Shown here piece by piece: positions 1 to 64,000 of a stretch of 64,000 nt of DNA (its first letter is position 1; each line of letters begins with the position of its first letter). The notes below the pieces were generated by a model. It was not told where the DNA came from. It saw only the letters and a list, made by a program, of their open reading frames with translations, and made no database searches. The position numbers and the translations under genes were made by a program. The stretch is from IMG/VR virus record IMGVR_UViG_3300021959_006010, positions 1-64,000 of that record. One strand, written 5' to 3'.

Positions 1-1
1 T

Positions 2-3000
2 GACAGAAACGATAGCTTTGGTAAAGGAATAACAATAAGTAACGATGGAAAATATCTTGCTATTGGTTCGCCTAACGCTAGCGAAATACCAACAAGACTA
101 AAAGGAATCTTTTCAGAATCTGAAGGCTATATCACAGGAGATATTGTAAGATATCAAGAAAACTATTGGCGTGCTAGAGGAGTTATTCAACCTGTTGATT
201 TTGCTATCGAAGTTGATACATTCAATAGCTATGCATTTGTTAAAGATCAAGATGCTAATTTAGATATAACTTTGTTGCTAATGGGCAATCCTTATGTTGA
301 GCAGCTTACAAGTCATTTATTAGTAAGAGCACCTATTGATCAGTACGACGGTTCAAAATCAACAGACAGTGTAGTTTTAGAATGGAATACATATACTAAC
401 TTAAATGTTAACGAAGATGCTTCTGAGTTTACAACTCCTACAACTAATATTCAACCTTTTGATGATTACTTTGCTGATATTAAGGATACTTTTATAAGCA
501 ATACTCATGTAATACAAGAAAAGATTGATAATATATTGGTAGTACAAAACTATTCAATTGTTCCGGTAGTTGGTCAAACTATTGTAACTTCGACTGGACA
601 GGCTAAACTACTTGACGTATATAAAGACGATAGTTATTTGGTAATGTATACTCAAGGTACTGATAACTATAAAACTGAAGTTGGAACAAACGGTACTTTA
701 CTTGAAACTGACGATGTTTATGTAGATAATACACTAATCGGAACATATACTCAACCCCATCAACCAAGCACAGGGTTACTAGGCGGCTGGTGGAAAATTA
801 ATCTAGGTGTAACTATTACCAACAACGCAGTTGATATATTTAATCAGCCATACTGGAATGAACCAGGATACGGTTTAGTATTTAGAGATTTTAAAGTTGC
901 AGGCGATGTAAGTGCAGTAAAATATTTCTATAATATTCAAGATGACATTGCTCAAAATGCTGCTGACGGATATGGAAGTTTAGAAACATCATTTATTGCA
1001 GCTCTATCATACAGAGGTGATCCTAACGATATTTTAGGAAACTATCCTAGTAACAAGTGGGTTGCAAGGATGCCTGTTTCAAACACATATACAATTAACG
1101 ATACTTTTGAATTATGGGTTAATAATAGTTCTGAAGGTTTTGATATAGAAACAGTTAATATTCCGTACAGTGTTACAAACACTACACAAACAATTACAGA
1201 TATTTGGGACGGATACATTGATGTTAGATACGACAATTTCCAAACAGTTGATGAAGACGGTGACGGAATTGGCGACCCATTTGAACCACAAATAGGTGAT
1301 ACAATATTTGTTAGTCTTTCGGGTGTTGATGCTGAAGTTGTATTCTATCAAAAAGACGGCCTAAATAATGCTAGAATGTATCTAAAAATGATTGATCCAA
1401 ATCCTGAAGTATATGCTACTGGTGCAACTGTTGTACGTAAAGGAGACGGAATTACTATACCAAATCGTGTAATGGGTAATATTGTAAAATCTAGTTTGTA
1501 TAGTGATAAAGTGGGTAAATTAGCAGTATTTGAAAATAGTTCAGATTTTGCCATAGATGAAGAGTTTGACGGAATTTATTTCGAACAATTTATTGCGCCA
1601 AATGTAGAATATTGGATTTATCAGCAATCTTTAGATATACCAGGCGCATCACGTCCTGCTAGCTATCCTAGCTCAAGTAATTCAGAATGGACAAGAGTAG
1701 GAAGTATTGCAGTTGACGAAACTGGAACTGAGATTGGTCCAAACAACCAAGGTAAGTTTTCTATATACCAAAGACAAGATCAAAAATGGCAATTTGTTAA
1801 AGAATATATAATTCCGTCATCCGGAGAAAATTCTTATGTTGGCGAAAAATTAAAGTTTGCTAAAGATAAAGATCTATACAGATTATATGTTGTAGAAAAT
1901 AAGCCAAGCGGCGAACAAAAAATACATTTTGTTTTAAATGGCACTGACGAAAATGGTGGTGTGTACGATTGGGATCTAGCAATTGATCCTAATTATAGAG
2001 GAGAGTTTGTTAATACAGTTTTTTATAAAGAAGGCGAATATGTTATATACAATAATGCAATGTATAAGTCAACTACTAATCTTGCAGCAGGCGCCTTTAA
2101 TTCAGCATTATGGACTCAAATCGACAGCGGCATAAATTATACAGGAAGTATACCTCTTCCGCTAAACGCTAACAGTGATATTTTCTACGGTGCAGACGAT
2201 TACTATGCAGAGTACAATCAAAATAACACAACAGTTGATACTATACAATTTGCTTATGATTTTGATACAACAAATGACGGCTCAGTTCTTACAGTAAGTG
2301 TTGATACTGCTCAAAACGGAGACATTGACAACAGAGTATTAGTTTACAGACTAACAGGAAACAATTACAAACTAAGTCAAGTTATTGAAAGTTTTGCTTC
2401 TGGTACAGAATTTGGAGAATCAATAAGCATTAATGAAGATGGTACAATACTTGCTATAGGTGATAGTAAAAATGATACCGTTACAAAAGATAACGGTAGA
2501 GTATACATATACAAACTTTCTAACAACGAGTTTGTTTTAGATCAAGTATTAGACTCACCAGTTGCCGACGAAGTTGAACGCTTTGGCGAAAATGTAACAT
2601 TGACTAATAATAGTTTGTATGTCAGCAGCTACAATGGAAATATGGTAACGCCTACCACCTTTAATGTTTACAGTACTTTGTTAGGAAATCAGCCACAAAT
2701 ATCAACAGACGATGAAGGTAATCCTGTATATGCAAAATATATAATAAATCCGCTGTCAAACGTAAATGAAAATAAAACTACATTTGACAACGGTTTTACA
2801 ACATTTAAGAATAAAAAAATTGATACTGGCGCAGTTAATATTTTTGAAAATTATGAAGACAAGTTTATATATGCAAATAACTTAAAATATCCTAATTCTT
2901 TTGCTAGCAATTTTGGAGAAACAATTCTTGCTAACAAAAATCACGTTTATGTAGGAATGCCAAGATTTAAAGAAAACACAAACGGACAAATTGTTGAATT

Positions 3001-6000
3001 TAGAAGTAATAAAGATTCTAAGTCTTGGAATAATTTTAGAAAAGAATTGTCTATTGTTGATGTAAACAAAATTAAAAATGCATTCTTATATAATACAAAA
3101 ACAGGCAAGCTAGTAACATATCTTGATTACATTGACCCTGTACAAGGTAAAATTGCAGGCCCGGCAGAACAAGAGCTTTACTATAAAATGTTCTTAGATC
3201 CTGCACTTTATAACAATACTAGAATTGTAGGAATGTTTAGTGATACAAACAATTGGGGACAAGAACAAGTTGGACGTTTATGGTGGGATCTTAGCACTGT
3301 TAAGTTTACAGATGCCTATCAAGGTAATGCAATTTGGCAATCGAATAACTGGAATAGTTTAATTCCTGGAAAAAGCATAGACGTTTATGAATGGGTCGAA
3401 AGCGATATAACACCAGACGACTGGGATAGTATTGCTGATACTGATGAAGGAACACGCAGAGGAATAAGCGGCCAGACTAAATATGGCAATTCGGTATTTT
3501 CTCAAAGAATGGTGTATGATGATGTAGGTAAAAACTTTACAACTAAGTTCTATTTCTGGGTTAAAAATAAAAGAACAATTCCACAGTCAGAAAACAGACG
3601 TATTAGTGCAAGTGATGTTGCAAGTTTAATTCAAAACCCATCTGCATTAAATTATAAATTTGTTGCTCTTATGTCAGATAACAGATTTGTTATACATAAT
3701 TGTGACGATTTAATTAATGACAAAGACATTGCGTTAACTGTTGGTTACTATACTCAAGATAATCAAGAACAAAACAGCCATATAGAATATCAAATACTAT
3801 CCGAAGGATTGGAAACTAGTTTGCCAAAAGCTGAACTAGAAACAAAATGGATTGACAGTTTAGTAGGTTATGACTTACAAGGACGTCAAGTTCCAGATAT
3901 GGAATTGTCTCCAAGAAACAGATATGGTAATTTGTATCAACCTAGACAAGGCTGGTTTATTAACAGATTTGAAGCATTAAAACAAGTTATAGAACGTGCT
4001 AATATTAGTTTAACTAAGAAAATTGTAGTAGATGAATATAGCTTAGAAAAATTAAATGAAAAAGATCCGTTACCTTTAGCAACTGAAAGACGTTATGATG
4101 TTAAAATCGATACAGACGATCAACTACAATTTGTAGGTACAAGCCGATCAGTTACTGCGGAATTACGTGCAATTGTATCAGAAGGTAGAATTATTGATGT
4201 AAGTATCGAGAATCCAGGAAGAGGATACAAAGATCCGACTTATGTAGCTGGCGAGTCAACAAAACGACTTGGACCGAAAGTGACTATTATTGGTACTGGT
4301 ACTGATGCTGAAATTGAATTAGAAATTGATAACTTAGGAAAAGTAATTAACGTAACCGTTCTTAACGAAGGAAGCGGATACAACGACAACACAACTATTG
4401 TTGTAAGAAAGTTAAGCACTTTAGTAGAAGTTGACAACTCTATTCAAGGACGTTGGGCAATCTATCAATGGAACGCAGCTGACGAAAAGTGGGAAAGAAC
4501 AGTTACTCAAGACTATGATGTAACAAATTACTGGGATTATATCGACTGGTATGCAGAAGGATATAACCAATTTACATCGGTAGACTATCTAATAGATTAC
4601 AGCTACCAGTTATACGGATTAAATGACGAAATTGGAGATGTAGTTAAAATTAGTAGTGTAGGCACTGGCGGCTGGTTGTTATTAAGAAAAGTTAACAATA
4701 CAGGATCTAGAGATTATACTGTTGATTATGAAACAATTGGTAGAGAAAACGGAACTATTAAGATTAAGTCTACTCTATATGATTATGTCTTTAGTGAAAC
4801 AGGATTTGACAGCTTTATATACGATGGAAGATTTTATGATAACGAACCTACTATCGAAACACGAAGAATTTTGTCTGCACTAAAAGACGATATCTTTGTT
4901 GACGATCTTGCTAAAGATTATAATGAATTATTCTTTGCAAGTTTACGATACGTGTTTACTGAACAACCAAATGTTGATTGGGCATTTAAAACTAGCTTTA
5001 TCAAAGCAAAACACAATGTAGGAAACTTAGAACAAAAAACAACATACCAAAATGATAATTTAAACAGTTACAACGATTATATAAATGAAGTAAAACCGTT
5101 TAAAACTAAAATTAGAGAATATTTAAGTTCGTATGAGAACCTAGATAACACTAATAGTGTTGTTTCAGATTTTGACTTACCAGCAACTTATGATGAAGTT
5201 AAACAAGCAATCCTTCCAAAAAAATTGCGTGTTGTAAACAGCGAAATAATAGGAGAAGAAGGATTATTTGAAGATTATCCTGATAGAAACTGGTTAGAAA
5301 ATGTTGGATTTAAAGTAGTAGGCATCCATGTTAATGATCCAGGCAAAGGTTATTTAACTCCGCCTAAGGTTGAAATTACTGGAGGAGGCGGCTCTGGCGC
5401 AACTGCACAAGCTTATATAGGTAAAGGTACAGTAACTAAAGTTATTGTTACAAATCCTGGTAGCGGATATATCACTGCTCCTACAATAAGACTATTAAGT
5501 AATGTATCAGATACTGGAGTTGAAGCAAAACTTAGTGCCGAACTAGGCGAGACTGTTATAAGAAGTATGCATGTTGCAGTTAAGTTTGATAGAGTAACTG
5601 GTGATTACACTTATACAAGTTTGCCAGAAACAGAATCATTTACTGGAACTGCTGTAAATTCTGAATTTAAACTTAAATGGCCAATGGATCTAAGATCGAA
5701 CAAAATAAAAGTTTTAGTTGACGGAATTGAAATGTTGAGAAGCCAGTATAGTTATACTAATACTGTTAAAGACACAATTACTAATTCTTATGAAGATACG
5801 AACTGGAATTATGGCGGAGAAAATGTTGCTTCAGGTCCGGGAATAGAACTTATAAAAACAGGATACAGCCAAAAACAAGGTACTGTTACATTTACTGATC
5901 CTCCAGCATTAAATGCAACTATTGAAGTACAATACTACAAAGATTTATCACTACTTAATGCAAGTGATAGACTATACCATTTCTACAAGCCTACTGACGG

Positions 6001-8524
6001 AATGTTAGGAAACAGCACTGGCATACTAATGGAAGGTGTTGATTACGGCGGAGTTGAAGTACGCAGTTTTGATTTTGATGGACCGAGCGGTTGGGATACA
6101 GACGGTTGGTATTCTACAACTTGGGATACATACGACAATACTTACGAAGACGAAGTATTTTACTTAGACGGAACTTCGGTATCATTAGAATTATCAACAC
6201 CACTCGAAGATGGTATTGTTTATAATGTTTACAAAAATGGTGTAAGAATTGACGATCCTAATTTCGGAACTCAAGATCCTGTAACAAATCCAAATGCTGA
6301 AATGCCAAGTCTAACAGGCGACGGCACAACTGCTGTAGTAAACTTAGGTGACTACGGAGTAATAGCAGGAGAAGACGATGTAATAATTGTTCGTAAAATT
6401 ACATCTGATGGAAGTTTCCTACCAGATCCGTCAACATACGATACTTTACTTTCAGGTGGTGCTCTTGATTATTCAAATGCTAAAGGTACAGCCCCAGAAG
6501 ACATGATTGTAGATGGTGACGGCTTTGTTACTCCAACAACCAGCGGCGGTCCAGAAGAATTAATTCCTGGGCAAGTTCTTGACACTGTGGATATTAAAGT
6601 GTTTGAACGTGCCGGTGATGGTCAAGGAAATATCTATAACCAAAATTATATTTCAGATGGATCAAGAACAACATATCCTTTGGGAATTATTCCTGCTACT
6701 GACGACAGCGTTATTGTTAAAATTGCTGGATTGACTTTAGAAGATGATGAGTTTACAATAGATTATAAAAATTCTGAACTAACTTTAGTTAATACTCCTA
6801 CTATTTACGATCAAATAAACATTTTAAGTATCGGTGCTAGCGGACAAGACGTTTTAGATATAAATTCTTATATTTCTACAGAAGAAACGTTAGTTGTTGA
6901 AACAAGAGTACAATGGCAAGAATCATTATCATTCTTTATATCATTGGACGGCGAAACAATTGCAACAGCAGAACTTGAAGAAGATGCAAATGGATTAGTT
7001 TCGATTGTATTAGAAGAAGCAAACAAAATTATTGTTGGCACAGCAGTAAGTTATGGTGTATATGTAGATAATAGCATACAGCAATTTAGCTTAGTACAGA
7101 GTGATAGTTTTGTTGGCGACGGCAATACAACCGAGTTTGAACTTTCAACTCCGCCGATATATAAATCACCAACTCATCATTATACAGTAGTAAGGGTTGA
7201 TGATAAAATTTTATCAGCAGGATATAACAGACAGTTTACAGTGAGCGATCTAAGAGAATACGAACTAGATAAATTCCAATATCCGGTTGGCACATTGCAA
7301 GTTGAAGATGTAGAAGTTTATTTAAACGGTACTAAATTAGAAAATATTACACAATGGACATTAAACATCGGAAATAGCAGCGTACTATTAAGAGAAGCAG
7401 TAGGACAAACTGGTGACATACTTGAAGTGTATGTAATTACTGATGGTGATTATACTATTAGTGATAATGTAGTAGAACTAAAACAAACTCCTGCAAACGG
7501 TGTTGATATCGAAATTACACAGTTTAGTAACCACGATGCTATTGGATTAGAGCGTAGAACATGGGATATTGTTAATAGAACAAGTCTTACAGTCGGAAGT
7601 GACGAAGCTACTAGGTTCAATTTGTTAACGGGTGGTAAAATTAGTTTAGTAGCACCTGCAAAAGAAACTCAGTATGTATGGATAGCTAAAAATGGTGTAC
7701 TACTAACACCTAACGTTGATTACGGATTAGATAAAACAATGTCAATAGTAGAGCTTGTAAATAATCCGGCAGCCGGAGATGTTATAGAAGTAATACACTT
7801 TAGTGATGTAAGAGATACAGGAAGATTTGCTTGGAGACAATTTAAAGATATTCTAAACAGAACACATTACAAGCGCATAGATCGTACAACAAGACTTGCA
7901 AAAGATTTAAATGCATTTGATGTAAGGATTGAAGTAGAAGATGCTAGTGTTCTACCAGAGCCAGAAAAGAGTGCTAACCGTCCAGGTATTATTTGGATTG
8001 AAGGCGAGCGCATAGAGTACTTTATTAAAGATGGTAACTTACTAAGACAAATTCGCAGAGGTACATTAGGTACAGGTGTTAAAACAAGTATTGCATCAGG
8101 AACAGTTGTTTACGACCAAGGTTCGGATAATAACGTACCGTATAAAGACGAGTTGTTAACACAAGTTTACACTGCAACAGCAGAACAAGACACGTTTACA
8201 TTAGACTTTACACCTTCTAGCGTAAACGAGTTTGAAGTATTTGTTGCAGGAACTAGACTTCGTAAAAATGCTATAAGCCGTTTTGATTTAACTATAGATC
8301 AAGATAGTCCAGCAGCAGATGTAACTATTCCTGCAGAATTTACAATAAACGGAAATGATTTGGTTTTAGACACTTCAGTTTCAAATAATATTTTAGAAGG
8401 ACAAAAGGTTATGGTAATTAGAAAACTTGGCAGAACTTGGAAACAACCTGGTGTTTCCATAAGAGTAGACAATGGAACCATTGCAAAATTCTTACGTCAA
8501 GGGCAAACAAACTTACCTAAATAA
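2..8524 (+). CDS. Giant virion structural protein (baseplate/tail-associated), 5'-truncated by the window edge
   Basis: The frame of the 272..8524 ORF stays open back to base 2 (DRNDSFGKGITISNDGKYLAIGSPN...), so the true start lies outside the window. It has FG-GAP/beta-propeller-like repeats (FGESISINEDGTILAIGD, FGENVTL, FGETIL) and repeated NPGxGY..P.V.I.G.G motifs typical of myovirus baseplate proteins. It lies upstream of tail-fibre genes. Confidence 0.8.
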   Translation, partial: DRNDSFGKGITISNDGKYLAIGSPNASEIPTRLKGIFSESEGYITGDIVRYQENYWRARGVIQPVDFAIEVDTFNSYAFVKDQDANLDITLLLMGNPYVEQLTSHLLVRAPIDQYDGSKSTDSVVLEWNTYTNLNVNEDASEFTTPTTNIQPFDDYFADIKDTFISNTHVIQEKIDNILVVQNYSIVPVVGQTIVTSTGQAKLLDVYKDDSYLVMYTQGTDNYKTEVGTNGTLLETDDVYVDNTLIGTYTQPHQPSTGLLGGWWKINLGVTITNNAVDIFNQPYWNEPGYGLVFRDFKVAGDVSAVKYFYNIQDDIAQNAADGYGSLETSFIAALSYRGDPNDILGNYPSNKWVARMPVSNTYTINDTFELWVNNSSEGFDIETVNIPYSVTNTTQTITDIWDGYIDVRYDNFQTVDEDGDGIGDPFEPQIGDTIFVSLSGVDAEVVFYQKDGLNNARMYLKMIDPNPEVYATGATVVRKGDGITIPNRVMGNIVKSSLYSDKVGKLAVFENSSDFAIDEEFDGIYFEQFIAPNVEYWIYQQSLDIPGASRPASYPSSSNSEWTRVGSIAVDETGTEIGPNNQGKFSIYQRQDQKWQFVKEYIIPSSGENSYVGEKLKFAKDKDLYRLYVVENKPSGEQKIHFVLNGTDENGGVYDWDLAIDPNYRGEFVNTVFYKEGEYVIYNNAMYKSTTNLAAGAFNSALWTQIDSGINYTGSIPLPLNANSDIFYGADDYYAEYNQNNTTVDTIQFAYDFDTTNDGSVLTVSVDTAQNGDIDNRVLVYRLTGNNYKLSQVIESFASGTEFGESISINEDGTILAIGDSKNDTVTKDNGRVYIYKLSNNEFVLDQVLDSPVADEVERFGENVTLTNNSLYVSSYNGNMVTPTTFNVYSTLLGNQPQISTDDEGNPVYAKYIINPLSNVNENKTTFDNGFTTFKNKKIDTGAVNIFENYEDKFIYANNLKYPNSFASNFGETILANKNHVYVGMPRFKENTNGQIVEFRSNKDSKSWNNFRKELSIVDVNKIKNAFLYNTKTGKLVTYLDYIDPVQGKIAGPAEQELYYKMFLDPALYNNTRIVGMFSDTNNWGQEQVGRLWWDLSTVKFTDAYQGNAIWQSNNWNSLIPGKSIDVYEWVESDITPDDWDSIADTDEGTRRGISGQTKYGNSVFSQRMVYDDVGKNFTTKFYFWVKNKRTIPQSENRRISASDVASLIQNPSALNYKFVALMSDNRFVIHNCDDLINDKDIALTVGYYTQDNQEQNSHIEYQILSEGLETSLPKAELETKWIDSLVGYDLQGRQVPDMELSPRNRYGNLYQPRQGWFINRFEALKQVIERANISLTKKIVVDEYSLEKLNEKDPLPLATERRYDVKIDTDDQLQFVGTSRSVTAELRAIVSEGRIIDVSIENPGRGYKDPTYVAGESTKRLGPKVTIIGTGTDAEIELEIDNLGKVINVTVLNEGSGYNDNTTIVVRKLSTLVEVDNSIQGRWAIYQWNAADEKWERTVTQDYDVTNYWDYIDWYAEGYNQFTSVDYLIDYSYQLYGLNDEIGDVVKISSVGTGGWLLLRKVNNTGSRDYTVDYETIGRENGTIKIKSTLYDYVFSETGFDSFIYDGRFYDNEPTIETRRILSALKDDIFVDDLAKDYNELFFASLRYVFTEQPNVDWAFKTSFIKAKHNVGNLEQKTTYQNDNLNSYNDYINEVKPFKTKIREYLSSYENLDNTNSVVSDFDLPATYDEVKQAILPKKLRVVNSEIIGEEGLFEDYPDRNWLENVGFKVVGIHVNDPGKGYLTPPKVEITGGGGSGATAQAYIGKGTVTKVIVTNPGSGYITAPTIRLLSNVSDTGVEAKLSAELGETVIRSMHVAVKFDRVTGDYTYTSLPETESFTGTAVNSEFKLKWPMDLRSNKIKVLVDGIEMLRSQYSYTNTVKDTITNSYEDTNWNYGGENVASGPGIELIKTGYSQKQGTVTFTDPPALNATIEVQYYKDLSLLNASDRLYHFYKPTDGMLGNSTGILMEGVDYGGVEVRSFDFDGPSGWDTDGWYSTTWDTYDNTYEDEVFYLDGTSVSLELSTPLEDGIVYNVYKNGVRIDDPNFGTQDPVTNPNAEMPSLTGDGTTAVVNLGDYGVIAGEDDVIIVRKITSDGSFLPDPSTYDTLLSGGALDYSNAKGTAPEDMIVDGDGFVTPTTSGGPEELIPGQVLDTVDIKVFERAGDGQGNIYNQNYISDGSRTTYPLGIIPATDDSVIVKIAGLTLEDDEFTIDYKNSELTLVNTPTIYDQINILSIGASGQDVLDINSYISTEETLVVETRVQWQESLSFFISLDGETIATAELEEDANGLVSIVLEEANKIIVGTAVSYGVYVDNSIQQFSLVQSDSFVGDGNTTEFELSTPPIYKSPTHHYTVVRVDDKILSAGYNRQFTVSDLREYELDKFQYPVGTLQVEDVEVYLNGTKLENITQWTLNIGNSSVLLREAVGQTGDILEVYVITDGDYTISDNVVELKQTPANGVDIEITQFSNHDAIGLERRTWDIVNRTSLTVGSDEATRFNLLTGGKISLVAPAKETQYVWIAKNGVLLTPNVDYGLDKTMSIVELVNNPAAGDVIEVIHFSDVRDTGRFAWRQFKDILNRTHYKRIDRTTRLAKDLNAFDVRIEVEDASVLPEPEKSANRPGIIWIEGERIEYFIKDGNLLRQIRRGTLGTGVKTSIASGTVVYDQGSDNNVPYKDELLTQVYTATAEQDTFTLDFTPSSVNEFEVFVAGTRLRKNAISRFDLTIDQDSPAADVTIPAEFTINGNDLVLDTSVSNNILEGQKVMVIRKLGRTWKQPGVSIRVDNGTIAKFLRQGQTNLPK

Positions 8525-8528
8525 ATAC
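8521..8528 (+). promoter_or_regulatory. Putative T4-type late promoter (ATAAATAC)
   Basis: ATAAATAC lies just upstream of the 8539 ATG. The same octamer recurs at 13129 and on the minus strand at 59251-59258, and resembles the T4 late consensus TATAAATA. Confidence 0.55.
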
Positions 8529-8538
8529 ACTAGTAGAA

Positions 8539-9153
8539 ATGGAAAATAACATGATAAATGAACAAAATGGCGTATTTGTACAAGGACATATAAAAATACA
8601 TGATCCTACAACTGGTGAGGTTCTTATAAACAAAAAGAACGCAATCCATTACGAGAACATGAGTATTAGCTTGGCAGAAAGCCTTGGTAATGCCGGTCAA
8701 GGTTTTATTTACGAAATGAGCTTTGGTAACGGAGGCACAAACATTGATCCAACAGGTGTTATCACATACTTAACACCTAACTCAACTGGAACAAATGCTA
8801 GCCTTTATAATCAAACGTTTTCAAAAGTTGTAGATGATAGAAGTATTAGTAATTTAGATCCTAGTAGAAATAAAATAGAAACTAGACACGTAAGTGGAAC
8901 AAATTATACAGATATACTAGTAACATGCTTACTTGATTACGGAGAGCCCGAAGGTCAAGATGCTTTTGATACTGCAACCGATGACGATGCACTTTATGTA
9001 TTTGACGAATTAGGATTACGTAGTTATTCTTCCGATGGTTCAGGAAGATTACTTACACATGTTATTTTCCATCCTGTACAAAAATCGTTAAACAGATTGA
9101 TACAAATTGATTATACTGTGCGTGTTCAAAGTCTCTCAGGAGGTAACAACTAA
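8539..9153 (+). CDS. Virion structural protein (baseplate/tail module)
   Basis: 204-aa ORF between the giant structural gene and the tail fibres. Motifs KKNAIHYENMS, FDELGL and HPVQKSLNR..I.YTVR. TAATG-coupled to the next gene. Confidence 0.6.
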   Translation: MENNMINEQNGVFVQGHIKIHDPTTGEVLINKKNAIHYENMSISLAESLGNAGQGFIYEMSFGNGGTNIDPTGVITYLTPNSTGTNASLYNQTFSKVVDDRSISNLDPSRNKIETRHVSGTNYTDILVTCLLDYGEPEGQDAFDTATDDDALYVFDELGLRSYSSDGSGRLLTHVIFHPVQKSLNRLIQIDYTVRVQSLSGGNN

Positions 9154-11246
9154 TGCCATATGAAGTTGATTTTACAGACAGTGTTAATAAAGGTAAAATT
9201 ATTGTTCAAGATCGAACAATAAACGAAGAAACTAGTGTTAAGCTACCAGGAAGAAATACTACCAGTTACGGTGAAGTAATTGCTGAAAACTTCTTACACA
9301 TATTAGAGAACTTTGCAAGTGTTACACCTCCGGATAATCCAGTAGAAGGACAGCTTTGGTATGATACATCTAATGGTATAGAAAATCAGCTAAAAGTTTA
9401 TAACGGTACTGTTTGGGTTGCAAGCGGTGGTTTAAAGAAATCCACCGAAGCTCCTGACGTTTCAACTAGTGTTGAAGGAGATCTTTGGGTAGATACAGAC
9501 AATCAACAGCTTTATTTAAACTCAGGATCGGGATGGATTTTAGTCGGTCCAACATTTAGCGAAGGATTGTCAACTGGTCCTCGCAACACTACAATAACAG
9601 GTCAAGATGATGTAAACTATAAAGTTGTAATTATTGATATCGATGCTGTCCCTACAGTTATTATTAGCCATTCAAGCTTTACTCCAAAATCATCTATTAG
9701 CGGATTTAGCACTATAAAAAGTGGAATAAATTTAAGTAGTTTGTCTTTTGGCGGCAACTCTCTAAAGTATAATGGTGTAGCTGAAAAAGCTGAAGCATTA
9801 ATAGTACCTGGAGAAGCTGAACCTGTTGCTGCATCAAACTTCTTAAGAGGAAATGCAGTTAGTACAACAAGCTTTCCAATTAGAATTAAAAATAACGGCG
9901 GCGTACAAATAGGTTCAAATGCACAAACTGTACTAGAAAGTAGTGCGCAACAATCTGTACTTAAAAATAATGTAAGCGGTAGCGGACTAGATCTAAAAGT
10001 AATACAAAGTGACAATCCTGTAACTGCAATCAGAGTTAAAAGTAATGCAAATGATGCTCCGACAGTTGGTATTAATAAATTATTACCAGACGAAGCCTTA
10101 GATGTAGTAGGAAATATAAAAACCACAGGTAAAATATTTGTTAACAGCACAGAAGAATCAACCGACTTAGACGAGGGAAGCATTATTGCTGCTGGCGGAG
10201 CAGCAATTGCAAAAAGTCTTATAGTTGGACAAAACTTGTCAGTTGGTGGCGAATTAACTATTGGAGATATTACTCCTGATACTACAGGCAGAGAATTAGG
10301 AACATCGGACATACCATGGAATAGAGTTTATGCAACAAAGTTTGTAGGTAACTTAGAAGGAAGTGTTAGCGGAACAATCGAAGGCCGCGCAACAAGTGCA
10401 AACAAGTTAACTAGTGCAACAACATTTAACTTAGCAGGAGATGTTACAGCTAATAGTTTTACGTTTGACGGCCAAAGCGGCGGCTTAACAAAAACCTTTA
10501 CAACAGCAATTAGTAACTCATTTATTTCTACAAAACAATTAGAAAGAAGTCCAAAAGCTGAAGATGAATTACTGTTAAATAAAACTTCTGGAGATATAGG
10601 ACTTAAAAAGGTACTAGTAGAGGACTTGCTATTAGGAGTTCCAAGAATTCCAGCAGGTGCTATTACAATGTATGGCGGATCAAGTGCACCTGAAAATTGG
10701 TTGTTCTGTGACGGTGCTGAAGTTCTTAAGAGTGAGTTTCCTGACTTATGGGACGCAATTGGACATAGTTTTAAAGATCCGTCGTTGCTAGTAAACTCGA
10801 GTGCAACACACTTTGCATTACCTGATACACGAGGACGCTTTGCATTAGGTACAAACAATGGAGCAACATTATCGGATGATGATAGAGTTTATGGACCGTC
10901 TGTGCAAGATATAGGTATTTCGGGAGGTAAACAAGATGTTGATATTGCTGCTGAAAACCTACCAAACCACGAACACGATTTAAAAGACTCACAAAGTGTA
11001 CAGTACTATGCAATTACTGATAGTAACCAAACACAAACAAGTGCTGGTGAGGTAAAAGCACTTAACATATCAACAGGCGCTGCAAATACTAGTGGTATTC
11101 CGACAAGTGGCGGAGTACGTAACGGCGGCGTAACTGGAAATAATGACTGGAGAATAGATCCTAACACAGGAGACGAGCTAGGAAGCCGCTTAGATGTTGT
11201 AAACCCATTCTTAACAGTTAACTTTATCATATACACTGGGGGATAA
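9153..11246 (+). CDS. Tail fibre protein with tail-collar domain
   Basis: N-terminal module shared with the next two ORFs (YGE..ENF..LENFA...GQLWYDT). C-terminal collar motif PAGAITMYGGSSAPENWLFCDG...FALPDTRGRF, then NLPNHEH (HxH) and a terminal VNPFLTVNFIIY. Confidence 0.8.
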   Translation: MPYEVDFTDSVNKGKIIVQDRTINEETSVKLPGRNTTSYGEVIAENFLHILENFASVTPPDNPVEGQLWYDTSNGIENQLKVYNGTVWVASGGLKKSTEAPDVSTSVEGDLWVDTDNQQLYLNSGSGWILVGPTFSEGLSTGPRNTTITGQDDVNYKVVIIDIDAVPTVIISHSSFTPKSSISGFSTIKSGINLSSLSFGGNSLKYNGVAEKAEALIVPGEAEPVAASNFLRGNAVSTTSFPIRIKNNGGVQIGSNAQTVLESSAQQSVLKNNVSGSGLDLKVIQSDNPVTAIRVKSNANDAPTVGINKLLPDEALDVVGNIKTTGKIFVNSTEESTDLDEGSIIAAGGAAIAKSLIVGQNLSVGGELTIGDITPDTTGRELGTSDIPWNRVYATKFVGNLEGSVSGTIEGRATSANKLTSATTFNLAGDVTANSFTFDGQSGGLTKTFTTAISNSFISTKQLERSPKAEDELLLNKTSGDIGLKKVLVEDLLLGVPRIPAGAITMYGGSSAPENWLFCDGAEVLKSEFPDLWDAIGHSFKDPSLLVNSSATHFALPDTRGRFALGTNNGATLSDDDRVYGPSVQDIGISGGKQDVDIAAENLPNHEHDLKDSQSVQYYAITDSNQTQTSAGEVKALNISTGAANTSGIPTSGGVRNGGVTGNNDWRIDPNTGDELGSRLDVVNPFLTVNFIIYTGG

Positions 11247-11247
11247 A

Positions 11248-13125
11248 ATGAGTTATAGATTAAACAAGACAGACGGCACACTACTAATAGACTTAATAGA
11301 CGGGGTCATAGATACAGATAGTACAGATCTAACTCTTGTTGGTAAAAATTATACAGGATATGGTGAATCGTTTAATGAGAACTTTATTAAACTTTTAGAA
11401 AATTTTGCTAATCCAAACAGCCCAGTAAGTCCTTTGAGAGGACAACTTTGGTATGATACTAGTACTGCAAAATTAAAAGTCTTCAATGGCGAGTTATTTG
11501 AAACAGCAGCAGGTTCTTATGTTACAGATGAATTTCCTACAAACCCTAGTATAGGCGATACATGGTTAAAATTAAGTACTCAGCAGTATTATGTTTATAC
11601 AGGAAATTTAGATGATGCGTTTACTGAAGAAGCATCATCAGGATGGACGCTTATTGGTCCTGAATATACTTTGCTACAAAGAAGAACAGGATTTTTAACA
11701 GATAGTGTCCTTGATGAAACTAACCGTGCTAGAACTATAATGAGAATAGTTATCGGCGGAACTACAGTTGGTATAGTTTCTTCGTTGGAGTTTACTCCAA
11801 ACATTAACGAAAGAAGTAAAGTACAAGGATTAGTAACTGCCGGCAATCCAACTGGTAGAGTTTACAAAGGCTTTAATTTATATGAGCCAACAGAATTTGT
11901 TTACAGAGGAACAGCATCTCAAGCACTTGCATTAGAATCGTCAACAGGCGAAGAAATAACAGTTAACGATCTTGTAAGAAAAGACGGCGTTAATGAAACA
12001 ATGACAGGAAGTCTTGCTATTCGTAATAGTGCAGGTTTAACTATTGGTGCAAGTCAAAACTTAAAATTATTAATAGACAACGGAACAGTTTTACAGAATA
12101 CAAGACAAGACGAAGATTTCCGAATTAAAATTAACTCTAGCGCAAGCCAGTTGTCTGAAACAGAAGCATTTACTTTAAAAAGTGCAAGTCAAAGAATTGG
12201 TTTATTCCAAAGCAATCCTCAGTATACATTAGATGTTGCAGGTGACACTAGAATATCAGGAAATTTATTTGTTGAAGGCGATACTGTAAGCGTTGATGTT
12301 TCTACTTTGCACGTAGAAGATAAAAACATTGAACTAGGTCGTAATCAAGACGGAATAGTTTTTGACGATGCAGGAGCAAGCGGCGGCGGCATTACATTAA
12401 AGTCTACAGTTACAGATAAAACATTTAACTGGCTCAATACTACAGGTAGTTGGACAAGCTCAGAGCATATTGATCTAGCAGCCGGTAAAGATTATAAAAT
12501 AAACGGAACTACTGTTCTTTCTGCTAGCGAACTCGGATCAAGCGTAACGCAAGCACTAGGATTAACAAGAGTAGGAACTTTAACTGAACTTACAGTAGAT
12601 AATATTCAGATAAACAACAATGCAATTACTAGAATTAACGGTTCGGGCATTAGTATTGATGCAGGACTATCGCCTACTGTAGATTTCAATAATGCACGTT
12701 TACAAAATGTTGATACACCGACAGCAGATGCTGAAGGCGCAAATAAAGTTTATGTAGATCAAACTATACAAACTGAACCAATAGTGTTTAGTATGGACGT
12801 AACAGGATGGACTAATCCAGACATTGTAAACGCAGAACTAATTAATATTTTAAACACAACTTATCCGCCTAGTACTTTTGGTAACGGAAAAGAAGCTCGA
12901 ATTCCAATTTTTTGGTACAATACACAAACTGTTTCAGGTATAGATGTTGCAGGAAATACTACAACACCTACTACTTCTGTAATGAGTTTTCCTTCAGGAA
13001 CAGCAGTAACAGTTCTTCAAAGTGTTGGTTTACCTAATAATTTGTCAGCAACATTTGATCCAACAGTACAGCGTGATGTGAGAATTTTTGAGATTGCAAG
13101 TGGCGTATGGCAATTAAAGCCGTAA
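11248..13125 (+). CDS. Tail fibre-like virion protein
   Basis: Paralogous N-terminus (LVGKNYTGYGESFNENFIKLLENFA...GQLWYDT) and fibre-type segments (NPQYTLDVAG, LHVEDKNIELG, GGGITLK). Confidence 0.7.
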   Translation: MSYRLNKTDGTLLIDLIDGVIDTDSTDLTLVGKNYTGYGESFNENFIKLLENFANPNSPVSPLRGQLWYDTSTAKLKVFNGELFETAAGSYVTDEFPTNPSIGDTWLKLSTQQYYVYTGNLDDAFTEEASSGWTLIGPEYTLLQRRTGFLTDSVLDETNRARTIMRIVIGGTTVGIVSSLEFTPNINERSKVQGLVTAGNPTGRVYKGFNLYEPTEFVYRGTASQALALESSTGEEITVNDLVRKDGVNETMTGSLAIRNSAGLTIGASQNLKLLIDNGTVLQNTRQDEDFRIKINSSASQLSETEAFTLKSASQRIGLFQSNPQYTLDVAGDTRISGNLFVEGDTVSVDVSTLHVEDKNIELGRNQDGIVFDDAGASGGGITLKSTVTDKTFNWLNTTGSWTSSEHIDLAAGKDYKINGTTVLSASELGSSVTQALGLTRVGTLTELTVDNIQINNNAITRINGSGISIDAGLSPTVDFNNARLQNVDTPTADAEGANKVYVDQTIQTEPIVFSMDVTGWTNPDIVNAELINILNTTYPPSTFGNGKEARIPIFWYNTQTVSGIDVAGNTTTPTTSVMSFPSGTAVTVLQSVGLPNNLSATFDPTVQRDVRIFEIASGVWQLKP

Positions 13126-13128
13126 CAG

Positions 13129-13136
13129 ATAAATAC
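13129..13136 (+). promoter_or_regulatory. Putative T4-type late promoter (ATAAATAC)
   Basis: In the 40-bp gap before 13166, followed by an SD-like AGGGG. Confidence 0.55.
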
Positions 13137-13165
13137 ATTAAAGCATTTTAGGGGAATACTACGAG

Positions 13166-14653
13166 ATGGCTTATCAAATAGACAAGTATAATAAAGATTT
13201 CTTAACGTTAGTTGAGGACGGAACAATAGATCAAACAACTGATCTAAAATTTATCGGTAAAAACTATGCCGGTTACGGCGAAATACAAAATGAAAACTTT
13301 TTGTTTTTGCTAGAAAACTTTGCTGGAGCAAATCCTCCACCTAGAAAAATAGCAGGTCAAATATGGTTTGACACTAGCCAAAACAAGTTGAAGTTTTATG
13401 ACGGAACATATTGGAGAACCACTGGCGGTGCAGCAGTTAGTGCTACTGCACCAAGCGGGCTTACTGAAGGAGATTTTTGGTGGGACAGCGCCAACGATCA
13501 GTTATATGCGTGGGACGGAACAGAGTTTATATTAGTTGGTCCGCAAAATGCAGGAACTGGCCTAACGCAAATGCAAAGCCGTACAGTATTAGATACTTCT
13601 CAAAATGAGAGAACTATTATTGCCGCAGTAATTGAAGAAGAAGTAGTTTATATTATTTCCCCTGTAACATTTACAATTGATTCTTCAGATCCTGAAAATG
13701 CAATTGATGGTTTCTCGTATATTAGACAAGGACTAACACTAAAAAATACAACTAGTGAAGGTATTACTACTACAGATCACAGATATTGGGGCACTGCTGC
13801 AACAGCATCAGGGTTGCTAGACGGAACAGGAAACGTATACACAGCTGATGACTTTATAACTGGCGGCGAACTTGATCTTTCGTCAGGAAATGTACCAGCA
13901 AACTTCCCAAGCGAAGGTGTTACAATTGGTCCTGATAAATTATTTAAAATTTATTTAGATGCACAAAACAATGGTATTATTGAAAACGGTGCAACAACTA
14001 ACTCACAACTTTGGTTGAGCGTAGCAGATGCTAACCAACAAATTGTTACTCCGGTAAAAATTAACGAAACTAGTTTAATTCCCGGTGCTGATAATTCTTA
14101 TAACATCGGTTCAACAACATTACGTTGGTCAACAGTGTATGCTTCAAACTTTGAAGGCACAGCATCAAAAGCAGATAGCCTTTTAGTTGGTTCAACATAT
14201 AGAGTTGCTAGTGCAAGTAATGTAAATAACACTATTGTTGTTAGAGATGCTACCGGTAATATTGCTGCAAACGAATTCCAAGGTACTGCTTCGAGAGCAA
14301 AATTTGCAGACTTAGCAGAAAAGTATGCAACAGATCAAGAGTATCCTGTAGGAACAGTAATGGCAGTTGGTGGTGAAGCTGAAGCAAGAGCTGCAAAAGT
14401 AAGTGACTTTGCTATTGGAGTTATTTCAGACGCACCAGCATATATGATGAACTCAGAAGCGGAAGGGCAATACATCGGCTTAAAAGGTCGTGTTCCGGTT
14501 AGAGTTACAGGTCCTGTGTCTAAGGGTCAAGCAGTGTATGCTTGGCAGGACGGTATAGCATCAACTATAGCTTCAAATGGTTTAGTTGGAGTTGCGTTAG
14601 AAACTAACAACGACGAATCGGAAAAATTAGTTGAATGCGTGTTAAAAGTATAA
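13166..14653 (+). CDS. Tail fibre-like protein with C-terminal intramolecular-chaperone (peptidase G2-like) domain
   Basis: Paralogous N-terminus (FIGKNYAGYGEIQNENFLFLLENFA). The C-terminal ADLAEKY...GVISDAPAYMMN...IGLKGRVPVRV.G matches autocleaving chaperone domains of phage appendages. Confidence 0.7.
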   Translation: MAYQIDKYNKDFLTLVEDGTIDQTTDLKFIGKNYAGYGEIQNENFLFLLENFAGANPPPRKIAGQIWFDTSQNKLKFYDGTYWRTTGGAAVSATAPSGLTEGDFWWDSANDQLYAWDGTEFILVGPQNAGTGLTQMQSRTVLDTSQNERTIIAAVIEEEVVYIISPVTFTIDSSDPENAIDGFSYIRQGLTLKNTTSEGITTTDHRYWGTAATASGLLDGTGNVYTADDFITGGELDLSSGNVPANFPSEGVTIGPDKLFKIYLDAQNNGIIENGATTNSQLWLSVADANQQIVTPVKINETSLIPGADNSYNIGSTTLRWSTVYASNFEGTASKADSLLVGSTYRVASASNVNNTIVVRDATGNIAANEFQGTASRAKFADLAEKYATDQEYPVGTVMAVGGEAEARAAKVSDFAIGVISDAPAYMMNSEAEGQYIGLKGRVPVRVTGPVSKGQAVYAWQDGIASTIASNGLVGVALETNNDESEKLVECVLKV

Positions 14654-14664
14654 ATATATAAATA
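14649..14664 (+). promoter_or_regulatory. Tandem T4 late promoter consensus (TATAAATA x2)
   Basis: Exact TATAAATATATAAATA overlapping the 14653 stop codon, upstream of 14702. Confidence 0.6.
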
Positions 14665-14701
14665 ACATAAAGTACGTATATTAAACATAGGATGATAAAA
14701 C

Positions 14702-15775
14702 ATGGCAGTCGGTGATACAATTACAGCAGCTAGATACAATGCAATAAGAAATACTCTACGAACGGTATTAGGAACAAATAACACAGGTTCAGACGGATAT
14801 GGACAATACGTTGTTACTACTGCAAAAGCCGACAACGACATTGTTGATCACGTTGACATGTATAGACTATATGTTGATTTAGTAAGAGCTAGGACACACC
14901 AAACAGGTAATCCACCAACTTGGACAAACTCAGATGGATTAGCTGTTCCAACTACTGGTGATATTATTGGTGAGTTTGCTGGTGCAGTGGGTGCTAATCC
15001 AGGAGAGTCAAGTGCCGATGCAACAACTGATTTAGGTGAAGGATATGTTGATTACGAAAGTGCGCAAAGTAACATTTCCGCAGGCGCACAATTAGCAGAT
15101 TCGACACAAATGAGTATAGAAAGCTTAACGTCAAGTGCCCTTACTAACGCATCTTGGAACAATACAATTTCTCATGTAGTAACTATTACATTTGGCGGAT
15201 ATTCGACTACTAATCCTATTGATAGCAGCTCAGAAGCAGTTACTGGTGCAGACCATAGAAGATATTTCTTTAATGCTGGAGGAGAAATCCAGTTTGATGC
15301 TAGTTTAACAGGCGGCACATCAGGAACGTCTGGCACAAAGGACTATGATTGGTCTGTAATGTTATCAAACATGGGAACTATTACTTTTGGTGCAGGAACA
15401 ACAGGATCATCAACTGGATCAGGTACAGGTAGTAACTTGGGTAATTTTGATATGACAACATCTTACCAAACTGTTTATACTAAGACAGGTACCGGTAACT
15501 ATGCTGAAAACGACTACACTATTAGAGCTCGAGCTCCTAGCACAGATTCTTTACAATTTGAAATCACATTCAATGACGATGACACAGGTGACGAACCAAT
15601 TTCTCCACCACCAAGCGGCGGTATTGTAGGCGGTGTTGACGAAAACGTTACAGGATCAACTACTAGCAACGTTGGAATGCTAAGACCCGACGGCGACAAC
15701 CTTACAATTGGCTCATATACATATACAGCCGTTGTAGTTCCAGCACCAACTGCTGCAAATAATTCAAATCTTTAA
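14702..15775 (+). CDS. Virion structural protein (Gly/Thr/Ser-rich)
   Basis: 357-aa acidic, G/T/S-rich ORF (GDTITAARYN, GYGQ, RYFFNAGGEI) ending the structural module. Confidence 0.6.
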   Translation: MAVGDTITAARYNAIRNTLRTVLGTNNTGSDGYGQYVVTTAKADNDIVDHVDMYRLYVDLVRARTHQTGNPPTWTNSDGLAVPTTGDIIGEFAGAVGANPGESSADATTDLGEGYVDYESAQSNISAGAQLADSTQMSIESLTSSALTNASWNNTISHVVTITFGGYSTTNPIDSSSEAVTGADHRRYFFNAGGEIQFDASLTGGTSGTSGTKDYDWSVMLSNMGTITFGAGTTGSSTGSGTGSNLGNFDMTTSYQTVYTKTGTGNYAENDYTIRARAPSTDSLQFEITFNDDDTGDEPISPPPSGGIVGGVDENVTGSTTSNVGMLRPDGDNLTIGSYTYTAVVVPAPTAANNSNL

Positions 15776-15804
15776 TTGACAATACACTCCTATGGTTATA
15801 TAAT
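15776..15804 (+). promoter_or_regulatory. Consensus sigma70 promoter
   Basis: TTGACA (15776-15781), 17-nt spacer, TATAAT (15799-15804). SD AGGAG at 15817-15821. Confidence 0.85.
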
Positions 15805-15828
15805 AGTAGTAACTATAGGAGTATTTTT
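15786..15828 (+). terminator. 13-bp hairpin plus U-tract (terminator-like and RBS-occluding)
   Basis: ACTCCTATGGTTA (15786-15798) pairs with TAACTATAGGAGT (15810-15822) with one G-U pair, followed by ATTTTT. Confidence 0.6.
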
Positions 15829-16179
15829 ATGGACACAAAATTAGAAAAGGCTTTAGATTTTTCTAACTATATGGTTACACTTAATAACCAAAAAAGATTG
15901 ATACACGAACAATATTTGCAAGACTTAGTGCATTATTATAATGGTGGACAGTTTAGTGTAACTCAGCAATTAATAAGTTTTTGTCAAAGTCTTTGTGCAT
16001 TAGAGCAAGAAGACACAGTTCTAGTTGATGACAACAAACAACCTATTTTTGTAGAAGACTTGGAATCTTTTACAACTGATATTTTACATTTGTATGCAAA
16101 TGCTTCAAACTCTTATTTTTCAGAATATGACAAAATCCGTAAAAATAGAAGCGTTGAGGGCATTTTAAGTGATGACTAA
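15829..16179 (+). CDS. Hypothetical protein, first gene of the modification island
   Basis: 116-aa ORF with a strong SD directly after the sigma70 promoter. No recognisable motif. Confidence 0.75.
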   Translation: MDTKLEKALDFSNYMVTLNNQKRLIHEQYLQDLVHYYNGGQFSVTQQLISFCQSLCALEQEDTVLVDDNKQPIFVEDLESFTTDILHLYANASNSYFSEYDKIRKNRSVEGILSDD

Positions 16180-17029
16180 AGGCGTACTATTATTTGCTAG
16201 AAACAACAGTCAAGTTGATTATGTAAAGCAAGCATATTGGCTTGCTAAACGAGTAAGCAAGTATTTAAACTTGCCCACAACTTTAGTAACAGACGATGTT
16301 GGATATCTAGAATCAGCGTATCCTGATTACAATGATGTATTTGATAGTGTAGTTGCTCGCGAGTACACTACTAATTTTACATTAAAAAGGTATCATGACG
16401 GAACATTGGCTCAAAAACGTTTAGAATTTAAAAACGATACTAGGCCTTTAGCATATGATCTATCGCCTTACGACGAAACTCTTTTATTAGATACTGATGT
16501 TGTTATTGCAGACACAAACTTTTTAGAATGTTTTGAACAAAATAAAGATTTTTTAATATATAAAGATGCTTATGATTTAGCACAATATAGAGATTATAGC
16601 GAGTTTTGTTATATTTCAGATACAAGTGTAGACTTTTATTGGGCAACTTGTATATTTTTTAGAAAAACAGACGAAAATAAGATATTCTTTGACTTAGTTC
16701 AGCATATACAAGAAAATTGGCAACACTATAACAGTATTTTTCAAATAAACTCTTCTGTATATAGAAATGATCATGCTTTTAGTGTAGCAATACACATTAT
16801 GAATGGTTATCAAAGCGGAGATTTTGCAGGGAAAATGCCAGGAAAGCTTTTCTATACACTAGATAAAGACGAACTAGTTGAACTTAATGACAAAAACTTT
16901 ATGTTTCTTATAGAGAAAGAAAATCATTTAGGAGAATACACTGCTGTTAAGTTTAAACGAAACACAGTGCATGTAATGAATAAATTTAGTTTGAATAGAA
17001 TAATAGATAAGGAGTTAGCAGATGTCTAA
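16169..17029 (+). CDS. GT-A fold glycosyltransferase-like protein (GT8-like)
   Basis: SPYDETLLLDTD with a DxD motif, plus RNDHAFS and HVMNK. Paralogue of the next ORF. Confidence 0.65.
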   Translation: MMTKGVLLFARNNSQVDYVKQAYWLAKRVSKYLNLPTTLVTDDVGYLESAYPDYNDVFDSVVAREYTTNFTLKRYHDGTLAQKRLEFKNDTRPLAYDLSPYDETLLLDTDVVIADTNFLECFEQNKDFLIYKDAYDLAQYRDYSEFCYISDTSVDFYWATCIFFRKTDENKIFFDLVQHIQENWQHYNSIFQINSSVYRNDHAFSVAIHIMNGYQSGDFAGKMPGKLFYTLDKDELVELNDKNFMFLIEKENHLGEYTAVKFKRNTVHVMNKFSLNRIIDKELADV

Positions 17030-17858
17030 AGGCTTTGTAATGTTGGCTCAAAATTCTGAATACAACTATGTAGAACAAGCATGTTTAGCAGCAATGAGTT
17101 TGCATGCTACAAATACAGACTGTAAAATTTCTTTAATAACAAATGATGATGTTCCTAAAGAGTATATTTCTTTGTTTGACAAAATTATTGAAATACCTTG
17201 GACTGATCAAGCATCTGAGTCTGATTGGAAAGTTGAAAATAGATGGAAAATTTATCATGCTAGTCCGTATGATGAAACTATAGTTTTAGATACTGATGTT
17301 CTTGTATTACAAGATATTAGTAGTTGGTGGAAATTTCTTTCTAACTACGATTTGTATTTTACAAGCAAAGTCTACTCTTATAGAGACAAAGAAATAAACG
17401 ATACAACATATCGCAAAGCCTTTATAGCAAACAATCTTCCAAATTTGTATGTGGGATTCCATTACTTTAAAAAAGGAGAAAAGGCTCATCAGTTTTATAA
17501 AATGCTTGAACTAGTAATGAATAACTGGGAATTGTTTTACGGAACATATGTTAAGCATCATTATCCTAAACGCCCAAGTGTTGATGTTAGTGCAGCTATT
17601 GTAGCTAAAATTCTTGACTGTGACACAGAAGTTACTAATTCAATTGCTAAGTATCCAAGTTTTACACATATGAAGCCTGCTATTCAAGAATGGAAACATG
17701 TTCCGGACAAATGGCAAGAACGTGTTGGGACGTATCTTACAAAAGACTTAAAATTAGTAATAGGTAACCACCAACAAAAAGGTATCTTCCATTACACAGA
17801 AAAAGATTTTGTAACAGATGATATTTTAAATAGATATAAAGATTATATAGGAATTTAA
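17022..17858 (+). CDS. GT-A fold glycosyltransferase-like protein (GT8-like)
   Basis: SPYDETIVLDTD DxD motif, FTHMK and FHYTEK. SD AAGGAG upstream. Confidence 0.65.
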   Translation: MSKGFVMLAQNSEYNYVEQACLAAMSLHATNTDCKISLITNDDVPKEYISLFDKIIEIPWTDQASESDWKVENRWKIYHASPYDETIVLDTDVLVLQDISSWWKFLSNYDLYFTSKVYSYRDKEINDTTYRKAFIANNLPNLYVGFHYFKKGEKAHQFYKMLELVMNNWELFYGTYVKHHYPKRPSVDVSAAIVAKILDCDTEVTNSIAKYPSFTHMKPAIQEWKHVPDKWQERVGTYLTKDLKLVIGNHQQKGIFHYTEKDFVTDDILNRYKDYIGI

Positions 17859-18461
17859 ATGAGAGTAGAATTTCCACCTATAGTAAAAGTAGATACAAAT
17901 TATGCTGTAATTTTTAATCCAGATAATTTTTTAGTTACTGCTATTAAAAAGAACAGGGATATTCCTAAAGATGTTTCTTATCTAGAGACAACATTTGAAG
18001 ATGTTAGAGATATCATCGAAGGTAAAGAAACATTAAAGTCATGTAAAGTGGCATATGATATTAAAACAAAGCAATATCAATTAGTACGAAACAACATAGA
18101 ACAACCTGTATATACTGTTTCAGAACTAATTTATAAGATCCCAATTGAGGAAGAATCTGAGGCTGAAATACAAGTAATACAAGACATTGAAAATACTTGT
18201 TGGAAAATTTTTATGAGCGATGACCTTAGAACAAAGTTGACAAACGATGCAGTTAATGTTAATATAGATGTAAGTCTAAGTGTAACTGAAGAAAATAACC
18301 CTAATATTCTTTACCGAACATTAAAGTTTTCTTTGAAAGAGCTTATGCAGAAGTTTTACATTATTATAGACTTTAAACAAGAAAGAGAATTTAATGCAGA
18401 GCCGGTAAGTTTGTATACAATACAACGTTTTCAAACTTACTCTTACGAGGTTAAAAAATGA
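17859..18461 (+). CDS. Hypothetical protein
   Basis: 200-aa ORF abutting both neighbours. No recognisable motif. Confidence 0.7.
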   Translation: MRVEFPPIVKVDTNYAVIFNPDNFLVTAIKKNRDIPKDVSYLETTFEDVRDIIEGKETLKSCKVAYDIKTKQYQLVRNNIEQPVYTVSELIYKIPIEEESEAEIQVIQDIENTCWKIFMSDDLRTKLTNDAVNVNIDVSLSVTEENNPNILYRTLKFSLKELMQKFYIIIDFKQEREFNAEPVSLYTIQRFQTYSYEVKK

Positions 18462-19405
18462 GCGACAAATTTAAAATTTTAGATTATGATATCATTTATC
18501 TAAGTTACGACGAGCCAAACGCAGAAAAAAACTATGCAGATCTGTGTAGTAAAGTACCGTGGGCTAAACGTGTACACGGTGTAGAAGGATCAGATGCTGC
18601 ACACAAAGCATGTGCCGAATTATCAGAAACAGAACGATTTATTACGATCGACGGCGACAATATTGTAAACGCTAAGTTCTTGCATCAAGAATATGATCTT
18701 AACAATCACGAAGACGTACATTGGAATAGAGAAGTTGACTTTGATCAGTGCGTAGTAAGTTGGACTGCCCGTAATACTATTAACGGATTAATGTACGGCA
18801 ACGGTGGCATTAAATGTTGGCCTAAAGATAAAGTGCTTAACATGAAGACACACGAAAATGCTGATCCCGACAACGTACATGCACAAGTTGATTTTTGTTG
18901 GGATTTACAATACATACAAATGAATACTTGTTATAGTGAGATTATGAATAATTATACTCCGCATCAAGCTTGGCGTGCCGGATTCCGCGAAGGTGTTAAG
19001 ATGGCGCTAGATCGCGGCATTAAACCTAGCAAAGAAGAGTTTCTAGCAGGACATTGGAAAAACTTGCATAGACTATGGATCTGGCTAATGGTAGGTGCTG
19101 ATGTAGAAAACGGACGTTGGGCTATCTACGGTGCTCGTGAAGGCTTGTACAAAACAATGTGTACAGACTGGGACTTTGTAAATGTGCGTGACTTTGAATG
19201 GTTGAATACTTATTGGGATAGTAAAAACTTAGACGAAGTGGATATGGATAGCGAAACAGACGAACTTGGTGATAAACTTATACACGAGTTAGGTATTCCT
19301 ATTGCAGTAGATCCGTTAAATGCAGATCAGAGTGCATTCTTTAAAACAGTGTACCAAAATCCTAGCCGTAATCCTAAACAGCAATTTGTGGTTGCTCCTG
19401 AATGA
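18458..19405 (+). CDS. Glycosyltransferase-like protein (GT-A, DxD)
   Basis: YDIIYLSYDEPNA...VHGVEG..AAH...FITIDGD...YGNGGIK...AWRAGFRE. Homologous to the C-terminal domain of 40203..42173. Confidence 0.65.
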   Translation: MSDKFKILDYDIIYLSYDEPNAEKNYADLCSKVPWAKRVHGVEGSDAAHKACAELSETERFITIDGDNIVNAKFLHQEYDLNNHEDVHWNREVDFDQCVVSWTARNTINGLMYGNGGIKCWPKDKVLNMKTHENADPDNVHAQVDFCWDLQYIQMNTCYSEIMNNYTPHQAWRAGFREGVKMALDRGIKPSKEEFLAGHWKNLHRLWIWLMVGADVENGRWAIYGAREGLYKTMCTDWDFVNVRDFEWLNTYWDSKNLDEVDMDSETDELGDKLIHELGIPIAVDPLNADQSAFFKTVYQNPSRNPKQQFVVAPE

Positions 19406-20991
19406 AACTAAATGATATAAAATGGATCAGAGATAAAAATGGCGAATTAACTAGTGATCCGGTTAACGTTGAAAACGTTAACAAACTACTTAATTCGAAA
19501 GGTTGTGGATTTTGTCTTGCAAAATTTACACAAGTTACTATGCATCTTGGTACAGGACATATACATAGTTGCCACCATCCAAGGATGCATAAAATCTCTC
19601 TTGACGAGATACAAAACGATCATAGAGCATTGTTTAATACACAGCATTTAAAATATGCAAGAAAGCAAATGCTAAACAACGAAAAACCTCCTGAGTGCGA
19701 TTATTGCTGGCGTGTTGAAGCAGACGGTAATTTAAGTGATAGGAGTTTCAAGAGTAGCAAGATGTGGGCTCTTGAAAAGTATGACGATATTGTAGAATAT
19801 ACAGGCAATGAAAATATTGCTCCTAGTTATTTAGAAGTAAGTTTTTCTAATGTTTGTAATATGAGTTGTTTGTATTGCGGTCCAGAATTTAGTTCTAAAT
19901 GGGTAGAAGATTTAAAACAAAAAGGTCCAATAAAAGTTTTAGAAGGAACAGACCACGAAAGATGGGTACAAGGATGGCAGGACCTTGATACATTAAATAT
20001 ACCTAATAGAGAACACAATCCTTACATAGAAGCATTTTGGAAATGGTTCCCAGAAGTTTATCCTAATCTTGAAACTTACCGCATTACAGGCGGCGAGCCT
20101 TTAATGAGTAAAGAAACTTTTCGAAGCATGGATTGGCTTGCTGAAAATCCTAATCTAAAACTTGATTTTAGTATCAACACAAATCTAAGTGTACCGGATA
20201 AACTTTGGGATACGTTTATTGAAAAGCTTGTTAAGATTAAAGATAATACAGTTAAAGGAGTAACTGTATTTACAAGTGTTGAAGCATGGGGTAAACGTGC
20301 AGAGTATCTGCGTAGAGGTTTAGATTTTGAAGTATTTAAAAAACGTTATGAGCAACTTGCACAGTTAGGTAATGTTAAAGTTGTAATTATGGCTGCATAC
20401 AATGTTTTAAGTATTACAAGTTTTAAAGACTTGCTCGAATGGCAACTTGAAATGAAGAAAAAATACAATTACAATAGTGCAGTTCTTTGGTGGGAAGAAA
20501 ATACACCTTACAAGTTTAGAGAAGGACTTTCTAATGCAGAACTTAAAAAGAGATCACCGTCTCATATTTTGCCACTAGGTTTAGACATTCCCTATCTAAG
20601 ACATCCTCCGTTTTTGGATGCACAAATCTGCACCGACGAACTTACACAAGAATATATGATTCCTGCTATGGAATATATGGCACGTAATACTGTAGACAAC
20701 AAATGGGTTATGCATATGAGTTTTGAATTAAACGAAATGTATAAATTAAAACAAATTACAGATCACAAAATGAGTGTAACATATTCTGTGCATCCAGGCA
20801 CTGAAGATTATTTTAAAAAAATTACGCACCCTCGAGCAGAATTTTTTGATTTTATTAATGCAAAGGACAAAAGAGACGGAACAGACTTTTTAGAAGTATT
20901 TCCTGAAATGGAAGACTTTTATATGAAGTGCTACGAAGCAAAGCAAGAAGTAGAAAAAAGAAATTCAAAAAATGTTAGTACTGGCACATGA
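19402..20991 (+). CDS. Radical SAM protein with N-terminal twitch/SPASM-like domain
   Basis: CNMSCLYC (CxxxCxxC) and TGGEP. N-terminal FCLAKF...G....CHHP...CDYC. Confidence 0.9.
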   Translation: MKLNDIKWIRDKNGELTSDPVNVENVNKLLNSKGCGFCLAKFTQVTMHLGTGHIHSCHHPRMHKISLDEIQNDHRALFNTQHLKYARKQMLNNEKPPECDYCWRVEADGNLSDRSFKSSKMWALEKYDDIVEYTGNENIAPSYLEVSFSNVCNMSCLYCGPEFSSKWVEDLKQKGPIKVLEGTDHERWVQGWQDLDTLNIPNREHNPYIEAFWKWFPEVYPNLETYRITGGEPLMSKETFRSMDWLAENPNLKLDFSINTNLSVPDKLWDTFIEKLVKIKDNTVKGVTVFTSVEAWGKRAEYLRRGLDFEVFKKRYEQLAQLGNVKVVIMAAYNVLSITSFKDLLEWQLEMKKKYNYNSAVLWWEENTPYKFREGLSNAELKKRSPSHILPLGLDIPYLRHPPFLDAQICTDELTQEYMIPAMEYMARNTVDNKWVMHMSFELNEMYKLKQITDHKMSVTYSVHPGTEDYFKKITHPRAEFFDFINAKDKRDGTDFLEVFPEMEDFYMKCYEAKQEVEKRNSKNVSTGT

Positions 20992-22192
20992 TTGGGTTGG
21001 GCCAGAAGGAATATGGCCAAACGGACAAAATTTAGATTTCTACAGCAATCCTCGTTCTTACGAAAAGTCGTACTATTCTATTAGTAATATACATCCTTAC
21101 AATTTAGAAAGTTATAGACATCTTTTTACGTATTCTAAATTAGAATCTGTAATAGGTAATGTCTTTACTCGTAAACACATATCCGAATGCAAAGGAAAAT
21201 TTATATACGAGATAACACCTCTACTGAAACCTTATCAGTGGGCAGACAGAGCATTTGATAATGTTAGTAAATTAGCAATTACTAAACAGCAACAAGGAAT
21301 GTGTTTGTTTGTTATAAACGATATGAATGAAGGATACTCTAATGTAGAATATAATTTTTTTGATGCATTGCATAGACAAATAGAAAGGTATAATTTATTA
21401 CCTGAAAATGTTTTATATATTACAATGAACGCAGTTCTTGAACAGTTTTACAAAGAATGGTGTTTGTCTAATAATATTAACAAGCAAATAAGAATACATT
21501 CTGTTTTTATATTCGAAAACAAGTACAATACAGGAAGTATTACTAATTGTAGTAAGCATTACATTTGTCTAAACAGACAACCTAATCCTTATAGACAGTG
21601 TTTAGTATACGAACTTTGGTGTCGAGGCTTGTTAAAATATGGATATGTTAGTATGCCTGATCCTAGCATACCACTAGATGTTAGTTTTAATAAAGAAAAT
21701 CTAAAGTTATTTAATTTGGACGATTCAAGGTGGGACGAATTTATTTCAACGTTGCCGTACGAAGTTGACGGAAGAGATTTTACATCACAAAGTTGCGATT
21801 TAAATAGTATAAGTGATTTTTATAAAGATAGTGTTTATGCTATTATTTCTGAAAATACATATGGAGAACAAGACTGCATCAAATTTTCAGAAAAAACGTT
21901 TAATGCTTTTGACAATTATTGCATACCTCTTTATTTTTATAATGCAGGAATAGCTAAGGAGTTAAATAAAATTGGATACGTTGCTGACGACAGCATCGAT
22001 AGTGTTTCAAACTTACAAGAAAAATTTTATGCGTTTGTCAACAGGGTTGAAGATATTTGCAAAATTCCAATAGTTCAATTGAATAAGAATACTAGTAGTA
22101 CTAGAAGTAAAAATTTTAAAAATTTACAATTGAGAAGCAAAGACCGTAAAGATAGATATTTGGAGATGTTTAACGGATGGGAAGAATATTAG
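20972..22192 (+). CDS. Putative glycosyltransferase (GT10/GT-B-like, SEKT family)
   Basis: CLNRQP.PYR and IISEN...FSEKTF, reminiscent of the GT10 EN...TEK motif. Paralogues at 35866 and 43335. Confidence 0.5.
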   Translation: MLVLAHDWVGPEGIWPNGQNLDFYSNPRSYEKSYYSISNIHPYNLESYRHLFTYSKLESVIGNVFTRKHISECKGKFIYEITPLLKPYQWADRAFDNVSKLAITKQQQGMCLFVINDMNEGYSNVEYNFFDALHRQIERYNLLPENVLYITMNAVLEQFYKEWCLSNNINKQIRIHSVFIFENKYNTGSITNCSKHYICLNRQPNPYRQCLVYELWCRGLLKYGYVSMPDPSIPLDVSFNKENLKLFNLDDSRWDEFISTLPYEVDGRDFTSQSCDLNSISDFYKDSVYAIISENTYGEQDCIKFSEKTFNAFDNYCIPLYFYNAGIAKELNKIGYVADDSIDSVSNLQEKFYAFVNRVEDICKIPIVQLNKNTSSTRSKNFKNLQLRSKDRKDRYLEMFNGWEEY

Positions 22193-23067
22193 TAACAGGA
22201 AGTAGTGGTTTTTTAGGAAACGCTCTCTGCAAAAGATTGTCTAATCTCGGTTATTTAGATGTTGACGGATTAGACATGGTTCCTGGCCAGTATACTAATA
22301 TTAGAGATTCGGTAGAAAACTTAAACGAAACGTATGATGTGATTTTCCATTTTGCTGCATTTGTAGGAGGCAGAGAAGGCATCGAAAACGATTATCTTAG
22401 AGTTGCAGAAAACATAGAGTTAGATCGAAATCTTTTTGGATTTGTTCAGCGTAACAACATAAAAAAGTTTATATATCCTAGTAGTAGTGCAGTCTATCCT
22501 ATAATTAATCAAGGAACAGATAATATTCCGCTATCTGAAGATATAATTGATTTTGCAACTAATAAAATAGGAGTTAGCGATCATTTGTACGGCTGGACAA
22601 AACTAACAGCAGAAAGAATGCTATGGGAAATAAACAAACACTGTGATACTAAAATATCTGTTGTTCGTCCGTTTAGTGGATACGGGCCTACACAAAGTAC
22701 AGACTATCCTGTTCCTAATCTTATTAACATTATCAAAAACAATCCTGATAATATAGAAGTTTGGGGTACAGGAGAACAAACAAGAGATTTTGTATATATT
22801 GATGATGTAGTTAAAACTTTAACATGGTGTATGGCCGATAATCAAAAATATAAAACATTAAATATAGGTACTGGTATACAAACTAGTTTTATAGATTTAA
22901 TCAATACTGCACATACAATTATACACGGCCGAAAGCCAAAAAATATTAAAAAATTAGTACATAAGCCAGTTGGTGTAATGCACCGTTACTGTGATCCAAC
23001 TCTACAACAAAAACTTAGAGTTTATCCTACTACTAGTTTAGAAGAAGGTATTAAAAAGTTTCTATGA
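22177..23067 (+). CDS. NAD-dependent NDP-sugar epimerase/dehydratase (extended SDR)
   Basis: ILVTGSSGFLG, HFAA, SSSAVY, YGWTK (YxxxK) and WGTGEQTRDFVYIDD. Confidence 0.9.
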   Translation: MGRILVTGSSGFLGNALCKRLSNLGYLDVDGLDMVPGQYTNIRDSVENLNETYDVIFHFAAFVGGREGIENDYLRVAENIELDRNLFGFVQRNNIKKFIYPSSSAVYPIINQGTDNIPLSEDIIDFATNKIGVSDHLYGWTKLTAERMLWEINKHCDTKISVVRPFSGYGPTQSTDYPVPNLINIIKNNPDNIEVWGTGEQTRDFVYIDDVVKTLTWCMADNQKYKTLNIGTGIQTSFIDLINTAHTIIHGRKPKNIKKLVHKPVGVMHRYCDPTLQQKLRVYPTTSLEEGIKKFL

Positions 23068-24851
23068 AAAGCATTATATTTTTTCAAGTAAACTTTCCGA
23101 TTGGGTTTGGACATTTTCAAACTCATTGGCTTCCTTATGCAGTAGCACGATTGTGGAGTTACGCTAAAACACATCCTGAAATTGAAAAAAACTATATTGC
23201 AAAAGATTTTATTTTTGAAAGACTGCCGATTGAAAGCTTTGTTGACAATTTAGAAAATGTTGACGTTGCGGCTTTTAGCTCTTATATATGGAACGAAAAT
23301 TATAACTTAGCAGTTGCAAAGAAGATTAAGGAAAAGTTTCCAAAATGTAAAATTGTATTCGGCGGTCCGCAAGTTCCAGACAACAGTAAAAATTACATAA
23401 TAGAACATCCCTTTATAGATCATTTATTCCACGGAGAGTCTGAGTACAATTTTGCAGACTTCTTATTAGGAAATAATACCGATAAAGATATCAGAGGAAA
23501 TCGCATAGAAGATTTAGATACTATTGTTAGTCCGTTTTTAGATGGTGTAATGGATAGCATCGTCGAAAAGCATCCAAATAAAAACTTTAGTGTGACACTT
23601 GAAACAAATAGGGGTTGTCCTTATGCGTGTACGTTTTGTGATTGGGGTAGTTTAACTTACAGCAAAGTTAAAAAGTTTGATACTGAAATTGTAAAAAAAG
23701 AAATAGAGTGGATTAGCAAAAACGGTATTAAGTTTGTTGATGTTGCTGATGCAAATTTTGGAATATTTAAAGAGAGAGATTTTGAAATTTTACGCCATAT
23801 GATTCGATACAAGAAAAAATATAAGTATCCCGAAACTTATAGTTTTAATTGGCAGAAAAATAGTACAGAAAAAACACTAGAAATGGTAAAGTATCTTACA
23901 AATAATAATAGTGCAAGAGGTATGACATTAAGTGTTCAAAGTATGTCTGAAAATGTATTAGAAAACATCAAACGTAAAAATATGGAAGTTAGTAACTACG
24001 AAAAAATATTACAAGAATGTAATGTTAAAAATATACAGACCTATACAGAATTGATTTTAGGACTTCCTGGAGAAACATACGAATCTTGGGTAAGCGGAAT
24101 AGATAAACTTTTAACAACAGGCCAACATAATAATATAGAAGTGTGGTTATGTCAAATGCTAGTAAACGCTGAATTAAGCAGCACTGAAAGCAAAAAGGAA
24201 CACGGCATTGAAACAGCAAATATTAAAAATTATATAAGTGGTGATACTGAAGACTTAGAAGGCATTGAAATAATAAAAAGCACTAATACGCTAACTTATA
24301 AAGAATTATTAGATTGTTATATGTATAGTTGGATGATTACTAACTATCATAGTTTTGGCTGGACGCAAATAATTAGTAGATGGTTGCACAATACACAAGG
24401 AATATCTTACAGAGAGTTTTATGATAAACTATTTGAAGCAGTAAAAGATACAAGTTTTTATTACGAAGTTAAAATTAATATACACAAGGCTTTTGAATCA
24501 GGTCTTATACAAGAAAAAGGCATGCACTATTACATTGCCGAATTTCAAAAAAAATTACACCAAAGCAGAAACAAAACATTACGTTTTGTAAAAGAGTTTG
24601 CTTTAAAAAATTATAGTGTACCTGAAGATGTTTTTACATTTACAGAATACTTTGTTACCGACTATGGAAATCAAAAAGACAGAACAAAAACTTTTAATAC
24701 TCCAGTATGGAGCATAATTAACAATATTGATCATACATATAAGTACAGATTTAAAATTACACAGCGAGTAAACACAGAAAATGAGTATTACGATAGTTTC
24801 TATTTTAGAAGAAGAAAAGGATGGGGCAAATGCATAGTAACATCCTTGTAG
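23064..24851 (+). CDS. B12-binding domain radical SAM protein
   Basis: N-terminal cobalamin-binding-type region (LPYAV, AFSSYIWN, VFGGP), then ETNRGCPYACTFCDWG, DANFG and ELILGLPGET. Confidence 0.9.
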   Translation: MKSIIFFQVNFPIGFGHFQTHWLPYAVARLWSYAKTHPEIEKNYIAKDFIFERLPIESFVDNLENVDVAAFSSYIWNENYNLAVAKKIKEKFPKCKIVFGGPQVPDNSKNYIIEHPFIDHLFHGESEYNFADFLLGNNTDKDIRGNRIEDLDTIVSPFLDGVMDSIVEKHPNKNFSVTLETNRGCPYACTFCDWGSLTYSKVKKFDTEIVKKEIEWISKNGIKFVDVADANFGIFKERDFEILRHMIRYKKKYKYPETYSFNWQKNSTEKTLEMVKYLTNNNSARGMTLSVQSMSENVLENIKRKNMEVSNYEKILQECNVKNIQTYTELILGLPGETYESWVSGIDKLLTTGQHNNIEVWLCQMLVNAELSSTESKKEHGIETANIKNYISGDTEDLEGIEIIKSTNTLTYKELLDCYMYSWMITNYHSFGWTQIISRWLHNTQGISYREFYDKLFEAVKDTSFYYEVKINIHKAFESGLIQEKGMHYYIAEFQKKLHQSRNKTLRFVKEFALKNYSVPEDVFTFTEYFVTDYGNQKDRTKTFNTPVWSIINNIDHTYKYRFKITQRVNTENEYYDSFYFRRRKGWGKCIVTSL

Positions 24852-25450
24852 TTGCACAGCCTCGCAGCGGCGGCACATTAGCGTGTGCAGTGTTAAGTAA
24901 AATACATAACATTCCTTATATAGGAGAATATTTTAATTCTCACAGATACGGTTATAATATACATAATCAATTGAGAGATTTTCCTAGTCCTGCTATAGTT
25001 AAAGCCAGCTTTTACGATTTAAAAGATAATTTTGATGAAGTAATGGAGTTGGGATTCAAAGAAATATATCACGTCAACAGAACAGATCCAGTAGGAATGG
25101 TATGTAGTAGTTTTATTTCCTCTATCACAGATGTTTTCCATGTTACAAAGAACGAAACTCATGAGCCAGTAAAAGATAAAATTATGGACAAGGATTTTGT
25201 TAAATGGTTTTTTTCAAAAGACAATCCCGGCGGATGGTTTTATAATAATTCTGCTAACATTCCTTTTATGGAAAAAGTAAATTATCATTCGTTATACTAT
25301 AACGACACAGTTGATGAAAACATTATGTTAGTACAAATAGCAAACGATTGTTATGGTATAAGTGTGGACATAAAAAAACTTTACAAAGATAAATCTCTAG
25401 CAATTAAAAACATAGACGAAGTTAAAGGCTGGGTTAGTGAATACATTTAA
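24821..25450 (+). CDS. Sulfotransferase-like protein
   Basis: VVAQPRSGGTL resembles the 5'-PSB loop. Also GEYF and R.DP....S (3'-PB-like). Confidence 0.55.
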   Translation: MGQMHSNILVVAQPRSGGTLACAVLSKIHNIPYIGEYFNSHRYGYNIHNQLRDFPSPAIVKASFYDLKDNFDEVMELGFKEIYHVNRTDPVGMVCSSFISSITDVFHVTKNETHEPVKDKIMDKDFVKWFFSKDNPGGWFYNNSANIPFMEKVNYHSLYYNDTVDENIMLVQIANDCYGISVDIKKLYKDKSLAIKNIDEVKGWVSEYI

Positions 25451-26180
25451 TAAAAATACTTTAGTTGTTTTTGGCGATAGTAATGTTTGGGGAGCAGAAT
25501 TAAAAGATGTGCCTCATAGACAACCAGACTTCAAAAGTGTTGTTTACGATCCAAAAGATATTGATAACTGGCCCTATCATATTAGACATAGTTTTTCAGG
25601 AGTCATTGCTGAAAAGAATAATATGCGTATATTAAACTTATCAATACCTGGATGCAGCAATGATACAATTTTTAGAAGGATAAACAAATTTTTACAAGGA
25701 AATTATCCTGTTGATCTTGATGACTGCTTTGTAATGGTTTTTTGGACAGGCATACTTCGTAGAGAATTTTTTAGATCAGACATAAACAAATATCTAAACT
25801 ATTCTCCTTTATGGGAAGAAAAACTACAACTGTTTCCTAAATTCCATAAAATTTATTCTAAACTTTTTATGCACGAAGGATATGATTTAGTTAAATCATT
25901 TAACTATCTAAATTCAGTTAATGCATTACTAACATACAACAATGTTGAATTTTGTCAAGGGTTTAGTTTAATGGAAACAGAATTAATTGAAACAGCTAAA
26001 AATGCAAACCTTCCTAAGTTTTTATCGTTCGATCCAAATGATGCAATTACTGCTATGGTTATTATTGCAGGCAACGGGTTTGAAAACAATGACTATATAT
26101 TAGAAGGCCATCATCCGTCCGAAAAAGGGCACCAACTAATTGCAAATAGATTTACTGAACTTCTTGACAAACTAGTATAA
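25437..26180 (+). CDS. SGNH/GDSL-like hydrolase or acyltransferase
   Basis: VFGDS, NLSIPGCSN and a C-terminal HHPSEKGH. Confidence 0.7.
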   Translation: MNTFNKNTLVVFGDSNVWGAELKDVPHRQPDFKSVVYDPKDIDNWPYHIRHSFSGVIAEKNNMRILNLSIPGCSNDTIFRRINKFLQGNYPVDLDDCFVMVFWTGILRREFFRSDINKYLNYSPLWEEKLQLFPKFHKIYSKLFMHEGYDLVKSFNYLNSVNALLTYNNVEFCQGFSLMETELIETAKNANLPKFLSFDPNDAITAMVIIAGNGFENNDYILEGHHPSEKGHQLIANRFTELLDKLV

Positions 26181-26192
26181 AAGTTGTATAAT
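26164..26192 (+). promoter_or_regulatory. Consensus sigma70 promoter
   Basis: TTGACA (26164-26169), 17 nt, TATAAT (26187-26192), upstream of 26209. Confidence 0.8.
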
Positions 26193-26208
26193 TAAGAAAA
26201 GGTATACC

Positions 26209-27261
26209 ATGAAGAGACATTTAATTTTAACTATATCAGACCCGCAAGACAAAGCTGATACACTTGACTTGAGAATTGACGTAAACGATACTGATATTTC
26301 CGAGCATTGGTTTAGTCACGTATGTAAATGCTTAGATACTAAGTTACATTTAGAGAAAAACTTTTGTTGGGTAGGCTGGCCCGATCCAGGACGTAACGTA
26401 GATTACTTAAAGAACGAACTACAAGAATGTGTTAACCAAATTAACACATTTGCTAAAACTAGTAACGAGTGGAACGGATATCGAATAGAAGAAGATTGGG
26501 ACGATATAGGTAGCCACGATGCTTTAAATAAATTACACCATCACTTCGAAATACTAATGGGTCAAGTGTGGGACGTAAGTCATTACATGATTACAGCAGA
26601 TGACAATACAAAGTATCAAATACGACAGTTGAATAATCTGGTACACGAATTACAAAGCAGACAAGTTGCTGTCGGATGTCCAATAGAATACTGTCAACCA
26701 CATACTATTGCAAGTTATCTTAATGTAGAACGAGAATTGTTTGAAGATCATTACTTTGATTACTTTAGCCATACACGAGAGTTTGGAGAAGTTTACTTGC
26801 ACTACTCACAAACAGGTAAAACTCCTGTAGAAGCGTATTCAGACAATGATGATGACGTGTTTGATAACAATATTAATGCACTAAGATACGTGTCCGGCGA
26901 ATATAACATTTGGTGGGGAGACCCTATGTCTGAAAAAGATGTTTTGTATTTTAAAGATCAAGTAAGAGGTTATTTAAACGAACGTAATCTTATTGTAGAG
27001 GAAGGTCCGGAATTTAATTATTATGTTGACAGTCAAGGAAACAAACAAGGAATAGGATATGTTCCGGTAGCAAAAGTTGTTAATCCGTACGATACTAGCC
27101 ACGAACTCAAGGCAGCTGTGCTTGATAAATTAAATATACATGCACTTGCTGCTTATATCGACGATACCGAAGTTGCTAAACACGTTTGGGATTACTCTTG
27201 GGCTGATAGTGACTATAAAGAAAAAGAAATAGACACACTAAGAGAGTTTTTCCCGAGATAA
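26209..27261 (+). CDS. Hypothetical protein, His-motif family member 1
   Basis: LNKLHHHFE...LNNLVHELQS...YSQTGKT. Paralogous to 30587 and 32671. Confidence 0.75.
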   Translation: MKRHLILTISDPQDKADTLDLRIDVNDTDISEHWFSHVCKCLDTKLHLEKNFCWVGWPDPGRNVDYLKNELQECVNQINTFAKTSNEWNGYRIEEDWDDIGSHDALNKLHHHFEILMGQVWDVSHYMITADDNTKYQIRQLNNLVHELQSRQVAVGCPIEYCQPHTIASYLNVERELFEDHYFDYFSHTREFGEVYLHYSQTGKTPVEAYSDNDDDVFDNNINALRYVSGEYNIWWGDPMSEKDVLYFKDQVRGYLNERNLIVEEGPEFNYYVDSQGNKQGIGYVPVAKVVNPYDTSHELKAAVLDKLNIHALAAYIDDTEVAKHVWDYSWADSDYKEKEIDTLREFFPR

Positions 27262-27262
27262 T

Positions 27263-28669
27263 ATGGCTGACTATAATAATGACTATCATAAATTAGTAAA
27301 CAAAGTAAAAGTTGACTTAGATAAAGTTGGCAAAGGATTTTGCTTGGCAAAATGGTACCATGTAAGTATGCATTTGCACACAGGGCAAAACCACAGTTGT
27401 TATCATCCACATGTACACAAGATTCCTTTAGAAGAAATTAAAGATGATGTAAATGCATTACACAACACAAAGTGGAAAAAGCAACAACGTAAAACTATGT
27501 TAGAAGGAGGACGTCCTCCAGAATGTAGCTATTGCTGGGACATTGAAGACCTTCCAGGCGATAACATATCAGATAGACATTTAAGATCAAGTGAGCATTG
27601 GGCATTGCCTAAGATGCAACAAGCTATAGACACTCCTTGGGACGCTAATGTGTATCCAACTTATTTAGAAGTAAATTTTGGTCATGAGTGTCAATTAAAA
27701 TGCAGCTATTGTGCGCCAATGGCAAGTTCTAGTTGGTTTAATGAAACTAAAAAACATGGTGATTGGCCCTTAGAAGGTAATGCAAACCGCGGGCAATATA
27801 ATATTAGAGGATTGTTGGAGCCTGGTGCGTTATACAAAAAAGAATCTGAAAACCCATATATAGAAGCATTTTGGAAATGGTTTCCAAATGCTTATCCTAA
27901 TCTAGAAACACTTAGATTTACAGGCGGAGAGCCTTTATTAAGTTCAAACGTATTTAAAGTTATTGACTATATTAGAGAAAATCCTAGAGATGACTTAGAG
28001 TTTGCTATTAATAGCAATATGTGTATTCCAAAACGTAACTTAGACAAGTTTTGCAAGCAAGTTGATGACCTATTGCGTTCTAATAAAATACGTCAAGCAA
28101 ATATTTTTACAAGTGTAGACACATGGGGCACACAAGCTGAATGGATTCGTAATGGACTAGACATTGAAAAGTACGAAGATAACTTACATTATTTTATGAA
28201 TAATGTTTACAATTCTAGTTTTAGTTTTATGATTACGTTTTGTTTGCTTAGTATTCCGAACTTTAATTTATTACTAGATAAAATATTGGAATTCCGTCAA
28301 AAGTACAACGATCCGGATAGTATGTTTCAGCGTATTAATTTTGATACTCCGTATATGCTAGAACCTCCGCATTTAACAGCACGTATTGCTGACGACGAAA
28401 CTGTTGCTAAACTACGTAGTCATTTAGACTATATGGAAACATTAGTTGATAATAAAGATATTAACAAATTTAATACTACTGAATATATGAAATTTAAACG
28501 TGTTGTCGAATGGGTCGAAAACAATAGGTATCAAGGCGACGAACTAAAAACTAATAGAAGAGATTTTGCAAAATTTATAGACGAACACGATCGTCGACGC
28601 AAGACTGACTGGCATTCTGCATTTCCTGAAATGGAAAACTTTTATTTAATGTGTAAGGGCGATCTATGA
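27263..28669 (+). CDS. Radical SAM protein with N-terminal twitch/SPASM-like domain
   Basis: CQLKCSYC and TGGEP. N-terminal FCLAKW...CYHP...CSYC. Close paralogue of 19402 (shared NPYIEAFWKWFP). Confidence 0.9.
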   Translation: MADYNNDYHKLVNKVKVDLDKVGKGFCLAKWYHVSMHLHTGQNHSCYHPHVHKIPLEEIKDDVNALHNTKWKKQQRKTMLEGGRPPECSYCWDIEDLPGDNISDRHLRSSEHWALPKMQQAIDTPWDANVYPTYLEVNFGHECQLKCSYCAPMASSSWFNETKKHGDWPLEGNANRGQYNIRGLLEPGALYKKESENPYIEAFWKWFPNAYPNLETLRFTGGEPLLSSNVFKVIDYIRENPRDDLEFAINSNMCIPKRNLDKFCKQVDDLLRSNKIRQANIFTSVDTWGTQAEWIRNGLDIEKYEDNLHYFMNNVYNSSFSFMITFCLLSIPNFNLLLDKILEFRQKYNDPDSMFQRINFDTPYMLEPPHLTARIADDETVAKLRSHLDYMETLVDNKDINKFNTTEYMKFKRVVEWVENNRYQGDELKTNRRDFAKFIDEHDRRRKTDWHSAFPEMENFYLMCKGDL

Positions 28670-29379
28670 GAGTAGGAATATTTGGTGATAGTTTTGCTAC
28701 TCACGGTAAACATGGAATCTCTGAAATAGGAGAAAGCTGGGTTTCGCTTTTAGAAAAAACACCTGGTCTCGATGTTACAGCCAACGGTCAAATGGCGGAT
28801 AATATTTACGGAACATATTCTAATATATTAGAGAATTATCATCATTTTGACACTATTATTTTTGTAATTACTTCTCCTGAGAGAGCAATTACGTCATTCC
28901 GTAAATTGGCTAGTTATCCTATGATGGAACATGTTCTTAAAACTGAAAAATTTACAAGAGAGCAAAAAGACATTATAAAATCTATCAAAGATTATCATTT
29001 TTATGCATTACAAGATAGCGCAGTTTATAATCAACTAATCGAATCTAATAAATTAATGATCGAAAAAGTTAGAAGAATTATAACTAATAGCAGACGTAAC
29101 TTAATACTAGTGCCAGCGTTCGAAGCAAGTAAAAAAGTATGTAAGGATCTAAAAGGTATCTCGCTTAGTTGCGTAACTGAATATGAAGATTTAAATACAG
29201 ACATTAAAAAAAGTAGCAAAAAAGGATACGATCTAAGACACTGCCACATGTCAGAAGAAAATAATAGAATTTTTTATGATTATATAATGAGTATTTTAAA
29301 AACTCCTGGAGTACAGACTACTAATTTAAATTTAGATATGTTTGTTATACCAGACAGCGTAGAGAAATATGCAACATGA
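28666..29379 (+). CDS. SGNH/GDSL-like protein
   Basis: IFGDSF near the N-terminus and CHMSEENN near the C-terminus. Confidence 0.6.
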   Translation: MRVGIFGDSFATHGKHGISEIGESWVSLLEKTPGLDVTANGQMADNIYGTYSNILENYHHFDTIIFVITSPERAITSFRKLASYPMMEHVLKTEKFTREQKDIIKSIKDYHFYALQDSAVYNQLIESNKLMIEKVRRIITNSRRNLILVPAFEASKKVCKDLKGISLSCVTEYEDLNTDIKKSSKKGYDLRHCHMSEENNRIFYDYIMSILKTPGVQTTNLNLDMFVIPDSVEKYAT

Positions 29380-30590
29380 TAAAAAACAATAAAACATTTT
29401 GTATATTGCCGTGGATACATACACACCTTAATACCGAAGGAGATGTATTTCCTTGTTGTATTAGTTGGAGTCCTGAAAGAAAATCTCGTGTTGGTTGGCT
29501 CAAAGACAATAGTTTAGAAGAACTGTTTAATAATGATTTTATGAAGCAGTTGAGATTAGACATGCTAGCCGGCGTCGAACGTCCAGATGTATGTTCTAAT
29601 TGTTACGATCGCGAGAACGGTGGCTTTAGAAGTGCTAGACAAGGATATAACTTAGATCACGAAAAAGATATGAGTATTGTTGATAGCACAGCCACTGATG
29701 GATATGTAGAACCGAAAATCAAAAGTTGGGATATACGGTTTAGTAATTTGTGTAATCTTAAATGTCGCACCTGTGGTCCGTTGTTTAGTACTACATGGGC
29801 TCAAGAAAAAACAGAAGAAGATTATGTAAAACTTAATGCAATCGAAAAAGGTACAGATCCATTAGAACAACAGTACGATCATGTTGAAAAGTTATACTTT
29901 GCAGGCGGCGAACCTTTAATTATGCCCGAGCATTACAAGACGCTCAAAGAGTTAATAAGTAGAGGTAGAGCAAAAGATATACAGATAATTTATAATAGTA
30001 ATCTAACAAAATTAGACTATAATAAAAATGATCTAGTAGGCTTATGGAAAGAATTTAAGAGTGTAGTAATTGGTGCAAGTATAGATGCTGTAGGTTCAAG
30101 AGCTGAATATATTAGAAATGGTGTTCCTTGGAAGACCATTGAATCTAATCTAAAAAGATTAATGGAATTTAAAAACGAATGTCCTACATTTGATTTTTAT
30201 TATAGTCCGACTGTAGGATTATTAAATATTGCACATATTACAGACATGCATAGATACATATACGAAAACAATTTAATTCCTAATATTAACTCTATTAATT
30301 TTAATTTGCTGTTATATCCATTACATTATGATATGAGAATATTACCTACTGAAATTAAAAACGATATTACAGAAAAATTTCAATTACACAAGAAGTGGTT
30401 AATTAGTATCGATGCACCAAAAGAAACAGTTGACAAGTTTAGTAATTTACGGCAATATTTAAATCAAACAGTTGAAAACTCTAATAGTTTATTAGAAGAA
30501 TTTATAACAGTTACAAAAAGACTTGATTCTTTAAGAGACGAGGACTTTAATATGTCCTTGCCAGAGTATAAAAGAATTGGAGTGCAATGA
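29376..30590 (+). CDS. Radical SAM protein with N-terminal twitch/SPASM-like domain
   Basis: FCILPW...GDVFPCC...CSNC, CNLKCRTC and AGGEP. Confidence 0.9.
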   Translation: MIKNNKTFCILPWIHTHLNTEGDVFPCCISWSPERKSRVGWLKDNSLEELFNNDFMKQLRLDMLAGVERPDVCSNCYDRENGGFRSARQGYNLDHEKDMSIVDSTATDGYVEPKIKSWDIRFSNLCNLKCRTCGPLFSTTWAQEKTEEDYVKLNAIEKGTDPLEQQYDHVEKLYFAGGEPLIMPEHYKTLKELISRGRAKDIQIIYNSNLTKLDYNKNDLVGLWKEFKSVVIGASIDAVGSRAEYIRNGVPWKTIESNLKRLMEFKNECPTFDFYYSPTVGLLNIAHITDMHRYIYENNLIPNINSINFNLLLYPLHYDMRILPTEIKNDITEKFQLHKKWLISIDAPKETVDKFSNLRQYLNQTVENSNSLLEEFITVTKRLDSLRDEDFNMSLPEYKRIGVQ

Positions 30591-31444
30591 AATTTATAAT
30601 TGAATATAAGACTTGGAAAAATGAAACTGACACATTAACTTATAAATTAAGAGATAATGAGTTAGTTGATGCTTGGTTACATTGTTTACAAAGTCAACCT
30701 CCACGTATGAATTATGGATTTTATAATTTAGAAACTATTGATTTTAAAAGAACTGCAATTGAAATAGCAAATGCATATTATAGATTGTATCCAAAGTTTT
30801 TAGAAAAAGATAGAGAAATAAATGCTGAACTTTTAGTCGACAAAAACGATAATATAAATCAAGATATTTTGAATAAACTGCACATGGTTTATCATTATTA
30901 CCAAGACAGGATTGAAGAGTATAATTTAACTGACAAGGACTCGTTAAATAGATTACAAGTTCTTAATGGAGGAATACATAGACTTGAATCATATTCAAAC
31001 GGAAGTCCTTCTTATCAAATTATGATAAATCCAACAAGATTTTCTCACGGAATGGAAATACCTGCATCATGGTATAAGAAGTATTTTAATGAGGAAGCTG
31101 AAAACGGTGATTTGCTTTTAGGTTATGCTACTATTGGTAAAGATTTACTAGAAATATATAATACTCGTGATGTTGAAAATTTACATTTAATAACTCCTCA
31201 GAAATACATCTATTCAGAGTTTAGACAAATGTTTGATGTCTTTGAAAAAAAGAGCAAACTAACAACGCATATTTTGCGCAAATGGTGTTACGATCACGGT
31301 AAAAAGAATTTGTCTGAAGCTGAATTGTATACGTTTAGGCCTAAACTAGGAAAAATAGAAACTGATCTAAATTTTTACGAGCTAAAAGAAAAGTGTAGAA
31401 ATTTTAAAGAACCGATTGGATGGAAAACAAAACATGAAAGATAA
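30587..31444 (+). CDS. Hypothetical protein, His-motif family member 2
   Basis: LNKLHMVYH...LNGGIHRLES...YATIGKD. Confidence 0.7.
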   Translation: MKFIIEYKTWKNETDTLTYKLRDNELVDAWLHCLQSQPPRMNYGFYNLETIDFKRTAIEIANAYYRLYPKFLEKDREINAELLVDKNDNINQDILNKLHMVYHYYQDRIEEYNLTDKDSLNRLQVLNGGIHRLESYSNGSPSYQIMINPTRFSHGMEIPASWYKKYFNEEAENGDLLLGYATIGKDLLEIYNTRDVENLHLITPQKYIYSEFRQMFDVFEKKSKLTTHILRKWCYDHGKKNLSEAELYTFRPKLGKIETDLNFYELKEKCRNFKEPIGWKTKHER

Positions 31445-32696
31445 TAAATCATTTTGCGTAATGCCTTGGCTACACTTACATGCTTGGCCTGCTGGAGAAG
31501 CATATCTTTGCTGTATCGGAGGAACAGGACGAGAAGAAAACGAGGTAGGCGATCTGTCAACACAATCAATAGCTGAAGTAATGAATGGCGACAAAATGAA
31601 ATCCATTCGAAAGAAGATGCTAGCTGGCGAAAAAATACCAAACTGTAAAAATTGTTACGAAGCTGAAGCAGGTAAAGGATATAGTTGGCGAGAAGGGTTT
31701 AATGCACAGTTTGCTGATGAAATAGAAGGCATTGTAGAAAACACAGCTGAAGACGGTACAATTGATCCAAAATTGCTTTATGTGGATTTTAGATTTAGTA
31801 ATTTGTGTAATCTTGAATGTAGAACGTGTGGCAGTGAGCTTAGTAGCAGTATTGCTAGTACGCTAGGACGAAATTTTCCAATCAAGCGCCAAGCTGAACT
31901 AGAAGAAAAAGGAGTAATGGGCAAAGGTAATATTGTTGCTTACTCTAATAAGAATAAACTTTTTACAGACGATCTAAAACAGTATCTTAAAGACACAAAA
32001 TGTTTTTATTTTGCAGGTGGCGAACCATTAATGCAAAAAGAGCACCACGAAGTTTTAAAGTATGTGCATGATAACAAATGGTTTGACAAAGAATTACGTT
32101 ATAGCACTAACTTGTCAAACCTACATTATAAGCAAACAGACTTTGTTGAAATGTGGAAAGATTTTGAAAATGTATGGTTAATGTGTAGTATCGATCACTA
32201 CGGAGATAAACTAGAACATATCCGTCAAAATGTTAACAGTGATCGACTTTGGAAAAATTTTGATAGACTAGTTAGCACACATTTCAAATTATCTATAACA
32301 TTTGTTGTTAGTATATATAACATATATTATTTGTATGACTTCTTTAAATTCTTAGATGACAAAGGATATATTGACAGATTACATTCTTTAGAAATGCTAT
32401 ATGTATTTGGTGATACCGAATCACCTGCTTGTTTACCAGATTTTGCTAAAGCAGAATTAATAGAAAAGTTAAAGGCTGACGAAGAAAGCGAGTTATATAA
32501 GCGTTTGTGTGACAAGTTCTCATACTTAGCTTCAGGTATACAAGGTCTACCTGGATTTGTAAACGGGCAGTCAACCTTTACATTTGAACAATTTATTGAT
32601 AGAGTAGAAAAGTTTGACAAGATGTATAATAGAAATACTAGCGAAACATTTCCGTGGTTAGGAGAAGTAATTGAAAAAAGTAAAACTTCTAATTAA
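31434..32696 (+). CDS. Radical SAM protein with N-terminal twitch/SPASM-like domain
   Basis: FCVMPW...GEAYLCC...CKNC, CNLECRTC and AGGEP. The ATG at 31434 is preferred over the longer track start. Confidence 0.9.
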   Translation: MKDNKSFCVMPWLHLHAWPAGEAYLCCIGGTGREENEVGDLSTQSIAEVMNGDKMKSIRKKMLAGEKIPNCKNCYEAEAGKGYSWREGFNAQFADEIEGIVENTAEDGTIDPKLLYVDFRFSNLCNLECRTCGSELSSSIASTLGRNFPIKRQAELEEKGVMGKGNIVAYSNKNKLFTDDLKQYLKDTKCFYFAGGEPLMQKEHHEVLKYVHDNKWFDKELRYSTNLSNLHYKQTDFVEMWKDFENVWLMCSIDHYGDKLEHIRQNVNSDRLWKNFDRLVSTHFKLSITFVVSIYNIYYLYDFFKFLDDKGYIDRLHSLEMLYVFGDTESPACLPDFAKAELIEKLKADEESELYKRLCDKFSYLASGIQGLPGFVNGQSTFTFEQFIDRVEKFDKMYNRNTSETFPWLGEVIEKSKTSN

Positions 32697-33531
32697 CGAA
32701 GATTATATTGTTATTGAATTAAAAAATAACGATATATCATCCTTGTGGCTTAATAATATACGTCAACAAAATGATATGTCAATACGTTCTGTAAGCGATC
32801 CTCATTATATAGATCCAGTTAACAATCAAGATTATACTTCTGGTGTTTGGAATAAAATTAAAGAAAACATAAACACTATAGAAACGGAATTTAATATTAA
32901 ATGGCCTGAAGAAGTTCCAGATGTATTTAATTTTGATCAGCAAATAATGAATAGATATCATAGATATTTTGCACAGTCAACGATGTTTTATAATAGATGG
33001 CAAATAGATCACGATTATAGATTTGACGAAATTCCTGTAGAAAAGCAAAAAAGATTTTCAGACTTGTTAGAAGAAATAAATTTTTCTATACACGAACTTG
33101 AAAGCTATACAATTACTCCAAGAATACAAAAGTATAAAAATAAAATTAAAAAGTTGTATATCGATTTCTCACCAACTAATTGGATAAATTTACCTCATAA
33201 TACTGTACACAGTGCCGACAAAGAATACAATGTGTGTATTGCTATGGAAGTACACGGAAAAAATTATTTGCAAGCATTTATAGATGACGATGTACCTTTC
33301 CATCCCGATGTGCATGGACAGCGAGGAATGTTTGGAAGGATTGATATTTACACAGACGATACAGTTTTTGATATTTTAGAAAGTGAAGAATTTAAAAATT
33401 GGTTAGGAACTGAAAGTATAAAAGATTATTCTTTAGTGCAATTAGGGAAAGTTATTGAATCATCACAGCCGCTTTCTAAATTGTACGATGTTTTAGCAAG
33501 TGGAGTAGCAATGGAGATTATTGAGCTATGA
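32671..33531 (+). CDS. Hypothetical protein, His-motif family member 3
   Basis: MNRYHRYFA...INFSIHELES...EVHGKN. TTG start with an AGGAG SD. Confidence 0.7.
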   Translation: MKKVKLLINEDYIVIELKNNDISSLWLNNIRQQNDMSIRSVSDPHYIDPVNNQDYTSGVWNKIKENINTIETEFNIKWPEEVPDVFNFDQQIMNRYHRYFAQSTMFYNRWQIDHDYRFDEIPVEKQKRFSDLLEEINFSIHELESYTITPRIQKYKNKIKKLYIDFSPTNWINLPHNTVHSADKEYNVCIAMEVHGKNYLQAFIDDDVPFHPDVHGQRGMFGRIDIYTDDTVFDILESEEFKNWLGTESIKDYSLVQLGKVIESSQPLSKLYDVLASGVAMEIIEL

Positions 33532-34697
33532 TTAAATGTATAAATGCAAAAAATGGAATCAGAGCTTATAACGATGGATCAGTTATGCTATGCTGTATGA
33601 GTACAGAAAAATTAACAGACAAAGACGGCAACATTGCGTCTGTTAAAAATACCCCAATTAATGATATTAGAAACGGAAAGAAATCTAAAGAAATACTAGA
33701 TGCGTTAGCACGGGGAGAAAAACACCCTAATTGTGAACGTTGTTGGAAAGAAGAAGATGCTGGATTATACAGCAAACGTTTGCGAGACAACGACACATTT
33801 AAATACGTACCTAGTAATGATACTAGTTTAGTACTAGCAGAATTAAATTTAGGAACCACATGTAATTTGAAGTGTAGAATTTGCGGCCCTTGGAGCAGTA
33901 GCCAATGGAATAAAGAATTTTTACAAATAGGCCAATGGGGAAGTGATAAAGACTCGTATAAAAAATGGCTACATGACCTTAACCATAGTTATGACGACGA
34001 CAGCCAATTTTGGGAAGAATTTAAAGCCCAGCTTCCTTCTTTAAAGAGAATAGAAATGTATGGAGGTGAACCCTTTCTAGTAAAGAAGCAGTGGGAAATG
34101 CTAAAGTATGCTATTGATCAAGGATACAGTAAAAAACAAAGTTTAAATTTTAATACAAACGGTACTGTTTTTGATATGGACAAAGTAAACATACTTAGAG
34201 AATTTAAACATGTACACATTAGTTTTAGTATAGACGGTATTAAAGACAAATTTGAATATCAAAGACATCCTGCAAAATGGGATGAAGTAAGTGACAATAT
34301 AAAAAGGTATCAGTATCTAGCAAATAAGTATGACTGGAATCTTGCAGTATGTATTACTGTTAACAATTACAATGTATTCTATTTACAAGAAACAATGGAA
34401 TATTTTGAAAATATTAATATGGAATATTATCTTAATTTTTTACATGATCCGTCGAGATATTCTGTTGTAAACCTACATCAAGACATTAAAGATCATCTCA
34501 CATATAAGTATAATAGATATAAGGGAATGCCTAACATAGAAATGTGGCTTAAGAAAGCAGCAGAATATATGAATCTAAAAACTAGTAAGGAAGATTATTG
34601 GGATGCCTTTTTAAATATTACTAAACAGTTAGATGATCTAAGACAAGAAAAGTTTAGTGATGTGTTTCCCGAATTAGCAGAGTTTATAAAAAAATGA
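33528..34697 (+). CDS. Radical SAM protein with N-terminal twitch/SPASM-like domain
   Basis: KCINA...GSVMLCC...CERC, CNLKCRIC and YGGEP. Confidence 0.9.
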   Translation: MIKCINAKNGIRAYNDGSVMLCCMSTEKLTDKDGNIASVKNTPINDIRNGKKSKEILDALARGEKHPNCERCWKEEDAGLYSKRLRDNDTFKYVPSNDTSLVLAELNLGTTCNLKCRICGPWSSSQWNKEFLQIGQWGSDKDSYKKWLHDLNHSYDDDSQFWEEFKAQLPSLKRIEMYGGEPFLVKKQWEMLKYAIDQGYSKKQSLNFNTNGTVFDMDKVNILREFKHVHISFSIDGIKDKFEYQRHPAKWDEVSDNIKRYQYLANKYDWNLAVCITVNNYNVFYLQETMEYFENINMEYYLNFLHDPSRYSVVNLHQDIKDHLTYKYNRYKGMPNIEMWLKKAAEYMNLKTSKEDYWDAFLNITKQLDDLRQEKFSDVFPELAEFIKK

Positions 34698-35869
34698 AAA
34701 CATGGAATTTAGAAAATGTAGGATATCTGCATATTGAATTAAGTAACTTTTGTAATGCTGCTTGTCCAATGTGTCCTAGATATATCTATCATACAGAAAT
34801 AATAGATCCGTCTTTGTCTCTTAATCAAATGAGTTTTGAAGATTTTAAAACTTATTTTCCTAGAACACTGTTAGAAAACATACACAGGGTAACATTTTGT
34901 GGAACACACGGTGATCCCATGACAGCAAAAGATGTTATTCCTATAGTTGAATACTTGTATTCGTGCAATCCAAAAATGTATATTTCAGTTAATACTAATG
35001 GCGGTTTACGCAATCCGGAATTCTGGAACGAGCTCGGTAAATTAATGTCGGATAAAATGCATGCTGTAACTTTTAGTATTGACGGCCTTGAAGATACGAA
35101 TCATTTATATAGACGTAGAGTACGCTGGAATACTTTAATTAACAATGTAAAAAGTTTTATTAATGCAGGAGGCACAGCATACTGGGATTATTTGATTTTT
35201 GAACACAATGAACATCAAATAGACACTGCAAAAAAGATGAGCATAGATTTAGGATTTGAAAAATTCTTTTCTAAAAGAGCATTAGGATTTTCGTCAAATG
35301 TTGACGGGTCTTATAAGCCTAGTCCAGTTTACGATAAAAACGGAGATTTTGAATATTACCTATCGCCACCAAACGATGAAGAGTATGTTAATTCTGGTAG
35401 CAAGAAAGTAAAGCATAACTTAACTGAAAAAGTTAATCCGGAATGGTATTTAAATTTTAGAAATAATTTAACTACAGACAATCTTGACGAAAAATATAAA
35501 ATACACATAGACAAAGAAATTGATTGTAAATTCTTACATAGAGATAAACAAAATAGTTTTACTGAGCTATACATTAATGCAAATGGATTAGTTATACCTT
35601 GTTGTTATATGGGCTCAGCAATTACAGGTTCGTTTGGAGAAGAACAAGAATTACAAGTAAGAAACATAATAGACAATCATAAAGATGAGCTTGATTTAAA
35701 TAAACAGTCGTTAGAAAAAATATTAGAGAGTAGAATATTAGATAGACTCTTTATTAAACAATGGAGTAAAGAAAAATTCTCAGACGGAAAACCTGTATTT
35801 TGTTCTTTGATGTGCGGAAAAAACAATAGCATTGATCGGATATTCGTAGACGACGGAAAGATACAATGA
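34694..35869 (+). CDS. Radical SAM protein with C-terminal twitch/SPASM domain
   Basis: CNAACPMC, CGTHGDP and FSIDG. C-terminal C...GLVIPCC...CSLMC. Paralogue of 44622. Confidence 0.9.
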   Translation: MKTWNLENVGYLHIELSNFCNAACPMCPRYIYHTEIIDPSLSLNQMSFEDFKTYFPRTLLENIHRVTFCGTHGDPMTAKDVIPIVEYLYSCNPKMYISVNTNGGLRNPEFWNELGKLMSDKMHAVTFSIDGLEDTNHLYRRRVRWNTLINNVKSFINAGGTAYWDYLIFEHNEHQIDTAKKMSIDLGFEKFFSKRALGFSSNVDGSYKPSPVYDKNGDFEYYLSPPNDEEYVNSGSKKVKHNLTEKVNPEWYLNFRNNLTTDNLDEKYKIHIDKEIDCKFLHRDKQNSFTELYINANGLVIPCCYMGSAITGSFGEEQELQVRNIIDNHKDELDLNKQSLEKILESRILDRLFIKQWSKEKFSDGKPVFCSLMCGKNNSIDRIFVDDGKIQ

Positions 35870-37029
35870 TATATGAGAATATTTATGATCACTTAAATAA
35901 AGACTTACTTGAAACACTTACTGATAAAAAAGAAGTTTTTTCTTTTGAGTATATGTGCAAATTTTTAAATGTAGCAAAAACTACAAGTGAAATTACTAGC
36001 TCTAAAGTATTTGTTGTAAATGTTTTAAATTTTTTAGGCTTTGTAGAAAAGCTAAGTCCTACAGGATTTTTAGACAGAGAGATAAAAAACAAAATAAATT
36101 CTGGCAATGCTAAATTAGTAATAAATCATTGTCACGAACGCACACACAAATATTCTAATCCATTCTACCGTACTATTTGGAATACCTTAATAGAAAAAAT
36201 TCAAACAGCAGGGATAGATCTAAGACAGGTTACTTTTTTAAGCGGTGATCGATATATTGAAAAATCCTTTGCAGTCGAAAGTCCTTTGTACAAAGTAATA
36301 GGACTAGATACAATGGAGTTCGTGTACAACAGATGGTCACAATATCACAATGTTTATTCTGTGCCGTTTTCGCTTGATAAAGATATTGATTTTTTGTTTT
36401 TAAATGCAGTTCCAAGAGAGCATCGGTGTGTTATAAGATATCTTTTAAATGAAAAGGATTTTTTAAAAAATTCTATTAACAGTTGGGTTATTGGAGATAG
36501 ACGGCCTGTACTTGAAGATATTAAAACATTTATTAAGCATACACAGTTAACTATAGATCCGCAAGAAATATATAACTATTCTTTGGTACAAAAGACACTA
36601 GACAGCACATCAAAGAATCTCCGAGGACAAGGTAACCAAAATTTTATGCAACTAAACTGGTTAAAAGAAACTAAGTTTAGTTTTGTATTAGAGACAGGCT
36701 ATCAAGAAAACATAATGTTAGTATCGGAAAAGACTTTTAAACCTATGCTGTTCAAACATCCTTTTATGGTTTATAGTCATCCTAACCATTTAACCTATTT
36801 AAAAGAATGCGGGTACGAAACATATCCAGAGCTATTTGACGAATCGTACGATTTACAAGACGACAGTGTAAAGATTAATACAATGCTACAAAATTTAGAG
36901 TCGTTTAAAGATCGTGCAGAAGGCAAAGAAAAAATTATAAATGAAAAACTAGAACATAACCGACAGCAGTTTTTATCACAACCATGTCTAAAAACTACAA
37001 AGCAATCTCTGATAAGTATTTTTGAATGA
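35866..37029 (+). CDS. Putative glycosyltransferase (GT10/GT-B-like, SEKT family)
   Basis: FLNAVPREHR, VLET...VSEKTFKPM...HPF and L...GYET...FDESYD. Confidence 0.5.
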   Translation: MIYENIYDHLNKDLLETLTDKKEVFSFEYMCKFLNVAKTTSEITSSKVFVVNVLNFLGFVEKLSPTGFLDREIKNKINSGNAKLVINHCHERTHKYSNPFYRTIWNTLIEKIQTAGIDLRQVTFLSGDRYIEKSFAVESPLYKVIGLDTMEFVYNRWSQYHNVYSVPFSLDKDIDFLFLNAVPREHRCVIRYLLNEKDFLKNSINSWVIGDRRPVLEDIKTFIKHTQLTIDPQEIYNYSLVQKTLDSTSKNLRGQGNQNFMQLNWLKETKFSFVLETGYQENIMLVSEKTFKPMLFKHPFMVYSHPNHLTYLKECGYETYPELFDESYDLQDDSVKINTMLQNLESFKDRAEGKEKIINEKLEHNRQQFLSQPCLKTTKQSLISIFE

Positions 37030-38912
37030 AGAATATTATTTTAGTACAACCGAACTTTAGGCAAGGACCTAAAGAATTAAACGCTTACTATTTGCCTTAC
37101 TCAGTAGGAGTTCTATGGGCATACGCCACGCAATCTGCTTATGTAAAAAAGAACTATAATCTTATAGACATTATATGGAAACGTGACTTGATAGAAGATA
37201 TCATTTCTCGATTTGATAATGCAGACGTTGTTGCTTTTAGTACATATGTTTGGAACAAAAATTATATCTACAAATTAGCATCACTAATCAAAGAACGAAA
37301 TCCTAAGTGCATTACAGTGTTTGGCGGACCTGAAATTGAAATCGAAAACAAAGACCTATTTGAAAAATATCCATTTATGGATTATGTAGTAAAAACAGAA
37401 GGCGAGCATGTTTTCCAAAGTTTATTAGAATGTTTTGAATGTGCTGAACATACAGAAGGGTTACTAATAAACAGAAACGGAAAAGTTTTTGACACCGGAG
37501 CGGCCAAGCGAATAGACGATTTAGATAGCATACCTAGTCCTTACTTGGCAGGAGTATTTGATAATCTTGTAGCTGGTAATCCAGATGTTGAATGGAATGC
37601 AACACTAGAAACAAATAGAGGGTGTCCGTATGCTTGCACTTTTTGCGATTGGGGGAGTTTAACTTATAGTAAAGTTAAAAAATTCAAACTAGAAAGAGTG
37701 TATGCAGAATTAGAATGGATAGCGCAAAACAAATGTGGATTTGTAAGTGTTACTGATGCTAACTTTGGAATATTTTTAGAGAGAGACAGTTTAATTGCAG
37801 ATAAGCTTCTTGAAGTACAAGAAGAATATGGTTATCCGTATACGTTCAGTGTAACGTGGGCTAAAAATCAAAAAGATGGTGTTATAGATATTGTTAAAAA
37901 ATTAACAGATAGTCCTAAGTTTAATCAAGGACTAACAGTTAGTGTACAAAGCATGGATTTAAAAGTTTTAGAAAACATTAAACGTAAAAATTTAAACCAG
38001 CATAAAATTGAAGAAATATTTGATATATGCGAAAGTCGTAGAATACCAACATATACAGAAGTTATACTAGGACTACCTGGCGAAACACTTGACTCTTGGA
38101 AAAACAACTTTTGGGAATTATTTAACGCTGGCGCACATACTGGCTTGAATATATTTCAAGCACAATTGTTAGAAAATGCAGAAATGAATTTAGCCCAAAC
38201 AGAAAGTTTCTCTATGACATACCAAACAGTATATGATTATATGAGCGGTAGCTATGATGAAGATCCTGTTAAAGAAGGCGTTAAAGTAGTTACATCTACA
38301 AGTACTTTAAGTTTTGAAGAAATGCTAGACGCACAAGTGTTTAGTTGGTATTTAAATACGTTCCATGTCAATGGATTGACAAACTATATAAGTAGATACT
38401 TGAATAAAAACAATATTAAATCTTATAAAGAGTTTTATGAGGGACTATACGAGATTTTAAAACTTGACGAATGGTTTAACACGCAGATGCAAGAAACAAG
38501 ATACTATTATAATAAATGGATGACTGAAGGAGCAATTAACCATCCTAAGATTGCTGGTGTTGAAATACATGGTTGGAATTTAATACATCGAACTATTTTA
38601 AGTATGCATTCTGAAAAGATGACAGGTCATCTTTATAAACTGATTTATTCTTATTGCTATGATTTGTTTGATGATAAAAATCTCTTTGAAGAATTATTTA
38701 AACTTCAACGCAACTACTTTATTGATTACGATAACGTTAACAGCTATCCTATGACAATAAGTTTTAATTATGATTTCCTAGGTTTAGACATTGATAAGCC
38801 AGCAACTTATATTTTAGACTTTCCTGAAGATAAAACTATGAAGCAAGAAACCTTTCTTGAAAACATTTATTTTAGAAGACGCAGAAACTTTGGTAAAGCA
38901 ACAATAAGTTAA
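37026..38912 (+). CDS. B12-binding domain radical SAM protein
   Basis: LPYSVG, AFSTYVWN, VFGGP, ETNRGCPYACTFCDWG and ILGLPGET. Paralogue of 23064. Confidence 0.9.
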   Translation: MKNIILVQPNFRQGPKELNAYYLPYSVGVLWAYATQSAYVKKNYNLIDIIWKRDLIEDIISRFDNADVVAFSTYVWNKNYIYKLASLIKERNPKCITVFGGPEIEIENKDLFEKYPFMDYVVKTEGEHVFQSLLECFECAEHTEGLLINRNGKVFDTGAAKRIDDLDSIPSPYLAGVFDNLVAGNPDVEWNATLETNRGCPYACTFCDWGSLTYSKVKKFKLERVYAELEWIAQNKCGFVSVTDANFGIFLERDSLIADKLLEVQEEYGYPYTFSVTWAKNQKDGVIDIVKKLTDSPKFNQGLTVSVQSMDLKVLENIKRKNLNQHKIEEIFDICESRRIPTYTEVILGLPGETLDSWKNNFWELFNAGAHTGLNIFQAQLLENAEMNLAQTESFSMTYQTVYDYMSGSYDEDPVKEGVKVVTSTSTLSFEEMLDAQVFSWYLNTFHVNGLTNYISRYLNKNNIKSYKEFYEGLYEILKLDEWFNTQMQETRYYYNKWMTEGAINHPKIAGVEIHGWNLIHRTILSMHSEKMTGHLYKLIYSYCYDLFDDKNLFEELFKLQRNYFIDYDNVNSYPMTISFNYDFLGLDIDKPATYILDFPEDKTMKQETFLENIYFRRRRNFGKATIS

Positions 38913-38956
38913 TCCAAATATAGTACAAATTTTACTTTGATAGGTTAAGTAATTGT

Positions 38957-40183
38957 ATGAATATTGGATTTATCGGAACAGGAAAATTAGGTATGCCTTG
39001 TGCAGAAGCAATTGCTGCCAAAGGACATACTGTTAAAGGATATGACATAGTAAAACAGTCTAGCAAGTCTGTAACTATGTTTCCTACAATAGAAGGATGT
39101 GTTACAAATTGTGACATTGTATTTGTTGCAGTTCCAACACCTCATGACCCTCTTTATGACGGCAATGCACCTACTTCTCACTTAGAGCCAAAAGACTTTA
39201 GTTATGATATTGTAAAAGAAGTATTAGCTGAAGCAAACAAGTATATGCACCCGCATCAATTATTAGTATTAATTAGTACAGTTCTTCCGGGCACAGTTCG
39301 TCGTGAGCTTGAGCCTCTTGTAACTGAATCTCGATTTGTTTACAATCCTTATCTTATTGCTATGGGAAGTGTAGCATGGGACATGGTCAATCCAGAAATG
39401 GTAATGATAGGTACAGAAGATGGCACAACAAATGGTGATGCAAAGGAACTGGTAGACTTTTATAAAACTATTATGGAGAATGATCCTAGATATGTGATAG
39501 GTACCTGGGACGAATGTGAATGTATCAAAGTATTTTATAACACCTTTATAAGTGCTAAAATAGGTCTTGTAAACATGATACAGGACGTTGCTATGCAACA
39601 GGGCAACATTAACGTAGACGTTGTTACAGACGCTCTAGCGCAGTCTACGATGCGTATTATGGGCCCACAGTATATGAAAGCAGGTATGGGTGACGGTGGC
39701 GCATGCCATCCTAGAGATAATATTGCATTACGTTACATGGCAAAAGAACTAGATTTAGGTTACGACTTGTTTGATAGTATTATGACTGCACGAGAAATAC
39801 AAGCTGAAAATCTTGCTAAGTTTTTAGTTGATATTGCAAACGAAAGAAACATGCCTATATACATACACGGCAAAGCATACAAGCCTAAAGTTCCGTACTG
39901 CGATGGTAGTTACAGTTTGTTAATAGGACATTACTGTGAACACTATGGATTTGCACCAACTTATATTGATCCGTATACAGGAAATGATTTCCAGCCAGAT
40001 ATTCCGGGTGTATTTTTAATGGCACATTCCGCAAGCACAACTTACGAATACACAGGAAACAAAAACAATGATGAAATATACTGTGTAATACCGATGGGAA
40101 GCGTAGTAGTTGATCCTTGGAGGAAGTTTATTTCAAATGCTAGTGAAGTAATTTATTACGGAAACACTAGACATATTAAATAA
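38957..40183 (+). CDS. UDP-glucose/GDP-mannose dehydrogenase family protein
   Basis: IGFIGTGKLG, FVAVPTP, STVLPGT, K.FYNTF and catalytic GGACHPRD. Confidence 0.9.
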   Translation: MNIGFIGTGKLGMPCAEAIAAKGHTVKGYDIVKQSSKSVTMFPTIEGCVTNCDIVFVAVPTPHDPLYDGNAPTSHLEPKDFSYDIVKEVLAEANKYMHPHQLLVLISTVLPGTVRRELEPLVTESRFVYNPYLIAMGSVAWDMVNPEMVMIGTEDGTTNGDAKELVDFYKTIMENDPRYVIGTWDECECIKVFYNTFISAKIGLVNMIQDVAMQQGNINVDVVTDALAQSTMRIMGPQYMKAGMGDGGACHPRDNIALRYMAKELDLGYDLFDSIMTAREIQAENLAKFLVDIANERNMPIYIHGKAYKPKVPYCDGSYSLLIGHYCEHYGFAPTYIDPYTGNDFQPDIPGVFLMAHSASTTYEYTGNKNNDEIYCVIPMGSVVVDPWRKFISNASEVIYYGNTRHIK

Positions 40184-40196
40184 AAGGTGTTATAAT
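40168..40196 (+). promoter_or_regulatory. sigma70 promoter with extended -10 (probably leaderless transcript)
   Basis: TAGACA (40168-40173), 17 nt, TATAAT (40191-40196) preceded by TGn. The ATG begins at 40203 and has no SD. Confidence 0.7.
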
Positions 40197-40202
40197 ACAA
40201 GC

Positions 40203-42173
40203 ATGTATGATATCGTTTTTATAGGTCCTGCAGACTCACAATGGAAAAAAATTAAATCAAAGTATATTACTGCAAAACGTGCTGACACATTTTTGTCAGC
40301 TAAGAAAAAAGCATTTACTAAATTCTTTTGGGCAGTATCTTCTGATTTAGAAATAGCAGATAATTTTAATTTTGATTATGTTCCTGACGACTACAGTCAA
40401 GACGTAATACACGTTTTTAAAAATGACAAGCATTTTGATGGATTGTTTTTATCTCCTAGAGATGCTAATCCGTCCCAGCGAGAACTAGATCATAGATTCT
40501 TTGTACATAAAAAAGAAGTTGACATTCTAGCAAGTGTACCTTTACCTTTTGATTACTTCGAAATTGATTCTTACGAAGATTACGAGTACGCACTTGAAAA
40601 TAGCAAAACACAAATGTTTTGGATGGGCAGTAGAAATATAGAACCTAGCAAAGAGCTAATAGAAAATTTTTATATATCGCATCATGAAAAAATTGATCGT
40701 ACTCAAAATCATGCATTTAAGCATCTTACAAAAGACGGCGAAACGTATAACGGACTGTTTCTGTGTACAAAAGACCGAAAACTTTCAAAACGAGAAGTCG
40801 AATATCGATTTCCTGTCGATCGTAAAGAATGGGATATTGTTGGTAGCGGTCCTAAAAAATATGATGTTTTTACAATTGAAACTTATGACGATTATCTAGA
40901 AGCAGTTAACAATAGTACAACTGAAATGTTTTGGGCATTAAAGCCGTCAATTGATACATCTGAGTTTGACTTTGACATTTATTTTAGTTTTGAAAACACT
41001 TATGATAGAGAAACTAATCACGCCTTTTTGCACAACGAACAAGGCGAAATGTTAAGAAACAGTGTTTGGTTGTTATCAAAAACACAGCCGGTTTCTAAGA
41101 GAGAAATTGAATATAGATTTATTGTAAATGCAAAAGAATGGGACGTTGTTGCTAGTAAAACAAAATTGTACGATCAATTTATTGTAGACACCTATGATGA
41201 TTATTTGAAAGCATTAGAAAATACTTCAACAGAAATGTTCTGGGCAATTCCTAGTCGAATTAAAGATATAAATGAAGAAATTTTTAATAAAGTTTTTACA
41301 TACAAAAATATGCACGACAAAGAAAACGAATATGATCTTAATATAAATCATGTCTATAAAAACGGTGAATACTTTGATGGTATAATTTTATGTAGCACAA
41401 CTTGTAAGATTAGTAAAAGAGAGTTTTATTTCGGATTTATAGTGCAAAAGAAAGAAGTAGATATAGTTGCTAGTCAGCCAAAGCCCTATGACATAGTGTT
41501 TATTAGCTATAACGAACCAAACGCAAACGAAAACTTTGACCAGTTAATGGATCAATTCCCTGATAGAGTAATACATCGTGTACACGGTATAAAAGGAATA
41601 CACCAAGCTCACATTGAAGCAGCAAAAATTTGTGATACTGAAATGGTATGGATTGTTGACGGCGATGCAAAAATAGTCGACGGATTTAATTTTGATTATC
41701 AGGTTCCTGCATGGGAGAGAACTACAGTACACGTTTGGCGAAGTCAGAATCCTATTAATAAATTAGTATACGGCTATGGCGGCATTAAACTATTTCCTAC
41801 ACAACTAACAATAGACATGAACGTAAATAAACCCGACATGACTACAAGTATTAGCGAAAAGTTTAAAGCAGTTAAAGATGTTAGTAACATTACAGCATTT
41901 AACACAGATCCGTTTAACACTTGGAAAAGTGCATTTAGAGAATGTTGTAAGTTAAGTTCTAAGATTATTGATCGTCAAAAAGACGACGAAACAAACGAGC
42001 GTTTAAACATATGGTGTACAGCAGGAGAAGATGAGCTTTACGGTAAGTATTCTATAGAAGGAGCAAAGGCTGGTGCAGCATATGGTGCAAGAAACAAAGA
42101 CGATGTTAAAGCCTTAAAAATGATTAACGACTTTGACTGGTTAAAGGAGCAGTTTGATGCTACAGACATTTGA
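40203..42173 (+). CDS. Glycosyltransferase-like protein with four N-terminal degenerate repeats
   Basis: Four ~107-aa repeats (TEMFWA...SKRE...F....KE.DIVAS), then a GT-A domain from 41487 (YDIVFISYNEPNA...WIVDGD...YGYGGIK...WKSAFRE). Confidence 0.7.
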   Translation: MYDIVFIGPADSQWKKIKSKYITAKRADTFLSAKKKAFTKFFWAVSSDLEIADNFNFDYVPDDYSQDVIHVFKNDKHFDGLFLSPRDANPSQRELDHRFFVHKKEVDILASVPLPFDYFEIDSYEDYEYALENSKTQMFWMGSRNIEPSKELIENFYISHHEKIDRTQNHAFKHLTKDGETYNGLFLCTKDRKLSKREVEYRFPVDRKEWDIVGSGPKKYDVFTIETYDDYLEAVNNSTTEMFWALKPSIDTSEFDFDIYFSFENTYDRETNHAFLHNEQGEMLRNSVWLLSKTQPVSKREIEYRFIVNAKEWDVVASKTKLYDQFIVDTYDDYLKALENTSTEMFWAIPSRIKDINEEIFNKVFTYKNMHDKENEYDLNINHVYKNGEYFDGIILCSTTCKISKREFYFGFIVQKKEVDIVASQPKPYDIVFISYNEPNANENFDQLMDQFPDRVIHRVHGIKGIHQAHIEAAKICDTEMVWIVDGDAKIVDGFNFDYQVPAWERTTVHVWRSQNPINKLVYGYGGIKLFPTQLTIDMNVNKPDMTTSISEKFKAVKDVSNITAFNTDPFNTWKSAFRECCKLSSKIIDRQKDDETNERLNIWCTAGEDELYGKYSIEGAKAGAAYGARNKDDVKALKMINDFDWLKEQFDATDI

Positions 42174-43125
42174 GTTGCTTGATAGATTTGAACTACTTTA
42201 TTCTGATAATTCTAAGTTAGCAGATCTAAGACGTACATTTATTGATATGGATCTGAGTAGTTTATTTAGATTAACTGATACCGACGACGAACTACGTAAA
42301 GCAATATTGGAAGAAAACTTACATAGTATTTTTAGAGTTATTGAAGAATACGACACAGAAGATCTTCGTAAAGCAGTCATTGAAAAAAATATGCACAGCA
42401 TATTTAGATTAATCAATGACGAAGATTTGCGAAAACTTGTGCTAGAAGATAATACATGGAAATTATGGCCAGTGCTGAATAGGTATGTTGATACACAATT
42501 TGTTGCAGCATTTAAAAGTTTCTTTGTTAATGACACTGAAATATGGGATGATTGCTTCAGTAGAGGCCAACTTAAAAGCAAGTTGTGGTTAGTTGAAGAA
42601 CTTGAAAAACAAAAGGTAGAATTAGGTACAGTATATTTGTGTGCTGGCTGGTATGCTACATTGGCTACTATGTTGTTTGAAAGCGATATTGCTGTAGATA
42701 AAATCCGTAGTTTTGATATTGACGAAAGTTGTATCGAAATTGCTAAAACCTTCAATAAACCTTGGGTAATGAAAAATTGGCAGTTTCAAGCAAGTGTTGA
42801 AGACATTTGCAATATCAATTATACAAATCATACATATACAGTGACTCGCAGTAACGGCTCTACCGCAGAACTTAGCGATAGTCCTGATACTATTATTAAT
42901 ACGAGTTGCGAACATATTGAAAATTTTGCAGATTGGTATGCTAAAATACCAGACGGTAAATTAGTAATTTTGCAAAGTAATAATTTTTTCGATGTAGACG
43001 AGCATGTAAATTGTTCTAGAGATGCAGAAGAATTTAGCATCTCAGCACCTATGAGCAATTGTCTTTATCTAGGTGAGTTAGTTTTAGAAAAGTATTCGAG
43101 GTTTATGAAAATTGGATATAAATGA
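42157..43125 (+). CDS. Class I SAM-dependent methyltransferase-like protein with N-terminal helical repeats
   Basis: YLCAGWY (motif I-like), SFDID and IINTSCEH. SD AAGGAG before the ATG at 42157. Confidence 0.6.
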   Translation: MLQTFELLDRFELLYSDNSKLADLRRTFIDMDLSSLFRLTDTDDELRKAILEENLHSIFRVIEEYDTEDLRKAVIEKNMHSIFRLINDEDLRKLVLEDNTWKLWPVLNRYVDTQFVAAFKSFFVNDTEIWDDCFSRGQLKSKLWLVEELEKQKVELGTVYLCAGWYATLATMLFESDIAVDKIRSFDIDESCIEIAKTFNKPWVMKNWQFQASVEDICNINYTNHTYTVTRSNGSTAELSDSPDTIINTSCEHIENFADWYAKIPDGKLVILQSNNFFDVDEHVNCSRDAEEFSISAPMSNCLYLGELVLEKYSRFMKIGYK

Positions 43126-43333
43126 TCTAAGTATGAGAGAGTTGCAAACTGAAAGTGCTAGAGCACTAAGTACTATGCAAGCAACGAACAATAACATACA
43201 TCAATTTAACAAACGTGCTCACCATAATAGTCAAAATTGGTACAAGGCTGTAATTGAATGGTATGTAGAACAGTACGGTGGTTTACCTAGTAAAACAGGT
43301 CCAGGTAAAGATGTAAAGCTGGTATTAGAATAA
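43112..43333 (+). CDS. Small hypothetical protein
   Basis: 73-aa ORF filling the gap between coupled genes. GAGG upstream of a TTG start. Confidence 0.6.
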   Translation: MDINDLSMRELQTESARALSTMQATNNNIHQFNKRAHHNSQNWYKAVIEWYVEQYGGLPSKTGPGKDVKLVLE

Positions 43334-43334
43334 T

Positions 43335-44213
43335 ATGGGTGTGCTTAATCATATTGATATTTTGACTTTACTTAAAGAAAAGGAAGAATATAAATTGCTT
43401 GATTCTTTAAGTGAAATTAACGATACTTGGTGCATACCAGGTGAGCCCATTGAAACATTAATAGACAGAGTAAACTTAGATCAAAAATATATCAAAAACA
43501 AAAAAATAATAACTTGTAATAGCGAAGAGGTTAAAGATTATAATGTTGAACGTCATCCTTTTATCTGGCCGAAAAAAGTAAACAGTTATACAATAGATCT
43601 TCAAAAGGAACATAAAGAAAAAAAATTTGTTTCAATGATGATTCTTCGTACTAAAACACGAGAAGCTCTTGCAAACAACTTGTTAAAATATAAAGAGTTT
43701 GGTTATTATAACTTTTCAGGTAATTCTAACATAGAAACTACAACGTGGAGCCAATCTCATTTACCATCAGAATATCATTCTGCTATTTGGGAGTTCGGTA
43801 TCGAAACAGGAGGATATAGGGACGAGTCTTATATGTATACAGTAATAAGTGAAAAAACTTGGAGACCTATAAAATTTGGAAAACCTTTTTTAGTATTCGG
43901 TTATCCTGGAATGTATAAAAGATTAAAAAGTTACGGATTTATATTATCTAAAGATGTTAACTATGAGTTTGATGACGATTTGCCTAATCGATTTAAATTG
44001 TTTTGTAATGAAGTAGAAAGAATAATTAATATTGAAAACTATGACAGTATGGTGCAAGACGCACTATACAACAAAGAAATTTTTGACAAACTGTGTATTG
44101 AAAGCACTGTTAACATAGAACATACTATTTTACAACTAGCACCAGAACATCTTAAATTTTTCCTAAAACACAAAGGACATCATCTTTTAAAATCTTTTTG
44201 GGGACAAGTATGA
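43335..44213 (+). CDS. Putative glycosyltransferase (GT10/GT-B-like, SEKT family)
   Basis: GIET...ISEKTWRPI..GKPFLVFG...LKSYGF. Confidence 0.5.
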   Translation: MGVLNHIDILTLLKEKEEYKLLDSLSEINDTWCIPGEPIETLIDRVNLDQKYIKNKKIITCNSEEVKDYNVERHPFIWPKKVNSYTIDLQKEHKEKKFVSMMILRTKTREALANNLLKYKEFGYYNFSGNSNIETTTWSQSHLPSEYHSAIWEFGIETGGYRDESYMYTVISEKTWRPIKFGKPFLVFGYPGMYKRLKSYGFILSKDVNYEFDDDLPNRFKLFCNEVERIINIENYDSMVQDALYNKEIFDKLCIESTVNIEHTILQLAPEHLKFFLKHKGHHLLKSFWGQV

Positions 44214-44635
44214 AAACTATAATAGTAGTAGATGCATGGAAAAATTGTCTTGAAAAGGATGTTTTAATGTTTCCTTTTTTAGAAAAAGAAACTAAGTCCT
44301 TTGGTCAATATCTTAATGTTTGTCTTTCAAATTTAAGAAATAATTATAAAATAGTACACTGCCCAGGTGATCGAACTATTATGGAAGAAATTGATACGAG
44401 CAGCGATCAAATTATAAGCAGTGTCGATGTTTTAGATAAAGAGGGCGAATATTACTTTTGCGGGTTCCATCTTGGAAGGTGTATACAAAGAAAATATAGA
44501 GAGCTTGAAGCTGAAAATAAAAAAATTATATATAATCTTAGTTTACTTTTTCCTGCAGACACACTTAATAATATTGACAAATCTTTAAACTACTGCTATT
44601 ATACATACAAAGGTTTTACAGATGTACAAATATGA
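44210..44635 (+). CDS. Isochorismatase/cysteine-hydrolase-like protein
   Basis: IIVVDAW and FCGFHLGRCI. ATGA-coupled start at 44210. Confidence 0.45.
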   Translation: MKTIIVVDAWKNCLEKDVLMFPFLEKETKSFGQYLNVCLSNLRNNYKIVHCPGDRTIMEEIDTSSDQIISSVDVLDKEGEYYFCGFHLGRCIQRKYRELEAENKKIIYNLSLLFPADTLNNIDKSLNYCYYTYKGFTDVQI

Positions 44636-45701
44636 AGACATAAGAACGATCCATTTGGAAAACACACAAAACTGCCAGGCGAGTTGTCCTATGTGTGATC
44701 GTAATCAAAATGGCGGAGATTTAAATCCGCATATTGATTTAAGCGAATTAACACTTGAAGATTGCAAACGTATTTTTGAACCGGAGTTTATTGCACAGCT
44801 TAAAACAATGTATATGTGCGGTAACTTAGGTGATCCGATTGTTGCAAGAGATACATTAGAAATTTTCAAATACTTCCGAGAGCATAACGCAGACATGTGG
44901 CTTTCAATGAATACAAACGCAGGAGCAAAAAGTGTTGAATGGTGGCAAGAACTTGCCCAAGTCTTTGGTAGAATGGGTGCTGTTATTTTTAGTGTGGATG
45001 GTCTTAGTGACACTAATCATTTATACAGGCAGGGTGTTGTCTGGGACAATGTAGAACGTAATATGCAGGCGTTTATTGACGCTGGCGGCAGAGCACGTTG
45101 GGACTTTTTAATATTTGAACACAATCAACATCAAGTAAAAGAAGCTGAGGCACTAGCATGGGAATGGGGTTGTGAAAGATTTATACCTAAAAAGACAGGT
45201 AGGTTTATTACAGCAGACAGTAAAAAGAAAGAATCTCATCAGGCTGTAAATCGCAAAGGCAAAGAAACTACAGAACTCAAAAAGCCGGACGAAAAATACC
45301 TTAACAAAGCATTAAGTAAACAAGATTCTCTTTTAGAAAAGTACGGCAGCATGGATGCATACTATGATGTAGTACCTATCAACTGTAAAGTCAAAGACGA
45401 AGGAAATTTGTTTATTACAGCAGAAGGACTTGCTATGCCTTGCTGTTGGACTGCTGGGCGTATGTACAAATGGTGGCACAAAGATCCTAAGGTAGAACAG
45501 GTATGGGACTTTATTGATGCTGTAGGCGGCAAAGATGCCATTAATGCTAAAAAACACGGATTACGTGCAGTATTTGAAACAGGAATATTTGATAATATTG
45601 AAGATAGCTGGAGCGTAAAAGGTTGCTCAAACGGAAAATTAAAAGTATGCTCGATGAAGTGCGGAGTTGAATTTGATCCTTTCGGAGCTCAATTCGAGTA
45701 A
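44622..45701 (+). CDS. Radical SAM protein with C-terminal twitch/SPASM domain
   Basis: CQASCPMC, CGNLGDP and FSVDG. C-terminal C...GLAMPCC...CSMKC. Confidence 0.9.
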   Translation: MYKYEDIRTIHLENTQNCQASCPMCDRNQNGGDLNPHIDLSELTLEDCKRIFEPEFIAQLKTMYMCGNLGDPIVARDTLEIFKYFREHNADMWLSMNTNAGAKSVEWWQELAQVFGRMGAVIFSVDGLSDTNHLYRQGVVWDNVERNMQAFIDAGGRARWDFLIFEHNQHQVKEAEALAWEWGCERFIPKKTGRFITADSKKKESHQAVNRKGKETTELKKPDEKYLNKALSKQDSLLEKYGSMDAYYDVVPINCKVKDEGNLFITAEGLAMPCCWTAGRMYKWWHKDPKVEQVWDFIDAVGGKDAINAKKHGLRAVFETGIFDNIEDSWSVKGCSNGKLKVCSMKCGVEFDPFGAQFE

Positions 45702-45704
45702 ATA
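45699..45704 (+). promoter_or_regulatory. Possible late promoter core TAAATA
   Basis: TAAATA 5 nt before the SD-less ATG at 45710. Weak evidence in AT-rich DNA. Confidence 0.3.
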
Positions 45705-45709
45705 TACAT

Positions 45710-46960
45710 ATGAAAGTTAAAAATTTACCTAACAATATATGTGCTCTTCCTTGGACTGCTGTTAATTATAGACCTACCGGAAAAATGGCACCGTGCTGTG
45801 ACTTTGATGCGTTTCAAGCATTTGAAGGAACAAACATTGAAGAATACAAAAACAGTGATCAATTAAAAAAAATAAAAGAACAGTTCTTGCAAGGATTCTG
45901 GCCTGGAGGATGTCATGGATGTAAAAAGCAAGAAGAGGCAACCGGACATTCTCGTCGTATACAAGAAAGTGAAAACTATATCGGACATATAGGAAAAGAT
46001 ACTCTTACTAAAGAAGATTTGCTAGCAGAAGAAAAACATTTTTATTTAAACTTAGCATTAAATAATAAATGTAACTTAGGTTGTATTATGTGCAATACAG
46101 GAAACAGTTCTTTCCTTTTACGTGAACAAAGACAAAATTCCCAGCACTTTTTTGAAAATATTGACTTTCGTAATCAACAGGTAAGATCTACACCAGTATT
46201 ACCAAATGTAAAAGACGAAACAGTTAAAGTGCATAATCCGTTTAATCCAGAATGGGGAATAAATGATGTAGACGAATTAGTTAACACCATTGACACTAAC
46301 CATAAAATAAAATCTAGAATTACATTCCACGGCGGCGAACCTACCATAATGAAGCAACCTTATGAAATTTTAGAAAATGTAAAGGCAAAAGGACTTCAAG
46401 ATAAAGTAATTATCGAGTTCAATTCTAATTTTCAACAGTATAATCCAAAATGGTTCGGAGCATTAGAAGGATTTCAAGGGCATGCTATGGTTAGTTTAGA
46501 TGCTATTGGAGTTCCAGGAGAATATATACGATATCCGAGCAAATGGAACGTTATAGAGCAAAATATTTTAAGATTCAAAGAAGAATATGGAGATACATTT
46601 AGACTTACTATATGTCCTACTTTGCAAATAACAAATGTTTTTTACATGGAAGATCTAATAGATTGGTGTTATAAGCACGAGTTAGGATTAACACTAAATG
46701 GAATTTTAAGATTTCCGAGTCAATTAGCAGCTAATAATCTTCCTAAAAATATCAAAGACGATCTTATAAGAAGATTAAAAGATATAAAATATCAACAAAG
46801 TTTTGGAAGAGATGAAAGACCTGCAATAGTATCTCTTTTAAGACAAGCACCAACTGTTTCCACTGATCTTACTATAAATTATTTAGAAAAGGTTGATAAT
46901 GTTCGTGGAACTAATTGGAAAGAATCTCTACCTGAATTGTATAACTCAATAAAGTCTTGA
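45710..46960 (+). CDS. Radical SAM protein with N-terminal twitch/SPASM-like domain
   Basis: ICALPW...GKMAPCC...CHGC, CNLGCIMC and HGGEP. Confidence 0.9.
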   Translation: MKVKNLPNNICALPWTAVNYRPTGKMAPCCDFDAFQAFEGTNIEEYKNSDQLKKIKEQFLQGFWPGGCHGCKKQEEATGHSRRIQESENYIGHIGKDTLTKEDLLAEEKHFYLNLALNNKCNLGCIMCNTGNSSFLLREQRQNSQHFFENIDFRNQQVRSTPVLPNVKDETVKVHNPFNPEWGINDVDELVNTIDTNHKIKSRITFHGGEPTIMKQPYEILENVKAKGLQDKVIIEFNSNFQQYNPKWFGALEGFQGHAMVSLDAIGVPGEYIRYPSKWNVIEQNILRFKEEYGDTFRLTICPTLQITNVFYMEDLIDWCYKHELGLTLNGILRFPSQLAANNLPKNIKDDLIRRLKDIKYQQSFGRDERPAIVSLLRQAPTVSTDLTINYLEKVDNVRGTNWKESLPELYNSIKS

Positions 46961-46985
46961 CATCTAGTTAAAATCAATATATAAT
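46957..46985 (+). promoter_or_regulatory. Consensus sigma70 promoter
   Basis: TTGACA (46957-46962), 17 nt, TATAAT (46980-46985). SD AGGA before 47008. Confidence 0.8.
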
Positions 46986-47007
46986 ATTGTAAACATAGGA
47001 CTTTTTA

Positions 47008-48417
47008 ATGAACAAATACGATAAAATTTCTCCCACATTTTGTGCGCTTCCGTGGCTACACTTATCAAGTAGGCCAGACGGTAAAATGCGCACCTGCTGT
47101 ACTAGTAATGCTAGTAGTGTACAAGACCCTAATAGTATGATAAAAAGCGGAGGCGGAGAAGTTGGCGTTATCAAAAATGACAAAGGCGAAAGTGTAAATT
47201 TTAATAACACATCTTTAGAAGAAGCGTGGAATAGTTCTTATATGCGAAATGTACGTAATATGATGTTACGTGGAGAACAGCCTGCTAGTTGTATAAAGTG
47301 TTATAAAGAAGAAGCAGCAGGCCATTTAAGTAAAAGAAACTGGGAAACAGAATACTGGGGCAACAGATATAATCTTCAAGAACTAGTAGACGAAACAGCC
47401 GAAGATGGCACTATACCTCCTAAGATACGCTATATTGATCTACGAATGGGGTCAAAGTGTCAACTTGCATGTGTTATGTGTAGTCCACACGATAGTAGCG
47501 GCTGGATTAAAGAGTGGCAACAAATACATCCTCAAATAGAAAACGAAAGACTAAAGAGTAGTTCGCAATGGGATAATAAAGGTCTCAGCTACGGTAGCAG
47601 TTATAACTGGCATAAGAACAATCCTCGTTTTTGGAACGATCTTATGGATCAGATTCCGCACATGTATCAGTTATACTTTGCAGGTGGCGAGAGTCTTATT
47701 ATTGACGAACATTATGATTTGCTTGAAGAATGTATTAAACGTGGACATGCAAAAAATATAGAACTAAGGTATAATAGTAATGCTGTTGAATGGCGCCCTG
47801 GATTGGCTTCTTTGTGGGCAGAGTTTAAACGTGTAAGATTCCATTACTCAATTGATGCACTCGGAGAACAAAATGATTACATACGATATCCAAGCCAATG
47901 GGAGCACCAAGAAGAGGTATTTTGGAAATTAGATAATACACCATCTCAAGTTGAAGTAACAACTGCAACAACAATTATGGCGTTAAATGCTGCATACATT
48001 CCTGACTTTATTAAGTGGAAGGTAAACGCTGGATTTAAAAAAATAAACAAATGGCCTTTAGGAGCAGGAGGTATTAATATGCATTTTGCATACTGGCCAC
48101 CGCAGTTAAATGTAAAAGTTTTACCTCAAGATATTAAACAACAAATTACAGACAAGTACGAAAACGAGTTTTATCCTTGGGTAGAAGAAAATTGGCAAAA
48201 CTTTACAGGTGTTAAAGAAGCCGGTATAACTAAAGAGCAATTCTTAAATGCACCTTACGGTCTAAAGCGTTATAAAGGAATTATTAATTTTATGAATAGC
48301 GAAGACTGGAGTGAAAGACTTCCTGAAACAAAAGAATGGTTACAACTTGTAAACAAGCAACGAGGATGGACTGAAAGATTTCCTAAAGTATTTCCAATAC
48401 TAAAGGATCTTGTATAA
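47008..48417 (+). CDS. Radical SAM protein with N-terminal twitch/SPASM-like domain
   Basis: FCALPW...GKMRTCC...CIKC, CQLACVMC and AGGES. Confidence 0.9.
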   Translation: MNKYDKISPTFCALPWLHLSSRPDGKMRTCCTSNASSVQDPNSMIKSGGGEVGVIKNDKGESVNFNNTSLEEAWNSSYMRNVRNMMLRGEQPASCIKCYKEEAAGHLSKRNWETEYWGNRYNLQELVDETAEDGTIPPKIRYIDLRMGSKCQLACVMCSPHDSSGWIKEWQQIHPQIENERLKSSSQWDNKGLSYGSSYNWHKNNPRFWNDLMDQIPHMYQLYFAGGESLIIDEHYDLLEECIKRGHAKNIELRYNSNAVEWRPGLASLWAEFKRVRFHYSIDALGEQNDYIRYPSQWEHQEEVFWKLDNTPSQVEVTTATTIMALNAAYIPDFIKWKVNAGFKKINKWPLGAGGINMHFAYWPPQLNVKVLPQDIKQQITDKYENEFYPWVEENWQNFTGVKEAGITKEQFLNAPYGLKRYKGIINFMNSEDWSERLPETKEWLQLVNKQRGWTERFPKVFPILKDLV

Positions 48418-49538
48418 TGTATTGTAGTGCTCCGTGGACAACTGTCCAAATTAAAAACGATGGTCAGTTTAGTTATTGCTGTATGAGTAGAGATCCTATC
48501 GGTAAAGAATTAAATGATCCCGATTTGGTAGATGGACGCAATAGAATGATATCTGGAGAAATACTGCCAGTATGCCAGACTCAATGTTTTGATAATGAAA
48601 AATTCTTTAGCAGTCAGCGATTAGATTTAAACAGACGATATCCTATAAAAAACGATATTTCTCCAGCTGCAAATCCTGAACATATAGAATACATTGATTT
48701 ACGAATGGGTAATATATGTAATTATATGTGTTTAATGTGCGGTGACAGAGATAGCCACTTATGGGGTAAAGCAAACAAAAAAGAAAATCCTTATATTAGC
48801 TGGGCTAAAGATCCTGTGCAGTATCAGCGTATTATGGATTTTATTGCAAGTTGTAAAAATCTAAAGTGTATTAGTTTAGCCGGCGGAGAACCTTTTTATA
48901 ATAAAAAACAATTGTTTGATGTTATTGATAGATTGCCTAGAGATTTAGAATTAAAATTTATTACTAATGTTAGTTTTTGTGATGACGAAATTATAGCAAA
49001 ACTAAACGAATTTAAAACCGGAAGGTTACACTGTAGTATCGACGGTGTAGGACGTTGGGTAGAAGCACAAAGGTATCGTAGCAGCTGGGAACTTATTGAA
49101 AAAAATATGATGAAGTTTGCTACTGAACTACACGAGCATTGGGTAACTAGACTAGTGCCTACTTTTAGTGCAATCAACACTTATGGGTTAGAAGAGTTTG
49201 CAGACTGGATTATGAATGTGTATACTCCGACTAGGAAGTATGCTAGAATGGGATTTACTTTGGTTAAATGGCCAGACCATATGACCTTGTATAATATTCC
49301 GTTAGCAACTCGCAGACAAATTGTATCTAACATTAGAAGTAAAAATTATAAACATCCTGAAATTGACCGTTTATTAGAAGCTATTGAAAAGGATATTAAG
49401 CCTGACGAAAAAACAGTTGATGATTTTCGTAAGTATTTAGAATATGTAAAACATTCTACAGGGTTTGATACATTAGATGCTATACCTGAACTTAAAGAAA
49501 TAGTTGGAGATGATGATCTTGGACAGTGGCAAAAATAA
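48417..49538 (+). CDS. Radical SAM protein with N-terminal twitch/SPASM-like domain
   Basis: YCSAPW...GQFSYCC...CQTQC, CNYMCLMC and AGGEP. Confidence 0.9.
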   Translation: MYCSAPWTTVQIKNDGQFSYCCMSRDPIGKELNDPDLVDGRNRMISGEILPVCQTQCFDNEKFFSSQRLDLNRRYPIKNDISPAANPEHIEYIDLRMGNICNYMCLMCGDRDSHLWGKANKKENPYISWAKDPVQYQRIMDFIASCKNLKCISLAGGEPFYNKKQLFDVIDRLPRDLELKFITNVSFCDDEIIAKLNEFKTGRLHCSIDGVGRWVEAQRYRSSWELIEKNMMKFATELHEHWVTRLVPTFSAINTYGLEEFADWIMNVYTPTRKYARMGFTLVKWPDHMTLYNIPLATRRQIVSNIRSKNYKHPEIDRLLEAIEKDIKPDEKTVDDFRKYLEYVKHSTGFDTLDAIPELKEIVGDDDLGQWQK

Positions 49539-50748
49539 AGTATTATGTCCTTTACCCTTTGTACATCCTTTCTTTGATGTAAGAGGATATTATAGTGCAT
49601 GCTGTAACGGGTCATTTTTTCCTGATAGCAAACATGTTTCTCAACTAACGGCCGAAGAATGGTTTTACAGTGATGATATGGTACAACTTCGGCAAGACAT
49701 GATTGATGGTACTAGAAATAAAATGTGCGACCATTGTTGGAAAAAGGACGATTTAGGAATTCCAAGTCCTCGTATGCAGCATATAGATTATTGGAGTTGG
49801 AAAACAATCGACTACGATAATCCAAAGCCAAAATATTTTGATTTAAAACCGAGCAATCATTGTAACCTAGCTTGTTTATTTTGTACTGCAAGTAGTAGTG
49901 ACAAAATAATAAAAATTACTGAAAATCTTGACGAAGCTGATCAGCCTATAAGATGGAAGGGATCTTTAGAAAATATAAAACGGTTAAACAAATTAGGAAC
50001 GTTTGACAGTTCTGTTGTTGAATATATAAAAGATAATATAGAAGATTTAGAATTACTTAAATTTACAGGCGGCGAGCCATTTTTATCAAAAGAAGTACTT
50101 GAAATACTTACAATGGTTAGCGAGATAAAACCTGAAGTAGAAATTAAAATTACAACAAACGGAACAGTTATAACAAAAGATTTTTACCCTATACTAGAAA
50201 AAATGAAGAAGACTAGTATAAAGTTTAGTATTGATGCAGTTGAAGATGTATACGACTATTTACGTTTTCCGAGTAAATGGAGTCAATTCCAAAAACGAAT
50301 AGAAAACAACATGAGTAGTTTGCCAAATGTATCATTTAATGTTAATACATTAATTACTAATATGAGTTTAGAGCAAATTCCTAAAATAAGAAATTGGTTT
50401 AAAGAATTGCAAAGCAAATACACTAATCTTTCTTATATTATTATAGATCCTAATTTGAATCCAGATAATAACGAAGCTGGTATTTTTCTAATGAATCCTG
50501 AGCATCTAAAGAGAATAAAACATTACTTAGAAGAAGAAACAAAAAATTGGGATTTTACAGACGATACTGATTACCAAATTAATTTTGTTTATAAGAAAAT
50601 AGATGAAGCATTAGATAAAAATCTTTATAAAAAGCATCAACATATACTGAAGCAAGAATTTGAAAAACATAACTCTATTAGACAGCTTGACGTTCGTAAT
50701 GTAGTTGACCCTATTACAAAAGAGTTTTTTCAGGAACTGTTAGAATGA
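49510..50748 (+). CDS. Radical SAM protein with N-terminal twitch/SPASM-like domain
   Basis: LCPLPF...GYYSACC...CDHC, CNLACLFC and TGGEP. The start is 49504, 49510 or 49513. Confidence 0.9.
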   Translation: MMILDSGKNKVLCPLPFVHPFFDVRGYYSACCNGSFFPDSKHVSQLTAEEWFYSDDMVQLRQDMIDGTRNKMCDHCWKKDDLGIPSPRMQHIDYWSWKTIDYDNPKPKYFDLKPSNHCNLACLFCTASSSDKIIKITENLDEADQPIRWKGSLENIKRLNKLGTFDSSVVEYIKDNIEDLELLKFTGGEPFLSKEVLEILTMVSEIKPEVEIKITTNGTVITKDFYPILEKMKKTSIKFSIDAVEDVYDYLRFPSKWSQFQKRIENNMSSLPNVSFNVNTLITNMSLEQIPKIRNWFKELQSKYTNLSYIIIDPNLNPDNNEAGIFLMNPEHLKRIKHYLEEETKNWDFTDDTDYQINFVYKKIDEALDKNLYKKHQHILKQEFEKHNSIRQLDVRNVVDPITKEFFQELLE

Positions 50749-51437
50749 CATCTATAGCAACGTTTGGGTGTAGTTATACTGAAGGTATAACAGGATCAGA
50801 TTATAATTGGCCAGCTGAACTTGCTATGCTAAACGACAACTTTGAAATTTATAATTGTGCAAAATCAGGAACTAGTGTAGACTATTCTTTACATGTACTC
50901 GAAAATTTTCTAAAAATAAAAACGCCTGATATAGTTTTATTTCAAGTAACAACACCGCATCGTTTTACATATATCACAAACACTGAATCTAATATTTTTG
51001 AAATTAAAAAGCATAGTAAAAACTATTATAAGTTTGATATTAAAGACAACAAAGACTTAGGATTTATAAATGCTGGATCAATGAGTTTAAAAAACAACAT
51101 GCGAAGAGGTTTTACAAATGCTAAGACTGTACAGGAATTTGCTTTACTATATTATAAACTAGTAGGTAAGAATGTTATAGATAAAACTAAATTTAATGCA
51201 TATTTTTCCTACATAAAAAAATTATTAAAAGATATACCGCACTTGATAATAGCACACGATCTTTCAGAAGACGAATGGATTACTTTTAACTTTATCGATT
51301 TTGATATAAGAAAAAGGTTATCCGACCCAATTTTTGAAAGTTATATAATCGACAACGGACGTCACTTATCAAGGGATGGATTAGTTAATGTGGCTAAATT
51401 ATTATTACAAGAGATCGAAGAAAGGAATATGATATGA
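50745..51437 (+). CDS. SGNH/GDSL-like protein
   Basis: TFGCSYTEG, NCAKSGTS and a C-terminal DNGRHLS. Confidence 0.6.
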   Translation: MTSIATFGCSYTEGITGSDYNWPAELAMLNDNFEIYNCAKSGTSVDYSLHVLENFLKIKTPDIVLFQVTTPHRFTYITNTESNIFEIKKHSKNYYKFDIKDNKDLGFINAGSMSLKNNMRRGFTNAKTVQEFALLYYKLVGKNVIDKTKFNAYFSYIKKLLKDIPHLIIAHDLSEDEWITFNFIDFDIRKRLSDPIFESYIIDNGRHLSRDGLVNVAKLLLQEIEERNMI

Positions 51438-52252
51438 CCGATGATGCAATGCCGTTACAACCTAGAGACAGATGGCCACAAGAATTAGATTCTGTAATGC
51501 CTAAATACTTTAGCGAGGCTGAAGCAATTCCTAACTTCTTTACACAAGAAGAATTAGATATGTGTCTTTTTCAGTTGTTCCATAGTTTTACAAAACACAG
51601 ACACTATGGCGGCGGCACTTTTAAACTTGAAAAATTTGACGAATATCCTATTTGGAAATTAGTCTATCCAAGATTAAAAGAACGGTTTGACTGGCTAAGA
51701 GAAGATGACATACTAACAGGCAACGGATACATAACTGCTACAAACTATGCATTACACATGGATAGTTGTAACCCTGTTGCATATTTTGATTACGATCAGT
51801 TAGCTATAAAAAGTTTTATCATTCCTCTTTTTGTATGCCAACCTGCATCAGCACAAGAAAGAGATGCAAGTTTTGTGTTGTTTAAGAATAGATTGCTAGG
51901 ATGGGAGTGTAATTTTAGTAACGGAGGTAGCAACGATGTTAAAATGACTTATCAAAAAAATGTTACTTCGTATGACAATTTGCCTTGGGTAGACGTTAAC
52001 GGAAACCCTATAGATATTGACACATCTAAAATGCATGATAGTACTGCTGAAATTTACGATGACCATTTAAAGCAGTTACCTAAAGAAACTTATTACGGAA
52101 TGCAATTAGAAACAATTGTTCCTTATTCTCCTAAGAGTATCATTTTGTTTGATCCGTATCAGCCACATGTAACTGGTAATAAAGATTGGAGCAAAACAAG
52201 ACTTAAAGGTGGCATACGATTTAATATACAAAGGAAAATAGACAAATTATAA
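51434..52252 (+). CDS. Fe(II)/2-oxoglutarate oxygenase-like protein
   Basis: HxD (LHMD), IIPL and a distal His in LFDPYQPH. Paralogue of 57046. Confidence 0.55.
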   Translation: MTDDAMPLQPRDRWPQELDSVMPKYFSEAEAIPNFFTQEELDMCLFQLFHSFTKHRHYGGGTFKLEKFDEYPIWKLVYPRLKERFDWLREDDILTGNGYITATNYALHMDSCNPVAYFDYDQLAIKSFIIPLFVCQPASAQERDASFVLFKNRLLGWECNFSNGGSNDVKMTYQKNVTSYDNLPWVDVNGNPIDIDTSKMHDSTAEIYDDHLKQLPKETYYGMQLETIVPYSPKSIILFDPYQPHVTGNKDWSKTRLKGGIRFNIQRKIDKL

Positions 52253-52953
52253 TGGGTAAGATATATTCTTATAATTCCGAGTCGATTGAGTTACCTGACT
52301 TAGATGTTGATGTTATAGCATTGTCACTTAGTGGCGGTGCAGATAGTGCGCTATTAGCATTTCTTATAGCTAAAGATATAGTTGAGTCTAATTCTAAAAC
52401 TAAAATTTTGCCTTTTACAAGATACAGACCTTGGCCTGAAGAAGCACCAAGAAACTGGAACGTTACAAGAGCTAAAGATGTAATACAAAAAATAGTTGAA
52501 ATTTTAGAAACAAATGTTTTTCTAGACTTGCATGTAGAATATCCGCAGATTCAAAGGATGATGACTGTTGCAGAAGAACGAGAACACGTAAAAGATTTAC
52601 ATAAAAAACTTGTTGATTTTACTAAAAATCAAGGGTACAAAAGTTGTAAATTTTATTACGGTGTAACATCAAATCCTAGCAAGGAAGTAATGATCGAAAA
52701 TGATTTTTTATATGATTATAGAATCAAAGACAGAGATGTAAAAAATAGACAAAAAAGAGATACTCGTCCTTTTGACTTAGTTGATAAAAAGTTTATTGCA
52801 GAAATTTATAAGTTAGAAAACTTACTAGATACACTTTTTCCTATCACATATTCTTGTGAAGGAGACCATAATTCTACAAAAAATTATTCTGTACACTGTG
52901 AAACGTGCTGGTGGTGCAAAGAAAGATTATGGGCATTTGGGAGACTTATTTAA
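52252..52953 (+). CDS. QueC-like PP-loop ATPase with C-terminal Zn-binding cysteines
   Basis: LSLSGGADSA (PP-loop) and TYSC...HCETCWWCKER. Confidence 0.65.
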   Translation: MGKIYSYNSESIELPDLDVDVIALSLSGGADSALLAFLIAKDIVESNSKTKILPFTRYRPWPEEAPRNWNVTRAKDVIQKIVEILETNVFLDLHVEYPQIQRMMTVAEEREHVKDLHKKLVDFTKNQGYKSCKFYYGVTSNPSKEVMIENDFLYDYRIKDRDVKNRQKRDTRPFDLVDKKFIAEIYKLENLLDTLFPITYSCEGDHNSTKNYSVHCETCWWCKERLWAFGRLI

Positions 52954-54071
52954 TGCCAGAATGTAATATGCTAGAAAATCATATGTGTATTACTGTTAAC
53001 GGAGCATGGCGTCCTTGTTGCCGGTTTAACGAAGATGTGCAACCGTGGAATGAAAGAATGAGAGTAGAAGACTACTCTTTTCAAGAATACCGTAGTAGTA
53101 AATTTTATCAAGAAATAAAGGCAGCACAAAAGACAGGCTGGCACGAAGGCTGCAAGGGTTGCGAAATCGCAGAACAAACAGGCACATCTAGCACTAGACT
53201 TATATTTGGAGAAAAGCTTTCTGGTGTTAAAGATCAAGTAGAATATATAGAAATAAGTTTAAGTGACGAATGTAATCTTGCTTGTAAAATGTGCGGACCG
53301 TGGGCTAGTAGTACATGGAATAAAATTGCTCTCGAAAATACCGAAACATTAGAAGGATTTATTAAACCTCAAAAATTTACTTTTACAGCCGATGTTGAAA
53401 AAGTGTTTAATGATATAGATTTTACACATATTAATTCTGTAAAAATATTAGGAGGAGAGCCCTTTATTGTTCCCGAAACTAAAAAATTTTTAGAGTTATT
53501 AGACAATAACGGAATATTACCAAATGTTAATATTATGACTAATACTAATGTTACATTTTTTCCTAAAAAGCTAGTAAAATATCTTACTAAAGCAAAGACA
53601 CTATCTATTGCAATGAGCTTAGATGGAGTTAACAGAATAAACGATTATATTAGATACAAAAGTGATTGGCAAACTGTTCTTGATGTTATAGCACAGTGGA
53701 AAGAATTTTATAAAAATAGACATGACAAAAATTCTTTAAAATTTGCAAGTGTTATAAATGCCTACAATGTACATCAAGTAACTGAAATGAGAGAGTTTGC
53801 AGAAAGTAATAATATAGAATTACAGTATAATATTATAAACAGTCCGAGATATTTGAGACTTGATGCTCTTCCTTTAACTTATGTAGACGAACTAGCCAAT
53901 AAATACAAAGATACCAAAGACCACGGTGTTTATAGATATTTAAATTCTATAAAATGTAACGAGAAGTACCTCAAAGAATTGAAAGAATATACTGTTCGAA
54001 TGGATAAAATTACAGGTATAAATTTAAAAGATTATAATCTTTCTTTAGCAAAGGCACTTGACATTTTGTAA
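52953..54071 (+). CDS. Radical SAM protein with N-terminal twitch/SPASM-like domain
   Basis: ECNML...GAWRPCC...CKGC, CNLACKMC and LGGEP. TAATG-coupled start at 52953. Confidence 0.9.
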   Translation: MPECNMLENHMCITVNGAWRPCCRFNEDVQPWNERMRVEDYSFQEYRSSKFYQEIKAAQKTGWHEGCKGCEIAEQTGTSSTRLIFGEKLSGVKDQVEYIEISLSDECNLACKMCGPWASSTWNKIALENTETLEGFIKPQKFTFTADVEKVFNDIDFTHINSVKILGGEPFIVPETKKFLELLDNNGILPNVNIMTNTNVTFFPKKLVKYLTKAKTLSIAMSLDGVNRINDYIRYKSDWQTVLDVIAQWKEFYKNRHDKNSLKFASVINAYNVHQVTEMREFAESNNIELQYNIINSPRYLRLDALPLTYVDELANKYKDTKDHGVYRYLNSIKCNEKYLKELKEYTVRMDKITGINLKDYNLSLAKALDIL

Positions 54072-54085
54072 AGATGTGTTATCAT
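54058..54085 (+). promoter_or_regulatory. sigma70 promoter with extended -10
   Basis: TTGACA (54058-54063), 16 nt, TATCAT (54080-54085) preceded by TGn. SD AGGAG before 54108. Confidence 0.7.
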
Positions 54086-54107
54086 ATATGTAACTAGGAG
54101 AAAAACG

Positions 54108-55172
54108 ATGCCAGCTACTCAACAAGAACTGGAGCAATTGAAACAAGATAAAGAATTTATTGTTTCTACAGTAGCAGAATGGGTTAAAGATGTATACCCA
54201 AATAGAACAAACGAACCAGAAAAGTGTGTGCGAGATTTAGGATACATATATGATGCATTTGTTAATACTGTTGAATATATAGATATAAATTATGCACACG
54301 ATATAGCTGCTAAGTTTTGGCATAAGGGTGTAATGCAGTTGGTAGAACCAGAAGTAGAAGTACATACATACGCTCATACTTCTGAACTTATAAAATTGAG
54401 ACATCCTACTTTAGAAAGATTTGCTATATCCTTCTTTAGAGAATTAACAAATGGGTTAAGTAATAAACCTAAATTTAAAGTAGGGAACGAAAGTGATCCT
54501 GAACTTACTAATAAAATACATAACTTAGCTAAAAACAGACATAACTGGAAACCGTTAACCGGAGACAAACCGACACCGGAGCATTTAGAGTTAATATTAG
54601 AAGCAGCAGCAGGTATGACACCAGCTTTGTCAAATGAATATAATTATCGAGTAGACGAAGTTCCTGATTATTTAAAAGAAGAATTGTTTACAGATCTTAT
54701 ACAATGGTCAGATGCAGCCGAAGAGTCTGGTAATACTTTATATGCAAGAGACCAAAACGATCAATTAAAAGCACCTACCTTGTTGTGTTGGTGTTTACGT
54801 TATAATCCAGAAAATGACAGTCACTATCAGTTTTGTGGAGATATGACAGATAGAGATCCAAATTTAATTAATATTGGACTAAGCGTATGGCACACTTGTT
54901 TAACTGCTGAAAGCTTAGGATATAAAACGTCCTTTTGTCAAGTTACAGGATGGAAACGAGACACTGCTAAAGAAATATTAGGATTAACTACTGACGAAGT
55001 TCAATCAGAACACCTTACTAAACGCAATGGACAGTGTGATTTTATGCCTATGATATTTTTAGCTATTGGTACTGAAGGACGAACTAATACCAACACTCGA
55101 GCTTTTAAGTCAGAAGATATTATTAACAAGATGCAATTTAGAGAAGAGAGACTCGTTTCAAATAATGACTGA
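54108..55172 (+). CDS. Fusion of a phycobiliprotein/globin-like domain and a nitroreductase-fold domain
   Basis: N-terminal VYP...EKCVRDLGY...AISFFRELTNGLS. C-terminal NRHNWKP....LELILEAA..TPA..N...APTLL...IG....CLTAESLGY.T...FLAIG. Confidence 0.6.
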   Translation: MPATQQELEQLKQDKEFIVSTVAEWVKDVYPNRTNEPEKCVRDLGYIYDAFVNTVEYIDINYAHDIAAKFWHKGVMQLVEPEVEVHTYAHTSELIKLRHPTLERFAISFFRELTNGLSNKPKFKVGNESDPELTNKIHNLAKNRHNWKPLTGDKPTPEHLELILEAAAGMTPALSNEYNYRVDEVPDYLKEELFTDLIQWSDAAEESGNTLYARDQNDQLKAPTLLCWCLRYNPENDSHYQFCGDMTDRDPNLINIGLSVWHTCLTAESLGYKTSFCQVTGWKRDTAKEILGLTTDEVQSEHLTKRNGQCDFMPMIFLAIGTEGRTNTNTRAFKSEDIINKMQFREERLVSNND

Positions 55173-56286
55173 AGATTTAAAATGGAGCAATTACGATTTT
55201 ACTAAAATACCTTTTGACGATCTTGTCAGTGTCGGCCAACGTACTCTTTTGTATCGTGATATATTTACAGTATCATGGTTACTTGGCCGTTTCTGTAACT
55301 ATCGTTGCTCCTACTGCTGGCCCTACGCCAGAAGCGATCGTAAAGACCACCGTCCTACCGAGCTCTGCTTGCTTACAGTGGATGAAATTAAACGTCAAGC
55401 CCGAGACAACGGCTTCAATTCTTTCCACTTCTCCTTGTCAGGAGGAGAGCCTACTTTCCATCCTGGATACCTCGATATACTAAAGCATTTGGCAAATGAT
55501 GTGCCAAACACAAACTATACAAGCATACACATGACTAGCAATTGCAGTCGTCCTATGAGCTGGTTCGAACAGTATGTTGAACTTGCAAAACCATTCCACA
55601 GAGCAAGTATTACAGCAAGTCTGCACACAGAACATTTAAACACAAAGGAGAAGATGCAGGACTTTGCAGACAAGTTGATCCTGTGTCAAGAACATGATGT
55701 ACAAGTTACAATCAATATGGTTATGGTGCCAGACTGGTTTGAACGTGATTGGGAAAATGCTTTGTTCTTCCATGAGCAAGGTATCAATGTCACCCTTAAG
55801 CCGCAGTCCGACCCTACGGCATCGAGAATCGTTGAAGGATACCGAGAAGAAGACCTAAAGCGTTTGTGGAATGGAATGCCACAACGTGCATACACCGAAA
55901 GCAAACGTAAATGGCAAGGACGTCCTAAACCAACGTATCAAATACCTACAGGAGTAAACGGTAAGTTAGACGCTAGTGTTCCGTGGCATATGCAAGTAGA
56001 ATTTGAAGATAAAGATGGTAAGAAATGGTTTATGGATCAAGCAGAAAGATTTAATGCTTTTAATTTTAATAAATTTAAAGGCTGGAATTGTAACGCTGGC
56101 TACCAAGGAATTATCATACGTGAACCCGACGGCAGTATTAAACGTAGTTACAGTTGTCATGATGTGCCTCTTGGTAATATTGAAACAGGTTTTAAATTAT
56201 TTGACAAACCTATGCCTTGTATAACAGACAGTTGTGTAAGCTCAGCAGATAGCAAAATTCCGAAACGAAAAGAAAGGTTCAATTAA
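55165..56286 (+). CDS. Radical SAM protein with C-terminal twitch-like Cys cluster
   Basis: CNYRCSYC and SGGEP. C-terminal CNAG...PDG.....SC...C...C. The ATG at 55165 is preferred. Confidence 0.9.
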   Translation: MTEDLKWSNYDFTKIPFDDLVSVGQRTLLYRDIFTVSWLLGRFCNYRCSYCWPYARSDRKDHRPTELCLLTVDEIKRQARDNGFNSFHFSLSGGEPTFHPGYLDILKHLANDVPNTNYTSIHMTSNCSRPMSWFEQYVELAKPFHRASITASLHTEHLNTKEKMQDFADKLILCQEHDVQVTINMVMVPDWFERDWENALFFHEQGINVTLKPQSDPTASRIVEGYREEDLKRLWNGMPQRAYTESKRKWQGRPKPTYQIPTGVNGKLDASVPWHMQVEFEDKDGKKWFMDQAERFNAFNFNKFKGWNCNAGYQGIIIREPDGSIKRSYSCHDVPLGNIETGFKLFDKPMPCITDSCVSSADSKIPKRKERFN

Positions 56287-56287
56287 A

Positions 56288-57046
56288 ATGGATTTAAAAA
56301 AGTTTGACAAAAACGGCAATCCTCTTAATCTTACAGAACGAGATTTACGACATTTAAGAGGAAAATATTACGAGTATTGGTTAAAAGATCCTGCTCTTAC
56401 AATGCCGACAGAAGAGCAAGTATTGTGCGAACTTCAATTAACAGCACTAGGAAATTTTGAAGAATTGAATTTTGATTTAGATAGCAATTTATTCCACAAA
56501 GAAATAGAAGCTTACAACGATAAATGGGTGCCATATCTTAGAAGAGAAGGAGTGTCTAATGACAGAGAAGGACTTTTGCTAGTAGGTCTAGAAGGAGATA
56601 CTCCTAGTGATAGTTTGAGTCGCCCTGAAGCAATTAAGCGAGCAGGAAGAAATTTAAACGAAACTGATTTTACGTATCCTACACAAGCATATAAAGATTT
56701 AACTAGCCTGCATCCTATACTAGATTACTGGACAGATCTTGGTAGAACTATGTTGATTCGAACACACGAAGGCGGATGGTTCCCTCCGCATAGAGATCAG
56801 CCGCATTTAAAAAGAGATACTTTTCGGGTCATTATGTTTATTGGTAGAGAAGTGGGTATGAGTTCGTACGAGTGGTTTTTAGGCGACGAACGTCAAGTAA
56901 TTTGTTCAAACAGTGCATATTATGTAGATACTAGAAAAGTACACAGAACACACAGCTGGGAAAGAAATAGCACACATTTGATTTTAAACATTCCTAAAAC
57001 ATGGGAAAATGTAATGAAGTTGATGAGTGTATTACGTCACTTGTAA
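56288..57046 (+). CDS. Fe(II)/2OG oxygenase, aspartyl/asparaginyl beta-hydroxylase-like
   Basis: GGWFPPHRD, YVDTRKVH and HLILN. Confidence 0.6.
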   Translation: MDLKKFDKNGNPLNLTERDLRHLRGKYYEYWLKDPALTMPTEEQVLCELQLTALGNFEELNFDLDSNLFHKEIEAYNDKWVPYLRREGVSNDREGLLLVGLEGDTPSDSLSRPEAIKRAGRNLNETDFTYPTQAYKDLTSLHPILDYWTDLGRTMLIRTHEGGWFPPHRDQPHLKRDTFRVIMFIGREVGMSSYEWFLGDERQVICSNSAYYVDTRKVHRTHSWERNSTHLILNIPKTWENVMKLMSVLRHL

Positions 57047-57732
57047 TGAGAACCAAAGAACAAATAGATAGAATACAATCAACACACGGAAATCCTATTT
57101 CCATAAAAAATATTGTTGATGTAGAACCTCTTAAAAATTATTATAAAGATAATAGTAATAAAATAATACAGAAAAATACAGGTCCTAAAATTTTAGAAGT
57201 TGACCCGAACGAGTTGCTATTCTCTAATTTAATTTATAATATTAAAAGAAGTGTTGGTGAGTTTGAGGTAAGATACATACATTATTTTGATGTTACACAT
57301 CCTCATATTATACACAACGACGATACTTTTGAATACCCTAACTGCTATAAAGCATTTACTATTCCTTTAGAAATTTATGGCGACAGTGATGATATAAAGT
57401 TAGTAGTTTATGATCAATATTATTATGGCGGACCTGCCAAGTTTTTCAACGGAGAAACTAAAAAAGACGGCCAAGTTTATTACAATACACCAATAACTGA
57501 TTATAATGATGTATATGGTGTAAACGAAAATGGAATACCTGAAAACATTAAAAATAATTACTTAACACATTTAAAAGATAATTGGCTTAAAGGGTTAAGT
57601 ATTAATGCCATGCTTGATTGGAAAATAGGCGATGTTTTGTGTTTTGATAGTTTAGCTTTACATTCGTCATCTGACTTTATAAATAAAAATGTATCGAGAA
57701 AAATAGGAATATCTATTTTTACCACATTATAG
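57046..57732 (+). CDS. Fe(II)/2OG oxygenase-like protein
   Basis: IHND, TIPL and WKIGDVLCFDSLALHSS. TAATG-coupled start at 57046. Confidence 0.55.
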   Translation: MRTKEQIDRIQSTHGNPISIKNIVDVEPLKNYYKDNSNKIIQKNTGPKILEVDPNELLFSNLIYNIKRSVGEFEVRYIHYFDVTHPHIIHNDDTFEYPNCYKAFTIPLEIYGDSDDIKLVVYDQYYYGGPAKFFNGETKKDGQVYYNTPITDYNDVYGVNENGIPENIKNNYLTHLKDNWLKGLSINAMLDWKIGDVLCFDSLALHSSSDFINKNVSRKIGISIFTTL

Positions 57733-57740
57733 GATATCTT

Positions 57741-58397
57741 ATGGATTGGCAAGAATTAATTAATAAAAGACATACAACATTTGCATGGGACGATTCAAAA
57801 GTTCCGAGTAGAAGTGTAATAGAAGAAGTATTTGAAGAAGCATATTTACATGTTCCTACAAAAAACTTAATGTATCCATACGAAGCAATAGCATATAGAA
57901 ACGATGATGACGAAATTCGAAAAGAGATAATGACAATATGTCATCGTAACAAAGATATGCCTGTTGAAACAGATCGAGGAAATCCACAAGTGTTAGCACC
58001 TTGGTTAATCGGATTTACTGGAAGATATACACAGGATTTAGAAAAAAGATACGAAAGAAGTTCTTATCGAGAAAGACCTATACAAAGAGACAGTGAGCAA
58101 ATGGAAATTGGAATGTGTGCTATGTTCTTTGCATATGCCTTTGCTAGTAGAGGCATACAAACAGGCTATTGCCAGAATATATTGAATAATCCTCTTAGAG
58201 GAGGAGAAATATTTGGTTTAGAACCTGGTAGGAAATTAAGATTTATAATGGGTGTAGGATACGGAAAAGATAGTGCAACAAGGCACGAATACTACGATCC
58301 GAGAGTAAATCAAAATAAGAGTATTCCTTATACTCCAGATCATGTTGGTGTAATTTATCCGAGACCGGATATAGAAAAGGTATTTAGAGTGCTGTAA
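57741..58397 (+). CDS. Nitroreductase-fold flavoprotein
   Basis: INKRHTTFAW, VPTKN, QVLAPWL, EIG......A...GIQTGYC and MGVGY. Confidence 0.65.
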   Translation: MDWQELINKRHTTFAWDDSKVPSRSVIEEVFEEAYLHVPTKNLMYPYEAIAYRNDDDEIRKEIMTICHRNKDMPVETDRGNPQVLAPWLIGFTGRYTQDLEKRYERSSYRERPIQRDSEQMEIGMCAMFFAYAFASRGIQTGYCQNILNNPLRGGEIFGLEPGRKLRFIMGVGYGKDSATRHEYYDPRVNQNKSIPYTPDHVGVIYPRPDIEKVFRVL

Positions 58398-58407
58398 GCA
58401 CTCTAAA
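58383..58407. terminator. Perfect inverted repeat at the convergent gene junction
   Basis: TTTAGAGTGCT-GTA-AGCACTCTAAA (11-bp arms) spans the 58397 stop and abuts the 58408 stop. Confidence 0.6.
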
Positions 58408-59223
58408 CTAAGCAGCTACTAGTTCTTCTTCTTTGTCCCAGTATTGTTCGTCTGCTTCTAAAATTCCACCTTGACCTGTTACAACTACTACTAGATGTAC
58501 ACGGTCGATGTCGCTGTCATTCTTAACCCAGTGCTCGTACGCTTGATTTAAGAACCACACACTGCCGTCAGCTGGCATATGCTTCTCTACAGTACGTTTT
58601 TTTCCTTTGGTGCCTACAACAACGTCTTCGTGCGTAATTAACGGTATATGTATACGAACTGCTTTATCTGTGTTTATGTCAAGATGTGGTTTAATTTCTT
58701 CTCCTGCTTTAAGCACAGCATATCTTGTACGTGCAACATGGCCTACGTGTTCTTCAATCATGTCAAGAACTTCTGCTACATAACCTTTACAAAACTCGTT
58801 ACGTTTATCATACAATTTTTCGTCTGCAATAGGGGTGTAATCAGGATGGCTTGGGTCTGAAATCTTTTCCATACGTCTTGCAAATTTGCGAGGATCCATT
58901 CCTGTTTCCTCTAGTTTTTTAGCAAGATCTTTATTGTGATCATCTGGATTACCATTAAATTCGGTTAAACACAACATTTTATATGCTTCGCCGCCGTCCG
59001 CAACAAGTTTTCCTTCTCTTTCAGCTTTTTCTTCGTCTGTAAGAAAATATTCAAGAAGCACTCTTCGAACTACAAGTCCATCTTCAGTATTATTGCCGTA
59101 ACTTAATCCGTTATACATATCCCAATTGTCGTAACCCAATTCAAAAAATTCTTTACGCAAGCGATCGATATCTACCTTAAAATTAAGTTTTGCCATTAAT
59201 GGTAAGTGTTGTCTTTTAAGCAT
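58408..59223 (-). CDS. Aspartyl/asparaginyl beta-hydroxylase-like Fe(II)/2OG oxygenase
   Basis: IKPHLD, RIHIPLIT, DGSVWFLN..EHWV.N and RVHLV. Confidence 0.75.
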   Translation of the reverse strand: MLKRQHLPLMAKLNFKVDIDRLRKEFFELGYDNWDMYNGLSYGNNTEDGLVVRRVLLEYFLTDEEKAEREGKLVADGGEAYKMLCLTEFNGNPDDHNKDLAKKLEETGMDPRKFARRMEKISDPSHPDYTPIADEKLYDKRNEFCKGYVAEVLDMIEEHVGHVARTRYAVLKAGEEIKPHLDINTDKAVRIHIPLITHEDVVVGTKGKKRTVEKHMPADGSVWFLNQAYEHWVKNDSDIDRVHLVVVVTGQGGILEADEQYWDKEEELVAA

Positions 59224-59250
59224 GTTTAGTAACCTCTACTCTTTCTATGT

Positions 59251-59258
59251 GTATTTAT
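59251..59258 (-). promoter_or_regulatory. Putative T4-type late promoter (ATAAATAC)
   Basis: The minus strand reads AGATAAATACAC...GAGG...ATG upstream of 59223. Confidence 0.5.
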
Positions 59259-59265
59259 CTATTGG

Positions 59266-59820
59266 TTAATATGTGTGTGTTATTTCTTTAAATTTATGTT
59301 TTGATTCTATCATAAACATAATTGTTTTAGCACATTCTTTCGGATCCATTAATTGTGCTAGTACACGTTGCTGATCAGCAACTGGCCATTCGTCTATTCC
59401 TTGTCGAGCTAGTAAAGTATCAACATACCCTGGATTATACATCATGCTCTTAAATAAAGTTTCGTTATCGCTTATCCAAAAGCTATATGTTTCGAGAGAT
59501 TTTTTAGCAACATTATAATTTAATCTCGATAGAGGTCGACCTTTAAGGACGTCTTTATGCCATGTCCCAACATTAATAACTTTTTTTGAAGTATTAGTCC
59601 AGTTTTTGTGTGCGTACTTTAAGAGTTCTAACTGTCCAGTATAATGATACGCATTGTTAACGAGTACATCGTATTCTAAAACTTGCGAATAAACATCAGG
59701 ATTACTAATATCAAATCCAGTACTTTTACTTCCGCCAGTAACAGTATATCCTTTTTCTTTAGCAAGTTCGTAAATTGCTTTACCTATACCACTTGTGTGT
59801 CCGGTTATAAAAATACGCAT
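59266..59820 (-). CDS. Short-chain dehydrogenase/reductase
   Basis: ITGHTSGIG, LVNNA, YNVAK and PGYVDT. Confidence 0.85.
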   Translation of the reverse strand: MRIFITGHTSGIGKAIYELAKEKGYTVTGGSKSTGFDISNPDVYSQVLEYDVLVNNAYHYTGQLELLKYAHKNWTNTSKKVINVGTWHKDVLKGRPLSRLNYNVAKKSLETYSFWISDNETLFKSMMYNPGYVDTLLARQGIDEWPVADQQRVLAQLMDPKECAKTIMFMIESKHKFKEITHTY

Positions 59821-59830
59821 TAATATACCA

Positions 59831-60619
59831 TTATTTTACAAATGCATGTTTTATGATCCATCCAGTAGGATCAAGTTCGTATGGTCGTACCTTGTAATAG
59901 TACGCACTAGGATTTCCATGATGATTGTTATGTAATGCTTCTCCAAGTAATCCAAAACCAGTTAATGCATTAATAAGAAGACCATTACGTGTGTCATCGT
60001 TAGAATCATAGTTTCGGTATCCTATATTAGGAAATACTCCGTGACCGAATATATTATTAACTCCGAAGTTAAAGCGAATTAAAAATACCGGAATTAAGTA
60101 CGCATTTAATACAAATGTCCATCCGCCTATAATATACCATGCTACACAATATCCTAAAATAACAAACCAATACCAGTCATGCATAAATTTAACTGCTGGA
60201 TTTCTTAATTCTTTAACTACTGCTCGTGGTCGAATACGCTGAAAATGTTCTTTGTCTTGTAAACAAAAGAAACTTCTAAATATTCCGATAGCACTTGGTG
60301 CGATAGGATCGTGTTCGGTGTCGGCGTATGCATGATGTATTCTGTGTATATCTACCCACCATGCAATGCTACCTTGTGTACTTAATGTAGCAGTAAATGC
60401 TAAAAACCAATGACGCAATTTTCCTGTATTGAAGCTTTTATGACCGAAGTATCGATGCATTCCTGCACTACTGCCCATCATTGATACTAAAAATGTCCCA
60501 ATAATAAATGGCCATAATTCAAAGTACTGTGGCTGTAGAATTAAAAAAGGAGCACTTAACCAGCATAAACGCTGTACTCCGGCTAACAACCAAGTTCGAT
60601 GGAATGCTTTAATTGTCAT
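59831..60619 (-). CDS. Membrane-bound fatty-acid (delta-9-like) desaturase family protein
   Basis: Three His boxes (HRYFGH, HRIHH, HNNHH), hydrophobic segments and DPTGW. Confidence 0.85.
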   Translation of the reverse strand: MTIKAFHRTWLLAGVQRLCWLSAPFLILQPQYFELWPFIIGTFLVSMMGSSAGMHRYFGHKSFNTGKLRHWFLAFTATLSTQGSIAWWVDIHRIHHAYADTEHDPIAPSAIGIFRSFFCLQDKEHFQRIRPRAVVKELRNPAVKFMHDWYWFVILGYCVAWYIIGGWTFVLNAYLIPVFLIRFNFGVNNIFGHGVFPNIGYRNYDSNDDTRNGLLINALTGFGLLGEALHNNHHGNPSAYYYKVRPYELDPTGWIIKHAFVK

Positions 60620-61649
60620 TAAAATTCTCTTTCATAAAATTATTTAGCTCGTTGAGTTTGTTAGAATAAATGTCTGCATGTTCTTTTTGGAAATAAGGAT
60701 TATAGTTAGATACTTGAATGTTTTCATAGCCATGTTGTACACGGTATGCCAAACGTCCTTCTACATCACCTAAACGTCGATGGTTAGTAATACTATTATC
60801 AAAGAACAACCAATCGTTATTGTTTTCATACCAATGATCCCACATATAACGTTCAGTCATAAGTTCTTTGTTTAGACGATCAAATAGTGCATTGCTTTCT
60901 TCTTGACTCATGCCTACAATGCCGTCTACTGTATTAATACTATAGTGTAGACCTTTAATGCCGCCTGGGCTTTGTATAACCATAGGCAAATAACTTTCTA
61001 GCTCAGGATTCATATTGATACGCATCATTTCGTCTTGATCGCCTAGGTCTTTAACGTGTAGCATACCTGGCTTATGCCGATGGATGACAATCATATCATC
61101 TAGTTCGCTGCGGAAACTTTCGGAAATATCTTCATAGTAAGTAGCAGTTTGTAAAAATCCTGTACTAGAACCAATCATATTTTCTTGTCCTAATAGTGCA
61201 ACACCGGGTGCAAAAATATGATTGCCCGCCTCGTTACTGTGCCACTTTAGCTCGCCGTCTGGAAAAATACCTGTATAATCTCCACGCTTATCACGAATGT
61301 TTGTTACACGCTGCGTCCCCGAAGGACCTTTAGTTTTAAACCTCTGTTTAATTACATTAATATGTTCGGGTTTAATACTAGGATCGTTTTTAATTGCTTT
61401 ACTAATTACTTCTTTAGCCGGAACTCCAGGATAGTGACTGCAAATATTAAGCATACCACTATAGCGTAAAGGTCCCCATTTTGTGATATACTTAGTTACA
61501 TCTTTTGGAGAAACGTTACAATTACGAATAATTGTAACTAAGTTATCCATATGTATCTTACCAATTTCTAACCATTGGTCGTCGGTCATATTCTCAAAGT
61601 CTACATCGTCGATATAGACAGCATAATTATGTGGGTAAGATATTTTCAT
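60609..61649 (-). CDS. TauD/TfdA-family dioxygenase
   Basis: LKWHSNE, STGF...YEDISE, PMVIQSP and WLFFDN..TNHRR...R..YR. Confidence 0.75.
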   Translation of the reverse strand: MKISYPHNYAVYIDDVDFENMTDDQWLEIGKIHMDNLVTIIRNCNVSPKDVTKYITKWGPLRYSGMLNICSHYPGVPAKEVISKAIKNDPSIKPEHINVIKQRFKTKGPSGTQRVTNIRDKRGDYTGIFPDGELKWHSNEAGNHIFAPGVALLGQENMIGSSTGFLQTATYYEDISESFRSELDDMIVIHRHKPGMLHVKDLGDQDEMMRINMNPELESYLPMVIQSPGGIKGLHYSINTVDGIVGMSQEESNALFDRLNKELMTERYMWDHWYENNNDWLFFDNSITNHRRLGDVEGRLAYRVQHGYENIQVSNYNPYFQKEHADIYSNKLNELNNFMKENFNDN

Positions 61650-62223
61650 AGTTAAAGTCCCTTCGGTTATTGTATATTATGTACTGCCAGCATTCCGGAT
61701 CTGGTGGGTTAGGTGCTACTAAGCACGGTTCGTCTGATACTTTCCATTCTTCGTTAGTATAATTAGTTATCATCTCGGCTAATTGTCGAGTCCTTCTTCC
61801 GGATGTTTTCGTTTCTTCTCTACCGATAAAGAAATCGGTATATCCTAAGTTATTACAAAAATCTATCTGTTGTGTAATATGATCTATTGTATCTAAACGC
61901 ATGCCATCAGTGCCCTTACCAAAATTTTTCATTTTATACTTAGGTACAATGCAGTATCGAGTACACAAACGTATAATACCGTTATACATAGGTCGTGTCC
62001 AAGCTAAAGATGCAAGCACTGGTTCTTCGTCAACTGTTGTCACGGTATAACAAAGTGTATTATTTTTTAAGTTTTCGTCTATAACATAGTTAGGAGATCT
62101 TAACTGATCAGACTTTGCTACTTCTTTAAAAATGTAAATAATTTCTTCAGAAGGAACTTCTGTTGTAAAGGTATTAGAATTACCATCTAGCTTTTCGTAT
62201 AGTTTTAAAGGTTTGAATCTCAT
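61627..62223 (-). CDS. Hypothetical protein, possibly GNAT-fold
   Basis: IRLCTRYCIVPKY and LGY..FFIGRE loosely resemble GNAT motifs A/B. Confidence 0.4.
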   Translation of the reverse strand: MRFKPLKLYEKLDGNSNTFTTEVPSEEIIYIFKEVAKSDQLRSPNYVIDENLKNNTLCYTVTTVDEEPVLASLAWTRPMYNGIIRLCTRYCIVPKYKMKNFGKGTDGMRLDTIDHITQQIDFCNNLGYTDFFIGREETKTSGRRTRQLAEMITNYTNEEWKVSDEPCLVAPNPPDPECWQYIIYNNRRDFNYENILPT

Positions 62224-62936
62224 AATGTAAACTTGTTTGATTTTTGGAATAGTCTTTTTCTTGCTTTCAGTAAAATATTTTCGTCTGCTACTTTTAGTTC
62301 TAACGGAATTTTTTCTTTACGCACTGGTACTAATTGACACAGAGGAGTTCCTGCAGGAATAGTTACACGACCTTTTGTTGTGTGCCAAAACATATGTATA
62401 TTAAAGTCACTTTGAAATCCTTCGCATTTGCCAGGACATGCTGTAAATTTTGGATCGTCATCATAGTAGACAGGAAGGATTTGTAATTCATATCCTTTAG
62501 GAATATCAAAACTATAAGGTATAAACACTTTAAAAATATGATTATGATAATTTCCTGTAGGTATCTTCATTGGACCTTTATTTGTATCAAATGTAGTAAT
62601 TAACGGGTGTTTAAAATCTATAGTATCGAGAAACTCTTTTAGATTAGTTGGATAAAATATTTCAAATTTATCTCCGTCTGTTTCTATTGTAAAGTCATGC
62701 CAAGTAGTAGCTATGTAACCAGATTCCATTACATTACGCACACCTGGACACTTTGCTACACTAATAGTACTTGCTCTGCCGTCTGTGACCTTCTTGTATT
62801 TTTGAAACGCTGTAGCACACTGTTTGACCCATTTACGCTTATAATCGCGAGCCGGGTAAATAGGGTACTCGTCTGTAATAGCAGTTGCTTCGCTATAAAA
62901 TTTAACGCTAGGCTTTTTCAGAAAGGGTATATTCAT
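62220..62936 (-). CDS. Hypothetical protein with dUTPase-like beta-fold signature
   Basis: KCPG....GY, IPKGY and TIPAGTPLCQLVP. The catalytic dUTPase motifs are not evident. Confidence 0.45.
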   Translation of the reverse strand: MNIPFLKKPSVKFYSEATAITDEYPIYPARDYKRKWVKQCATAFQKYKKVTDGRASTISVAKCPGVRNVMESGYIATTWHDFTIETDGDKFEIFYPTNLKEFLDTIDFKHPLITTFDTNKGPMKIPTGNYHNHIFKVFIPYSFDIPKGYELQILPVYYDDDPKFTACPGKCEGFQSDFNIHMFWHTTKGRVTIPAGTPLCQLVPVRKEKIPLELKVADENILLKARKRLFQKSNKFTL

Positions 62937-63999
62937 AATCGTATGCTCTTAGTGATTTTCTAAACGGTGTTAATTTACGTCCTAGTTCGTCTTGTGCTTG
63001 CTCAAAATTTTCTGCAACATACATTAGTTCGTCTGCCCTAAACATTGTATGGAACCAGTAACGTATTGCTCCTGTGCTACGTATTTTACCCTCGACCATT
63101 GCTTCTCGCCAGTGTGTTCGATGTTCTTCCACACGAGCCTTCCAAAATGGCATTTTGTCTAAGTTGTCAAAAAACTCAAGTATTTCGGCACTTGGTTTTA
63201 AAATATCAGTTAACAATTTTGTGTTATTAAATGTATTCATCCACCAAGTATAATCGTACATTGTTAACAGATCTTCTGTGCTAAAACTAAAACAACTGTT
63301 TATAAGATCTTTTCTTACAATATTTGTTTTATCTTGTTTAGTATCAAAATCTTCAAATATTAAATCTCTGTTTCGGTGATAGAATTTATTTGATGTTTGA
63401 TAGATATTATCTCTGTATGCATATGCATGATGTACTTGTAGTTCGTAATCTTCTCTATGGTTTAACAAAAGCGGCATATTAGGAACTGCTTCTAATGCAT
63501 GGAACGCCTGTGTCTCAACACCATGTCCGAAATCTTTGTCTAGTGTGTATAACCAACTTTCAGGTGTTTCTCCCGGAAGACCGAGAATAAGTTCACTGTG
63601 ATAAGGAATGTTATTTTCTTTATAATAGTTGAGAAGATATTCTAGTTGTTCTGTTTTAATATTACTACGGTCATTATATGCAAGAGTTTTCTTACTCCAA
63701 CTTTGAATACCTAATTTTAATGGTGTCCAATGTCCGCTTTCTGCTGCAAAATTATCTTTAAAAAATATTTTACTAATTTCAGGTACATACTTAACACTAT
63801 TTTTAGCAGTGCCGCATAGACTAATAAACACATCATCACGCTTGTGATCACGCATATACTTTGTCATGTCTAGATCACGCTCATACATTCCCCAATTTGC
63901 ATCTATAATTTTAACACCAGTAATTGACTCGCTTTTTAAAAGTTTATCTATAGTCTGATAGTTTACATCGTTGTCATATTTGCTAACAACACTACCTGT
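62908..63999 (-). CDS. B12-type radical SAM protein, 5'-truncated by the window edge
   Basis: The frame is open to the edge (TGSVVSKYD...KIIDANWGMYERD). DANWG, GIQS and ELILGLPGETPESW align with 23064 and 37026. The CxxxCxxC motif would lie outside the window. Confidence 0.75.
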   Translation of the reverse strand, partial: TGSVVSKYDNDVNYQTIDKLLKSESITGVKIIDANWGMYERDLDMTKYMRDHKRDDVFISLCGTAKNSVKYVPEISKIFFKDNFAAESGHWTPLKLGIQSWSKKTLAYNDRSNIKTEQLEYLLNYYKENNIPYHSELILGLPGETPESWLYTLDKDFGHGVETQAFHALEAVPNMPLLLNHREDYELQVHHAYAYRDNIYQTSNKFYHRNRDLIFEDFDTKQDKTNIVRKDLINSCFSFSTEDLLTMYDYTWWMNTFNNTKLLTDILKPSAEILEFFDNLDKMPFWKARVEEHRTHWREAMVEGKIRSTGAIRYWFHTMFRADELMYVAENFEQAQDELGRKLTPFRKSLRAYDYEYTLSEKA

Positions 64000-64000
64000 A

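What the first reader, a model, noticed from the sequence alone, without database searches (positions are those of the whole stretch)
26209..33531. Unknown three-member His-motif protein family, each gene directly upstream of a twitch radical SAM gene
Seen: 26209, 30587 and 32671 share an N-terminal W motif, (L/M)N.(L/Y)H..(F/Y), (L/I)N..(I/V)H.L(E/Q)S and a downstream GK. They are immediately followed by radical SAM genes 27263, 31434 and 33528 respectively. Inference: the paired helical His/Glu motifs suggest a metal-binding helical bundle (hemerythrin- or diiron-like) acting as a dedicated partner, for example in O2 protection, iron delivery or a coupled oxidation.
Basis: partly seen in the sequence, partly recalled or inferred. 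Interest (0 to 1): 0.68.

Follow-up and report, generated by a model that had tools for sequence, protein, structure and literature searches.

The report
Unknown protein family beside radical-SAM genes
Three distantly related genes in a marine jumbo-phage genome belong to a large, unnamed protein family that travels with, and is sometimes fused to, an uncharacterised class of radical-SAM enzymes. The setting looks like a sugar-tailoring gene cluster, and the family's chemistry is still unknown.

Summary
ORFs 26209-27261, 30587-31444 and 32671-33531 are true, distant paralogues (profile-profile E 3e-8 to 7.5e-6). They share W, N..H, N...H, GK and D positions that stay invariant in about 200 diverse relatives. 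Each abuts NF033640 "N-terminal twitch" radical SAM genes.

It is not a three-member family. A profile search finds 1372 cluster representatives, mostly from uncultured aquatic phages and Bdellovibrionota. None is in Pfam, NCBIfam or PHROGs.

The AlphaFold model (pLDDT 92) is a cyclophilin-like beta-barrel with an inserted small helical bundle that carries the two His motifs. It is not a hemerythrin or diiron four-helix bundle.

The link to radical SAM genes is strong:
- The genes are adjacent in most of about 90 phage loci, and there the radical SAM gene is usually upstream, not downstream.
- Two natural fusions to N-twitch radical SAM domains exist.
- The two families co-occur in Bdellovibrionota genomes (9 of 10 against 22 of 141).

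The family is also fused to glycosyltransferase-like domains. Its neighbours include carbamoyltransferase, P-loop kinase, SGNH-like and sugar-nucleotide genes.

Best reading: a non-redox catalytic or substrate-presenting component of a sugar-tailoring radical-SAM cassette, triplicated in this phage lineage. Metal binding, His co-location and physical binding remain untested.

The parts
26209..27261 (+). Family member 1 (P0001, 350 aa). Cyclophilin-like barrel with a helical insert.
   Evidence: ORF. 46 word-search relatives. AF2 model pLDDT 92.4, pTM 0.89. Fold matches.
26527..26538 (+). Codons N107..H110 of P0001 (first Asn-x2-His motif, helix 103-117).
   Evidence: Invariant in A2. N107 197/203 and H110 203/203 in 207 members.
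26632..26646 (+). Codons N142..H146 of P0001 (second motif, Asn-x3-His, helix 132-154).
   Evidence: N142 205/205 and H146 205/205.
26815..26850 (+). Codons G203-K204 to D214 of P0001 (invariant Gly-Lys loop and Asp).
   Evidence: G203 204/205, K204 205/205, D214 197/205.
30587..31444 (+). Family member 2 (P0002, 285 aa). Equivalent residues: W30, N96, H99, N127, H131, G184, K185, D195.
   Evidence: hhalign against the P0001 subfamily gives E 3.3e-8.
32671..33531 (+). Family member 3 (P0003, 286 aa, TTG start). Equivalent residues: W26, N94, H97, N137, H141, G196, K197, D207.
   Evidence: hhalign E 7.5e-6 and 2.3e-6.
27263..28669 (+). N-terminal-twitch radical SAM, clade A, directly downstream of member 1.
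   Evidence: NF033640 at 301.9 bits. CxxxCxxC plus 4 N-terminal Cys. The pairing with P0001 orthologues is kept in L015-L020.
29376..30590 (+). N-terminal-twitch radical SAM, clade B. Its stop overlaps the start of member 2.
   Evidence: NF033640 at 385.6 bits. Closest window relative of the radical SAM half of the fusion P0157 (34%).
31416..32696 (+). N-terminal-twitch radical SAM lying between members 2 and 3 (alternative ATG start at 31434).
   Evidence: NF033640 at 324.1 bits. Same sandwich in relatives L097-L101.
33528..34697 (+). N-terminal-twitch radical SAM, clade C, directly downstream of member 3.
   Evidence: NF033640 at 314.1 bits. Tree.
28666..29379 (+). 237-aa gene between radical SAM A and B (P0004). 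SGNH-like by its N-terminal GDS block; this is my reading.
   Evidence: No Pfam or NCBIfam hit. A 241-242-aa gene holds the same position in L097 and L100.
25437..26180 (+). DUF6071 / GDSL-like gene directly upstream of member 1 (P0006).
   Evidence: Pfam DUF6071 E 8e-6 and Lipase_GDSL E 1.7e-4, both just under cut-off. DUF6071 recurs in 6 of 81 neighbour proteins of related loci.
34694..35869 (+). Radical SAM with a C-terminal SPASM domain (canonical domain order).
   Evidence: Pfam.
35866..37029 (+). P0005, a 387-aa unknown protein. It is homologous to the C-terminal domain fused to a family member in P0178. Its glycosyltransferase-like character is my reading only.
   Evidence: BLASTP E 6e-7 to P0178:290-673. 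Paralogue at 43335-44213. No Pfam or PDB hit.

Best explanation
What it is. The three genes are paralogues of a large, unnamed protein family. The fold is a cyclophilin-like beta-barrel with an inserted three-helix bundle.

The conserved site. A small set of polar residues is invariant. Asn107-His110 lies on one helix and Asn142-His146 on the next. Gly203-Lys204 and Asp214 lie in the barrel half, on a short loop-helix-loop stretch between strands. I read these as one conserved catalytic or ligand-binding site.

The setting. The family is a fixed component of a conserved cassette of about four N-terminal-twitch radical SAM enzymes. That cassette occurs in more than 200 aquatic phage contigs and in predatory Bdellovibrionota.

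Most likely role. The protein works on the same sugar-type substrate as those enzymes, without redox chemistry of its own. It could hold or present the substrate to the neighbouring radical SAM enzyme. Alternatively it could carry out an acid-base step, for example enolisation, epimerisation or elimination on a keto-sugar made by a BtrN-like twitch radical SAM dehydrogenation. In this phage lineage the gene has been multiplied, so that a copy sits at three of the radical SAM gene junctions.

Shown: homology, predicted fold, residue invariance, gene linkage, fusions and co-occurrence.
Inferred: that the invariant residues form one site, that the substrate is a sugar or glycan, the type of chemistry, and physical contact with the radical SAM enzyme.
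For: Family and invariant residues.

Fold. The top ESM Atlas match is also a PPIase, and BFVD holds only uncharacterised phage proteins.

Linkage.
- Of 106 family genes in fetched loci, an N-twitch radical SAM gene lies directly upstream in 53, on both sides in 8, directly downstream in 3, and elsewhere within 6 kb in 22.
- A distinct radical SAM clade of 49 rows (support 100) has 41 members directly upstream of the family gene.
- The sandwich arrangement of 30587 and 32671 is kept in relatives of about 50% identity.

Fusions.
- P0157 is family domain 13-301 plus NF033640 337-746, E 2e-104.
- L011 has one open frame of at least 1628 aa, with N_Twi rSAM at aa 4-424 and the family domain at aa 1310-1611, followed by a GT2 gene.

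Co-occurrence.
- 5 of 5 Bdellovibrionota genomes with the family have NF033640 above cut-off, against 0 of 14 controls.
- In 151 sampled genomes the counts are 9 of 10 against 22 of 141, Fisher p 2e-6.

Sugar context.
- The window cluster holds an epimerase, a UDP-glucose dehydrogenase and GT2-like genes.
- Neighbours in 13 other loci include carbamoyltransferase (8), DUF6071/SGNH (6), P-loop kinase (5), DegT, epimerase and PIG-L.
- P0093-type fusions carry a GT-A-like domain (Z 8-9.9) and a Rossmann methyltransferase-like domain in front of the family domain.
- P0178 fuses the family domain to a P0005-like domain.

No conserved Cys or redox motif is present.
Against: - No biochemical data exist for this family or for NF033640.
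- The invariant residues could not be shown to be co-located, because no coordinates were available.
- Seven of the window's ten N-twitch radical SAM genes lack such a neighbour.
- Orthologues of 29376, 31416 and 33528 in L015-L020 have no 30587- or 32671-like gene beside them.
- 20 of 106 family genes have no N-twitch radical SAM gene within 6 kb by my threshold. One Bdellovibrionota genome has the family without a detected NF033640 gene.
- The commonest cassette has no glycosyltransferase within 6 kb, so a small-molecule or nucleic-acid substrate is not excluded.
- The genome co-occurrence statistic ignores relatedness of the genomes.
Confidence: 0.45

Rival explanations
1. Mononuclear metalloenzyme. 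H110, H146 and D214, with K204 and the Asn residues as second shell, bind one Fe(II), Mn or Zn ion. The protein would then be a hydrolase, lyase or oxygenase acting in the same pathway. This is the surviving core of the first reader's metal-binding idea.
For: Two invariant His and one near-invariant Asp. E114 lies one turn after H110 in 88% of members. Pathway linkage as for the main explanation.
Against: Only three candidate ligands are invariant. E114 is H or S in the 30587 and 32671 subfamilies. No match to any metalloprotein family or fold. The geometry was not testable here.
Confidence: 0.2
2. Protein substrate or carrier. The family protein is itself modified by the adjacent radical SAM enzyme, for example at the invariant Lys or His. 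Alternatively it carries the growing substrate on Lys204 through the four radical SAM steps. Lipoyl-domain and maturase systems are the models.
For: An invariant Gly-Lys sits in a loop just ahead of a short helix in the barrel half. Gene pairing with, and fusion to, radical SAM domains is tight. Paralogue multiplication parallels the radical SAM paralogues in the window.
Against: Four further invariant polar residues on the helical insert are not explained by a carrier role. One family gene usually serves a cassette of four radical SAM genes. Fusion to glycosyltransferase-like domains fits an enzyme or binding module better.
Confidence: 0.12
3. Hemerythrin- or diiron-like helical bundle that protects the radical SAM clusters from O2 or delivers iron.
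For: The His motifs lie on adjacent helices of a small bundle. The phage is from oxic estuary and marine water, where Fe-S enzymes are vulnerable.
Against: The fold is a cyclophilin-like barrel, not a four-helix bundle. The ligand signatures are absent. Most N-twitch radical SAM genes in this genome and in related loci lack a partner. The family is also fused to glycosyltransferase-like domains.
Confidence: 0.03
4. The linkage is only pathway co-membership. The protein is an independent tailoring enzyme or carbohydrate-binding module with no direct interplay with any radical SAM enzyme.
For: The adjacent radical SAM gene belongs to different clades in different lineages. In TARA loci L001-L006 the gene follows a carbamoyltransferase instead. 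Some Bdellovibrionota copies have no radical SAM gene nearby.
Against: Two independent fusions to N-twitch radical SAM domains. One radical SAM clade is almost always the immediate neighbour.
Confidence: 0.2

Closest known systems
Cyclophilin-fold proteins (PPIases; cyclophilin-like enzymes such as the Pictet-Spenglerases McbB and KslB; TM1367 and 3kop)
   Same: The predicted beta-barrel core superposes on dozens of cyclophilins: Z 8-10, rmsd 3.1-3.7 Å, 130-150 residues. It also superposes on McbB and KslB at Z 8.0-8.1. The top ESM Atlas match is a PPIase.
   Different: No sequence match to Pfam Pro_isomerase or any other family. A helical insert of about 100 residues carries the invariant Asn/His motifs. 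The invariant residue set is unlike the PPIase site; that comparison rests on my own knowledge, since no residue-level superposition was available.
PqqD / RRE-type partner proteins of SPASM and twitch radical SAM enzymes
   Same: A separate, sometimes fused, non-redox protein encoded next to a radical SAM enzyme that has an auxiliary-cluster domain. This is a possible working analogy as a substrate presenter.
   Different: Three to four times larger and of a different fold. It has catalytic-looking invariant residues. The context is sugar-type rather than peptide, and no precursor peptide was seen.
Twitch radical SAM sugar enzymes with downstream tailoring enzymes (BtrN- and DesII-type pathways)
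   Same: Radical SAM enzymes with one auxiliary cluster, clustered with sugar-nucleotide, aminotransferase, carbamoyl- and glycosyl-transferase genes.
   Different: Here the twitch domain is N-terminal (NF033640). The family has no solved or characterised member. The partner family has no counterpart in those pathways.
Hemerythrin and ferritin-like diiron four-helix bundles
   Same: His residues on neighbouring helices of a small bundle.
   Different: Only two invariant His, no paired ExxH or HxxxE/HxxxH sets, and the bundle is an insert in a beta-barrel.

Membership tests
Hemerythrin / diiron-carboxylate helical bundle | The whole domain is an up-down four-helix bundle. | tested here: not met
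   The AF2 model (pLDDT 92.4) has 13 strands. The core matches cyclophilin barrels at Z 8-10. Only residues ~58-160 match helical bundles, at Z 6-7.9.
Hemerythrin / diiron-carboxylate helical bundle | Ligand signature: 5 His plus 2 carboxylates (H, HxxxE, HxxxH, HxxxxD), or two ExxH plus two Glu. | tested here: not met
   Only H110 and H146 are invariant His. E114 is 88% conserved and is replaced in the 30587 and 32671 subfamilies. There is no ExxH pair.
Hemerythrin / diiron-carboxylate helical bundle | Binds iron. | not testable with these tools
   Needs ICP-MS or spectroscopy of purified protein.
Cyclophilin-type PPIase (Pfam PF00160) | Eight-stranded cyclophilin barrel fold. | tested here: met
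   VIA-align Z 8.2-10.0, 128-152 residues aligned, to more than 25 cyclophilin entries. Atlas PPIase TM 0.34/0.36 over 153 residues. This is a fold-level match only.
Cyclophilin-type PPIase (Pfam PF00160) | Sequence match to the Pro_isomerase profile. | tested here: not met
   No Pfam or NCBIfam family for any of the three at E<=0.1, except a sub-threshold HdcB hit.
Cyclophilin-type PPIase (Pfam PF00160) | PPIase active-site residues on the barrel face. | not testable with these tools
   No residue-level superposition or coordinates are returned.
NF033640 N_Twi_rSAM (the neighbouring genes) | Score above the curated cut-off of 170 bits over the full model. | tested here: met
   27263 scores 301.9, 29376 385.6, 31416 324.1 and 33528 314.1 bits.
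NF033640 N_Twi_rSAM (the neighbouring genes) | CxxxCxxC radical SAM motif plus N-terminal Cys set for an auxiliary cluster. | tested here: met
   All ten window paralogues keep CxxxCxxC and 4-5 N-terminal Cys. Pfam places SPASM before Radical_SAM.
PqqD / RRE partner | About 90-aa winged-helix RRE fold or PqqD profile match. | tested here: not met
   No Pfam hit. The fold is different.
HdcB (PF17528) | Score above the gathering threshold of 30.4 bits. | tested here: not met
   P0002 alone scores 20.2 bits, E 5.8e-4. P0001 and P0003 give nothing.

The most novel reading that the evidence does not exclude
The family is the second subunit of a new two-component radical-SAM system, fused into one chain in some organisms. 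A cyclophilin-like barrel with a His/Lys/Asp site captures or isomerises the radical-generated intermediate of an N-terminal-twitch radical SAM enzyme. Aquatic jumbo phages and predatory Bdellovibrionota use arrays of such pairs to build a heavily tailored sugar, on a surface glycan or possibly on DNA, by chemistry that does not need O2.
Probability: 0.25. Interest if true: 0.8.

Novelty: new variant of a known kind. Interest (0 to 1): 0.62.

Why it matters
Radical SAM enzymes with dedicated partner proteins have repeatedly revealed new chemistry. Here both halves are uncharacterised: NF033640 has no studied or solved member, and the partner family is in no domain library. Both are abundant in uncultured aquatic phages, and this 275-kb phage carries at least 15 radical SAM genes in one 40-kb cluster. 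The invariant His/Asn/Lys/Asp set, the natural fusion proteins and the compact conserved cassette (four radical SAM genes, one family gene, a kinase and a carbamoyltransferase) give enzymologists a direct, clonable entry point. They could use it to find out what these phages make during infection.

Tried and rejected
- Complex prediction. Complex prediction on the 27263 radical SAM protein plus P0001, using alignments A7 and A5, returned "no answer" (ipSAE 0.00). It counts neither for nor against binding.
- Folding the fusion. I meant to fold the natural fusion P0157. MAFFT laid the family rows onto the radical SAM half (A8), so that alignment was not used and the fusion was not folded.
- Coupling analysis. 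Mean-field DCA on 285 sequences was dominated by gap artefacts at the termini. It gave no helix-helix or helix-loop couplings, so it says nothing about His co-location.
- Fold and feature searches. Foldseek against the PDB gave nothing significant, only weak kinase and topoisomerase rows. The Atlas feature search gave no usable hit.
- Sequence libraries. Pfam, NCBIfam, PHROGs and PDB sequences gave no family. The sub-threshold HdcB hit for P0002 was rejected.
- Cultured phages. tblastn of P0001 and P0002 and megablast of the region found nothing. Ralstonia phage RsoM2USA has an N-twitch radical SAM gene but no family gene near it.
- The search for related loci with the all-subfamily alignment A2 failed for lack of a conserved stretch. 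A5 was used instead.
- A Walker-A reading of "GKT" was rejected. The upstream Gly is missing, and the residue after Lys is not conserved in the other subfamilies.
- Literature searches found no paper on this family or on NF033640.

Full report
Setting. The window is the first 64 kb of a single 275,366-bp IMG/VR virus record. The record has 37% G+C, 10 tRNA genes, linear ends and a CheckV completeness of 77%. Near-identical DNA occurs in estuary and marine metagenomes.

Bases 1-15.8 kb encode phage tail-type proteins: a 2840-aa FG-GAP protein, a tail-collar protein and a Peptidase_G2 fibre protein. From about 16 to 58 kb, one long plus-strand operon holds at least 15 radical SAM genes. These comprise:
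- ten of the N-terminal-twitch type by my own HMM, at 19402, 27263, 29376, 31416, 33528, 45710, 47008, 48417, 49504 and 52905;
- two B12-binding ones, at 23064 and 37026;
- three others, at 34694, 44622 and 55066.

The same operon also holds an NAD epimerase (22177), a UDP-glucose dehydrogenase (38957), GT2-like genes (40203, with its relative 18458), SGNH/DUF6071-like genes and two nitroreductase-family genes. A marine T4-like viral genome with 12 radical SAM genes was noted before, without functional assignment (PMC5332604).

The observation. Pairwise BLASTP is marginal. Each ORF has its own metagenomic relatives: 46, 5 and 11. Profiles of the three subfamilies match one another over most of their length, at hhalign E 3.3e-8, 7.5e-6 and 2.3e-6.

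Eight columns are invariant across the 36-sequence joint alignment: W34, N107, H110, N142, H146, G203, K204 and D214. An exhaustive profile search of 1.84 billion cluster representatives found 1372 relatives at E<=1e-3 and 886 at E<=1e-10. In 207 of these diverse sequences H110, N142, H146 and K204 never vary, while N107, D214 and W34 vary in about 3-4%. The family is real and large, and it carries a sharply conserved polar residue set. It is absent from Pfam-A, NCBIfam, PHROGs and PDB sequences.

Fold. AlphaFold2 with the 36-row alignment gives a confident model of P0001 (pLDDT 92.4, pTM 0.89). Foldseek finds nothing in the PDB. The exhaustive VIA-align search gives a long, consistent run of cyclophilin-fold proteins at Z 8-10, rmsd 3.1-3.7 Å and 130-150 aligned residues spanning model residues 1-320. 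That run also includes the cyclophilin-like enzymes McbB and KslB and the atypical cyclophilins TM1367 and 3kop. Residues ~58-160 separately match small helical bundles at Z 6-7.9.

The best ESM Atlas match is again a PPIase. BFVD holds ten uncharacterised phage proteins of the same fold, one of them from the cultured Agrobacterium jumbo phage Atu_ph07.

The two Asn/His motifs lie on consecutive helices of the insert (103-117 and 132-154). The Gly-Lys and Asp lie in the barrel half, on a short loop-helix-loop stretch between strands. I could not read coordinates, so whether these residues meet in space is an inference.

Linkage to radical SAM genes. The genes at 27263, 29376, 31416 and 33528 all exceed the NF033640 (N_Twi_rSAM) cut-off by a wide margin. 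They keep CxxxCxxC plus four N-terminal cysteines.

I fetched 80 IMG/VR loci (of 201 that encode a relative), 6 GTDB loci and 13 metagenome loci. The 94 loci held at that point, plus the window, were scanned with two HMMs built here. Of 106 family genes:
- 53 have an N-twitch radical SAM gene directly upstream on the same strand;
- 8 have one on both sides;
- 3 have one only downstream;
- 22 have one elsewhere within 6 kb, many of them only 180-300 nt away;
- 20 have none.

The commonest cassette is radical SAM A (27263-like), then B (29376-like), then C (33528-like), then D, then the family gene. A small SGNH/DUF6071 or P-loop-kinase gene often follows, and then a carbamoyltransferase. Clade D is a separate, well-supported branch of 49 sequences, 41 of which lie directly upstream of the family gene.

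In the window's nearer relatives the order differs. P0001 orthologues sit directly upstream of the 27263 orthologue (L015-L020). The 29376, 31416 and 33528 orthologues there follow one another with no room for a family gene. In relatives at about 50% identity, the 30587-like and 32671-like genes are again sandwiched between the same radical SAM types.

The general rule is membership of the cassette, with the radical SAM gene more often on the upstream side. The three copies in this phage are a lineage-specific multiplication.

Fusions and co-occurrence. P0157 (754 aa) joins a family domain (13-301) to a full NF033640 domain (337-746, E 2e-104). The radical SAM half is closest to 29376. In a Bdellovibrionales MAG, one open frame of at least 1628 aa begins with an N-twitch radical SAM domain and ends with a family domain. 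A GT2 glycosyltransferase gene follows it.

All five Bdellovibrionota genomes found to encode the family have several NF033640 genes above cut-off, against none of 14 control genomes. In 151 sampled genomes of that phylum the family occurs in 10 and NF033640 in 31, and 9 have both. The odds ratio is 49 and Fisher p is 2e-6, not corrected for relatedness.

Other fusions point to sugars. At least seven representatives and two loci carry a roughly 400-aa N-terminal extension. A moderate-confidence model of it (pLDDT 71) resembles GT-A glycosyltransferases over residues 1-200 (Z 8-9.9) and Rossmann methyltransferases over residues 230-400. P0178 joins the family domain to a domain homologous to window gene 35866.

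Interpretation. The conserved polar set, the lack of any Cys or redox motif, the fixed place in a radical SAM cassette, the fusions to radical SAM and glycosyltransferase-like domains, and the sugar-type neighbours all fit one reading. In that reading the family is a non-redox enzyme or substrate-binding subunit acting on the same sugar-type substrate as the radical SAM enzymes.

A His/Lys/Asp constellation is what carbon-acid chemistry on keto-sugars uses. This is my own knowledge of RmlC-type epimerases and ketoisomerases, offered as an analogy and not tested. Twitch radical SAM enzymes such as BtrN make such ketones. Hence my preferred but unproven mechanism. A mononuclear His2-Asp metal site, a carrier or substrate role for Lys204, and mere pathway co-membership remain open. 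The hemerythrin/diiron and O2-protection reading fails on fold, ligand count and distribution.

Limits.
- No coordinates, so no residue geometry.
- The complex prediction gave no verdict (listed only under Tried and rejected).
- The substrate of the cluster is unknown. A DNA-sugar or small-molecule target cannot be excluded. The genome does encode a ThyA-family enzyme, and the common cassette pairs a P-loop kinase with a carbamoyltransferase.
- The radical SAM HMM and its thresholds are my own.

Noticed in passing
window 16000-58400: A 40-kb plus-strand operon in a jumbo phage with at least 15 radical SAM genes. Ten are N-terminal-twitch type, two are B12-binding and three are others. It also holds epimerase, UDP-glucose dehydrogenase, GT2-like, nitroreductase-family and QueC-like genes, and it lies directly after the tail-fibre genes. 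The product is unknown.
   Followed up: partly
window 27263-28669, 29376-30590, 31416-32696, 33528-34697 and six more: In these radical SAM proteins the SPASM/twitch Cys domain precedes the radical SAM core, which is the reverse of the usual order (NF033640). By sequence search with a profile of the 27263-type clade, no member is solved; the only hit is a weak MoaA match.
   Followed up: partly
window 35866-37029 and 43335-44213: Two paralogous unknown proteins share a domain with the C-terminal half of the family fusion P0178. A motif resembling fucosyltransferase-type GT-B enzymes is my reading only. No Pfam or PDB hit.
   Followed up: partly
window 18458-19405 vs 40203-42173: The 315-aa gene ahead of radical SAM 19402 is homologous to the C-terminal GT2-like part of the 656-aa protein at 40203 (28% over 257 aa).
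   Followed up: no
window 16169-17029 and 17022-17858: Adjacent unknown genes are paralogues (25% over 192 aa, E 8e-9). 17022 has a weak PHROG 1903 hit of unknown function.
   Followed up: no
window 2-8524: A 5'-open ORF of 2840 aa with an FG-GAP repeat and a weak CBM_5_12 hit, followed by tail-collar (9153-11246) and Peptidase_G2 (13166-14653) proteins. Presumably giant tail fibres.
   Followed up: no
window 54108-55172, 57741-58397, 58408-59223(-): Two nitroreductase-family proteins, the first 354 aa with the domain in its C-terminal half, and an Asp/Asn beta-hydroxylase-like gene lie at the end of the cluster.
   Followed up: no
G000:C1:156591-157730 (-), outside the window: An eleventh N-twitch-type radical SAM gene lies alone next to a cluster of seven tRNA genes (157737-159245).
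   Followed up: no
L011:1-4884: A Bdellovibrionales MAG has one open frame of at least 1628 aa with an N-twitch radical SAM domain at the start and the family domain at the end. About 880 residues of unknown nature lie between them. A GT2 gene follows.
   Followed up: partly
L001-L006 (TARA and other marine phage contigs): Relatives of 30587 (33-35% identity) sit directly after a NodU/CmcH-type carbamoyltransferase (4-nt overlap) and before a DUF1353 gene. A second, weak family hit lies about 6 kb downstream, next to a fatty-acid desaturase and a ferredoxin.
   Followed up: partly
G004:C82:132958-173114 and other Bdellovibrionota genomes: Predatory Bdellovibrionota carry islands with many NF033640 paralogues, up to about 16 above cut-off in one MAG. 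One island contains a family gene.
   Followed up: no
BFVD A0A2L0UZJ4 (Agrobacterium phage Atu_ph07): The only structural relative in a cultured phage (Foldseek E 2.8e-9, 12% identity). It would be a tractable system, but tblastn with the 27263 protein found no match in that phage record.
   Followed up: no

What the first reader, a model, noticed from the sequence alone, without database searches (positions are those of the whole stretch)
40203..42173. Glycosyltransferase preceded by four apparently inactive copies of its own N-terminal subdomain
Seen: aa 1-428 comprise four ~107-aa repeats. The repeats mirror the start of the final GT domain (MYDIVFIG, YDVFTI and YDQFIV versus YDIVFIS; TKFFWAVSSD, TQMFWMGSRN, TEMFWALKPS and TEMFWAIPSR versus TEMVWIVDGD), but none keeps the DxD. 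The stand-alone paralogue at 18458 has no repeats. Inference: pseudo-GT repeats act as glycan-binding modules, a chain-length ruler or a scaffold, and repeat number may vary between phages.
Basis: partly seen in the sequence, partly recalled or inferred. Interest (0 to 1): 0.6.

Follow-up and report, generated by a model that had tools for sequence, protein, structure and literature searches.

The report
Phage glycosyltransferase with dead-domain arm
A gene of an uncultured marine giant phage encodes a sugar-transferring enzyme whose one working domain is preceded by four shrunken, inactivated copies of itself; relatives carry from none to fifteen such copies, which suggests an adjustable non-catalytic arm whose purpose is still unknown.

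Summary

The units are homologous to this domain's own core (hhalign E 4e-21 for the first unit, 2.5e-10 for internal units), not to the paralogue at 18458. They copy the whole β-sheet core in about 105 aa and lack the helical bundle. Acidic residues at both DxD positions are almost always gone (5/575 internal, 2/164 first units).

The family is large, unnamed and almost wholly viral: more than 5,000 protein clusters and at least 595 IMG/VR contigs, with no Pfam, PHROG or NCBIfam model. Relatives carry 0 to 15 units before one catalytic domain. First, second and last units are positionally conserved, and middle units come and go. Among pairs with ≥90% identical catalytic domains, 43% differ in unit number.

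The gene lies in a tail-fibre-adjacent island with sugar-nucleotide enzymes and 15 radical SAM genes.

My best reading is a catalytically dead, length-adjustable arm that positions or docks the enzyme on a long acceptor. The anatomy is well supported; the function is inferred only. It is a new variant of a known kind.

The parts
40203..42173 (+). Whole gene: 656-aa soluble protein made of four degenerate GT-A-core units and one complete GT-A catalytic domain
   Evidence: ORF and translation. Full-length AlphaFold2 model: mean pLDDT 90.5, pTM 0.65. No hydrophobic segment, pI 5.2. Independent-run contigs match exactly.
40203..40544 (+). Unit 1, the 'cap' type (aa 1-114). It is the most complete copy of the catalytic core and keeps the first helix-strand pair. 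The DxD position reads S-S-D here and W-D-D in most relatives.
   Evidence: hhalign of the cap profile against the catalytic domain: probability 99.4%, E 3.8e-21. Against type A E 7e-29, against type B E 3e-6. Secondary-structure order matches the catalytic core. Motif tally.
40545..40856 (+). Unit 2, internal type (aa 115-218). The 'second' position is conserved across relatives.
   Evidence: BLASTP E 3e-23 to 4e-27 against units 3 and 4. Genome scan E 9.8e-40. Second-position units have another second-position unit as nearest neighbour in 99 of 120 cases.
40857..41165 (+). Unit 3, internal type (aa 219-321)
   Evidence: The ESM Atlas model of this stretch matches Glycos_transf_2 clusters at TM 0.58-0.64 over 82-86 residues.
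41166..41483 (+). Unit 4, internal type in the 'last' position (aa 322-427), next to the catalytic domain
   Evidence: Last-position units have another last-position unit as nearest neighbour in 107 of 120 cases.
41484..41903 (+). Catalytic GT-A core (aa 428-567), beginning with the SYNEPNA-type strand-loop
41658..41666 (+). D486-G-D488, the only DxD motif in the protein
   Evidence: Invariant in the 66-sequence alignment. DGD or DAD in 212 of 212 catalytic domains examined.
41904..42170 (+). C-terminal helical bundle (aa 568-656), absent from every unit. It carries invariant R, E and W residues.
   Evidence: Secondary structure. Invariant residues R152, E153, R173 and W177 in domain numbering.
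18458..19405 (+). Type-B paralogue (315 aa). It has no units and keeps its own DGD. In many related phages it lies directly upstream of the type-A gene or is fused to it.
   Evidence: E 4.7e-21, 33% identity. hhalign type A against type B E 7.5e-43. Adjacency and B-A fusions. Consensus.
42154..43125 (+). Conserved downstream partner (323 aa) that overlaps the gene's 3' end by 20 nt. It has short, roughly 22-aa N-terminal repeats and a probable class I methyltransferase-like domain.
   Evidence: 51% identical, E 8e-124, to the gene directly downstream in L025. A homologue is present in 48 of 80 viral loci and lies directly downstream of 35 type-A genes. The methyltransferase likeness is a lead only.
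38957..40183 (+). UDP-glucose/GDP-mannose dehydrogenase-family gene immediately upstream
   Evidence: Pfam PF03721 and PF00984; PHROG 9148 at E 1.5e-94.

Best explanation
The gene encodes a soluble enzyme of a large, unnamed, almost exclusively viral family of GT-A-fold glycosyltransferases. Only the last 229 residues form a complete enzyme: a GT-A core with an invariant DGD, followed by a helical bundle.

The first 427 residues are four miniaturised, catalytically dead copies of that enzyme's own β-sheet core. There is one 'cap' unit and three internal units. They are joined by conserved junctions, with only about three residues between the last strand of one unit and the first strand of the next. 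These steps are shown or strongly supported.

Inferred: the units form a non-catalytic arm whose length is set by unit number. The conserved end units make the fixed contacts: the cap with some docking site, and the last unit with the catalytic domain. The middle units are gained and lost quickly. This changes the reach or spacing at which the catalytic domain acts on a long acceptor. That acceptor could be a glycan polymer or the phage's own fibre, made or modified by the surrounding island (type-B paralogue, methyltransferase-like partner, sugar-nucleotide enzymes, radical SAM enzymes). The arm may also lie along that acceptor.

My odds are about 0.9 for the anatomy (dead self-copies plus one live GT-A domain) and about 0.4 for the spacer or positioning role.
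For: Homology and origin:
- The units are homologous to the catalytic core and derive from type A itself, not type B.
- Each unit repeats the secondary-structure order of the catalytic core. None has the helical bundle. Full-length pLDDT is 90.5 and pTM 0.65 for five domains.
- An Atlas model of unit 3 matches GT2 clusters at TM 0.58-0.64.

The catalytic domain:
- DxD is present in 212/212 catalytic domains, against 5/575 internal units and 2/164 caps.

The arm in relatives:
- Unit number runs from 0 to 15, always ahead of a single complete catalytic domain.
- Nearest neighbours keep their position: first to first 116/120, second to second 99/120, last to last 107/120. Middle units are the most alike within one protein, median 0.67.
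- 43% of pairs with ≥90% identical catalytic domains differ in unit number.
- The units are under constraint: 49-58% identity to orthologues, against 67-71% for the catalytic domain.
- The junction consensus S-x-P-K-x-Y-D is conserved in the 43-sequence alignment.

Context:
- Tail-fibre genes, UDP-glucose dehydrogenase, an epimerase and 15 radical SAM genes surround the gene.
- The same association recurs in 80 viral loci.
- A repeat-less homologue in a Bacteriovoracaceae chromosome sits among three GT2 genes.
Against: - No activity, donor or acceptor is known for any member.
- I could not obtain coordinates or inter-domain error estimates. Rigidity is therefore inferred only from the short conserved junctions and the pTM.
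- There is no signal peptide, membrane segment or recognisable docking motif in the cap, so what the arm would be anchored to is unknown.
- Unit number did not correlate with the repeat count of the downstream partner.
- The giant neighbouring fibre protein shows no periodicity that a ruler might read.
- Conserved Tyr, Trp, His and Glu residues at former pocket positions, and units in distant lineages that still read D-x-D, fit a ligand-binding role at least as well.
Confidence: 0.45

Rival explanations
1. The units are multivalent ligand-binding modules, working like tandem carbohydrate-binding modules. Each dead core would keep a remnant pocket that binds the acceptor polymer or a nucleotide-sugar. 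More units would give more avidity or processivity on a repetitive substrate. This is not exclusive of the arm model.
For: The units derive from a nucleotide-sugar-binding fold. Internal units have nearly invariant Tyr10, Tyr13, Trp26, His55 and Glu83. The two Tyr replace two conserved His of the catalytic domain. Caps mostly keep W-D-D. In distant lineages many N-terminal units still read D-x-D. Copy-number variation is typical of binding-repeat arrays (my own knowledge).
Against: The S-Y-x-E-P-N-A loop, the DxD and the Y-G-x-G-G-x-K strand are gone from internal units, so little of the pocket is left. Strong positional identity and very short conserved junctions are unlike typical binding arrays, which are homogenised and joined by flexible linkers. 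No known carbohydrate-binding family is matched.
Confidence: 0.3
2. The units are an assembly or chaperone scaffold. They would mediate self-association or hold partner enzymes (the type-B paralogue or the methyltransferase-like neighbour), in the way inactive glycosyltransferase homologues serve active ones.
For: Type B lies directly upstream of type A in many loci and is fused to it in four (L062, L065, L075, L076). A complex prediction of type B with the type-A catalytic domain gave weak support: score 0.33, best of 3 controls 0.02. The mark was reached by 58 of 80 solved complexes and 2 of 110 mismatched pairs, but at 0.60 or under by only 7 of those 80 and by both mismatches that passed. 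The runs agree in at least 90% of contacts, and the partner's pLDDT is at least 86. The downstream partner is translationally coupled by a 20-nt overlap.
Against: The partner genes accompany type-A genes with any unit number, including none, so any contact probably involves the catalytic domain and not the arm. A scaffold for fixed partners would not be expected to vary from 0 to 15 units between close relatives. The complex score is weak and concerns the catalytic domain only.
Confidence: 0.1
3. The C-terminal domain is not a glycosyltransferase. It could be a nucleotidyltransferase of the same fold, or the whole protein could be a structural, receptor-binding virion component that only looks like an enzyme.
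Against: A DxD directly after a β-strand is invariant in 212/212 domains. The start of the domain reads like the GT2 strand-Y-N-E motif and not like the glycine-rich loop of cytidylyltransferases (sequence, plus my own knowledge of those motifs). Most fold matches are GT-A glycosyltransferases. A bacterial homologue sits in a GT2 gene cluster. The neighbours are enzymes, and repeat-less 227-aa forms are common.
Confidence: 0.07
4. The units still catalyse a reaction of their own, or the array is functionless drift or an assembly artefact.
For: A few units in distant lineages keep D-x-D. The island is hypervariable (PMC7029224).
Against: The units lack the helical half, the DxD and nearly all invariant polar residues. 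Orthologous units are 49-58% identical with conserved positional identity, which indicates purifying selection. Independent-run contigs span the junctions exactly.
Confidence: 0.05

Closest known systems
GT2-type GT-A glycosyltransferases that act on polymers, with added non-catalytic domains (TarS, TarP, RmlT; also PcManGT, WrtF, SpsA)
   Same: Same fold, with a DxD after a β-strand. These are the top structural matches. TarS and RmlT also combine one GT-A domain with non-catalytic domains that organise the enzyme on a long polymer (my own knowledge).
   Different: No Pfam GT2 model is reached (17.6 against 27 bits). The GT-A core is minimal and is followed by a family-specific helical bundle. 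The extra domains are N-terminal, are derived from the catalytic core itself, and number 0 to 15.
Multi-GT-A enzymes and complexes, some with inactive domains (E. coli K4 chondroitin polymerase, human CHSY3-CHPF, EXT1-EXT2)
   Same: Several GT-A-type domains occur in one chain or complex. K4CP and CHSY3-CHPF appear among the structural matches. In relatives, type B and type A are adjacent or fused. A UDP-glucose dehydrogenase-family gene lies next door.
   Different: Those have two full-size domains, usually both active or with one inactive partner. Here up to 15 truncated dead cores precede a single active domain, and copy number varies between close relatives.
Cosmc (C1GALT1C1), an inactive GT-A homologue that chaperones the active T-synthase (my own knowledge)
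   Same: It is a catalytically dead derivative of a glycosyltransferase fold, kept for a non-catalytic job that serves the active enzyme.
   Different: Cosmc is a separate single-copy protein. Here the dead copies are in the same chain, tandem, miniaturised and variable in number.
Variable-length rod proteins built of tandem domains ('periscope' surface proteins) and coiled-coil rulers of O-antigen enzymes (WbdD, WbbB) (my own knowledge)
   Same: Length is set by a modular non-catalytic segment. Repeat copy number differs between close relatives, and the ends are conserved while the middle varies.
   Different: There is no secretion signal or surface anchor. The secondary-structure pattern gives no sign of a coiled coil, because the spacer is made of globular pseudo-enzyme domains. 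Rod geometry and any ruler function are untested.

Membership tests
GT-A fold nucleotide-diphospho-sugar transferases | α/β/α GT-A fold of the catalytic domain | tested here: met
   [not shown]
GT-A fold nucleotide-diphospho-sugar transferases | DxD metal and nucleotide-sugar motif at the end of a core β-strand | tested here: met
   D486-G-D488 follows strand 481-486. It is invariant in A2 and present in 212/212 catalytic domains.
GT-A fold nucleotide-diphospho-sugar transferases | Transfer of a sugar from a nucleotide-sugar donor | not testable with these tools
   [not shown]
Pfam/CAZy GT2 sequence family | Reaches the curated threshold of a GT2-type HMM (PF00535, PF13641 and relatives) | tested here: not met
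   The best hit is PF13641 at 17.6 bits against a cut-off of 27, E 0.004, covering aa 426-504 only. There are no NCBIfam or PHROG hits and no PDB sequence hit even with a profile.
Units as GT-A-core derivatives (pseudo-enzyme domains) | Statistically supported homology to the catalytic core, with the same order of secondary-structure elements | tested here: met
Matching strand and helix order. Atlas structural match of unit 3 to GT2 clusters at TM 0.58-0.64. A direct superposition of my models was not possible.
Units as GT-A-core derivatives (pseudo-enzyme domains) | Loss of catalytic residues | tested here: met
   Acidic residues at both DxD positions in 5/575 internal units and 2/164 caps, against 212/212 catalytic domains. 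The S-Y-x-E-P-N-A loop, His43, the Y-G-x-G-G-x-K strand and the whole helical bundle are absent. Loss of activity itself was not assayed.
Variable-length rod or ruler proteins | Tandem same-fold domains whose copy number differs between close relatives | tested here: met
   0 to 15 units. 43% of pairs with ≥90% identical catalytic domains differ in unit number.
Variable-length rod or ruler proteins | Rigid, extended inter-domain geometry | tested here: inconclusive
   Conserved junctions with about three residues between the last strand of one unit and the first of the next, and pTM 0.65 for five domains, point that way. No coordinates or error maps were available.
Two-domain GT-A polymerases (K4CP type) | Two catalytically competent GT-A domains in one chain | tested here: not met
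   This protein has one DxD-bearing complete domain. B-A fusions with two complete domains exist in relatives (L062, L065, L075, L076).
Known carbohydrate-binding module families | Match to a described binding-module family, or demonstrated glycan binding | tested here: not met
   No Pfam family is matched over aa 1-427. Binding itself cannot be tested here.

The most novel reading that the evidence does not exclude
The arm is a genetically tunable molecular ruler. In this reading it is a rigid rod of pseudo-glycosyltransferase domains, and its unit number (0-15) sets the position, spacing or chain length of a glycan that the enzyme builds on the phage's fibres or on the host envelope, possibly as a two-enzyme polymerase with the type-B paralogue. 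Gain or loss of one roughly 105-aa unit would then change host recognition or superinfection exclusion.
Probability: 0.15. Interest if true: 0.85.

Novelty: new variant of a known kind. Interest (0 to 1): 0.62.

Why it matters
Glycosyltransferases are well known, and single inactive homologues that serve active ones are known too. I found no description of an enzyme that carries an array of up to fifteen shrunken dead copies of its own catalytic core, with copy number changing between near-identical relatives. Two literature searches and all family libraries came back empty.

The family has thousands of members in marine, estuarine and freshwater phage metagenomes. It sits in the hypervariable, tail-fibre-adjacent island thought to govern host recognition.

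If unit number tunes where or how far the enzyme acts, this would be a simple, evolvable length-coding device in a phage-host arms race. It would also be a clean natural system for studying how pseudo-enzyme domains are recruited as structural parts. Even without a known function, the result defines an unnamed family, its domain grammar (cap, second, middle units, last, catalytic domain) and its conserved partners.

Tried and rejected
- **Family libraries.** PHROGs and NCBIfam gave nothing meaningful, and Pfam only a sub-threshold hit.
- **PDB by sequence.** Only chance hits with the single sequence and none with the profile.
- **Cultured phages.** The nucleotide search found nothing. The protein search found only Ralstonia jumbo phage RsoM2USA gp348, a repeat-less hypothetical protein at 44% identity.
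- **Cap derived from a degenerated type-B paralogue after a B-A fusion.** Rejected. The cap matches type A at E 7e-29 and type B at E 3e-6. Internal units match type A at 1.4e-9 and type B at 0.18.
- **Unit number tracks the short repeats of the downstream partner.** No relation was seen.
- **The 2750-aa neighbouring protein is a periodic acceptor.** Only one weak internal duplication was found.
- **The source label 'CYTH domain-containing protein' on some homologues.** No precomputed Pfam hit supports it. The extra N-terminal roughly 150 aa in those proteins is another cap-like unit.
- **T4 Gp23 family search in the record.** Uninformative, because the controls did not ring either.
- **Reads.** No RNA run holds the gene, so expression is unknown. 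The short-sided joints seen at 90% likeness come from related phages in the same samples and were not taken as variants.
- **Literature.** Searches for a described equivalent found nothing relevant.
- **Not possible here.** I could not superpose models, because no coordinates are returned.
Full report
**What is there.** The window is the first 64 kb of a 275-kb IMG/VR virus record (CheckV completeness 77%, GC about 33%) found in marine and estuarine metagenomes. ORF 40203-42173 (+) encodes 656 aa. The protein divides into four tandem units (aa 1-114, 115-218, 219-321, 322-427) and a 229-aa C-terminal domain.

**Is the repeat more than chance?** Yes.
- BLASTP between units gives E 3e-23 to 4e-27 for units 2-4 (39-43% identity) and E 8e-11 to 4e-16 for unit 1 against them. 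Unit 1 against the C-terminal domain gives 5.5e-8.
- With profiles built from homologues, the first-unit ('cap') profile matches the C-terminal domain at probability 99.4%, E 3.8e-21, over cap 1-91 and domain 1-111. The internal-unit profile matches at 96.8%, E 2.5e-10.
- In the whole 275-kb record the unit profile hits only this gene.
- Contigs of an independent run (X3) match with no mismatch over 40553-40982, 41004-41915 and 41888-42416. They therefore span the unit 2/3, unit 3/4 and unit 4/catalytic-domain junctions, so the array is not an assembly artefact.

**What the C-terminal domain is.**
- Sequence libraries leave it open. There is one sub-threshold Pfam hit (Glyco_tranf_2_3, 17.6 bits against 27) and nothing in PHROGs, NCBIfam or PDB sequences.
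- An AlphaFold2 model from a 66-sequence alignment is confident (pLDDT 94.7, pTM 0.87).
- Foldseek against PDB returns GT-A glycosyltransferases at probability 1.0 and E about 3e-5: PcManGT, WrtF, RmlT, TarS, ArnC, GtrB, ppGalNAc-Ts, SunS and K4CP.
- Invariant residues include the S-Y-x-E-P-N-A start, His43, D59-G-D61 (aa 486-488), Y-G-x-G-G-x-K, D118, R152-E153, R173 and W177.
- I read it as a probable GT-A glycosyltransferase that belongs to no described sequence family.

**What the units are.** The full-length model (pLDDT 90.5, pTM 0.65) gives every unit the same order of elements as the catalytic core.
- The cap has strand, helix, strand, helix, strand (the former DxD strand), short strand, strand, strand, helix and a long strand.
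- Internal units have the same order without the first helix-strand pair.
- None has the helical bundle.

So the units copy the whole β-sheet core in about 105 aa, where the catalytic domain uses about 140. That is more than an 'N-terminal subdomain'. The ESM Atlas's own model of unit 3 matches Glycos_transf_2 clusters at TM 0.58-0.64 over 82-86 residues.

The units derive from this (type A) domain and not from the paralogue family (type B, window 18458). The cap matches type A at E 7e-29 and type B at 3e-6. Internal units match type A at 1.4e-9 and type B at 0.18.

Catalytic residues are lost. Both DxD positions are acidic in 212/212 catalytic domains, 5/575 internal units and 2/164 caps; caps mostly read W-D-D. 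Two conserved His of the catalytic helix are replaced by two nearly invariant Tyr in internal units.

**The family.**
- The word search found 1,381 clusters (90% identity) of 360-1148 aa. Their lengths are quantised near 645, 745, 855, 960, 1070 and 1145 aa, which corresponds to 4 to 9 units.
- With the catalytic domain alone it found 4,313 clusters of 126-400 aa, chiefly 227 aa (no unit) and about 344 aa (cap plus domain).
- The exhaustive profile search with the internal unit found only 154 clusters at 50% identity among 1.84 billion. These carry up to 15 units (P0241, 1735 aa: cap plus 14 internal units plus catalytic domain; also P0242 and P0243). With few exceptions (short fragments and the P0342 type noted below), each has one complete catalytic domain at the C-terminus.
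- At least 595 IMG/VR contigs encode a relative.
- Atlas clusters of the domain are 95-100% viral and unnamed.
- BFVD holds two uncharacterised 'uncultured Caudovirales' members.
- Among 185,579 prokaryote species genomes, only 19 loci matched. Most are metagenome bins. Some are apparently genuine Bdellovibrionia/Bacteriovoracaceae copies, and there is one Streptomyces copy.
- Among cultured phages only Ralstonia jumbo phage RsoM2USA has a member, and it is repeat-less.

**Grammar and dynamics of the array.**
- Nearest-neighbour analysis of 715 units shows positional orthology. First units pair with first units in 116/120 cases, second with second in 99/120, and last with last in 107/120.
- Middle units resemble each other within one protein (median best identity 0.67, against 0.39 for caps). 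Only 77 of 715 units have their closest relative in the same protein. The ends are therefore fixed and the middle expands and contracts.
- Unit number is labile. 43% of pairs with ≥90% identical catalytic domains differ in unit number, rising to 90% below 60% identity. The sample comes from two length-banded searches, so these percentages are rough.
- The units are conserved but less so than the enzyme: 49-58% against 67-71% identity to four-unit orthologues.
- The junctions are conserved, with consensus S-x-P-K-x-Y-D.
- The protein is acidic (pI 5.2) and has no hydrophobic segment.
- In distant lineages (for example P0293, P0274, P0323) many N-terminal units still read D-x-D, so degeneration is graded across the family.

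**Context.**
- Upstream in the window lie tail-fibre-type genes: a 2750-aa ORF, a tail-collar domain and a Peptidase_G2 autoproteolytic domain.
- From about 16 to 58 kb follows one co-directional block. It contains the type-B paralogue, 15 radical SAM ORFs (two with B12-binding domains, several with an N-terminal SPASM domain), an NAD epimerase, a UDP-glucose/GDP-mannose dehydrogenase-family gene directly upstream of the gene, a GDSL-like protein and nitroreductase-like proteins.
- On the opposite strand lie an Asp/Asn β-hydroxylase, a fatty-acid desaturase and a TauD-type dioxygenase.
- In 80 viral loci fetched with the catalytic domain, within 8 kb, homologues of the window's radical SAM genes occur in about 46-63 loci. 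The downstream 323-aa gene occurs in 48 loci and lies directly downstream of 35 type-A genes, never of a type-B gene. Three unannotated upstream ORFs occur in 27-41 loci, and fibre genes in 10-22.
- Type B lies directly upstream of type A in many loci and is fused to it in four.
- A 374-kb contig carries a 977-aa member directly after a 3825-aa Peptidase_S74 fibre protein and an Anp1-like protein, beside T4-type neck and sheath genes.
- This matches the 'host recognition cluster' described for pelagimyophages and cyanomyophages. That hypervariable island holds tail fibres, glycosyltransferases, UDP-glucose dehydrogenase and radical SAM cassettes (PMC7029224). The paper does not describe this protein.
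- In a Bacteriovoracaceae chromosome a repeat-less member lies among three GT2 genes next to a second paralogue.

**How it most likely works.**
- Shown or strongly supported: there is one live GT-A domain, and four dead miniature copies of its own core. The copies are conserved, ordered and variable in number across phages.
- Inferred: the copies form a non-catalytic arm of adjustable length. The conserved cap and last unit make the fixed contacts, and the middle units set the reach. This positions the catalytic domain on a long acceptor made or modified by the island. The arm may also bind that acceptor.
- I give about 0.4 to the spacer or positioning role and 0.3 to a multivalent binding array; the two are compatible. 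I give 0.1 to an assembly or chaperone scaffold. Small odds go to 'not a glycosyltransferase', 'still catalytic' and 'functionless'.
- A complex prediction of type B with the type-A catalytic domain gave weak support. The score was 0.33 against 0.02 for the best of three controls. The mark was reached by 58 of 80 solved complexes and 2 of 110 mismatched pairs, but at 0.60 or under by only 7 of those 80 and by both mismatches that passed. The runs agree in at least 90% of contacts and the partner's pLDDT is at least 86. Together with the fusions, this makes a two-enzyme unit plausible but says nothing about the arm.

**Comparison with what is known.**
- It works like a GT-A glycosyltransferase that carries accessory non-catalytic domains, as TarS and RmlT do. 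It recalls enzymes and complexes in which inactive glycosyltransferase homologues serve active ones (Cosmc, CHSY-CHPF, EXT1-EXT2). It also recalls variable-length rods and rulers (periscope proteins, WbdD, WbbB). These three comparisons rest on my own knowledge.
- It is not a member of Pfam/CAZy-type GT2 by sequence threshold. It is not a two-active-domain polymerase, has no coiled coil by secondary-structure pattern, and has no surface anchor.
- I rate it a new variant of a known kind: a known fold and a known principle (pseudo-enzyme domains) in an undescribed arrangement and family.

**Limits.** No member has been assayed. No coordinates or error maps were available, so rigidity and direct superposition remain untested. 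Expression is unknown because no RNA run holds the gene. Host identity is unknown.

Noticed in passing
window 19402-56286 (+), and 62908-63888 (-): There is an extraordinary density of radical SAM genes: 15 ORFs with Pfam Radical_SAM hits at E ≤ 0.001. They start at 19402, 23064, 27263, 29376, 31416, 33528, 34694, 37026, 44622, 45710, 47008, 48417, 49504, 52905 and 55066. A weaker sixteenth lies at 62908-63888 (-). Two carry B12-binding domains, and several have the SPASM domain N-terminal to the radical SAM core. Homologues accompany the glycosyltransferase family in most of 80 viral loci. What they modify (sugars or fibre proteins) is unknown.
   Followed up: partly
window 42154-43125 (+): The downstream gene overlaps the glycosyltransferase by 20 nt. 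It encodes about three short 22-24-aa helical repeats (D-L-R-K-A-V-x-E-x-N-x-H-S-I-F-R type) followed by a probable class I SAM methyltransferase-like domain (Atlas feature search only). It is 51% identical to the gene directly downstream in L025, where the short repeats are more numerous. It lies directly downstream of 35 type-A genes in the 80 viral loci. Its short-repeat number also varies (0-5) but does not track the glycosyltransferase's unit number.
   Followed up: partly
L062:6190-7794, L065:7065-8678, L075:2947-4563, L076:7071-8681: These are natural fusions of a complete type-B domain to a complete type-A catalytic domain (535-539 aa). In many other loci B lies directly upstream of A, often with overlapping stop and start codons. 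A complex prediction for the window's B and A domains gave weak support only (score 0.33, best control 0.02).
   Followed up: partly
proteins P0293, P0302, P0274, P0323, P0335: Distant lineages of the family (up to 2164 aa) have N-terminal units that still read D-x-D (for example DAD, DPD, DRD) while lacking the helical half. Loss of the motif is therefore graded across the family. These units are the best candidates for retained nucleotide or metal binding.
   Followed up: partly
protein P0342 (1002 aa): It shows seven partial matches to the unit profile at a strict 97-aa period and has no catalytic domain. It may be a different repeat protein that shares only a sub-motif.
   Followed up: no
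window 272-15775 (+): This is a tail-fibre-type module ahead of the enzyme block. It includes a 2750-aa ORF with no Pfam match and only one weak internal duplication, a tail-collar-domain protein (9153-11246) and a protein with a Peptidase_G2 intramolecular-chaperone domain (13166-14653).
   Followed up: partly
window 54108-62223: Further unusual enzymes flank the cluster: two nitroreductase-like proteins (54108, 57741), an Asp/Asn β-hydroxylase (58408-59223, -), a fatty-acid desaturase (59831-60619, -) and a TauD-type dioxygenase (60609-61649, -). The hydroxylase hints at protein rather than sugar substrates for part of the island.
   Followed up: no
L020:5992-7643 (Bacteriovoracaceae chromosome OZ242254.1): Two tandem repeat-less members of the family lie beside three GT2 genes in a bacterial chromosome. 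Similar copies occur in other Bdellovibrionia bins (44-47% identity), and a 30% identical copy occurs in Streptomyces sp. BBFR102. These are the only likely cellular members among 185,579 species genomes.
   Followed up: partly
[not shown]
   Followed up: no

Follow-up and report, generated by a model that had tools for sequence, protein, structure and literature searches.

Bilin-binding globins were thought to be confined to cyanobacterial and algal antennae, to which a few BBAG and photoglobin proteins of bacteria have been added since 2023. In phycobiliproteins, such as allophycocyanin, C-phycocyanin alpha and the bilin-binding domain of the core-membrane linker ApcE, the bilin is attached at Cys84-x-Arg86-Asp87 on helix E of a globin-like core (helices B, E, F', F, G and H), and an N-terminal X/Y helical hairpin makes the alpha/beta monomer. 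ApcE attaches its bilin without a lyase. The bilin biosynthesis-associated globins (BBAGs) of heterotrophic bacteria are phycobiliprotein paralogues outside photosynthesis, found in genomes that carry a heme oxygenase and an FDBR (Rockwell, Martin and Lagarias 2023, PMC10151467). They are stand-alone proteins of unknown function, their genes lie in the same small cluster as HO and FDBR together with V4R and Fe-S proteins, and BBAG-1 and BBAG-3 have a CXRD motif and self-attach bilins. In photoglobins and photocobilins, a short, biliverdin-binding five-helix globin is fused to a B12-binding domain for control of activity (PMC8717448, PMC10979010). The Asp on the E helix is the key bilin contact, but photocobilins have no Cys and bind biliverdin non-covalently in a flipped orientation. 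The origin of phycobiliproteins is described as unclear (PMC10151467), and the role of the hemO-pcyX cassettes in phages of heterotrophs is stated as unknown, although a BBAG-like acceptor has been suggested (PMC11480375).

Here, we examined a gene of a jumbo phage in a window of 64,000 nucleotides (positions 1 to 64,000 of IMG/VR record IMGVR_UViG_3300021959_006010; the whole genome is 275 kb). A first-pass annotation made from the sequence alone had described this gene as a phycobiliprotein-like domain with an intact bilin-attachment Cys motif fused to a nitroreductase. The observation was confirmed: the open reading frame starts with ATG and encodes 354 amino acids, the two peptides that had been cited (...VAEWVKDVYPNRTNEPEKCVRDLGYIYDAF... 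and ...RFAISFFRELTNGLS) are present, and Cys40 lies in EKCVRDLGY. The motif is not a chance hit: all four KC.RD strings found in open frames over 80 amino acids across the six frames of the genome lie in the same homologous module. The gene had also been credited with its own sigma70 promoter and a strong Shine-Dalgarno sequence. The latter could be read directly, whereas promoter-like sites in this AT-rich stretch were no more frequent than in shuffled sequences (9 against 9.3), so that the promoter is only a candidate. A second resemblance, of the A.SY.D....ALS-type helix end of phycocyanin alpha to AISFFRELTNGLS, does fall at the end of the last helix in a greedy alignment, but it is not conserved in the family and is probably coincidence. 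The coordinates of all features are given in Table 1.

Table 1. Features of the fusion gene and its surroundings (positions of the window, except the last row, which refers to the genome record, G000:C1)
Feature	Position	Strand	Remarks
Tail-fibre module	272-15775		Includes Collar and Peptidase_G2 domains; the enzyme cluster lies directly after it
N-terminal-twitch radical SAM protein, upstream partner	52905..54071	+	NCBIfam NF033640, 213.9 bits against a cut-off of 170
Sigma-70-like promoter candidate	54058..54085	+	TTGACA-16 nt-TATCAT with an upstream TG, 11/12 matches
Shine-Dalgarno AGGAG	54096..54100	+	7 nt before the ATG
Two-domain gene, predicted phycobiliprotein-like globin plus nitroreductase	54108..55172	+	354 aa; full-length AF2 model with pLDDT 86.8
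Predicted globin module, aa 1-118	54108..54461	+	Helices 5-13, 15-29, 37-57, 61-68, 81-98 and 100-118; hairpin at 71-76
CXRD motif, K39-C40-V41-R42-D43	54222..54236	+	Near the start of the long helix (E-helix equivalent)
K39	54222-54224	+	
Cys40	54225-54227	+	Codon tgt
Linker, aa 119-130	54462..54497	+	No secondary structure and lower pLDDT (about 74) in the full-length model
Predicted nitroreductase-fold domain, aa 131-354	54498..55169	+	PF00881 covers aa 142-296
R144-H-N146-W-K148-P-L150	54537..54557	+	R144, N146, K148, P149 and L150 invariant in 22 sequences; counterpart of the RHSTKAF FMN-phosphate motif of NfsB
T171-PALSNEYNYRV-182	54618..54653	+	Most conserved block of the family; P172, L174, S175, N176, E177, Y178, N179, Y180 and R181 invariant
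Downstream radical SAM gene	55165..56286	+	Likely true start ATG 55165, overlapping the stop of the fusion gene by 8 nt (ATGACTGA); PF04055, 59 bits
Second, single-domain nitroreductase of the cluster, a distant paralogue	57741..58397	+	PF00881, 26 bits; 24% identity over 147 aa, E 4e-5
hemO and ferredoxin-dependent bilin reductase	G000:C1:178492-179702		Adjacent genes, about 124 kb from the fusion gene

The N-terminal domain was predicted by AlphaFold with high confidence (pLDDT 93, pTM 0.86). A fold that is not globin-like had been named in advance as grounds for rejecting the assignment, and the structural comparisons gave the opposite outcome. VIA-align ranked six bilin-binding phycobiliproteins first (Z 13.4-12.1, rmsd 1.9-2.7 Å), the best being allophycocyanin 8or7_A (Z 13.4, rmsd 2.1 Å over 115 residues, with model residues 1-118 on chain residues 33-159); the closest phycobiliproteins had Z 13.4-13.0 and rmsd of about 2 Å with 111-123 of 128 residues aligned. 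Photocobilin followed at Z 11.9 (TM 0.66), whereas sensor globins scored about 11 and haemoglobins about 8. Foldseek against PDB, Swiss-Prot and AFDB clusters gave the same ranking, with ApcE 4xxi, photocobilin 8j2x and phycocyanins as top hits (TM by query 0.66-0.70). It should be noted that the Foldseek E-values are weak (0.05 and above) and that helical models can reach a Z of about 13 by arrangement alone. The domain is a phycobiliprotein-type globin core of helices B to H that lacks the X/Y hairpin and so any basis for alpha/beta pairing: the model begins at the residue equivalent to about 33 of the phycobiliprotein chains and no residues precede it in the open reading frame. In addition, the B-E loop is about 11 residues shorter, and a beta-hairpin replaces part of the F'/F region. 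A haem-binding sensor globin that regulates the flavoenzyme, as in globin-coupled sensors or flavohaemoglobin, was also considered, since such globins appear among the fold matches at Z 7-11. However, phycobiliproteins, ApcE and photocobilin rank above all haem globins and no histidine is conserved across the family, in which the nearly invariant residues are C, R, D, D and D; haem binding was therefore rejected as very unlikely.

At the sequence level, a deep profile built from 113 units of the family, in which C, R and D are nearly invariant, returned 9 phycobiliproteins among 11 hits in PDB sequences, with K39, C40, R42 and D43 aligned to K83-C84-A-R86-D87 of CpcA. The same register was obtained by hhalign against 103 CpcA sequences (probability 91.7%), and K-C-x-R-D-[IL]-G-Y sits at the equivalent place in the long E helix, followed by a GG turn in the family consensus. 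A residue-level superposition of Cys40 on Cys84 was not made. This signal is essentially the motif alone: with the six motif columns masked, the hhalign probability fell to 0.6%, the level of the reversed control. Homology with phycobiliproteins therefore rests on fold plus motif and not on overall sequence. No match to the phycobilisome family PF00502 could be detected in the protein at E<=1 or in the whole genome at E<=10, whereas the control search in Synechococcus elongatus was positive. Pfam and PHROG scans of the N-terminal domain found nothing, two shallower profiles against PDB sequences gave only noise, and the ESM Atlas model of the protein is poor (pLDDT 0.58) and its neighbours are meaningless. 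These results, together with the weak E-values, could suggest a generic helical bundle that happens to contain KC.RD. We consider this very unlikely, because all fold libraries rank bilin-binding globins first, the whole domain is covered at an rmsd of about 2 Å, the structural alignment starts in the same register as the sequence alignment (model residue 1 on chain residue 33, query residue 7 on residue 40), and the motif is conserved across more than 900 units.

The first-pass annotation had cautioned that similar segments occur as repeats in some phage virion proteins, so that the domain could instead be a targeting module. This caveat is also correct and is not an alternative, as the segments are the same domain. 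A profile of the N-terminal domains of the orthologues found 652 representatives (392 at E<=1e-10), mostly giant proteins with up to 33 units, which in named phages are cyanophage tail-fibre or baseplate proteins. The similarity extends over the whole unit of ∼115 residues, including L..NK.FI, KC.RD.G, DA...DL and the aromatic W/Y, and C.RD is kept in 934 of 969 units (96%). Three tail-fibre or virion proteins of this genome carry the module (E 1e-26 to 1e-31), and hhalign to the unit in its 1300-aa virion protein gave a probability of 97% (E 2.8e-11). In giant tail-fibre, baseplate gp7 and virion structural proteins of T4-like cyanophages (for example S-PM2p091 and P-HM2 gp7), the module was found with profile E-values of 1e-22 to 1e-28 and with BFVD models of TM up to 0.80. 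There it is repeated within multi-thousand-residue structural proteins with no enzyme domain. A Pfam scan of the repeat proteins found nothing relevant, and no published description of the module as globin-like or phycobiliprotein-like was found in the literature searched. Stand-alone versions of 102-132 amino acids could not be upheld, since at least one of them is a fragment of a 358-aa fusion protein. Thus, in addition to the BBAG and photoglobin proteins, our data show a third, large branch that is phage-borne and comprises several hundred sequence clusters, of which most are repeats in giant tail-fibre and baseplate proteins and one lineage is fused to a flavoenzyme. Even if the modules bind nothing, the fold of a very common, unannotated module of cyanophage structural proteins can now be named.

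On the other hand, examination of the fusion proteins argued against an obligatory chromophore. Twenty-one full-length metagenomic homologues (35-58% identity) were collected, whereas only one relative of the fusion gene was found in IMG/VR and tblastn of the whole protein against named phages found no match. Absence of the Cys from homologues had been specified beforehand as evidence against the assignment, and this is partly the case: among the 22 orthologues the motif is kept in 15 (whole in 14, partly in 1), while the remaining 7 have lost Cys, Arg and Asp together, yet keep the domain and the same position in the radical-SAM cluster. The core role of the domain therefore cannot depend on canonical bilin attachment. 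One possible explanation, which we consider only slightly less probable than our preferred one, is that the module carries no chromophore and is a structural or docking module that associates with the same module in the giant tail-fibre proteins or otherwise scaffolds the enzyme. This would target the nitroreductase, and with it the radical-SAM tailoring machinery, to virion proteins or incorporate it into the particle, with CXRD as an inherited feature with a structural role. Consistent with this, the module otherwise occurs only in virion proteins, the enzyme cluster lies directly after a tail-fibre module, and P31 and W71, rather than the Cys, are the nearly invariant residues in all orthologues. 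However, 96% conservation of a lone Cys with Arg and Asp in extracellular repeat units is hard to explain structurally, and the all-or-none loss of the three residues suggests one functional site. Moreover, phycobiliproteins pair through the X/Y hairpin, which this module lacks, so that homotypic docking has no precedent, and the genome makes bilins but has no other obvious acceptor (no PF00502, and no psbA that would point to a host antenna).

The bilin supply of the phage was then examined. The genome encodes a heme oxygenase (Heme_oxygenase, 57 bits) and a ferredoxin-dependent bilin reductase (Fe_bilin_red, 62 bits) in adjacent genes, which share the genome but not a cluster with the fusion gene. 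The fusion protein corresponds to BBAG-1 and BBAG-3 in predicted fold and CXRD motif; no profile comparison with BBAG-1, -2, -3 or slr0149 sequences and no rooted globin phylogeny was made. Among 50 fragmentary IMG/VR contigs with a 66-84% identical reductase, 23 also carry the module, as do 15 of 19 contigs of at least 60 kb; co-occurrence with the bilin genes was not examined for two metagenomic loci of the family (L003 and L005). However, a strict link between bilin genes and the module was ruled out, because Pelagibacter phage Mosig has the cassette without the module and P-SSM2, which encodes pebS and ho1, also lacks it. No CpeT-type lyase was found in the genome. Binding of a bilin, covalent or not and with or without a lyase, was neither assayed nor modelled here.

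The C-terminal domain is real but divergent as a nitroreductase (10-20% identity). Its Pfam PF00881 score lay on either side of the cut-off of 23.5 bits, with 22.6 bits for the protein and 24.6 bits in the six-frame search, so that the profile score by itself does not decide membership. Foldseek gave a probability of 1.0 (E 3.5e-6, TM by target 0.6-0.7) to IYD, BluB and NfsA/NfrA-type structures, which supports the alpha+beta nitroreductase fold. R144, N146 and K148 correspond to the R-x-S/N-x-K/R motif near the start of the domain that contacts the FMN phosphate in NfsB. No NCBIfam subfamily, BluB included, matched either this protein or the second nitroreductase of the cluster, so neither is a recognizable BluB. 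In contrast to NfsB, NfsA, iodotyrosine deiodinase and BluB, the protein has a globin extension of 130 amino acids; its substrate is unknown, and flavin content, activity and formation of a homodimer with bound FMN were not examined.

With regard to gene context, a radical SAM gene of 371-388 amino acids (355 in one locus, L230) lies directly upstream of the fusion gene in all five contexts seen, and the 8-nt overlap with the downstream radical SAM gene also occurs in L003. The window holds at least 16 radical SAM genes, many with SPASM or twitch domains of the kind used by peptide maturases, and an Asp/Arg hydroxylase and a TauD-type oxygenase lie nearby. It is conceivable, although unlikely, that the globin domain is itself a substrate or carrier, whose Cys, or a ligand held on it, is modified by the adjacent twitch/SPASM radical SAM enzymes (thioether-type chemistry) with the flavin domain completing the reaction; the virion repeats would then be the physiological targets of the same enzymes. 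However, orthologues without the Cys sit in the same cluster, the sugar-nucleotide enzymes and a glycosyltransferase also present fit a glycan or small-molecule product, cyanophages with many modules are not known to carry such clusters, and there is no direct evidence for this possibility.

Taken together, the analysis itself shows a two-domain protein that joins a predicted phycobiliprotein-type globin core, with CXRD at the position of the bilin-attachment motif of phycobiliproteins and BBAG-1/3 globins, to a predicted nitroreductase-fold domain; that the former is one copy of a module that otherwise occurs as one to about 33 repeats in giant phage virion proteins; and that the gene lies in a very large radical-SAM tailoring cluster next to tail-fibre genes, in a genome with a bilin cassette. 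The remainder of our interpretation is inference: the module was recruited from the virion proteins onto the flavoenzyme and binds, probably covalently through Cys40, the bilin made by the phage's own cassette, and bilin occupancy, or its light or redox state, then gates or positions the FMN domain, which would carry out an NAD(P)H-dependent reduction or an FMN-dependent dehydrogenation in the cluster's pathway, working with the neighbouring radical SAM enzymes. We give this reading a probability of about 0.4. The fold and family assignment are firm, bilin binding is possible but unproven, and the coupling to catalysis is a guess. The earlier interpretation, that a chromophore- or redox-sensing globin-fold domain regulates a flavoenzyme that possibly supplies electrons to the radical SAM enzymes in a light- or O2-dependent way, is thus only partly supported. 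Its structural part holds, whereas regulation by light or O2 and electron supply to radical SAM enzymes are untested and inference only; the sole relevant facts are the constant adjacency to an N-twitch radical SAM gene and the 8-nt overlap with the next one.

If the modules bind bilins, they would be the missing acceptor for the bilins that many marine phages synthesize, they would be a concrete candidate for the light sensor behind light-dependent cyanophage adsorption, and they would bear on the origin of phycobiliproteins. A more speculative and, at present, unlikely possibility is that the CXRD globin module is a bilin-binding chromophore domain carried on phage particles. In this view, the repeats in tail-fibre and baseplate proteins would make the virion itself a photoreceptor, which would explain the long-known but unexplained light-dependent adsorption of some cyanomyoviruses, the hemO-pcyX cassettes of marine phages whose hosts may make no phycobilins would gain a purpose, and the nitroreductase fusion would be an enzyme put under the control of the same chromophore. 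S-PM2, P-HM2 and P-HM1, which show light-dependent adsorption (PMC6628666), carry 9, 4 and 4 modules, respectively, whereas P-SSM2, P-SSP7 and P-GSP1, which adsorb in the dark (PMC6628666), carry none. This is six of six phages, but only about three independent contrasts. The jumbo-phage clade studied here keeps both the bilin cassette and the module. Although modules of this kind are found in T4-like cyanophages, the idea that the present phage, whose host was not identified, is itself a T4-like cyanophage was rejected: no psbA was found, its helicase is closest (55%) to those of the jumbo phages PA5oct and Atu_ph07 and it has topoisomerase II.

The 354-aa open reading frame and the peptides that the first-pass annotation had read in it, including a Cys at position 40, were all recovered from the sequence, and the observation on this gene is confirmed. 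An AGGAG lies 7 nt before the ATG. A good -35/-10 pair could also be identified upstream; however, such sites are no commoner here than in shuffled sequence, and the promoter that had been proposed is only a candidate. Twenty-one full-length metagenomic homologues (35-58% identity, 327-363 aa), plus one truncated, showed that the two-domain architecture is conserved. For the C-terminal domain, the Pfam Nitroreductase profile matched aa 142-296 at a borderline score (22.6 bits against a cut-off of 23.5), with 24.6 bits in a six-frame search, so that the profile score by itself gave no clear decision. The full-length AlphaFold model was confident (pLDDT 86.8), and Foldseek matched it at probability 1.0 to iodotyrosine deiodinase, BluB, NfsA/NfrA and many putative nitroreductases. 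The invariant columns of the family lie in this domain, namely R144-H-N146-W-K148-P-L and then TPALSNEYNYRV, the first of which mirrors the RHSTKAF flavin-phosphate motif of Escherichia coli NfsB. No NCBIfam subfamily, BluB included, claimed the domain. A second, single-domain nitroreductase in the window is a distant paralogue.

For the N-terminal domain, initial searches of sequence libraries gave no match. We built a profile from the N-terminal domains of the orthologues and searched it against 1.84 billion representative sequences, which returned 652 proteins, 392 of them at E<=1e-10. Most of these are giant proteins of 1,000-6,400 aa with up to 33 matched stretches. An alignment of 113 units (hereafter A3) was then used to predict the structure of aa 1-128, giving six helices and a short hairpin (pLDDT 93, pTM 0.86). 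Whether the predicted fold would be globin-like had been set in advance as a test of the proposal, and the comparison came out in its favour. VIA-align against 48,161 PDB representatives ranked far-red allophycocyanin first (Z 13.4, rmsd 2.1 Å over 115 residues, model 1-118 on chain 33-159), followed by another allophycocyanin, the ApcE bilin-binding domain (13.2), three ApcE chains in phycobilisome cores, photocobilin (11.9) and two phycoerythrins, whereas RsbR-type and sensor globins followed at about 11 and haemoglobins at about 8. Foldseek against PDB, Swiss-Prot models and AFDB clusters gave the same order, with weak E-values but probability 1.0. On the basis of this predicted structure, the domain is therefore the B-to-H core of a phycobiliprotein without the X/Y hairpin.

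The position of the Cys motif was examined separately. The A3 profile searched against all PDB sequences returned 11 hits at E<=10, nine of which are phycobiliproteins; the best was CpcA (E 0.02), with the C.RD of the profile on K-C84-A-R-D of CpcA. A comparison by hhalign with 103 distinct CpcA sequences collected from cyanobacterial genomes gave a probability of 91.7% (E 7.7e-7) in the same register, with Cys40 on Cys84 and query residue 7 on residue 40, which agrees with the structural offset. It should be noted that masking the six motif columns dropped the probability to 0.6%, the level of a reversed template. Thus, the claim of kinship rests on two separate facts, the fold and the same motif at the same place in that fold, and not on diffuse sequence similarity.

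Conservation of the Cys among homologues, a second point on which the proposal had been expected to stand or fall, was found only in part. Among 22 orthologues, 14 have the full C-x-R-D, one has C-x-H-D and seven have lost all three residues; four of these seven have no Cys in the domain at all. The CXRD-less genes occupy the same place in the same gene cluster. In the wider family the triad is nearly invariant, being present in 934 of 969 units, and the nearly invariant columns are C40, R42, D43, D49 and D54. The all-or-none loss suggests that the three residues form one site, whereas the persistence of the domain without them shows that it also has a role that does not need this site. The CXRD-less orthologues favour the main alternative to a bilin-binding domain, namely that the module is a chromophore-free docking or scaffold domain.

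The first-pass annotation had also cautioned that similar segments occur as repeats in phage virion proteins. This is true, and these segments are the same module. The genome, an IMG/VR virus record of 275,366 bp (about 77% complete, 37% GC), has three further copies, in two tail-fibre proteins and one virion structural protein. Each of these proteins has one clear copy, and the 2,637-aa protein also has a degenerate second one. Among 50,697 named phage records, a repeat protein of the family matched 193, all of which are Synechococcus or Prochlorococcus phages or marine single-cell viruses, and the matched genes are annotated as tail fibre, short tail fibre, gp7 baseplate wedge or virion structural protein. 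BFVD models of those proteins matched the domain at TM up to 0.80. No paper describing this module or calling it globin-like was found in the literature library searched.

We also examined whether bilins could be supplied by the phage itself. The genome encodes adjacent heme oxygenase and PcyA/PcyX-like ferredoxin-dependent bilin reductase genes outside the window, and the reductase is 53% identical to that of Pelagibacter phage Mosig. ClpS-like and Hsp20-like ORFs, named from inspection of their translations and not by a profile scan, lie next to them. No phycobilisome protein, CpeT lyase or psbA was found in the genome. In IMG/VR, 215 contigs carry a reductase 66-84% identical to this one. 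Of 50 that were searched, 23 also carry the module in giant ORFs, including 15 of 19 contigs of at least 60 kb and 8 of 31 shorter ones. An abundant jumbo-phage clade therefore keeps both features, although this represents one lineage and not independent co-occurrence. Counter-examples also exist: Mosig has the cassette and no module, with a positive control in the same search, and P-SSM2 has no module. BBAG globins with a CXRD motif, which are phycobiliprotein paralogues in heterotrophs, self-attach bilins (PMC10151467). The purpose of hemO-pcyX in phages is stated as open, with a BBAG-like acceptor named as "one possibility" (PMC11480375), and photocobilins show a bilin-binding globin controlling a fused domain (PMC10979010).

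Analysis of the gene context showed that the window starts with a tail-fibre module, whose 2,750-aa ORF does not contain the globin module. An exceptionally dense enzyme cluster follows from about 16 to 64 kb, with at least 16 radical SAM genes, several of which have the SPASM or twitch domain at the N-terminus, before the radical SAM core, and two of which have B12-binding domains. The cluster also holds an NAD epimerase, a UDP-glucose dehydrogenase, a glycosyltransferase, Asp/Arg-hydroxylase and TauD oxygenases, a fatty-acid desaturase, an SDR and the two nitroreductases. Its order is conserved in related metagenomic contigs, and its product is not known. In all five contexts examined, the fusion gene directly follows a radical SAM gene of 371-388 aa (355 aa in the locus L230), which in this window matches NF033640, the N-twitch family. 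Two proteins of about 270 and 235 aa always precede the N-twitch gene; neither has a family assignment, the second having only a faint QueC/PP-loop-like hit. Here and in the related locus L003, the next radical SAM gene overlaps the stop of the fusion gene by 8 nt, which suggests translational coupling. The annotated TTG start of this downstream gene is probably too far upstream, because its homologues are 370-373 aa. It is followed by two conserved proteins of about 250 aa, also without family assignment. The phage itself is a marine jumbo myovirus whose host is not known, and is neither a T4-like cyanophage nor a member of Kyanoviridae: its replicative helicase is closest to (55% identical to) those of the jumbo phages PA5oct and Atu_ph07.

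Positions of the fusion gene and of the other features described (G000:C1 is the whole virus record)
Sequence	Position	Strand	Feature
Window	272-15775	+	Tail-fibre module: 2,750-aa ORF, 697-aa protein with a phage tail Collar domain, 495-aa protein with a Peptidase_G2 intramolecular-chaperone domain
Window	16169-58397 and 58408-63888	+ and -	Tailoring cluster
Window	Starts at 19402, 23064, 27263, 29376, 31416, 33528, 34694, 37026, 44622, 45710, 47008, 48417, 49504, 52905, 55066/55165 and 62908	- for 62908	Radical SAM genes of the cluster (at least 16)
Window	51434-52252, 52252-52953, 56288-57732		Conserved cluster genes with no family assignment
Window	54058-54085		Promoter candidate, TTGACA-16-TATCAT with TG
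Window	54108-55172	+	Fusion gene
Window	54225-54227		tgt codon of Cys40
Window	55165-55172		Overlap of the fusion gene stop and the probable ATG of the next radical SAM gene, ATGACTGA; TTG start of the ORF list at 55066
Window	57741-58397		Single-domain nitroreductase
G000:C1	128606-136519	-	2,637-aa tail-fibre protein, module at aa 847-966
G000:C1	140574-148970	+	2,798-aa tail-fibre protein, module at aa 575-688
G000:C1	232246-233658 and 150450-153567	-	Replicative helicase; two-subunit topoisomerase II, DNA ligase and class I RNR genes
G000:C1	178492-179702 (locus L010, 1489-2714)	-	Heme oxygenase (178 aa) and bilin reductase (230 aa)
G000:C1	265920-269822	-	1,300-aa virion structural protein, module at aa 24-180
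S-PM2, NC_006820	about 55.5-58 kb and 166-170 kb		Globin modules
P-HM2, NC_015284, and P-HM1, NC_015280	gp7 at about 54.5-57.5 kb and an ORF at about 83 kb		Globin modules

Taken together, the interpretation offered by the first-pass annotation is partly supported: the fold, the motif and the nitroreductase hold, whereas the Cys is not universal, and regulation of the flavoenzyme and electron supply to the radical SAM enzymes are untested. The domain architecture, the predicted fold, the motif, the family membership, the gene context and the presence of bilin genes in the genome are established by the present data. Beyond these, we infer that the module was recruited from virion proteins, that in this phage it binds the phage-made bilin at Cys40, and that it gates or positions an FMN-dependent redox step that works with the neighbouring radical SAM enzymes. 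The phycobiliprotein-type fold is considered very likely, but bilin binding by this protein is tentative (a probability of about 0.4). What differs from the bilin-binding globins described so far is the setting, a phage gene in which a phycobiliprotein-type globin is joined to a nitroreductase.

A wider relationship might exist with the adsorption of cyanophages. Some cyanomyoviruses adsorb only in the light. Whole-record searches with A3 found no module in P-SSM2, P-SSP7 or P-GSP1, which adsorb in the dark. Presence of the module matches the published phenotype in six of six phages checked, but these represent only about three independent contrasts, and the relationship is a hypothesis and not a finding. 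The same searches identified 9 modules in S-PM2, 4 in P-HM2 and 4 in P-HM1, all of which have light-dependent adsorption.
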